Shown: positions 1 through 64,000 of the stretch, in pieces
Position numbering within the stretch: the stretch's first letter is position 1
Layout of the letters: each line of letters begins with the position of its first letter
Origin: Hormiphora californensis
Taxonomy: Eukaryota; Animalia; Ctenophora
Reading direction: 5' to 3'
Length of the DNA: 64,000 bases
Assembly (NCBI GenBank): GCA_020137815.1
Contig: CM035362.1
Coordinates: 6,014,001 to 6,078,000, forward strand
The notes under the pieces: model-generated
What the model was told of the DNA's origin: nothing
The model's input: only the letters and a program-made list of their open reading frames with translations
The model's database searches: none
Translations under genes and position numbers: made by a program

Positions 1-1075
1 TTTTTTGGGTGGTTGGAGATGTCTCATTTTGTCTTCCGGGGCCAGGGTCACGTGATATCTATCCAAATTTGGTGTTTCAGATAGCCCGCCTCGGTCTGCT
101 AATTTGAAACACCCGTATCTCCCTCAATTTCTCCACGAAACCGAAATTTTTGACATGGAATAGTTAGAAAAGGGTTGTGCAGAGCCATTCCATGTCTGAA
201 ATCTGAATATGTTTGCATGTGCTTGGTGCAGTGAATGTTTCCAAAAAGTGTTTCAAATAGCCAGGAAAACGGTTTTTGCCCCAAATTCGGCCAATTTTTG
301 GCGGAAATGGCTAAACTCATAATTCATATCCTCCCTATGCTCAAAATGAACATCAAAAATTTCCGACAGCGGATTTGGAGAAAAGTGTTTCAAATAGCCC
401 TACGCGGTGTTTCAAGTTACCAGACTCGCTTGCCCTGCAGCTCATAACATAGCGAAAACCACTGAACCCGACTAATTTCGATACGCTGAATCACGTAAGC
501 AACTTTTCCAATCCGTATGAGGTCGATAAAGTGCCCTAATTGAGTATAATTGGGTCTAATTGACCTTAATTGCTCAATTAAGGCACTTTCCCGACCTCTG
601 AGGGATTGGAAAGGTTGCTTACGTGATTCAGCGTATCAAAATTAGTCGGAAAAGTGCCCTCACATAAGTATAAAATATAAATCATTTCCAGGTGAAAAGT
701 TGTAAATGGGGTCAATAAGACCCAATTATGCTTAATTAGAACACTTTTCCGATCTGAGACGGAGCCCAGAGGTTTAAAACGCTATTTATAATTATATTTA
801 AGTTTCTCAATTTTCATTTTTTGAAATAAAAAGGAAATCTTTGAATTTTTTGTTTAAACACAAGGATTGTTTCTATTCCAGAATTTAAAACAACGGCATG
901 AGTGCCTACTGTTTGCTATGCATCTTCCAAGACAAGCTACTACATACGCGGCACTACGTTTCAAATAGCCAGACCATGCGTTTCAAATAGTCAGACACTG
1001 TTTCACATTGGCAGGCGTTTCAAATAGCCAGTGGCTACCCTATATTGGTTTTTGCCTTGTCCGACTAGGCCGGGA
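1..1075. repeat. Repetitive element fragment (tttcaaatagcc repeats; inverted repeat ~468-650)
   Basis: Recurrent subterminal-like motifs and a hairpin; no coding signal. Confidence 0.5.
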
Positions 1076-1184
1076 GAGTAACGGAGGAATAACGACAAAG
1101 GGGTATGATGGACGAGGGAGATATTTCTGTTGTTTTCAAAAATATCGATTAGAGATCTATAGGCGTGAGTTGATGAAGCATTAC

Positions 1185-6464
<5,280 letters not shown>

Positions 6465-6908
6465 GATGTTAGGCTAGATATATGTGGAGGTGGGTTAGAG
6501 ATGGGTTAGAATAGATGTTAGAGATGATAGGATGTGGGTTTAAGAGGGATATCTTCTTCTTCTTCTTCTGGGAGCACCGGGTTTGGAACCCCAATGAACT
6601 ATCGCAACATGGAAAGGGGGATCGGGACAACAGAGAAAAAGGCAATCATCATGTTACAGCAAATATAAAAAGGGCCACAGCTTAACTCGAGATAGACAAA
6701 GTCCTACCAAACGATATTCTTGGATGCTGGAAAACTCTACGCAGAGTTCTGCAGTGCCAACTGTAACAGAAACTCAGCATTCGTGTTGCTATGGAAACTC
6801 GGCATTCGTGTTGCCATGGAAACTCTTGTTGCTATGGAAACTCTAACTCTTGTTGCTATGGAAACTCTAACTCGTGTTGCTATGGAAACTCTTGTTGCTA
6901 TGGAAACT

Positions 6909-22432
<15,524 letters not shown>

Positions 22433-22665
22433 GTTAGAGAAAGTATAATGGTGCTCTCACATTGTGCTACGTCAGGAATAGTAAATTTAATTGTAAAATG
22501 TAAAATTTGAAGCTCTTTTTTGGCTGAAAGTTTTACAGTCACAGAAAACGGCATGAAATTGGTGCTCCATCATATAAGCATACACGTGTACCAATATGAC
22601 GGAGCAAAAAAAGGAATCAGTGCGTTATTTACTGGTTACAATCAAAACTAAAACCCTTCAAAATA

Positions 22666-24132
22666 TCACAACAAACTGTTATTTAACATTTCTGAACATT
22701 TTACCTCGTGTCTTGCCCTCAACCTGGTGCACCTAAATGTTTTACTGCAGTTTCTACAGAGAAATGGTTTCTCCCCAGTGTGTATCATCATGTGTCTCTT
22801 CATACTACTTTTCTGTGAAAATGCCTTTCCACAGACCTCACATTTGAATGGACGCTCTCCAGTATGAACCAGTTGGTGTGTTTTATAATCGTTCTTTCGA
22901 TCAAACCGCTTCCCACAGTCCTCACATTGGAAAAGCTTAGTTCCACTGTGCCTCCGAAGGTGAATTTCTAGTACTGGTCTCGTCTTAAAACTCATCGGAC
23001 AAATATCACACTGGAACTCTCTTTTTGGGTGAGCAGTTTCAATGTGCTCGTTTAACTCGGATCTTGGTAATCGAACTCCACAATTTTTGATACGACAAGG
23101 GATGAAGTTATTGTCACTATGAAACACAAGACGATGTTGATCTAAATTTCCTTGACGAGGAAAGCTTTTTCCACACTCCTTACATTTGTATGGTTTGTAT
23201 CCACTGTGGGCCAGATGGTGTCGAGTAAGATCCGAAGGTTTTACAAAAGCCATGGGACAAACATCACAGAAGTGTTTTCTATCAGGATGGTCGTCTCGAA
23301 TGTGCTGATACAAGTCCGTCTCTGATGACTTCCAAACTGAACAACTCCTGATTTTGCACTGGAATATTTCAGCACTTAACTCGAGTCCACCATTAATTAA
23401 AGTAGCAGGTTCTTGAGAAAGGGATTGTTGGGGAAGGACTTGCAGAAGAGGGTGATTTGCAGATGCTGACTCAAATGCGTCTCCTTCACTCGAATCTTGT
23501 TTACTGCAATTATTATCCCCTCCAGTTAGGGCCAGGACACCTGCAGAATAAATTTACAATTAGATACGATAATCAGTATCAAAATAAAACCAGCGATACG
23601 TATAACAGCAATCCATAATTCTTGATACTATAAATATTGCCTATAAAAGACTAAAATTCATTAGAAATGATTTATACAGTCGGACCCCAATTTATACCGG
23701 AAAGCTCTGGAGAAAGGGTCTTGACTCTTGCCCGGTATATCGGGGCCAAATAAACTGTTAATTTCCTATTTCGGGGGAAGTTCATCCTGATCCCGGTTAA
23801 TTTTGGTGGCGCCGTCACCTTTCTAGCGGGTTTCGTTTTGGCCCGCTACGTGCGCGAGTTGTAAGGGTGACTGCATCACCAACGGTAAATTGGGGTCCGA
23901 CTGCAGTATAATAGTACCAAGGATTAGCTCGGTGAAAATATCACGCTCAAGACTAACTATTATCTGAGGAAACTGCACTTGATGCAGTATCATAAATTTC
24001 GCAGGGGGTAAACATCTCAACTTTGATGTCATTTTCCATAGGTTCGGATTTTAGAAGCGGAAGAATTTCAATCTTTCTATCAGTTTTCGTGACAGGCTCT
24101 TCTGAACTACCAGGTTTTCTTTTTGCCATCAT
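22666..24132 (-). CDS. C2H2 zinc-finger protein 1 of tandem cluster (2 exons)
   Basis: Exon 1 MMAKRKP...PLLKSEP...; exon 2 with CxxC...HxxxH fingers and HTGE(R/K)PF linkers (ORF 22666-23313 extended upstream in frame). Confidence 0.9.
23677..23903. mobile_element. Tc1/mariner-type MITE (relatives at ~38292-38436, ~43735, ~59765)
   Basis: ta-cagtcggacccc ... ggggtccgactg termini. Confidence 0.65.
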
Positions 24133-24291
24133 ATATACCCTGTATGAAGAAGGGAAAGTGTTAAATCAGTGTTATTGTCCTGAGATGTCACGACTTGACG
24201 GACAGAAAATAGTAATGGAAGGGGGAGGGGGAGACACAAGTTCAATAAGAAACAGACAGAAAAATAATAAATAGTGCATCAAAATCCTCAC

Positions 24292-24438
24292 TAGTGGAAG
24301 CTCTTACGGTTTTTTCCAACACATACGGCTCAAACTCTGCTCTGTGATTGGCTGAAACTTCCAGGAAGGGAAATTTCAGCCAATCATAGTACAGATTTTG
24401 AGCCGTGCGTGTGGGAAAAACCGTAAGAGATTCCACTA
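24292..24438. mobile_element. MITE between ZF genes 1 and 2
   Basis: tagtggaagctcttacggtttt / aaaaccgtaagagattccacta inverted ends. Confidence 0.7.
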
Positions 24439-24505
24439 CACCGCTTTCTCTGTCAATTCAGTTTTACAACTAAAATTAAAACCGTGTAAAGTATCAAACA
24501 AACAG

Positions 24506-26658
24506 TTACTTCTTTTCTAAACATTTTAACTCGTGAATATGCCTGTTATCGGAACGAATAAATTGTTTACTGCAATTACTACAGGAAAATGGTTTCTCAC
24601 CAGTGTGAATTCTCATGTGACTTTTCATGCTACCTTTTTGAGTGAATTTCTTTCCACAGACCTCACATTTGAATGGGCACTCACCAGTATGAACCAGTTT
24701 GTGCCTTTTATAATTACTCGATTGACCAAACGTCTTCCCACACTCCTCACATTTAAAGGATTTAATTCCATAATGTATCTGTTGGTGATTAACTAAGTTG
24801 TAATTTGACGTGAAACTCATAGGACAAATATCACACTGGAATTTTCTTTTTGGGTGTACAGTTTCAATGTGCTCGTACAACTCTGATTTAGGTAATCTGA
24901 CTCCACAGTTTTTGACACGGCAGGAGATAATATTGCTATGAACAAGAATATGATGTTGATTTAAGTGATTTTCACTACCAAAGCTCTTTTCACACTCCTT
25001 ACATTTGTATGGTTTGTATCCACTGTGACTCAGATGGTGTTGAGTAAGATTAGAAGGTTTCACAAAAGCCATGGGACAGACATCACAGAAGTGTTTTCTA
25101 TCTGGATGGTCGTCTCGAATGTGCTGATACAAGTCCTTATCTGATGACATAAAAACCGTACAATCCTTGATTTTACATTGGAATCCTGAATTTTCACCAT
25201 TCCCTTCGACAAACCCCATAGAAATCGGTTTCCCTCGTTGATTTAATTCACTGCGAAGATGTTTTAGCTGAAAATTAATTTGACTTGAAGACTCGTCGAG
25301 ATAAGCTTCTGGAACTTGATTCATTTCAGCTCCTTCGATGTTTTCTATCTTCCCAGTAGATTTCATGCAGGGTTCTGGATAGTTGGGAGTGCTTTGCTGT
25401 TGAAGGATCTGTTGTTGCCGGTGAAGAGGGGGATGTGCAGATTGAGGCAGTTGTGTTTCTTTTGGTGTTGACTCGACTTTATCCAATTTAGAAATCGTAT
25501 CAACTGAAAATAAAAAGACGAGAATTAGAAATTCACCGACTAACAAGATTTTTTTGCACTATGTATCCATAGCGCTATATTTCCCTGCCATCCTAAGTCC
25601 TGTACTTCTGACCAAAAAACCTACATTCAATAAGATTCTCCGTGTGTTGTCTGAGGTGGGCATCCATGTCTGTCTGACTGCGAAAACTGACCACACATAA
25701 GCGGCAGGTGTATTTCTTATCACCTGCAGCAAAATTTTTAGCATTTATGATGTTAACGTGAAAAATGAACAAATTAACTGGGTAATTTGATCCCTAATTG
25801 TACAATGTTTACCTGACACTTCCCCAACCAGGTCCTTATCTAGGTCTTCATCTTCATCAATCTCCTCCTCCATGTAGGCCTCACCCAGGTCCTCATCCTC
25901 AATAATCGTAGCTACCCAGCCGCACCTGTACTATCTCCTGCAGCATAGTGTTACCAGTGAGTAATTGCGTGCGCCAGAATGCATGTTAATAATTTCCTTT
26001 GTTGCATCAACAAAGAGTGATTCTAAAGATTTATAAGGGAGCAGACTTTGTTACTATGTATAACGGTGGACAGACGAACAATTTTAGTTAACCCCCAAAA
26101 TTACTGATTTCTAAACCCTGAATGATCTTTTCAGCACGTGCGTGCTAAAAAGATCATCAGGACGAATGCTTTCGTCATTCATCCGGGCAGGGAAAAAATT
26201 GATGAAATGAATGACATTCGGCTCACAAACTCACGAGAAGTAGAAGAAATATCAGGAACTATAGAGTCATAGTAAAAAGGATCAGAGTTCTCCATCTTTA
26301 CAGGATCCATTGCCATTTCATCATCCAAACATCCATCCTCCAATTGAATAACTTCAGGGGTCTCTACTTGAATCCCGGCATCACTTGACCCGGTTTGAGT
26401 TCCAACTTCCACCAACATGGCTGTTTTAACAAGTCTATACCCTGAATCCAAACGACCACTACCTGATTTTCCACATCCATCACATATGAATACAATGTTG
26501 TTTTGTTCTGTGATTGATATAAGGCAGGGTGAGTTTACCACATGCTTGATGTCATCTTCCATGTACATTGGTTCAGTTTTCAGAAGGGGAGGAATTTCAA
26601 ACTTTCTACCAGCTGTTGATGATACGAAGCTACATTCACTTGGTTTCAGGTTTGCCAT
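24506..26658 (-). CDS. C2H2 zinc-finger protein 2 (extra internal exons)
   Basis: ORF 26179-26658 (IPPLLKTEP motif), an internal finger exon near 25600-25722 (CRLC...HLRQH), and finger array 24506-25500. Confidence 0.85.
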
Positions 26659-26829
26659 GATTTAACCTGCATGGAAATATTATTTTTTAAACAGTGAATG
26701 TGTTATTCTTTTGGACAAAAAATAGTAATAGAAGGGGGAAAGGGAGACACAACTACAAGTTCAATAAAATATACACGGGAAAATAATGAATAGTGCATCA
26801 AACACGTTAAAAATATTTAAATCATAAAT

Positions 26830-29754
26830 GAGGGACCTAGTTCCATAATGGTATATCTGCACAAAGTGCATTTCGAGATAATCGCGAAAAACCAATTTTT
26901 AAGATTTTTATGATGTTCAATCGTTCATAACTTTTTCTGTATAAGTTAGACGCATAAAACCTATATCATTCTGCAAAAGGTATTTGTTTTGGCAACATTT
27001 TGCACCTATGCTTCCCTAGATAGCACCTTTCAGTAAAAAATATCTGGAAATATTCCACAAAATGGGACTAAAATTGCGGTATAACTGCAGTTATACCATG
27101 AAAATTGGTCATTTTTTCATGGTATAACTGCAGAAAATAACCGCCGGAAATCATCTGTTCCAGAAGAAGGCATCTAAGCTTCATACTTTCACCAGTGATG
27201 GTACCCTCTGCAAGAGTCAGATCGACTATATTCTGGTCAGGAGTAAGTGGCGGAACTCTCTGCGGAACCTTGAGGTGGTGGACTCTTTCGGGGATGTCGG
27301 CTCAGATCACCGTGCAGTACTGGGTTTCATACGGCTGAGTCTCCGGAAGACAAAACGACCCAAGGGCCAGATCAGATATGACTTCACTCAGCTGAAGGAG
27401 GATACTGATTTACAGGACGAGTACAGTGTAGAGGTGAACAATCGTTTTGATGTTCTGAAGCAGGATGTGGAACTGAATGACGGTTCTGGGAGGTACGGGG
27501 CATTCGTTACCGCTGTCACTGAGACTAACAGTCGTTTGCTCCCCCGCAAGAGGAAACGAACCCATGACACAGCGATGGATGACCCTAGAGTTCAGACAGA
27601 CCGCGAGGAGTTATTTGTGGCAAAAAGGGCTTTCTTTCATGACCCCACGGAGGAGAGTAGGTGTGTGGTCAGTGAGAAGAAGGAGGCTCTTAGTGCTACA
27701 CATGCCCTGGTGACTGAGGAGATTGTTAGTAGGAAAATAAGGCGTGTGGAGGCGGCCACTGATGAGAGGAAGAGTAAGGAGGCTTGGGATCTTATTAGAG
27801 ATGTTACCGGAGGTGGTCGTCCTGGTGGTCTTGTGGAGGGTGGCAGCGCGGAAGGAAGGTTAGAATCGTGGAGGAACCATTTCTCTGGGATACTGGGCGC
27901 CCCGCCTGATGTCCCTGATGAGGACCTGACAGTTCACACGGTTAGTGAGGAACTTCCCATTTCTACCGACCGGTTCACTGCAGAGGAGTTTGATACTGCT
28001 AGGAGGTCGATCAAAGAAGGCAAGGCGTCGGGTGATGATGGTGTTGCACCGGAGGTGTTGAAGAGAGGAGGAGTGAGTGAGATCATGCTGGACTTCTACA
28101 ACGATGCTCTGGAGAATGGTAGCTTCCCGGATCAGTGGAGGAATCTCCTTATAGTCCCTGTTCCTAAAAAGGGCGACCTCACCAAAACTGGGAACTACAG
28201 GGGGATCTCTCTTACTTCTGTGGCTCTAAAGACCCTTAATAAGATTATCCTTAACCGGTTACTGCCCCACGTTGAGCCACTTCTGAGGGACAACCAAAAC
28301 GGTTTCCGCCCTGGACGTTCAACAACGTCCCACATCCTGGCTCTGCGGCGGTTACTGGAAGGTGTAACTGAGCGTAAACTTACCTCAGTTATACTATTTG
28401 TTGATTTTAAACGGGCCTTCGATTCAATACACAGAGGAACCCTTATGCGTATCCTGAGAGCCTACGGGATCCCGGAGAAGCTAGTTAGTCTGATCGAGTG
28501 CTCCTACCGGGACACAATCGCCCGGGTCAAAACGGAGGATGGTCTTACTGAAGCCATTGCTATTCTGGCAGGCGTACTGCAGGGGGACACTCTGGCACCA
28601 TACCTCTTCATCATCGTCATCGATTACGTCATGAGGCAGGCTCTGGAGGGTAAGGACTTTGGCTTCACGATCACCAGGCGAAGGAGTCGTCGTCATCCCG
28701 AGGTGAAGATCTCTGACACCGACTATGCGGACGATCTGTCACTGCTAGCCGATACGATCGACGAGGCTCAGGAGTTTCTTCTGAGTCTGGAGAGTGCTGC
28801 TGCAGCGGTTGGTTTACATCTCAACGAGGGGAAGACCAAGTTTATGGCCACTGGATATGAGGAGCCCTCCCTCGTGACTGCGAGTGGTAGGCAACTGGAA
28901 TGGGTGGATGACTTCGTCTACCTGGGTGCTCATCTCCGGTCCACAGAGCACGATTTCAATGTAAGGAAGGCCAAGGCCTGGGCGGCTTGTCATCGCTTGA
29001 GGAGTGTATGGAAGACTGACATGAGGAGGAGTTGCAAGGTTAATCTGTTCAGAACAACAGTGGAAGCCATACTACTCTATGGAGCAGAGACCTGGACACT
29101 TACAGCTAGTCTGGAAAAACGCCTGGATGGATGTCATAGTAACATGCTGAGAATGGCACTGGGTATCAATTGGTGGGACAAGGTGCGGAATGAGGACGTC
29201 TATCAGAATATTCCCAGGGCATCTGAAACTGTTCGAGCTCGCAGATTAAGGCTGGCTGGTCATATACAGCGCCATCCCGAGCTTACTGCTCACCAGCTTC
29301 TTTTCTGGGAGCCGGACAGAGGGAATCGTAGCAGGGGGAGGCCCCAGAAGACTTTCCTTAAGCAAATCAGGGACGATACTGGTCTTGCATCCGATAACGA
29401 GATAAAGGAGCTTATGCAAAACCGGGAGCTGTGGCGGACTGATATAGTTGCTCGGACACGGAAGCCGCCCTAAGTCAAGTAAGTCATAACTGCAGATATA
29501 CCACAGATATACCATGTATATACCAGCTATATATCTTCAGATATACCACAGTTATAACAAAGTGTTGCAAAATTTTGGTATTTCATAATAATATCTTTAG
29601 ATATACCATTTTTTTGTGTTCCCGAGGTCAGATCTTCACCAAAATTGGTCAAGAGGTACATTAGACCATCCCAAACATGCTCCTATAGGCTCCTTATAAG
29701 GATATCTCCATTTTGGTATATCTGCACTTATACCATTATGGAACCAGCTCCCTC
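26830..29754. mobile_element. Non-autonomous TIR element (GAG...CTC termini, 4-bp TSD; Sola-like) hosting the RTE
   Basis: gagggacctagttccataatggtata / tataccattatggaaccagctccctc, flanked by aaat on both sides. Confidence 0.65.
27135..29485 (+). mobile_element. 5'-truncated RTE/RTEX-like LINE inserted in a DNA element
   Basis: 732-aa ORF (SDH, NYRGISL, QNGFR, GVLQGDTLAP, YADD, RSRGRP); taagtc/aagt repeat tail; 11-bp TSD ataactgcaga at 27124-27134 and 29486-29496. Confidence 0.92.
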
Positions 29755-29802
29755 AAATACTGCTTTCTCTGCCAATTACTTTTTACAACTAAAAATAAAA
29801 TC

Positions 29803-30964
29803 CTACAAAGAAAATGGTTTCTCCCCAGTGTGTATCATCATGTGCCTCTTCATACTACTTTTCTGTGAAAATGCCTTTCCACAGACCTTACATTTGAATG
29901 GACGCTCACTAGTATGAACCAGTTGGTGTGTTTTATAATGACCGATTTGAGTAAACGTCTTCTCACACATCTCACAAGCAAAAGGTTTGATTCCACTATG
30001 TACCCGCTGGTGTTGATTCAATTCCTTATTAGTTTTGAAACTCATCGGACAAATATCACACTGGAACTTCTTTTTTGGGTGTGCAGTTTCAATGTGCTCG
30101 TACAACTCTGCTTTAGGTAGTCTAACTCCACAGTTTTTAATTGGGCACGAAACAATATTGCTATGAACAAGGCTCTGGTGTTGATGTAACTGATGTTTAA
30201 GGACAAAGCTTTTTCCACACTCCTTACATTTGTATGGTTTGTATCCACTGTGGGCCAGATGGTGTCGAGTAAGATGAGAAACTTTCTTGAAAGCCATAGG
30301 ACAAACATCACAGAAGTGTTTTCTATCAGGATGGTCGTCTCGAATGTGCTGATACAAGTCCTTCTCTGATGACTTCCAAACTGAACAATTCTGAATTTTA
30401 CACTGAAATAGTTTCCGGTTTAGTACATCACAGTCCAGTAAAGTAGAAGGTTTTTTAGAAATGGATTGTTGGTGAATAACTCGTTTACATAGGGAAAGAG
30501 GTGGATCTGCAGTGGCTGACTCTTCTCCTTCACTAGAATCTTGTTTATTGGATTTCTCACCTCCAGTTTGGATTGGAACACCTGTAGGATAGATGTGATA
30601 ATCATAATTGAATATGAATCCAACAAGGCTTTAAAACAATGATTCATAACGTTTGATAATACAAATAATGTTAATATAATATGTGTAGGAATACTGAAGA
30701 CTTGAAATTATGTTATAAAACTTCCCAGTCTTCAGTAGTCCATTGTTCAAATACCAGGTATAAATATCACCCCCAAAACTCACCATAATCTGAGGAAACC
30801 ACATTTGATGGAGCATCAGATATTTGGCACGGAATAAACATTACAGGTTTGATGTCACTTTCCACATATATTGGTTCGGTTTTTAGAAGGGGAGGAATGT
30901 CAAACTTTCTACCAGTTGTCAATGAGACTGAATTACTAGATTCACCAGATTCCAGGTCTGTCAT
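29803..30964 (-). CDS. C2H2 zinc-finger protein 3 (last finger truncated)
   Basis: Same two-exon layout as its paralogs; ends HTGEKPFSL* where paralogs continue into another finger. Confidence 0.85.
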
Positions 30965-31220
30965 GATGTAACCTACGGGAGAAGAGGACTTTGAAACAGT
31001 GGTAATTGCCTACAAATAAAATTAGAAGGGAGGGGAGGGAGGAAATAAACACAAAGTCAATAGACGGTACATAAAACAAGTGAAAGTTAAGAACTTGACA
31101 TTTAACGTCAAAACGTTAAAAGACCACCACAAACATTGTCTTCGCCCAATTCACCTTTTAAAATTAAGTTGCTGTAAAAAGTTGATAAAAATCATATTGT
31201 AATAGTCAATACTACTTTAC

Positions 31221-32457
31221 TCAACAATTAACCTCGTGAATAAATCTTTCAGAAGCCCGACTAAATGTCTTTCCACATTTACAGCAATGAAAGGGCTTCT
31301 CCCCAGCGTGAATCCTTATGTGCCGATTCAAGTGACTTTTCTGAGTAAATTTCTTTCCACAGACCTCACATTTGAATGGATGCTCACCAGTATGAACCAG
31401 TTTGTGTCTTTTATAATTACCAATTTGAGTAAATTTCATCTCACAAACCTCACATTTAAAAGGTTTGATTCCACTATGTACCCGCTGGTGTTCATTCAAT
31501 TCCTTGTTATTTTTGAAACTCATCGGACAAATATCACACTGGAACTTCTTTTTTGGGTGAACAGTTTCAATGTGCTCGTACAACTCTGCTTTAGGTAATC
31601 TAATTCCACAATTTTTGACAGGGCATGAAACAATATTGCTATGAACAAGGATCTGATGTTTATGTAACTGATGTTTATGGACAAAGCTTTTTCCACACTC
31701 CTTACATTTGTGTGGTTTGTATCCACTGTGGGCCAGATGATGTGCAGTAAGATGCCAATCTTGTTTGAAAGCCATAGGACAAACATCACAGAAGTGTTTT
31801 CTATCAGGATGGTCGTCTCGAATGTGCTGATACAAGTCCTTATCTGATGACTTCCAAACAGAACAATCCTTAATTTTACACTGAAATAGTTTAACACGTT
31901 TGATACACAGAATCATCCTTGTAGGTTTTAGTTCAGTTTTAAAAGTAGGATGATCTTTAGGAAGGGATTGCTGGGGAATATCTCGTCGTCGATGGGAAGC
32001 GGGTGGATTTGCAGTGATTAACTCTCCTCCTTCACTAGAATCCTGTTTATTGAATTTCTCACCTCCAGTTTGAATCGAAACACCTGTAGGATAGATGTGA
32101 TAATCATTATTGCAAATGGAACCAACAAGGCTTCAAAACAATGATTCATAACGTTTGATACTACAAATAATGTTAACAAAGCACAACTGAAGACTTGAAG
32201 TTATGTTATAAAATCTTCCAATCTTTAGTAGTCCATTGTTCAAATACCAGGTATAAATGTCACCCTCACAACTCACCATAATCTGAGGAAACCACATTTG
32301 ATGGAGCATCAGATATTGTGCAGGGAGTAAACATTACAGGTTTGATGTCACTTTCCACGTATATTGGTTCTGTTTTCAGAAGGGGAGGAACTTCAAACTG
32401 TCTACCAGTTGTCAATGATACTGGATTACTAGATTCACCAGGTTTTTTATTTGCCAT
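31221..32457 (-). CDS. C2H2 zinc-finger protein 4
   Basis: Exon 1 in ORF 32266-32457 (VPPLLKTEP); finger exon in ORF 31221-31916. Confidence 0.9.
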
Positions 32458-32889
32458 GATTTAACCTGCGAGAAAAAAGAACTTTAAAACAGTGGTAAAT
32501 CCCTGCACATATAATTAGAATTGGGAGGGGAGAGAGGAAATAAACACAAAGTCAATAGATAGAACATAAAAAATAATTGATATTTAACCACCATATATAA
32601 ACACAATTTCTTCGCTTAAATTCATCTTCATCTTTTAAAGGTTTGCAAGATACACAATAAATATTAAATATTTTCTTCTTTTTGTCGTATAGGAAAATAT
32701 TCAAAACATGGCGCTTTCCATAGAAGATAAGTTTTAGGTATCTTGTTATAAAATTAAATCTTTGTCAAATGTTCATATCATTAAAATCATTACTCTTCTC
32801 CTGAACAAGTTACCTCATGAACACGTCTAACAGAAGTAAACAGCCAATCAGAACTCGTTATTTAGGTCACGTGACTGGTTATCAGCCAA

Positions 32890-34040
32890 TCAGGGACCAG
32901 TATTTCCTCCCGAACAAGTTACCTCATGAACACGTCTAACAGAAGCTTGATTAAATTGTTTCCCACATTTATTACAAGAAAAAGGTTTCTCCCCAGTGTG
33001 TGTCCTAATGTGATTTCTCAGGTGACCTCCTTCAGTAAATGCCTTTCCACAGACCTCACATTTGAAAGGGCGGTCTCCAGAATGAATCTTTTTGTGTTTG
33101 TTGAAGCTAGACGATGATGCAAACTTCTTACCACATTCCTCACAAGTGTAAGGTTTAACTCCACTGTGAGTTCTACCATGAGCATCTAATTCTTGTTTTC
33201 TTTTAAAAGACATAGGACAAACATCACACTGGAACTTCTCTTTTGGGTGTGCAGTTTCAATGTGCTCGTACAACTCTGCTTTAGGTAATCGAACTCTACA
33301 ATTTTTGACAGGGCATGAAACATTATTGCTATGAATAAGGATTATGTGTTGATGCAAATGATGTTTAAGGACAAAGCTTTTTTCACACTCCTTACATTTG
33401 TGTGGTTTAGATTTACTGTGGGCCAGGTGATGTCGAGTGAGTTTCGAAAGTTTTTCAAAAGCCATGGGACAAACATCACAGAAGTGTTTTCTATCAGGAT
33501 GGTCGTCTCGAATGTGCTGATACATATCTGTATCTGATGACTTCCAAACTGAACAACCCATGATTTTACACTGAAATACTTTAGCACGTTTGTTATTGTT
33601 TTGTTCAGATTCAGAAGTGGCAGGATCCTTACTAAGAGATTGCTGGGAAGAAGTTGGATTTGAAGTGGCTGACTCTTCTCCTTCACTAGAATCTTGTTTA
33701 TTGAATTTCTCATCTCCAGACTGGATCGAAACACCTGTTGGATAGATGTGATAATCATTATTGAAAATGAAACCAATTAGACTCAGTAACAATGATTTGA
33801 TCACCATTTATCTACAACATTGATAATGAAAATAATTCTGATGAAAAGGCTACCGAAGACTTGCAGATATTATAAAATCTTCCAGGCTTTAGTAGACCAT
33901 AGTTCAAAAACCAGGTATAAATATCACGCTCAAAACTCACCATAATCAGAGGAAAGCACATTTGATGGAGCATCAGATATTGGGCAGGGAGCTGTCAATG
34001 ATACTAAATTATCAGATTCACAAGGTTTTAGGTCTGCCAT
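32890..34040 (-). CDS. C2H2 zinc-finger protein 5 (exon 1 internally deleted; stop codon supplied by a MITE fragment)
   Basis: Finger ORF 32890-33807. Exon 1 (34040-33940) lacks the PPLLKTEP block. Confidence 0.85.
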
Positions 34041-34412
34041 GATTTAACTTCGGGAAAAGATAGCTTAAAAAAGTGGTAATAAGTAAACAACCAATTAGAA
34101 CTGGTTATTTAGGTCACGTGACTGGTTATCAGCCAATCAGGGTCCAGTATTTCCTGATTTGGCCGGTTCCTGAATTCAGGAAAAGATAGCTTAAAAAAGT
34201 GGTAATAGACTTCACATATACATTAGAAGGGAGGGTAGGGAGGAAAGAAACACAATCTCAATGGAAAGCACATAAAACAAGTTAAAGTTAAATACTTGAC
34301 AGTTGTCAAAAGACCACCATATAATAAGCACTTTCTTTCCCCTTTCAGTTTTATAACTTAAAAAGTAAATTACTGTCCAATGTTGATAAAAATCATATCG
34401 TGATAGTCGATA

Positions 34413-35638
34413 CTAATTTCCTGAACATTTAACCTCGTGAAGACGTCTTTCACAAGCCTCAATAAATGATTTCACACACTTACTGCAAGGAAAGGGTTTT
34501 TCCCCAGTGTGTATCCTCATATGCCGCTTAAAGTTATTATCTAGAGCAAATTTCTTTCCACAGACCTCACATTTGAATGGACGCTCACCAGTATGAACCA
34601 GTTTGTGTCTTTTACAAGTACTGATACGAGTAAAAGTCTGACCACACTCCTCACAAATAAAAGGTTTGATTCCACTATGAACCTGCTCGTGTCGAATCAA
34701 TTCGCTGTTTGTGTTGAAACTCATCGGACAAATATCACACTGGAACTTCTTTTTTGGATGTGCAGTTTCAATGTGCTCGTACAACTCTGTTTTAGGTAAT
34801 CTAATTCCACAATTTTTCACTCGGCACGAAACAATATTGCTATGAACAAGATTTTGATGTTGATGTAATTGATATTTATGGACAAAGCTTTTTTCACACT
34901 CCTTACATTTGTGTGGTTTATATCCACTGTGCGCCAGATGGTGGTCAGTAAGATTCGAAGCACACTTGAAAGCCATGGGACAAACATCACAGAAGTGTTT
35001 TCTATCAGGATGGTCGTCTCGAATGTGCTGATACAAGTCCGTCTCTGATGACTTCCAAACTGAACAAATCATGATTTTACACCAGAATACTTTAGCACGT
35101 TTGTTATGGTTTAGTCCATCACAGTCCAGTAAAGTAGAAGGTTCTTTAGAAATGGATTGTTGGTGAACAACTCGTTTACATAGGGAAGGAGCTGCAGTAG
35201 CTGACTCTTCTCCTTTAATAGAATCCTGATTATTGAATTTCTCTCCTCCAGGTTCAATAAGATCACCTGTAGAATAGAGGGAGGGTCAAACAAGGTAAGA
35301 ATAGAATTGATAATCATTATTGGAAATGAAATGAACAATGCTGGAACACAATTATTTTATATTCAGTATTCACAACCTTTGATACTACAAATAACACAAT
35401 TTTAAGACTACTGCAAATACCAGGATAAATATCACACTCAAAACTCACAATAATCTGAGGAAACCACATTAGATTGAGCATCAGATATTGGGCAGGGAGT
35501 AAACATTACAGGTTTGATGTCACTTTCCACATATATTGGTTCGGTTTTCAGAAGGGGAGGAATTTCAAACCTTATGTCAGTTCTTATGTCAGTTTTTTTG
35601 GCCTTTTTTGATAAAAGATCACTCCTTCTTTTTGCCAT
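34413..35638 (-). CDS. C2H2 zinc-finger protein 6
   Basis: Exon 1 MAKRRSDLL...IPPLLKTEP; finger ORF 34413-35072. Confidence 0.88.
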
Positions 35639-36243
35639 GTTCTGAAACTTATAGGAAAATGATAGAGATAAAGAAAGAGAGATGGGGCCAGTAGGGAAAC
35701 AGTAGGGAAACATGTGGTACATAGACAGAGATACATAGACAGAGATACATAGACAGAGAGACGGAACAAAAGGACGGACAGGTAGACAAATAGATCTACA
35801 GTAAAGGAGGAGTATAAATATATGGAGGATTATAAATATAAGTGAGAACAGTTGAAAAAATGGACTTTATACTCGGATACCTCAAATAATATTTTTTGAG
35901 GTATCCGAGTATAAAGTCCATTTTTTTGAACTGTTCACACTTCACTAAAAATTTTGGTTTGAATAATTTAATTGAGAAGCGTGAGAGCCAAAATAAGTTT
36001 TCGACGAGTAAACAAAAACAGGTCGCTAGATTCACAGGGGATGAACAGTTAAAAATGGACTTCATTTTCACATAAAACAAATTATATTTAAAGCAGTTTT
36101 AAATGAGGTTAACTGTATGTGATACAATTATTGAACATTAAATAATATATGTCATTATATGCATGTTTCTCTTTGATAAACAATAATATTCTCTCACTAC
36201 CATTGTCTCATTTCACCACACGAAAACATTTCAAAACTCAAAG

Positions 36244-42487
<6,244 letters not shown>

Positions 42488-43108
42488 GACTACAAAACAA
42501 GGAGGTGAATTAAATCTCCATGGCTACAAAACAGGGGTGTGAATTAAATCTCCATGTCTACAATAGGGAGGTGAATTAAATCTCCATGGCTACAAAACAG
42601 GGGTGTGAATTAAATCTCCATGACTATACAACAGGGAGGTGAATTAAATCTCCATGACTACAATGTAGGGAGGTGAATTATATCAAGAACTATTAATTAG
42701 AAGAGGAGAGTGGAATTTGAATAATGTTCTGCGGAGGTTAAATCTGTTGAAATCATTGACAATTGAGACTCTGAGACACTTTAGATCAATTGCTGGACAA
42801 CTCAGTGTAGATTTTAGTAAGAGCTGCGAATAAAACTAGAGAGCTGATTTTTAAAACAAAACACACAATCGTATAAAAATGGGATTTTTTTGTAAATAAT
42901 TTACTCTTTGATTATTATCTTGTCCCACATAAAACAAAAATACTACGAAAAATAATCCAAACCCAATCACAAGAAACGGTTCCGATCAGGAAATTACAAT
43001 GTTTTTAGGAGCAACATTGCGTCATTGCATTGACAACTTGTTACTAGTAGTAACCAGACGTAACCAGAAGTAATCGCTAGTAGTCATGGTAACCATGGTA
43101 ACCAAAAG

Positions 43109-46100
43109 TTAAGCAGAGATGCATTCAAGTGATGGAACAATATCTATCTCCCGACACTTGCACCAACATCCGGGAGTCGGGCACACCTTGTGTTCTCTGC
43201 AAGAAGGGGGAAATGAGTATCATATATGCATGTAATCATGGAAACTAGTGGGTAACCAATAAATATCAGTAACTATGGTAACCAATTGTAACCATGGTAA
43301 CCAATTGTAACCTTGGTAACTAGCGGATGACCAGTTGGTAACCGATTGTAACCATGGTAACCAGTTGTAACCATGACAACTTAGTGGGTAACCAGTTGTA
43401 ACCAATTGTAACCATGACAACCAATTAAGACTCACCTAAACCAATCAGCCATGTGATCTGAGTGGCAGCCATGTCCACACGCCAGACACCACACAAACCA
43501 GTCACCAAGAGGGTTGGTCCGTGTTATAACTGTGTTTTGCTGTTTCCGCTGTTGTTGCTCGTGACTCATGAACCGTTCAGGGGGTCTTTCAGCTGAATAT
43601 TAGATTTAGGGAGGGATTATATTGGGGATTATATTGGGGGATGTTCAGGGGGTCTTTCGGCTGAATTATATTTAGGGGGTTATATTGTGGGTCGCGTTCA
43701 GCTGAATATCATTAGGGAGGAGTTATTTGTTGATTTAACGGGATGCTCGGTGGAAAGGGTTTTGCCCGGTAAATCGGGGTCTGACTTATTAGTCACGTAC
43801 TCCAGTCACGTACTTCAGTCACGTACTTCAGTCACGTACTCGAGTCACGTACTTCAGTCACGTACCTTTAGTGTTTTGGTTAAACCTCGAAGTAGTCCCC
43901 AGATGATACATGCACAAAGAGCACCGGGGTAGTGGTTTCTTACAGTTAGTAGAGCAGCAGAACCTCTTATCAAAGGGTCTAACCAGGGACTGTGCCTGAC
44001 CGTTATGCATTGGAAGGGTTCGCGGATCTGAAGTAAAAGGAAGATAATTAATCCAACAATTTATTTGGGTACGAGCGGTACGAGGTCCCCCCTGTTCTCT
44101 CCCTGCTGCGCTGTTCTCTCTCGCGATGTAAGAGAGGGTAGTACTGAAAGCTTTCATAAGAATAATAAAGTGGTCATATAACTAGAGAATTGAGAACAGC
44201 TTAACTTACTGCGGATTGATTTTTCGCACTTGTAACATCGCACACTTGAGATATGGTATGGAGGTTCAGCGCGAAGCTCTGGTAACTTCTTCACCTAATG
44301 AAAAATATGAATTGTGAGAACATGATGAGAACATGATGAGAACATGTACCATCACGCTACCAACCTTAAGAAACTGCGCTATTCATTGACGAAATTACCT
44401 CCACCCCCGAGTTTTAGTACCCCCCCCCCCATTAGAACATACCTTGTTCTGGTAGAGAGAACGCTCAATCCACATCCGTCGGATATCTGAACATGATGAG
44501 AAATTAAACATCCATCTCACCAGACAAATTAGGTACATAGCTTCAGTAAAATCTAACACAACGGACCAACTTGCATTGTTGAAGCGGAGTTTTCAAATGT
44601 TTGCAAGGTCAGAGAGAAAAAACAGAGAAAATATTATGGTACATGGTATTGTTCTTACCAAAGAATCGAAGGTAGTTGTTCTTGACCAAGTTACTCAATT
44701 TATCTTTGCTAAAATCAACATATTTATTGGAAAGGGTCAGTGCCAGACAGACGGTTTGGACATCTGATGTCCGGTCGAGATACTCTTGAAGGAGCGCTGT
44801 TAGTGTCTTGCTTTGATTTTGAATACCTGGAGGTGGATTTAAATTACTAATTAATCGACCAATTAAATATATTTTTGCAATGTTGGTGGATCTAATCTGG
44901 GGTTATTTATAAGGGTGTCAAATTGACACTGCCAACAGCTGTCAACCACACCCTCTCTCATCTTAGCTTGGGGCCCCGGCCCCACCCCTGGGGGGGGGGG
45001 GGTCCAGCCCTAAAAAAAGCTAAGCTAACGGCCAAAATCAGGGTACCTTTAGCTTTTTTTAGCTTTTTTTAGCTTTTTTTAGCTTTTTTTAGCCTTTTTT
45101 AGCTTTTTTTAGCTTTTTATAGCTTTTTTTAGCTTTTTTTAGCTTTTTTAAGGCTAAAAAAGCTAAAAAAAAGCTAAAAAAAAGCTAAAATTGAGTTTTT
45201 AGTGGATTCATATAGGTTCGAATCCCGCTGACGCCAAATTTTTTAAACTTTTATTATAACGTTTCAAACTTTTCAACACTACTTTAAACAAATTAATTTG
45301 AGGATCCGTTTTGCTGCCCCTCGCTAATCCTTCTGAGACTTCTGTTTATCCCTCTCCTTAAAGAAAAGACAAGAGAAGACGTGTCTGGTTTTTCTAAGTA
45401 AACAGATCTCAGAGGACCTCGTTGGGTTATACCAAGGACGCCAAGACTTGCAAGGAACGGTTCCTCGCGCCTCTATTTACAGGACAGGATGTCGGGTGTG
45501 GCTACCCATGATGTTATTATGTGCAGGAACGATATGGAGGGTAAGTTGCTCGCCACGAGCTACTCTGATAGATGTAAGGGTGCCAGTATTTTGCAGAGCA
45601 TTAAGGATGATGCAGTGGAGCCTCCAAGTGGAGCCTCCAAAGCGGTTTTATGGACGATGGTCAAGGAACTATATGGATTGTTACCAGAAACACGACGCAT
45701 CTCTACCCACTCATCTGAATCTGTGACATCATTCACTGCTGACGACTTGAGAGATACACTGGATAAGCTGAAAGAGGATCTTCTGAGCACACTACCGGAT
45801 CTGGTTGCCCCCAAGGTTAGCAAGATCTTAGCTCCTAGCAGTGACCAATTGGCAATTCATGCTGTGAATCGCACTGGCTCGGCACAGGAAACTGTGACCC
45901 CTGTGACTCCAATTAAGAGGTATCTGACTATCAAGGATAAAGGTGAGGAAGGACCTATGTGTGAGAAGAAGTGGACTACTGTCGTGAAGACAAAGGTGGA
46001 GAAAGCATTGAATAAGATTCCAGTCCTAGATCTTTCAGTCACCAAGAGGAGGACAAATCTTATGTTTGAGACCGATGAACAGTTGGAACAGGCGAAAGAA

Positions 46101-49100
46101 GTTCTTTCACCGTTCCTTGATGTTTCTCCCGTAGTGGAGAAGGAGAAGAAAAGAGATCCTCGCATCATGATCAATGATCTTGACCAGGACCTACTGGAAA
46201 AAGATCGCCTTCTGTCAGAGATTGTCAGTGATAAGAATGAGTCTGTGAAGAGACTAGTTGGGGAGGGTCACCTGGTGAAGGTGGTCCATGTAAACAGAAC
46301 AGGAAGATATGCAGTGTTCCAGGTCTCTCCAGAAGTGAGGAAGGCGATATCGGAAAGGAAGGACAAGCTATTCTTGAAACTTCGACAGCATTCAGTGAGG
46401 AACAGGTTTTATGTCACGCAGTGTTTTCACTGCCAGCGCTTTGGCCATGTAGCAGGATCCATCTACTGCCCAAACAAGGATAAATCTCCGGTTTGTGCCT
46501 TCTGTACGGGAGATCATGACACTAGGAGTTGCCATGCCAAGAAGGAAAATGTAGTTAGCAGGATGAAATGTGTCAACTGTGATCATGGAGGAAGCAGAGA
46601 GGACAAGCGCCATGCTCAAAGTCACCCAGCCTCCAGCAGTATGTGTCCATTCTATGTAAATGCTAAAGGAAGACTCATGGAGAGTACCAGTGGAGTAACG
46701 AAGCAGGAAAAAAACGTGTACCTGACGAGGGCATGGGAGGATCTGAGAGGAAAACGTCTTGGAGGATTGGCACACTAAACGTCCACTCAGTTATGAATAA
46801 GACGTCAGGTGTAATTACACACTTGGAGGAAAAAGGATGTGACATCTGCTTGGTACAGGAGACTTATCTGAAACAGAGTGACACAGCTAAACTTCAGGAG
46901 ATCAGAGACTATGGTTGGAATATCTTCTCCTCGCCTAGAGCGGAACGTTCAGGAGGTGGAATTGGAATCTTGTACAGGGATGGTGTCAAGTTGAAATACA
47001 CTCCGGTAAAAGCCAAGTTTAAATCGTTTCAAGTCCAGGAAGCCCTTATTGGAGGAGGAAAAGATGTGACGAGGCTATGCAATATCTATAGACCTCCGTA
47101 TACTGGCAAGGCACGGTTTACGGAAGCCCAGTTCCTGGATGAGTTTACCGATTATTTGTCAGAGTTGGTCTGCAAAACGGGGAACCCTATCCTGATGGGG
47201 GACTTTAACTTCCAGGTTCAAGATACTCAGAACTTCTATGCGAAGAAGTTGCTTGGACTACTCGACTCTCTTGGATTTGATCAGCGGGTCCCACTACAAC
47301 CTACTCATGTTCGTGGTGGTACTTTGGATCTGCTTCTCTGCCAAAAAGACAGATATTCTAAGGTTCAATCAGTTGAAGTATTTCCTGACGGAACGACCTC
47401 TGATCATTTTCTTGTATTGGCGGAGCTGTGTATTGAAACTGTAGCAAGTGAATACAAGACTCGTGAAAAAGTGGACATGTACAGAGATTTCAAGGCTGTT
47501 GATATAGAAATACTTCGATGTGCTTTTAGGAGTGTGGATTGGAGTGAAGCGATGGAATCTGGATCAGCTGAGGAGGTTTTGTGTATTTATATGAGGAAAC
47601 TTGAGGAACTTGTGGATAGGACTGTCCCGTTGAAGAGGAGAAAGAAGAGAGGAGCTAAGCTGAGGCCATGGAGAGATAATCCAGAGGTGCGTCAAGTTCT
47701 TCGTCAGCGGCGGAATGCTGAGCGAGCCTGGGAGAACAATAAAACCAGCGTCACGAAGAAGCAGTTCAATGAACTCAAGAGGCAGTTTGGGCGTGTTGAC
47801 AAGGAAGCGAGGACAAACTACGTCAAGGAAGACTTGGAGGAGTCCAGAGATGACCCCAAAGCACTTCAAAGGAAATTGAACCGTCTACTTGGTAATACTG
47901 AGACCTTTATGCCTGAAACCACAGATAAGCGGAGGTTAGCGGATGACTTTGCTGACTTCTTTGTTGGAAAAGTTGATAAGATCCGGTCTACTGTTATTGG
48001 AGAGAAGAATCTGAGGACTAAGAGGAACCCTATTCATCAGACACCCGTCTGTTGTTTTGAGGAATTTGAGGAAGTTTCCCCAGAGAAACTAAAGAGGATA
48101 ATCAAAGACATGCCAGACAAGACATGTGATCTTGACCCTATACCGACTTGGTTAGTGAAGGGGTGTATGCATGAGCTAGCTCCAGTCTTGTGCAGGTTTA
48201 TTAACCTATCTCTTGGATGTTCCAGTGTTCCTGAACTTCTCCAGCAAGCTTTGGTGTTTCCAACGATTAAGAACCCTTATGGCGATAAGGACACTTTGAC
48301 CAATTATCGGCCAGTCTCCAACCTATCTTTTGTCTCCAAGCTTCTTGAAAAGATAGTTCTAGAGCAGCTCAACTCGTATCTTAATGAGAACGAGTTACTA
48401 AATAAGCATCAATCAGGTTACAGGGTGAATCATAGCTGTGAAACCCTACTGATGGGTATGTTTGATGATCTCCTTCGGGATATGGATGAAGGAAAGGTCG
48501 CAGGCCTCTTTCGATTAGATATGAGCGCCGCTTTTGACACAGTGGACCATGGAAAGCTGCTAGAAGTTCTTGAAGAACGGTTTGGAGTGAAGGGTTCTGT
48601 CTTGGATTGGTTCGCCAACTATCTACAAATGAGGACTTATCGGGTAAACGTGGAAGGGGAACTTTCGAGGATTGTCTCTCTGATTTGTGGAGTTCCGCAA
48701 GGTTCACTGCTTGGACCTGTGTTGTTTTTACTGTATGTGGAGGAATTGCAAGATTTGGTCAAACCGTATGGCTTAAGGATTAAACTGTATGCTGATGACT
48801 CGCAATTGTACATCAGCTTTGTTCCAACTGATGAGGAAAACTGGAAACTGGCAAAGAAGAGGACTGAGGAATACTTGTTAAGTGTGAAAGAGTGGATGAG
48901 TGAGCACTGGCTAAAGTGCAATGAGGCAAAGACTGAATTCCTGCTGTTAGGCAAAAACAGCGCCCTGGATAAGATGGTCTATCAGCCCACTGTGGACTTT
49001 GGTGGAGTGGAGATAAGCCCAGTGGACTTTACGGGGAGTACAGGGAAAACACTAGGAGTGTTCCTTGATAGCAACCTCTCTATGGAGAGGCAAATCAACA

Positions 49101-52100
49101 GTGTTAAGAGGCAATGTGGTTTGTTGTTGAAGAATCTATGGCAGGTAAACCGGTGTCTAGATAGATCGACAAAGATACTCCTTGTTAAGCAGCTCATCAT
49201 TTCAAGACTGGATTATTGTAATATCCTTTACCATGGCTTACCTAAGAAGCTTCTCAACAGCCTTCAGAGAGTCTTGAACTCGTGTGTCAGATTTGTTTAT
49301 GGCCTACACGGTCACCAAGACACCTACATGCCATACTTGAAAGAATTGCATGTTCTTCCTGTGGAACAACGTGTCACGTTCAAAGCATGCCTTATGGCGT
49401 ACAAGATTGTACATGGATTGGCCCCTGACTACCTGCAAGATCAGGTCCCTGTTGATGATGGACTTCATGTGATCCGGGCTACTAGAGGAAATGCTTGGCC
49501 TGATGGCCTCAAGCTGAAGTACCCTAAGCTATCAAGTGTCAATGCGACTTCCAAGTTGAGAAGAAGACGTCCGTCGGTTTACCTGCCTGAAGTCTGGAAT
49601 AGGCTTCCCCTTGATCTGAGAGCTGTTGAGTCTGTGGAATCTTTCAAGTCGAAGCTCAAGACTAGTCTTTTCACTGAGGCTTTTGGTGAGACTGGACTGT
49701 CCTCTTAACACTCTCCTTCTTGCTGAGGTATGTGCTCTAGCTGGCACCCGTTTTTTATTATTTTTCTGTATTTAAGCTCGTGGCGAGCAGAAGTGTGAAG
49801 CATAAATTGGGGTTTTTCATAGCACGAGTGTTTTTCTGTGTTTCCAATATACGGACTTTTATATCAATTTTTAGAGTTCCAGGACTCTAACTCAGTCTGT
49901 TATGTAATCAGTCACCGATAGTTATGTGAGCCGATAGTAATGTGAGCCGGTGTAATTTTTCTTTATTATTTTTTGTTCTACTAGAGTACCCGTTTGCTGG
50001 GAACCCGTGACCTGGTAAATGGTAATTTATCCTCATATAACCGGTGACATTTGTGTTTGATTTTTAAAAGATAATTTGTTTGTTCCTTAGAGCAATGAGT
50101 CTCATAGTAGGAGCGGTTAGATCAGCACGTGCAGAAAGTCGCGCGCCACCCTAATCTCAGGTTACTCTCACGGCTTCATTTTGCATCCAATCCAAAAGTG
50201 ACCTTCATCAAACCTGTAGATCTCCTCAAGGAGAAGCGAAAACTTGAGGGACATTTCTTGATAATGATTGGATGCGACCTCGAGGAGCTATGACAATGCG
50301 CAAAAAGGGGTGGCATGCGACTTTAACCACGTGGTGATCTAACCGCTCCTACTATATCATACACCTTGGGTTTTTGAAAAAACGGCCATTACAATTTTGG
50401 TGAGGCGGGTAAATCATTTACTGTAACGCGCGAATTTTCCCAAAAAAGCGCTGCTTTTCTACGCCGCGCGCGGAACCTAGAATTACGCGCGCAGTGTAAA
50501 ATTTTAAAATTCATTGCATTGAAAATTTCCTCGCGTTTTATGTCGCCAAAAAAAAGTCGACGAAAAATTCCAAATTCGTGAATTTAGAATTATAAGAACT
50601 CCGGTCAGTTCTCATCTTGCCAATGCGTTTTCCGGGAACCCCTGGCCAAAGGACATTAAAGTTCACATAACGACCAAGTTTCATATCGATTGGATAAGAT
50701 TTTGGGTGGCTACGGTGAAAAATATCGTATTTTTGGCATTTTTAACTTTCCCGACGCGATTTACGACCCTTAAACATTGAGTTACGGGAAATCGCTATCA
50801 TGTAAAATGAAGTTCAAACGATTCTCTTTCCCCACTATTGCGTTAGTTTTTTGATTTAGAGCCGTTTTCAGGGTCTTAGAAGCGTTTGAAAAATGTAAGT
50901 CTTTTTGTCGCAATGACGTCACCCCGTGACGTCACTGCTATAAAGATCGGATCAAAAATCTGAGCCCGTACTTACATCCGCCTTGGTCCAAGGTACCAGT
51001 GTACAAATTTTCAGGGGTCTAGCTCAAAAACTGTGGGAGGAGTTTGAAAAACCAATTAACGGACAGACTGACTAACATTATGGAATTTATTATATGGATT
51101 AGGGATAAGTTGGCGAGGTCTTACCAGTATATTAACCGTTCAGATCATCCTTCAGTGACAGCAGCAGTTCCGCTGCTCTGTCCCTGTCGGATATGGGCGG
51201 AATATAAACATAGTTATTATTATTATTATTATTAACGTTTTTTGAACTTTTTTAAAACTATTTTTATCAAATTTGAATAATATTTTTATCGAAAAAATGT
51301 CTCCAGAAAATGGCAGTAGGGGGATACAGAAATTGCTATGTATGGACATAAACGGTAGATTATGGTAAAAAATGTGCAGGAAATGAACAAATGCAGTCAA
51401 TAGACGTCCGGAAGGATGAAAATTTAATGGAAAAGTGTCAAGATGAATGCTGAAAAAACATAAAAAGTAGGGCTAAAAAAAGCTAAAAAAAGCTAAAAAA
51501 AGCTAAAAAAAGCTAAAATAAAAAACGCTATCGACCAAAATCAGGGTACCTTTAGCTTTTTTTAGGGCTGGACCCCCCCCCACCCCTAGAATTTGATCGT
51601 CTCCAAACACACACAAACACACACAAACACCCGGACACACACGCATACCAGTAAGTATAACAGCCCGAATGTTTCCCTCTGCTATCTCCCTCTTCATCAG
51701 CTCCTGCAGGAACCGCGTCAGCTTGGAGTCAGGGAGGTATCGGCATCCAAACAGGATCCTATCCTCGAGGAGTAGTTCAGAATCGTGGAGGATCTCAGTG
51801 TATGCACCCTCCAGGGGACCCTGTATTGGAGATAATAGTTTAAAGGGACCCTGTATTGGAGATAATAGTTTAAAGGGACCCTGTATTGGAGATAATAATT
51901 TAAAGGGACCCTGGAGATAATTATACTGTTAGAGGGGGGTAAATTTGTCGATTGGGGAAGTTTAGTGGTTGATATGAATGATGAATCTGAGACACGCTTT
52001 TTGTTGATCGAAAGTACTAACTAACATTTATTTATTGACAGCTTTTCTTACCTCTGCTTTGAGGAAGTTAAACATGGCTCTTACCTCTGCTTTGAGGAAG

Positions 52101-55100
52101 TTAAACATGGCTCTTACCTCTGCTTTGAGGAAGTTAAACATGGCTCTTACCTCTGCTTTGAGGAAGTTAAACATGGCTCTTACCTCTGCTTTGAGGAAGT
52201 TAAACATGGCTTTTCTTACCTCTGCTTTGAGGAAGTTAAACATGGCTCTCACCTCTGCTTTGAGGAAATTAAACATGGCTCTTACCTCTGCTTTGAGGAA
52301 ATTAAACATGGCTCTCACCTCTGCTTTGAGGAAGTTAAACATGGCTCTTACCTCTGCTTTGAGGAAGTTAAACATGGCTCTTCTGTATGGGTTCTGAACT
52401 GCCCCGCCCATTAACTTCAGTTGCTTTCTCCACACGCTATTATCACTGGAGCTGTGGTCATACCCAGAGAGGGCAAACAGGAGGATACGTTTACTGTCAT
52501 CCTCCGGGGATTCCTGTAAAGAGTTTGTACTTTGTCAGTTGACCAGAAGGGGCGAACTCAATTTAAAATAATTCTTTATGATGTACTCCCCCTCGGGTAA
52601 GATGAGAGAGGGTGTGGCTCGGGTTCAACTGTGTGCGATGTATAACTTACCTCAATAAGTTTCTCTAAGACCCCAATGGCCCTCAACAGTGAACTCACCT
52701 CAATAAGTTTCTCTAAGACCCCAATGGCCCTCAACAGTGAACTCACCTCAATAAGTTTCTCTAAGACCCCAACAGTGAACTTACCTCAATAAGTTTCTCT
52801 AAGACCCCGACAGTGAACTTACCTCAATAAGTTTCTCTAAGACCCCAACAGTGAACTAACCTCAATAAGTTTCTCTAAGACCCCGATGGCAGCATCCATA
52901 CCACCCTCCCAGAGTTGGAGAGCCACAACTCTATCCAGGTTGTCCATTTGTTGCTTGGGCCACCTATAGTAAGGTGGGGGACAAGGGTTAATATAATAGC
53001 TCCTATATGACAAGGGGCAGTTTAGAAAGAGTCTCTCTTTCAAAGAGAAATGGATATAAGTCCCCTCTTACCATCTATCAGGGTAGTTGTTATGTGCAAA
53101 ATAAAGGCCATTTAATATGACCTTCAAAAAGAGAAAAATGTTTGGATTGGTGTATATGTATCAGACCTACTAACCGACATATTTCCATGCATTTCGATCT
53201 CCACCTACTAACCGGCATATTTCCATGCATTTAGATCTCCGGGCACTGGTGAAGAACTGGGAGTAGGGCGCCACACGCAGGTCTCCTGTAGTCGAGGAAT
53301 CGTAGTCTGCGGCAAAATGGAGCTTTGAAAAGAACTTGTTGTTCGTTTTTGGATCACGTCTTTTGTAAATGAGAGAATAATCTACACACAACTTCGCTTA
53401 ACTAAACTTATGTTAACTCAGGATAAACTCAGTTAAGTTAAACTAAAACATACCTCCCCCTGTAATGAGTCCACAAATCCCTGCCTTGACATCGAGGGGT
53501 TCAGGTAGATTTGAAATCTTCCCCGTTGGTTGGCGGTGTCTGGGGGTCTCGGTGGGGGTACCCGAGGGTTGAAGAGCGACTAGACCCTCAAAATAGGACC
53601 AGAACGCTTCTAAATCAGGACTACCTGATACTATGGACCTGTTCTTTTTAGGATTGAACTCATAGCCAGCCTTGATTCTTCTAACCATCACATCTGCAAT
53701 ATCCTCTACCTATAATAAAGTGTATGTACACATGGAAAATCAACGCTGATGGCGTTCGGCGTTCCGAAGAGCGGCAGAAAATTCTCGAAAATAAATGCCA
53801 TTGAAACCAATAAACACTTTAGCTGCAACACCGACATCGCTATGTGTTACCTGTGTATCACACTGGATCAACTTATCGGAACAACCCCAAAGTAATGTAT
53901 CATCGGGTGTAAATGCTGGTATCACCATATCGTGAAGAGTCAACACATACATCTCACTCCGCAGTTTTGGACCTGGACACAAGTTACACCGGTGTTACAT
54001 CGCTATCGTAGTACAACTGCTATTTTCTATTAAAATAAGATCAATACCACAATTGTTTTGACTGAGATCTCAGATCAATAAGATCAATCATCAACTTACT
54101 GCCTTCTTCAGGAGTTTTCTTGCAGCACAAGATCTTGTTTGGCTGGTAGGGGTGCCAGGAGAAGTTGGATATATTTCCACTCGCCATGTTCGGAGCACTT
54201 TTCTGCTTGTGTGGATTTCCCGGGGGAAAGGGGGAGAGGGAGGAAAGGGGGGAGAGAAGGGGAAAAAAGGGAAAGGGAGAGAAGAAAACAAGAGAGATGA
54301 GAGAAGGGTCACTGAACCTGTTTTAATTGGGGAAATCAAATGAAGGGGAATTAGGAAAAAGGATGGTGAGGGAGTGAAAAGGGGCTAAGAAGTCTGTCCT
54401 GTTTTTTAAAACATTTTGAGTTTTCACCCCAAACCAAATGGGGTTTTACCGGTTTTACACCCCGTCTTTATTTCTTCTTCCTGTTTTCCCAAAAAATTAA
54501 ATTTCCCTTTTGGTTAACAACCCAAACCCATTTTTTCCTGTTCTAACACACCAAAGTCATCCATTCTCTTTCCTGTTTTAAAACAAAATCTCAAATTCCT
54601 TTCCTGTTTTAAAACACCAAGCCCTTTTTTCCCACCTTTTTTAGCACAATTTCCAATTCTTTACCGGGTTTAAAACAAAGATTTTTTTTAAATGTTTAAA
54701 CCCAAAAAATTTCCCCTTTGTTCTCCCCGTTCCCGTTCTCCAACGTTAAAACCGGAACCAAGTGAATTCTCCTTCCCTGTAGAACACCAAAACTCCTCAT
54801 GCCGTTCACCGGGGGAACCGGGGGCCCCCCCAAAGGGCAACAAAATAAATTTAAAAACCACCTTTTTTCCCCCCCAAAACTATTTCCCTTTTTACGGGAA
54901 AACCCCCAAAAGGGGGGGCCCTCCCCCTGGGTAAAACCCGGGGGTTTCCCCCTTTTTTAAAAAAAAACAGCCGGCCCCCCCCCCAAAAAAAAAAGTATAT
55001 TTTGTTATTCAACCCCCCAAACACATTTCCCCCCCCCCCCTCCCCCGCTCCCTTTCCTTCCCTTTTTTTTCCCCAAAAAGTTCCTTTTTTCCTGCTTACT

Positions 55101-58100
55101 GCTCCCCCCCCAAAAAACCCTTTTTTAATCTAAACCCCCAAAAGTACCCTTTTTCCTTATTTTTTAAAAAAAAAACACTTCCTTTTCACTTAAACCCCAA
55201 ATTCCCTTTTGCTTATTTTCCCAACCCAAAAATTTTTTAACCCCCTTTAAACAACCAAAAATCCTTTCTCTCCCCCAAAAAAGTCCCTTTTTTTCCCCCC
55301 CCGGGGCCTGGATAACCCAAAGGGAAAATCTCTTTTTGGCGCCGAAAAGGGTTTATGGGTCCGGAAACGGGGGGAAAAAGGAAAAAAGGTTTTTTAATTT
55401 TTTCCTGTGGGTTACAAACCCAAATCCCCGTTTGTCCCCGAAAAAAGGTTAATTTGGGGGTTGCTGTAAAATAAACCTTCTTTTTCGTTTTTTTTTAAGG
55501 GGGGGGTTTTTCAAGATCAAAATTATGAAAATCAAAAAAAATCGTAAAAGGGGTTTCCAAAAAAGTCCTTTTTTCTTCCCCTTTTTTTTTTTTTTGGGCG
55601 TTTGGGGAAACCTAAAAAAATTTTAAAAAAACGTTTTTTTTTGGGCCGGAAAATTTCGGTTATCAAAAAAACTGGGTTAATTTTCGGGGGGCTGGGTTTG
55701 GGCCCAGTGGTTGTAAATTTTTTTTTTTCATTTTCTTTAAACACCCCATCACCCTTTTTTAATTTTTTAGAAAAAAAAAAACAAAGGGGGGGGGTTTTTG
55801 GTTTCTCGACGGGGTAAAAAAGGGGGTAGGGGAGTTGGGGGAAAAATTTAAAAAAAAAAAACTTTATCATCCTTTCCTATCCCCTTTTTGCTCACCCCCC
55901 TTCCTTTTTTTTCCTTTTTCCCCCTTTTTCCTTCTTCCCCCCTTTCCCCCCCTTTTTTTCCCCCCCCTTTTTTTTTTTATAAATTAAGGCTTAAAAAGGG
56001 GTATCTTTAATCGTTTTTCAAAGGGAAATTTTTTGTTTTTTAAAAGGGGGGGAGGGAAAAAATAAAAAAAATTTAAAAAGGCTTGGGTTTTTTTTTTCCA
56101 AATTAAAAAAGGGGTTTATCAAATTTTTTCTTTCCCCCCCTTTTTTTAAGGGGGACTTCCCCTTTTTTTTCAAAACCCCTTTTTTTCCAAAAAAAAAACA
56201 ATAAAAAAAAAAAACCCCGGGTTGGGGGGGAAAAAAGGGGGAAAAACCCCCTTTGGGGACCCAAATTCCCTTTTCCCCCAAAACCCCCCCAAAGGGTTGG
56301 GTCCCTTTAAATTTTTTCCTCGGGAAACCCTTTTTGGGGGGGAAAAACCCCCCCCCCGGAAAAAAAAATTTTTTTGTGGGAAAAAACCCCTTTACACCAA
56401 AAAGGGGGCCCCCGGTTTTAAAAAAAGGGGGAAAAAAAAATTTTTAAAAGTAGGGGGGGGGCCCCCCCGGTTTTTAAAAAAGCCCCCCCCCCCAAAAAAA
56501 AAAAAAATTTTTTTCCTTACCCCCCTTTTTAAATTCAAAAAACCCCAAAATTTTAAAAAACCCCCCTTTTTAAAAAACCAAATTTTTTGGGGTTTTAAAA
56601 AAAAAAACCCCCCAAAAGGGGGGCCCCCACCCCAAAATTTTTAAAAACCCTGGGGGGGCCCCCCTGGTCCCCCCCCAATTTGGCCCCCCAAAAACCCCCC
56701 CCCAAAACCCCCTTTTTTTTGAAAAATTTTTTAAATCCCAAAAAAAAGTGCCTTTAAAATTTAAAACCCAAAAAAAAAGGGGGAAAAAAAAAAAAACATT
56801 TAAGGAAAAAAAAAAAATTCCCCTCTTTGGGGAAACCCAAAAATTTCCCCCGGGCCCCAACCCCCCTTTTAGTTGAACCCCCCCGGGAACCCCCCACCCC
56901 AAAACCCGGGGGGAAAACCCCCCCCCCCCCCCCGGGGGCCCCGGGGGCCCCCGGGCCCGGGGGCCAAAGGGGAAAAAACTCGCGAATTTTTTTAAAAAAA
57001 AGAAAAAAGAGGGGGGGAAAATTTTAAAGGGAGTGGCAAACTGAGTGGCCGGGGGCCCTCACCCTTTTTTTTTTCTTTTTTCCCTTTCTCCCCCTCTGTT
57101 GTTTTTTTCCCGTTTAAAAATTCCCCCCCCTTTTTCCCCTTCTTTTCCCTTCTCCCAAAAAACCCCCTAATTTTCTCTTTTTTTCCCTCTCCCCCAAACC
57201 CGGGGGAAAAAAAAGGGAAAAAGGGGGGGAAAAAAGGGGGAAAAAAAAGGGGAGGGGGGGGGGGGAAAAGGGGGGAGGGGGGGAAAGAAGGGGAGGGGAA
57301 GAAGGGAAAAAAAAGGGGAGGCAAAGGAAAAAGGGAAAAAAGGGGAAAAAGAGGGGGCCCCCCGGGGGAAAGGGGGAAAAAAACCCCCCCGGGGGAAACC
57401 CCGGGGCCCCCCCGGGGGGGGGGGGGGTCCCCCCAAACCCGGGGGCCCCCCCCCCCCCTTTTTTTGGGCTCCTTCCCCCCTTTTTTGGGGCCCCCCCCCA
57501 AAATTTTAAAAAAAAAGGGTTTTTTTTCCCCCCCCCCGGGGGCAAAACTTGGGGGGGGAGGGGGGGAAAAGGCCCCTTTCCCCCCCCCCCCCCTTTTTTT
57601 TGGAAAAAGGGGGGGAAAAGGGGAAAGGGAAATTTACTTATTTATTTTTTCCCCGGCCCCCCCGAATTGTTTTTAACCACGGGGGCCCAAAATCCCCCCC
57701 CCCCGGTTTGGGGCTCCCCAAAAAAAGGGGGTGTTGGGGTTTGGGGGGGGGGAAAAGGGTTATTGAAAATAAAAAAATTCTGGGTCTAACCCTTCATTTT
57801 AAATTGTCCCGTCCGTGCCGAGGGACCCAAACCCTTTGGGTAAAAAAAACCCTTTTTTTAAATTTTTAGGTTCCCTGGGTTGCCCTTTGGGGTTTTAAAA
57901 AAAAACCCGGGAACGAAAAAAGGAAAAAGGGCCTTATTTTTTTTGATTTTCCCAATTTAGACAGTTTTAAAAGTCTCCCTCCTTTAAAAAAAAAAATGAA
58001 TTGTTTCCCCGGTTTTTCCGCCCTTTTTTTCCGTTTTTACGGGGGTTTTTTCGGGCGTAGGGGAGGGTTTTGGGTCCCACAGGAAAAAAAAAGGAAAAAT

Positions 58101-61100
58101 TTCCCTTTTTGTTCTCCCCTTTTTTTTTAAAAAAAATTTCGTTTTCCCCAACAGCCCAAATTTTCCGGGCACAAAAACCCCCGTGTTTTAAAAACCAAAC
58201 CCCTTTCTCCCCTTTTTTAAAAAAAAAATTATTTTCCCCCCCCCACCTTTCTAACACCCAAAAATCCTTTTTCCTTACCCGTTTAAACCCCCCAAATTCT
58301 TTTTTTCCTCATTTTAAAACACAAAAATTTTTCCCTTTTCCTTTTTTTCTGGACAAAAAAGATTTTTCCCCCCCTTTTGCAAAAGTTTAAATTTTTTTTT
58401 TTGTTTTCAACCAAACTTTTTTTTTTTTCCCCAAATATTTTACCCCTATCGAACCCAAAAAGAAGGAAAAGAAAAACTGAAAAATGAAGTTGTTTACGGT
58501 TTTGATCACTGCGAACCTTGTAATTAACCGTTTTTCACGGGGATTTCACTGGGCTGTAGGTGACGGTCTTGTGAATCCCACAGTGAAAAAAATTTGGAAA
58601 AATTCCGTTATTTGCTCTCTCGGCAAGCTTTTCCGTAAAACCCACTCAAATTTGCTAGTCTTTTGTGCGGAGCACACAGCAGATTCTGCGGTCTCACTAT
58701 CAGCCCCTGTGTTCTAACACACCAAAGTCATCCATTTCTCCCTCTCACCTGTTCTAGCACACCAAAGTCATCCATTTCTCTCTCTCACCTGTTCTAACAC
58801 ACCAAAGTCATCCATTTCTCTCTCTCACCTGTTCTAACACACCAAAGTCATCCATTTCTCTCTCTCACCTGTTCTAACACACCAAAGTCATCCATTTCTC
58901 TCTCTCACCTGTTCTAGCACACCAAAGTCATCCATTTCTCTCTCTCACCTGTTCTAACACACCAAAGTCATCCATTTCTCTCTCTCACCTGTTCTAGCAC
59001 ACCAAAGTCATCCATTTCTCTCTCTCACCTGTTCTAGCACACCGAAGTCATCCATTTCTCCCTCTCACCTGTTCTAGTACACCAAAGTCATCCATTTCTC
59101 TCTCTCACCTGTTCTAGCACACCAAAGTCATCCATTTCTCTCTCTCACCTGTTCTAACACACCAAAGTCATCCATTTCTCTCTCTCACCTGTTCTAGCAC
59201 ACCAAAGTCATCCATTTCTCTCTCTCACCTGTTCTAGCACACCAAAGTCATCCATTTCTCTCTCTCACCTGTTCTAGCACACCAAAGTACTCCATTTCTC
59301 TCTCTCACCTGTTCTAGCACACCAAAGTCATCCATTTCTCTCTCTCACCTGTTCTAGAACACCAAAGTCATCCATTTCCGTTTTCTCCATCGTATACACA
59401 GGAAACTCTCTGATCTGGACCTGTTTCGCGGTTTTGGTGATGAACCCGATCCGGGCAGGGTGTGTGGGACACCACTCTATCTTTCTGATGTCACTCGTGG
59501 TACATTTGATGGAACGAATTGCTTTCTCCGGGTTTTTCATATTCCTGATGTGTGTGTGAGGAATGTTAGGTGAGGAATTTCGTAATGAAATTACCCCTGT
59601 GGGGTGTGAGCTCCCCTGTGGGCTGCAGGTGTGAGCTCACAACGTTAATAAGTGACTTCGTAACCAAGTGAGGAATTTCAGTCGTGGTAGAAGCTACCGT
59701 CTGACCTCGATTAGGTGAAAACTGATATAACAAGCTGTTTGGGTAAATCTTGGGAAGTTGAGAGCCGGTAAATCGGATCCCAACTTTTATAGTATTTTAA
59801 CCGGATAAAAGTCACAACAAATAAATTACCGTGTATCCCATAGTTTGACATATTCATCAGAATGCGAGGCCAGGATATGTTCATAAGTTGGAGAGAAACA
59901 AACTCCATCCGTCTCCTGGATATCAGTCGCTGGTCGCCGTATTTCCTTGGGTTTTACCCTGAAATATTGTTGATTAAACACACGGCTGCTGTTCCAGAAT
60001 CATACCAAGGAATACCAAGGAATGGCAAAGTATTGATACTATTATTATTTATTTCCAAACCCGCCCTGAAACCTAGCAGTTACACTGAACCCCCCCCCCC
60101 CCCTTCCCCCAAGGGTTCTGCCCCGCCCCCCTTACCGTATATCAAATATCTCAATTCTCTTCTTGCTTGTGCCTGCTACAAGGATATCTGCATTATGTGG
60201 AGACCATGCTATCGACTGGATACTGTCCCCATCGTTTCCGAAGTTCAGCACCTGATAGGTTAGATATATTTAAAGAGTTAGCTGTCTCACTAATGAATTT
60301 TGTCTGAATCATGTGTCACAGTGTGAGCGGTGAGCAACTTTAACCAAGAAAAACATCTTTGGTCACTTCTAAATACATGGTCTGAGTTTGAACACTAAAT
60401 GTCGAACTACCTTGCTTTGTTCAAACCCTCGCGGAAGGGGGGTCGAACAAGGCAAGAACTACCTTTTTCGTCTGCAAGTCCAACACATGAATCCCTTTGG
60501 CAGTTCGACTCTTTTCCGTTGCTATGGCAACCTTGTTAGGCGCCTTAGCACTCCACTCCAAAAGGTGTATCCTCCGTGGTGACTGCCTCGCTTGGTTAAA
60601 ATGGATGCTCTCCAGCTGGAGATCACTGGACCCCCTCTGTGGTTGACTCAAATCCAACCGGAACAACTTCTCCTGGCTTGCTGTTACAACTACGGTTGTG
60701 TCTGTTGGGTGGACAGCAAAGGTTTTCAGCTTATGTTTCGTATGGTCTACATAGGAGTATAGTTCCCTGACTGTTGCTTGGTCGGGAGATAACAGGTAGT
60801 CTTGGTTCCGACGATCTTCCGTCTGGGAATATGAGAATTATATTAATATCTTAAAGAAGAGTAGCAGTATTATTAGCAGTAGATGAAATCTTCTAAATAG
60901 TCTTCTGAATAATTGAGTTGTGTACCCATTGTGTAAAGTCCATTTCAACTGTTCCCCCAAAAACTTAAATTTAGAATTTTTGTGGCGTGTGATATACACA
61001 TAAAACAGTTCTGCACACGACTTTGGAGGGGGATCAGCTGAAAAATGGAGTATATCATGTGTATCCATTGTGTATCCATTGTGTTGAGATTTACCTCAGT

Positions 61101-61193
61101 GATCTCGTAATAATGAAAATCCCCATCGCTGAGAGTTATGTAACAACACTTATCTCGTGTCCTAACCCATCTAAAGTTATGTAGGTCGTCCAT
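43109..61193 (-). CDS. MIOS: GATOR2 complex subunit MIOS (WD40 repeats, solenoid, C-terminal zinc-binding region)
   Basis: Exons give WD40 repeats (IAWSPH...IFDIR; VKLWDTR; FSWHP), ALSGY...WRK...NPYRRAMFNFL, EDRILFGCRYL...EGNIRAVILTG, YLDRTSDVQT, CKKPLPRCSLC, WFVWCLACGHGCHSDHMADWFR|EHKVCPTPGCWCKC, collinear with MIOS/Sea4. Confidence 0.92.
45261..45302 (+). other. Genomic copy of the ctenophore trans-spliced leader exon, fused to the LINE 5' UTR
   Basis: gtttcaaacttttcaacactactttaaacaaattaatttgag matches the Hormiphora/Pleurobrachia SL as I recall it (not database-checked). It is not followed by a GT donor. Confidence 0.8.
45489..46778 (+). CDS. LINE ORF1 (gag-like, zinc knuckles)
   Basis: 429 aa with QCFHCQRFGH...C, CAFCTGDH..C and CVNC...H motifs. 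Confidence 0.88.
   Translation: MSGVATHDVIMCRNDMEGKLLATSYSDRCKGASILQSIKDDAVEPPSGASKAVLWTMVKELYGLLPETRRISTHSSESVTSFTADDLRDTLDKLKEDLLSTLPDLVAPKVSKILAPSSDQLAIHAVNRTGSAQETVTPVTPIKRYLTIKDKGEEGPMCEKKWTTVVKTKVEKALNKIPVLDLSVTKRRTNLMFETDEQLEQAKEVLSPFLDVSPVVEKEKKRDPRIMINDLDQDLLEKDRLLSEIVSDKNESVKRLVGEGHLVKVVHVNRTGRYAVFQVSPEVRKAISERKDKLFLKLRQHSVRNRFYVTQCFHCQRFGHVAGSIYCPNKDKSPVCAFCTGDHDTRSCHAKKENVVSRMKCVNCDHGGSREDKRHAQSHPASSSMCPFYVNAKGRLMESTSGVTKQEKNVYLTRAWEDLRGKRLGGLAH
46733..49708 (+). CDS. LINE ORF2 (APE endonuclease plus reverse transcriptase)
   Basis: GTLNVHS, VQET, GDFN, THVRGGTLDL, SDH; NYRPVSNL, LDMSAAFDTVDH, GVPQGSLLGP, YADD. Confidence 0.95.
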   Translation: MGGSERKTSWRIGTLNVHSVMNKTSGVITHLEEKGCDICLVQETYLKQSDTAKLQEIRDYGWNIFSSPRAERSGGGIGILYRDGVKLKYTPVKAKFKSFQVQEALIGGGKDVTRLCNIYRPPYTGKARFTEAQFLDEFTDYLSELVCKTGNPILMGDFNFQVQDTQNFYAKKLLGLLDSLGFDQRVPLQPTHVRGGTLDLLLCQKDRYSKVQSVEVFPDGTTSDHFLVLAELCIETVASEYKTREKVDMYRDFKAVDIEILRCAFRSVDWSEAMESGSAEEVLCIYMRKLEELVDRTVPLKRRKKRGAKLRPWRDNPEVRQVLRQRRNAERAWENNKTSVTKKQFNELKRQFGRVDKEARTNYVKEDLEESRDDPKALQRKLNRLLGNTETFMPETTDKRRLADDFADFFVGKVDKIRSTVIGEKNLRTKRNPIHQTPVCCFEEFEEVSPEKLKRIIKDMPDKTCDLDPIPTWLVKGCMHELAPVLCRFINLSLGCSSVPELLQQALVFPTIKNPYGDKDTLTNYRPVSNLSFVSKLLEKIVLEQLNSYLNENELLNKHQSGYRVNHSCETLLMGMFDDLLRDMDEGKVAGLFRLDMSAAFDTVDHGKLLEVLEERFGVKGSVLDWFANYLQMRTYRVNVEGELSRIVSLICGVPQGSLLGPVLFLLYVEELQDLVKPYGLRIKLYADDSQLYISFVPTDEENWKLAKKRTEEYLLSVKEWMSEHWLKCNEAKTEFLLLGKNSALDKMVYQPTVDFGGVEISPVDFTGSTGKTLGVFLDSNLSMERQINSVKRQCGLLLKNLWQVNRCLDRSTKILLVKQLIISRLDYCNILYHGLPKKLLNSLQRVLNSCVRFVYGLHGHQDTYMPYLKELHVLPVEQRVTFKACLMAYKIVHGLAPDYLQDQVPVDDGLHVIRATRGNAWPDGLKLKYPKLSSVNATSKLRRRRPSVYLPEVWNRLPLDLRAVESVESFKSKLKTSLFTEAFGETGLSS
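49980..51099 (+). mobile_element. Non-coding insertion (Helentron/DINE-like) in the LINE 3' UTR, itself containing a MITE (50105-50354)
   Basis: Separates the LINE body from its tail. Begins actagagtacccg and ends cagactgact...ttattatatggat. Inner TIR tagtaggagcggttagatca. Confidence 0.5.
52045..52351 (-). repeat. Nine 33-bp copies of MIOS exon end plus donor, in frame
   Basis: (AMFNFLKAE|GTRAGA)n. Confidence 0.95.
54210..58480. other. Homopolymer-saturated, probably unpolished or low-quality assembly inside a MIOS intron
   Basis: Consists almost entirely of runs of A, C, G or T. Garbled relics of the 40-bp donor repeat at ~54470-54800 and ~58250-58400. Confidence 0.85.
58708..59348 (-). 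repeat. ~16 copies of a 40-bp MIOS exon end plus donor
   Basis: GAAATGGATGACTTTGGTGTNYTAGAACAG|GTGAGAGAGA. Confidence 0.95.
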
Positions 61194-61434
61194 TGCACAT
61201 TTGCAGAGCTAAAGAGCAATGGTTTATATTATAAATAGATACGAGTTGCCATTATACACTGTGTATTTGCTGTGTATTTGCTGTGTATTCACTGCGTAAA
61301 CACTGCCGATTTAAGAATGTGGAAGATGCGGGTAGTACCATAATTTACAAAACTCAACTGATAAAAATACATCCATTGTCAACTATAAAGGGTTAAAACT
61401 TGCTCAAAAAACATTGTCAACAGCTGTGATCCAG

Positions 61435-62482
61435 TTAAAATTTGTTCAAAAAGCTGGCCAACTGAACATAATCCGGTGCTGATTCCCACTTGAACTCAAG
61501 TCCAATTGTAAGGTAGGACAATGTAGGAGAGTCTGAAATGTGTTGAAATAGTTTCTCATAGTCAACTCCCCCAGGCGATGTTATCTCTGTTCTATCAGGC
61601 GTCTGGGCAACCTAGGTGAAATAGTTGTTAAATAATTCCTTGAATTGCACAGTACAATATTAATTATTTATTGAATCTGTTTACAATAATTTACAAAAAC
61701 ACCATGTCCCAAATACAGGGTGGTTTTGTGGGTTTTTGTCGACTGTATACCTGAATGTATCCAATAGAACTGGCATTTTCATCCATCAATTGTATTATCT
61801 CCTCAGTAGAGTACCCAAGGCAGTTCAAATGAAAAGTGTCAAACTGGAGCTTTATGTTTTCTTTTCCAATTTTCTTCAAAAGTTCAATCGCCTTTGGGAA
61901 GTTGTCAAGAAAATACCCAGGTATTACACCCCCACTAATGACTTCTACCAATCCTATAATACCTTCATTTTCAAGCATCTCACTTGCTTTTTGAAGGTTG
62001 TCAACGAAGGTTCTTTCATTGCCAGTGGCAGCAAGACCGGCCATGATATGAAGTCGAGAACATTTCAAGGCTTTACAGTACCGAATACCTTGTTCGATTC
62101 CCTCCAAGAACTGTTCCTTTCCTCCCTCTGTCGACGCGAATCCAGGCTCCTTATTTGGTCCCAAGGATGTGTTAATTAGTTCTATATACAAGGGGTAGCT
62201 GTCTAATTGTTTATCCCATTCCTCGATCGACCAAGTATAAGGAAACGCAACTTCTATCGACAGAAAGCTCTTATCTGTGGCCTTTTCTAGACGCTTTCCG
62301 AGAGGTCCCAGTGTCCCATCTTCTTTAAATTTATCAACAAACATTGTACCAATGTTGTAAGCGTATTTCTTCTTGATGTCCATGTTGTAAGTTGTCTCAT
62401 ATGAGACCCTCCTCTCCGCACCGGGCCGCGGTGTACAGTCAGTGTAGGAAAAGTTGTAAGCGTATTTCTTCTTGATGTCCAT
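61435..62482 (-). CDS. HYI: Putative hydroxypyruvate isomerase (2 exons)
   Basis: YNIGTMF...IEVAFPY...LINT...YCKALKCSRLHIMAG...GLVEVI...IPGYFL...IKLQFDTFH...IGYIQ|VAQTPDR..PGGVDY...IGLEF. Intron ~61614-61751. Confidence 0.88.
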
Positions 62483-63441
62483 GATATAGAGATATGCTAG
62501 GACGGCAAACTAGGGTCCAAAATTCGCAACGGGACGTCGGCACCGTGTTTTTAAAATGAAAACAACACAAAATCGCTGTAAAATTTGAAAGGTCGCTGCA
62601 GCGACCTTTCAAATTTTACAGCTGCTCGAAATTGGGACGCGCGGATAAAATACGCTACGAATTTATGCGCGCCCAATTGCAGCGCTTAGACATAATACTC
62701 GCGTCGGTACGATGATGCTTTTCATCGATTGGGAATGATGGCCCTCTCTGTTTCAGCCATCCAGAAGTGCTTTTGCTTCAATTATCTGATACCGAGACGA
62801 ACAATTAAACGAGTTTCATTAATTCTGAATAAATATTAATCTTTACAGAGATAATACACACATAAAAAAAGACTAGAACACTTTATACACACTTTTATAC
62901 AGCAAAGAGAAAAAGGAAACTTTGAACACACTGATGAAAAAAGGATGGAAATCGTGAAACTAGGACAAAATATATTTACATCTGATATACAAAGTGCAAA
63001 AACACCCGAAACTTGATCCCACCCATGCATGTTTGGTGGTCCCTAAATCGTCGTCATCAAGATCAGATCACGTAACAAGTAGCATGCTAGGAGCACCCCA
63101 CATGCATGATCAGATTACCCCACTGAGGATCAGATCCCCCACCCAAGATCAGATCATCCCATAGAGGATCAGATCACCCCACCCATGATCAGATCACCCC
63201 AGTGACTATCAGATCATCCCAGTGAGTATCAGATCCCACATTTCACCCAGTAGTCCACTGTGCGTGATGAGATCCCCCATATAGAGTGGTAAAATAGACA
63301 AAGACGTGACGACAGAGAAATTGAGATAAAAATGAAGAGAGAGAGAGAGAGAGAGAGAGTGAGAGAGTGAGAGAGAGAGAGAGAGGGAGAGAGAGAGACA
63401 GAGAGAGACAGAGAGAGAGAGAGAGAGACAGAGAGAGAGAC

Positions 63442-63541
<100 letters not shown>

Positions 63542-64000
63542 GACTAAGAGGAAACTGAGAAGTGAGAGATATGAAAAACGATCAGTTTTAAGCCATCCGT
63601 AGGATGGACTGGGTCCACAAACACTGCTCCACAAGAGAGATGAGGTTAACTCACTATGATACTAAAGGTCTCTATTGTAGTTCCCCTCTAAACTCCCCGT
63701 TCTAATGTACTGGCGGTTCGGGTGATCGCGAGCAGCAATGGGAGCATTGACCGGCGCCTTACATAAAGTGTCTCTTACTTACATCCCCAGTCTTACTCTC
63801 CGTAAAGAAGCCGGACTCTATGCAACAAGGGGAGGTGTGAAACTGATAACAATAAATACATGTAAATACATAATGGGGCATTCAAGAGAGGATCGGTTGG
63901 TTTCTCTCTCTAGTCAATGTAATTCGGCCTTCGGCCGAAAAGGGCCGGGCCCGTCGCTCATTCTCTCTGTGTGTCTCTCTCTCTCTCTCTCTCTCTCTCT

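Follow-up and report, generated by a model that had tools for sequence, protein, structure and literature searches.

Ctenophore LINE retrotransposons that begin with the host spliced leader

The 64-kb window, by which we mean the whole stretch of DNA analysed here, contains a full-length LINE whose first bases are a copy of the ctenophore spliced leader. This leader-headed start is not a one-off: it is family-wide, and is shared by other LINE families. Comparison of the sequences leads us to favour a lineage-wide habit: RNA that already carries the leader likely serves as the template for these LINEs, and trans-splicing likely supplies the leader anew in each round. A LINE has to restore its 5' end every time it is copied, and the solutions known to us are internal promoters, or read-through transcription combined with a ribozyme. 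Renewal by host trans-splicing, if true, would be a further solution, in an animal and common to unrelated families.

Results

The leader copy and the element behind it

Positions 45261-45302 of the window (forward strand) agree at 42 of 42 nucleotides with nucleotides 3-44, i.e. the last 42 of 44, of the ctenophore leader printed for Hormiphora californensis (PMC8527503). The 42-mer recurs without a mismatch in the leader-RNA gene repeat of a metagenome locus, L012. The identification of the 42-mer as a ctenophore spliced leader, which the initial annotation had made, is thus confirmed by alignment to the published leader and to the L012 gene exon. It is the sole leader match of at least 14 nt within the window. 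The leader copy is 76% A+T and contains a single AG, at its very end and in a GAG context; the A/T richness and the lack of any other AG are compatible with an outron. The bases immediately after it are GATCCG, and the GT donor is missing there, as first noted.

The element that follows is summarised in Table 1. ORF1 and ORF2 are both open. A Pfam search of ORF1 gave no hit, while ORF2 matched an endonuclease family at its N-terminus (PF03372, E = 8e-13) and a reverse transcriptase family (PF00078, E = 1.6e-28). Self-comparison of the window revealed no terminal direct repeats (LTRs). An 8-nt duplication, TAACGTTT, is found at 45257-45264 and 51233-51240. Taken alone this octamer is weak, since the two strands of the window together have it seven times; it counts as a target duplication because it is positioned exactly at both ends of the element. 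The left copy overlaps the first four nucleotides of the leader, and therefore the insert could start anywhere in 45261-45265 (5' microhomology). With its endonuclease and reverse transcriptase, simple-repeat tail, target duplication and lack of LTRs, the window element is a full-length APE-type LINE.

Three details of the original description need amending. The candidate duplication said to bracket the element is indeed present at both ends, but its left copy shares four nucleotides with the leader, and the tail spans 51214-51234. The element was also called an intact two-ORF element, which holds for the reading frames but not for the 3' UTR, where a later insertion of 1143 nt is located. Copies in the sequencing runs X9 and X5 skip this insertion (joints 49953>51097/51098). 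The inserted sequence (49954-51097) is a high-depth composite repeat; it contains an inverted repeat (50104-50151 / 50308-50355) and shows nested skips.

Table 1. Coordinates of the leader-headed LINE and of its surroundings in the window
Feature	Position	Strand	Remarks
Intron of MIOS (GATOR2 subunit) holding repeat and LINE	44827..51648	-	borders by eye from GT/AG beside coding sequence
Left part of host repeat receiving the LINE	44994..45256	.	terminal inverted repeat at about 44994-45025
Left target-site duplication	45257..45264	+	last 4 nt common to leader
Genomic copy of ctenophore spliced leader	45261..45302	+	without the leader's first A; only AG is terminal
LINE 5' UTR	45303..45488	+	186 nt, 47% GC, no upstream ATG; aligns with L008 from first base
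ORF1	45489..46778	+	429 aa; three conserved Cys/His zinc-knuckle-like motifs near C-terminus
ORF2	46733..49708	+	991 aa; APE-type endonuclease and reverse transcriptase; 46-nt overlap with ORF1
3' UTR	49709..51213	+	final ~90 nt alignable to 3' ends of relatives L008 and L005
Later insertion in 3' UTR, composite repeat	49954..51097	.	1143 nt; other copies skip it
(TTA)n tail	51214..51234	+	
Right target-site duplication	51233..51240	+	
Right part of host repeat	51241..51581	.	inverted repeat at about 51551-51581

Genomic setting

The LINE lies antisense to its host gene, MIOS, which is on the minus strand, and there is no evident source of read-through transcription. One listed joint in X1 (45244>51398) connects the flanks of the host repeat without the LINE. 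This joint runs across the site without the leader, and the flanks at ten other loci (see below) are unrelated. The idea that the leader is part of the host repeat is thereby ruled out, and the 42-mer belongs to the LINE, as had been proposed.

In locus L012 (positions 1-1945), a ctenophore leader-RNA gene and a 5S rRNA gene of the same orientation share a 778-nt tandem unit, and GTAAG follows the leader in the former. Neither the upstream sequence of the leader gene nor its GTAAG intron adjoins the window element, which has GATCCG after the leader and unrelated sequence before it; insertion into the leader gene is ruled out by these flanks. The 3' flanks of the window copy and of L005, L008 and L015 differ from leader-gene sequence as well.

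NeSL, SLACS, CRE and CZAR elements have a restriction-like endonuclease after the reverse transcriptase and insert into the leader-RNA gene, with gene sequence on both sides. The window LINE is like them in its adjacency to a leader, but has an APE endonuclease, N-terminal in ORF2, and sits in an unrelated repeat without leader-gene flanks. The initial annotation was therefore right to separate it from the leader-gene-targeting NeSL, SLACS and CRE elements.

A single template switch, an insertion beside a leader gene or a chimeric assembly could also put a leader in front of one LINE. Chimeric assembly has been raised for similar cases in Schistosoma (PMC5832876), and hundreds of genomic leader copies exist (PMC8527503). 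We regard explanations of this kind as highly improbable, and already largely refuted by the target duplication at both ends of the element, by the finding of this junction in three DNA studies as well as at ten loci of three assemblies, and by element flanks that lack the leader gene's upstream sequence and GTAAG intron.

Other copies of the family in public sequencing runs

Contigs of six public runs were compared with the window: X1, X5 and X10 (DNA), X18 and X22 (RNA), and X9. The comparison of the whole element used X1, X5, X9 and X22. The comparison of the junction (45281-45430) used four of the 22 listed runs, comprising 268 + 51 + 39 = 358 DNA contigs from X1, X5 and X10 (three studies, two species labels) and the RNA run X18.

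In X1, 34 contigs diverge from the window before 45261, and 22 + 22 after 45302/45303. Divergence at the leader borders implies that many genomic leader copies have other neighbours, and X1 loose ends match the flanks of the leader gene in L012. At the junction, none of the 17 loose-end rows from DNA falls at the LINE's first base, 45303 (358 contigs, three DNA runs; contigs drop rare variants). Where rows record divergence on the upstream side, the letters concerned come from the leader, from variants of the family, or from microsatellites that flank truncated copies. The 5'-truncated copies in microsatellites have their junctions at 45334, 45372 and 45401, which demonstrates that foreign junctions are detectable by contig comparison. 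Thus, where the initial annotation had allowed for a one-off event if only the window copy carried the leader, the leader start recurs across copies, and no contig from the three DNA runs has other sequence before the LINE body.

Abundant pieces cross from the 5' UTR into the leader, with depths of 2372, 384 and 257 in X5 and of 2256 and 677 in X10, among the pieces listed (25 of 359). The depth-257 piece has 11 differences and hence represents another subfamily. The junction comparison held 22 leader nucleotides only, and so no piece meets a bridging bar of 31 letters on each side. Variant letters are listed at none of these 22 positions versus four places in 128 nt of the UTR, which is too few for a test.

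Among the RNA runs, X18 (oligo-dT) yielded one contig that joins 26 leader-side nucleotides to the 5' UTR and the start of ORF1. This contig is compatible with a leader spliced onto the RNA and with one encoded in the genome, because the leader is longer than the 31-letter words of the contigs and the RNA library may contain DNA. Depth in X22 was confined to three of 30 bins, essentially the leader alone, with the LINE body almost without cover; this result speaks neither for nor against a spliced leader.

Leader-headed elements in seawater metagenomes

Metagenome contigs were scanned for an exact 33-nt piece of the leader, a search in which drifted or absent leaders cannot appear. The 18 matches fall in 17 loci: six are host-mRNA-like, two belong to the repeat of leader-RNA and 5S genes, and ten head LINE-type elements. 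Leader scans of viral contigs and prokaryote genomes gave no matches. The host-mRNA-like matches have a long ORF directly after the leader, four of them with Pfam host families, and start at most 17 nt from the pattern. They come from four assemblies, none of them with a LINE match, and could be RNA or retrocopies. The ten LINE-heading matches come from three assemblies. Nine are LINE-type; the tenth, L014, is probably so, given its PHD-type lead and a 5' motif in common with L015 (0 of 2000 shuffles). Metagenome contigs may be a consensus of many copies, which makes their 5' ends uncertain.

Six of the elements (L002, L004, L005, L008, L011 and L017) are relatives of the window LINE, with 33-60% identity in ORF1 and 48-68% in ORF2. 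The ORF1s of the second group (L009/L015, L010 and L014) have no similarity to that of the window. L010 encodes a LINE endonuclease in addition to its dissimilar ORF1. L015 has ORF1 only and a (TAA)n tail, and its predicted fold matches human L1 ORF1p (E = 2.6e-7); L009 is its relative. No solved structure was matched when the L015 family was searched by sequence, and a target duplication was looked for in L015 and none was seen. The stretch L015:462-1600 is a complete leader-headed ORF1-only element with 14 relatives in the protein collection, most of them on contigs of 1-1.3 kb, and we take it to resemble HAL1-type elements.

The first 45 nt after the leader in L009, L010, L014 and L015 contain an upstream ORF of 1-4 codons, followed by a common C-rich/G-rich motif with the potential to fold into a hairpin in L014 and L015. 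An acceptor-like TTTYAG hexamer immediately follows the leader in three of the four (L009, L010 and L015). L014 is without it and may have been joined at the TTTYAG site itself.

In a tree of ORF1 with 35 rows (proteins shorter than 360 aa excluded), seven members have known 5' ends, all of them leader-headed, and these are scattered from tip to root. An ORF1 search in viral contigs returned one weak match only (L018, 31% over 68 aa), which was disregarded.

These data bear on a scheme in which each family is maintained by an infrequent source copy that has a promoter of its own and an ordinary outron, the leader-headed daughters being dead ends comparable to processed pseudogenes. Such a scheme would account for perfect leaders without any use of a GAG acceptor, and the TTTYAG hexamer directly after the leader in three of the four second-group elements counts in its favour. 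However, the 358 contigs from three DNA runs contain no foreign sequence before 45303, which is not proof, since rare variants are dropped. Moreover, new source copies arise by retroposition only and would be leader-headed themselves, and the leader-headed state extends across the whole ORF1 tree. We consider this scheme quite unlikely.

Conservation and clipping of the leader

At four-fold degenerate sites the window family is 26-37% identical to its six relatives, and the leader is exact. The 60 nt after the leader are 44-69% identical (shuffle mean, 43%). For these elements, an exact leader beside saturated neutral sites excludes neutral inheritance and leaves renewal or strict selection, with 33 nt of the identity being forced by the search. 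Ten nucleotides are unforced, and over these, agreement with the leader gene extends in the 11 elements to 9, 7, 8, 9, 10, 9, 9, 2, 8, 5 and 8 nt. The first base of the leader is missing in 10 of the 11, from which an end that is not renewed would be expected to erode. The combination of 2-10 unforced matches and a missing first base is what clipping of a complete template at each insertion would produce. None of the 11 elements has a second leader relic above shuffles in the 300 nt downstream. Given that there is no second, decayed leader, the last AG of the leader itself is the one that any re-splicing would have to use.

GAG is a rare splice acceptor context, which counts against re-splicing at the terminal AG of the leader. 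Three host acceptors or candidates are of the CAG, TAG and TTYAG types (two by eye). The hexamers TTTCAG and TTTGAG occur in the window at 0.91 and 0.90 of expectation, respectively, which is silent on their use as acceptors.

The poor acceptor is one of several points in favour of a leader that is no longer renewed, having been taken up once per lineage and now serving, under selection, as a 5' module encoded in the genome (an internal promoter or a translation signal), as proposed for dinoflagellate relics. The junction lies within about 1-3 nt of one place across the window clade, promoter motifs borne by a leader have been proposed (PMC5585692), and trypanosome LINEs are reported to use an internal promoter and to give unspliced RNA (PMC1874656). 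Against this, several independent captures would be needed, one in the window clade and others in L009/L015, L010 and L014, whose ORF1s are dissimilar. Each captured leader would also have to stay exact even as neutral sites saturate and the first base goes missing from 10 of 11 copies. We therefore judge this account to be unlikely.

A possible cycle of leader renewal

Renewal of the leader by trans-splicing could proceed as follows. The genomic copy would be transcribed from an internal, leader-borne or flanking promoter. In the transcript, the copied leader, A/T-rich and with a single terminal AG, would act as outron and acceptor, and trans-splicing would add a new capped leader exactly where the old one ends. 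The leader-bearing RNA would then be the template for target-primed reverse transcription by ORF2, which would stop 0-8 nt short of the cap. Every new copy would receive a slightly clipped, otherwise perfect leader, and there would be neither 5' erosion nor tandem relics. The proposal that the template RNA was trans-spliced, already made in the initial annotation, gains from the identity of the leader and its recurrence across copies and families; renewal by re-trans-splicing is what we infer to be the best explanation for leaders that are identical and nearly full-length.

A more far-reaching version, which we advance tentatively and think rather doubtful on present sequence evidence, is that unrelated ctenophore LINE lineages have given up their 5' promoter. 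With the copied leader as splice acceptor, trans-splicing would then turn any read-through transcript into a capped, perfect unit-length RNA, and most of the hundreds of unexplained genomic leader copies would be these elements. The promoter-independent life cycle suggested in the initial annotation is of this kind; the antisense position of the window copy in MIOS, the GAG context of its only leader AG and a 186-nt 5' UTR with space for an internal promoter leave it conjectural.

Discussion

Judged by its sequence features, the window LINE probably belongs to the CR1/L2 group of the Jockey superfamily. It is like other LINEs of this group in having two ORFs, an APE endonuclease and reverse transcriptase, a zinc-knuckle-like ORF1, a short-repeat tail and 5' microhomology, and its ORF2 has what we take to be L2-like motifs. 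Known members of the group are generally described as starting with their own internal promoter, whereas the 5' end of the window element is the host spliced leader. No clade names are attached to the homologues listed, at least 120 in number. Candidate type I features of ORF1 are the three conserved Cys/His motifs, together with a weak zinc-knuckle match in the relative L011. As described in the available text of PMC4120745, a type I ORF1 combines RRM and CCHC, and the type is not clade-specific.

Copying of trans-spliced RNA into DNA is known from dinoflagellates, in which retrogenes carry leader relics (Slamovits and Keeling 2008, as cited in PMC3229502 and PMC5585692), and re-splicing at the AG inside the copied leader has been proposed there (PMC3229502, PMC5585692). 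According to the available parts of these sources, recycling in dinoflagellates concerns host genes as passengers and leaves tandem, decaying relics; the ctenophore leader, in contrast, is found on mobile elements and is single and exact, with no relic. In Schistosoma mansoni, six leader exons merged to transposable elements have been described, and trans-spliced, retro-transcribed elements were suggested, with chimeras as a possibility (PMC5832876). The available text of that report contains no junction or family analysis. Hydra also combines animal transposable elements with trans-splicing, at the RNA level only in the available text, with leaders on about 30% of transposable-element Iso-Seq reads (PMC12220107). 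Our literature search, which fell short of most subscription papers and of Repbase notes, found no account of leader-headed LINE families or of a renewal cycle. There is likewise no leader-headed LINE in the available portions of PMC12460157, PMC8629364, PMC10161547 and PMC7986045.

Leader-headed LINEs offer an explanation for the genomic leader copies counted in PMC8527503, 718 in Hormiphora californensis and 491 in Mnemiopsis, for which the available text of that paper gives no origin. Genomic leader copies distort gene annotation. The leader allows the 5' end of a full-length insertion to be placed exactly.

Other features of the window

The window contains a further ORF with a reverse transcriptase (27128-29473; 781 aa), which is 25% identical to ORF2 of the leader-headed LINE and has no leader match nearby. 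Another LINE copy, at 38517-40038, is 5'-truncated, ends in a (TTA)n tail and is 94% identical to the leader-headed family of L004. At least six C2H2 zinc-finger ORFs form a cluster on the minus strand (22666-35285), and a homeodomain ORF is located at 15186-16226. Near the 3' end of MIOS, a plus-strand gene has a Sushi-like exon at 41546-41755 (weak Pfam hit).

Follow-up and report, generated by a model that had tools for sequence, protein, structure and literature searches.

Minisatellites whose units lie across exon-intron edges are known from amphioxus as 'mirages' and occur in Adh3, the globins BflGb6 and BflGb9, troponin C, and PGBD5, with splicing reported to be unaffected (PMC3087553, PMC3902484). 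How do such repeats arise? The main text of PMC3087553 calls the mechanism unclear, and the words 'synonymous', 'silent', and 'gene conversion' are absent from that text. Human exon/intron-boundary VNTRs with 5' pseudo-sites include a 37 bp repeat in F7 IVS7 and those of CBS IVS13, LMNB2, PDGF, and 6-16 (PMC1557585). In the Rogers model, introns are gained via tandem duplication of AG|GT (PMC3265369). The array described here belongs to a repeat class already known. What seems to be new is a codon-respecting silent bias in the copies; a search of the open-access literature found no report of silent bias in such splice-junction copies. The window, the whole 64,000-nucleotide stretch of Hormiphora californensis DNA that was analysed, contains the array in an intron of a predicted MIOS-like gene.

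The Focal Array and Its Host Exon

Ten exons joined by AG/GT edges yield one open frame for a MIOS-like protein (GATOR2 WD40). WD40 matches fall on the upstream exons, Pfam MIOS_a-sol matches single later exons (E 4e-5 and 0.03, both short of the curated cut-off), and the MIOS_WD40 cluster holds rank 3 in the Atlas listing. A WD40 propeller followed by a MIOS alpha-solenoid identifies the predicted gene as MIOS-like. No homologue turned up with the first MIOS-like ORF as query, and a metagenome scan with the template exon found no locus. Because the joined exons give one open frame with Pfam matches, the reading frame is fixed independently of the repeat. The features of the locus are as follows.

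59349-59544, minus strand: template exon of the MIOS-like gene in the open 10-exon AG/GT model; its last 30 nt (59349-59378) are the repeat template
59347-59348, minus strand: GT of the true donor, where short-read contigs depart from the window
58710-59348, minus strand: mirage array of 15 full 40-nt units and a terminal partial copy, from repeat and alignment
59289-59290, minus strand: GAT GAC to GAG TAC, the sole internal non-silent change, in one unit
54203-58500, no strand assigned: homopolymer-rich, low-quality block in the same intron, with unreliable assembly and garbled copies of the array and its flank
54100-54202, minus strand: next MIOS-like exon in the exon model, phase 0, compatible with the donor at 59349

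The 40-bp repeat spans 58710-59378 on the minus strand (16.7 units), and each full unit is GTGAGAGAGA plus a 30-nt copy of the end of exon 59544-59349. The intron holds 16 copies of the exon end and splice signal in total, 15 full and one terminal and partial. The 30 exon nt and the GT are present in 15 of 15 full units, so that the unit spans the exon-intron boundary. As the initial annotation had read it, the exon ends GAC TTT GGT GTT CTA GAA CAG|GT at 59349, and every silent replacement it listed is found in the copies. The exon's GTT codon is GTG in 14 of the 15 full copies and GTA in the other; CTA is TTA in 5 of 15 (6 of 16 counting the terminal partial copy), and TTT is TTC in 1 of 15. 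GTT CTA, the state of the exon in the window, is absent from every focal copy. The description of this variation as synonymous-only does not hold: four distinct alleles are silent (GTG, GTA, TTA, TTC) and two are non-silent, or three if the CAC of the terminal partial copy is counted. A single internal unit, placed near 59285 by the initial annotation, does carry all of the internal non-silent change, but it has two substitutions (GAG TAC), and the terminal CAC comes on top of these. One intronic change was found in the array, in 2 units.

Against a neutral silent share of 0.23 (transition weight 2.6), the focal array gives P 0.029 (4/6) or 0.055 (4/7), and P = 0.012 with the GAG TAC doublet as a single event. 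Minus the GTT site, 3/5 alleles are silent (P 0.09). The silent bias at the focal array taken alone (P 0.01-0.06) is suggestive only.

Splicing from any distal focal donor would lead to a TGA within the first unit. Read-through translation, already discounted in the initial annotation, was rejected on this ground as the cause of the focal pattern. Also rejected were a tandem cassette and mutually exclusive exons: the unit has 40 nt, the 10 nt between copies are purine-rich, and a stop lies in the first unit. The focal copies are preceded by no pyrimidine tract.

Short-Read Check

Short-read DNA runs X1, X2, X4, X5, and X6 represent two samples and two studies, one of which may be the window's source. 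The read check covered the focal array; the other arrays were judged from the window sequence. In X2 and X4, the contigs made of the unit show 1-3 differences relative to the exon end, and their depth is 5-17 times that of single-copy sequence. The core unit contig of X4 splits at 59357-59358, the window's main variable sites, and the joint that 'goes back 40' has a depth of 317 versus 36 in X1. Because of this depth in X2 and X4 and the break of X4 at variable sites, the focal repeat and its main variants are not sequencing errors, a possibility that the initial annotation had raised.

Does the array adjoin the true donor? The exon-anchored contigs of X2, X4, X5, and X6 depart from the window after CAG|GT into an intron that starts GTAAAT (loose ends of 42-120 letters), and the X1 exon contig carries 188 unaligned letters from the same departure point. 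The CAG|GTGAGA junction of the initial annotation thus stands in the window, but the GTGAGA intron start occurs only there; 5 of 5 runs with an exon contig have the other start. The spacer between exon and array is at least 120 nt in the reads and absent from the window, where a search for its edges at up to 3 mismatches found nothing. The authentic junction has adjoining copies in the window, whereas the array lies apart from the exon in 5/5 runs; the direct exon-array join was seen in none of them. In most haplotypes a spacer probably separates the focal array from its exon. The direct join in the window is either an assembly collapse or a real deletion allele, with collapse somewhat the likelier; collapse is plausible because the garbled block 54203-58500, which aligns to array and flank only loosely, sits in the same intron. 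By its unit anatomy the focal array is a mirage-type minisatellite, although its adjacency to the true junction is uncertain.

In X5, unique intron DNA and a GA tract precede a single unit. Contig depth, a rough measure of copy number, gives about 17 units in X4, one in X5, and none in X6 (where absence is not proof). By this rough measure, array copy number varies between alleles or individuals. Somatic instability has reportedly been observed for the Adh3 mirage.

Allelic Diversity in the Exon

All 10 SNPs listed in the template exon from the short reads are silent. Among 26 coding SNP sites classified from 40 of 225 rows of one listing and from the exon listing, 19 of 19 in the MIOS-like gene and 4 of 7 in the neighbouring gene are silent. 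Haplotypes differ from the window by 0.12-0.31 per silent site, if all differences are taken as silent, compared with 0.23 for the copies. The exons of X1, X2, and X4 have the GTT CTA that no focal copy has. In the X5 and X6 exon contigs, difference counts and 30-nt contig overlaps imply about 3 further differences, absent from the SNP listing, within the final 27 nt of the exon. The host species is hyperpolymorphic; its heterozygosity is reported as ~3.2% (PMC8527503).

Other Features of the Window

A second, tandem FtsH/YME1L-like gene occupies 1185-6114; in its exon near 3401-3283 there are apparent indels, attributable to assembly errors or to decay. At 10740-13620, an intron of the FtsH-like gene holds a foldback-like element with long inverted arms of an 11-nt minisatellite. 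A 17-nt minisatellite of about 15 units (17682-17934) lies directly ahead of the acceptor at 17675, and its units, with CTAAT/TTAAC motifs, are branch-point-like. About six zinc-finger genes, presumably of the C2H2 family, cluster at 22669-35285 and have a common 20-letter protein motif. The MED10 gene (Pfam Med10) is on the minus strand at 36318-42496; an acceptor array (42481-42684) covers its start codon, and its first intron contains a plus-strand, two-exon Sushi-domain sequence near 41574-41747. Of three LINE-like sequences (45402-49705, 27128-29470, and 38517-39689), one is an apparently intact two-ORF element (458 aa, 1013 aa), presumably with endonuclease and reverse transcriptase motifs, and two are partial. 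An intronless-looking gene for a xylose-isomerase-like TIM barrel (Pfam AP_endonuc_2) lies at 61694-62384, and its product shares 83-84% identity with two proteins labelled Pleurobrachia bachei.

Other Junction Copies in the Window

Both edges of 32 modelled exons (64 edges) were scanned for flanking copies with a frame-blind ungapped score. Outside the scan were MIOS-like exon 1 and all MIOS-like exons beyond 51649, FtsH-like 22135-22032, and 6114-6022 and 3401-2800 of the second FtsH-like gene. No flanking copy was found at exon 1440-1185, for which the frame entered was wrong. Flanking copies are present at 13 of the 64 edges, and include the following.

53175-53202, minus strand: single donor-side copy of the end of MIOS exon 53306-53213; 2 silent, 0 non-silent
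52644-52860, minus strand: five donor copies of the end of MIOS exon 52963-52861; 1 silent variant, donor +3 varies
52046-52351, minus strand: nine in-frame 33-nt donor copies of the end of MIOS exon 52513-52352; 1 silent, 1 non-silent at the unit edge
18462-19335, minus strand: eight 100/121-nt donor units after FtsH/YME1L-like exon 19571-19336; mosaic units
21154-21370, minus strand: four donor copies of the end of FtsH-like exon 21436-21371; one non-silent difference in all four, a counter-example
20943-21002, minus strand: acceptor-side copy of the start of FtsH-like exon 20933-20784; 1 non-silent, a counter-example
3779-3801, minus strand: acceptor-side copy of the start of exon 3765-3643 of the second FtsH-like gene; 1 silent
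2273-2311, minus strand: acceptor-side copy of the start of exon 2234-2105 of the second FtsH-like gene; 5 silent, 0 non-silent in 13 codons

With 5 silent differences at about 9 silent sites, the 2273-2311 copy is further from its exon than alleles are from one another on average. The 18462-19335 array has 8 silent and 2 non-silent variants in 51 exon-derived nt and 6 variants in 49 spacer nt, and three silent states occur at one codon among its copies. In this array 27 of 78 site pairs fail the four-gamete test, and therefore units recombine or convert.

Two arrays were excluded from the tally of variants. The 34-bp units of 42481-42684 contain only 5' UTR and the MED10 start. At 8212-9456, in the last FtsH-like intron, 36 copies of a 34/35-nt donor-like unit carry a strong GTGAGT donor with no modelled exon ahead, the FtsH-like model being complete without an exon there; by eye, its sole open frame mixes silent, non-silent, and length changes. 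It is either a detached donor array or an unmodelled exon. A large duplication (7803-8075 and 10323-10590) brackets this array and holds the last 90 nt of FtsH-like exon 10598-10496, exon-identical and with the donor. In 52644-52861 the first and presumably used donor is GTTAGT, and downstream copies have the stronger GTAAGT or GTGAGT. Across 1185-22135 and 51649-60837, three genes contain 28 locally duplicated blocks, of which 13 reach a splice junction; a random 40-nt unit would be expected to do so in about 20% of cases (P 0.001, a crude estimate). In the MIOS-like gene 5 of 5 blocks do.

Silent Bias across the Window

Over the 13 copied edges, the distinct variants, which are small counts from one window and within one array are not independent events, number 22 silent and 7 non-silent against a silent share of ~0.25 expected (P 1e-8); 2 of the 7 are probably unit-edge effects and were kept. 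The bias seen at the focal array is replicated elsewhere in the window. With the expected share at 0.21-0.29 (transition weights 1-10), P for 22:7 lies between 3e-10 and 3e-7, and under a stricter null, in which an equal exon branch undergoes silent-only change, P is 8e-5 (range 7e-6 to 8e-4). Transition bias was considered as a cause of the excess and rejected, since the result holds over these weights and transversions alone are biased (10/15 silent versus 0.15 expected). Shifting the frame either way turns the ratio into 3:26 silent to non-silent. Without the focal array, 18 silent and 4 non-silent variants remain. The per-site variation of these non-coding copies is 0.23 at silent and 0.019 at non-silent sites, which puts the non-silent to silent ratio close to 0.08.

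The distribution of variants among copies is also informative. Variants that differ among copies in arrays of at least 3 units are 12 silent and 5 non-silent (P 1e-4). Those found in at least two copies are 12 silent and 1 non-silent, while singletons are 2 silent and 5 non-silent (P 0.007). Five of the 8 units in the 18462 array also have TTA for TTT, a non-silent change just beyond the trimmed alignment; its inclusion gives 22:8 for the tally and 12:2 for shared variants.

Capture versus Selection

How can non-coding copies respect codons? If the copies were under selection, silent variation would be about equal to spacer variation, and non-silent variation would fall below it. For the array at 18462-19335, 8 of the 34 possible silent changes occur, against 6 of 141 possible changes in the spacer (P 0.001); of 119 possible non-silent changes 2 occur, which does not differ from the same spacer count (P 0.30). 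Pooling this array with the focal one gives P 1e-4 for silent versus spacer and P 0.36 for non-silent versus spacer. Silent changes exceed the spacer, and silent sites therefore carry extra variation from outside the array. Of the 6 spacer variants, 4 fall within intron positions 1-13, a stretch that is itself homologous to the intron starts of alleles (a post hoc observation). The spacer comparison points to standing exon alleles being imported, rather than to selection on the copies.

The units of this splice-junction minisatellite are non-coding copies of an exon end, and we consider it probable that other functional alleles of that exon supplied their silent differences. In this scheme, a (GA)n tract near the start of the intron would have received a copy of a 32-nt piece (exon end plus GT), and the GA repeats on either side could allow its expansion into an array of 40-nt units. 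Through unequal crossing-over or short gene conversion, the array may then pair repeatedly with exon ends that belong to other alleles on the homologous chromosome. For gene conversion, 30-50 nt of homology is short. The captured ends would import silent differences only, because purifying selection has already filtered their source. If unit turnover outpaces new mutation, unbiased new mutations should remain rare singletons, as expected from the split between shared variants and singletons. The copies would need no function. By analogy with F7 (PMC1557585) and lancelet data (PMC3087553, PMC3902484), the first donor is predicted to be the one in use.

The initial annotation had proposed exchange with, or capture from, the exon. 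The 18:4 replication, the frame control, the silent excess over spacer, and the silent-only exon SNPs support that proposal; the marginal statistics of the focal array alone and its probable detachment weaken it, and capture, the flow of exon alleles into the array, is favoured over two-way exchange.

Alternative Explanations

Might the units also return to the exon? In two-way exchange with second-order selection, units would be swapped back by conversion or by deletion from exon end to unit, and arrays with non-silent units would be purged in a very large population. We regard this as unlikely. It would account for shared variants being nearly all silent when singletons are not, the direct exon-array join of the window could be such a deletion product, and the S2 exon end looks more divergent than the rest (X6, ~3/27 nt versus ~4/169 nt; P ~0.06, by hand). 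Yet it predicts silent variation equal to spacer and above non-silent variation, and silent variation was found far above spacer, with non-silent near spacer. Moreover, the current exon allele is in no copy of either the focal or the 18462 array, and none of the five runs has the deletion-like join.

A history without repeated exchange is less likely still: copying once on the same chromosome, followed by silent substitutions in the exon, chance, and transition bias. Such a history would explain fixed differences between the exon and all copies (GTT versus GTG/GTA; GGG versus GGT) and is consistent with the non-significant result for the focal array minus the GTT site. It is opposed by the rejection of the two-branch null (P 8e-5 to 8e-4, transition weights 2.6-10), the 12:5 ratio of copy-polymorphic variants, the bias of transversions alone, and the three silent states at one codon within one array.

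Could the copies be translated, through distal donors or as mini-exons, and so be under ordinary purifying selection? In units of the 18462 array, an in-frame 51-nt exon copy is flanked by an upstream AG and a downstream GT, the MIOS array of 33-nt units keeps the frame, and some pseudo-donors are used in the human CBS and 6-16 arrays (PMC1557585). However, selection on protein cannot raise silent sites above the spacer rate, the focal distal donors hit a TGA in the first unit with no pyrimidine tract before the copies, and the 2273-2311 copy reads into a stop without a donor, all of which make translation very improbable. An artefact, with haplotypes stitched in tandem or read errors, could be suspected from the garbled 4.3-kb block in the same intron, the join unseen in five runs, and the apparent indels in one exon of the second FtsH-like gene, but is hardly credible when X1, X2, and X4 contigs carry the 40-nt unit at high depth and branch at the same sites, and when errors would not respect reading frame.

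Comparison with Known Systems

Capture from exon alleles would make these arrays useful. A low non-silent to silent ratio is a built-in tracer, marking the units as descendants of functional alleles carried by other chromosomes. With it, unequal exchange between alleles over 30-50 nt would become directly measurable in a single genome, and each array would be an archive of present or lost alleles. There are also two warnings: low dN/dS in intronic exon copies is no evidence of a hidden exon, and such copies can mimic silent SNPs at exon ends or collapse in assemblies. A broader proposal, which we find rather doubtful, is that in hyperpolymorphic marine invertebrates the arrays act as live two-way reservoirs that collect exon alleles and return them, recoding thousands of exon ends, raising silent diversity near splice sites, and keeping the repeats codon-compatible.

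Low non-silent to silent ratios in non-coding copies likewise result from exchange with a working gene in silent-cassette systems and in pseudogenes that conversion by a functional copy keeps similar to exons. Here, however, the scale is 30-50 nt and the copies lie in the gene's own intron; the favoured flow is from exon alleles to copies, with no sign of programmed variation.

Like the Rogers model, this locus involves short intragenic duplication that includes splice signals, but no new intron results, the copies lying inside an existing one (PMC3265369). The human boundary VNTRs also place a row of donor copies after the true donor, mostly silent since the most upstream site is chosen; the units of F7, with 4 exon nt only and identical donors, offer no readable codon signal, whereas those in the window hold 20-60 exon nt and many silent variants (PMC1557585).

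The closest likeness is to the amphioxus mirages, which have tandem units over exon-intron edges at donors and acceptors, variable copy number, and a highly heterozygous marine host (PMC3087553, PMC3902484). In supplement 4 of PMC3087553, which gives two haplotypes of the lancelet BflGb6 mirage, a by-eye tally in the phase-2 frame finds 17 silent and 7 non-silent changes and two indels versus the haplotype 1 exon. By eye, the BflGb6 exon haplotypes of that source differ by 5 silent changes, all 5 of which occur among the copies; at three haplotype-differing sites both states are present in the copies, and shared ancestral states explain part of this. The differences are that the array in the window belongs to a ctenophore and, in most haplotypes, probably lies beyond a spacer rather than against its exon, and that here the codon-respecting bias has been measured and tied to allelic diversity.
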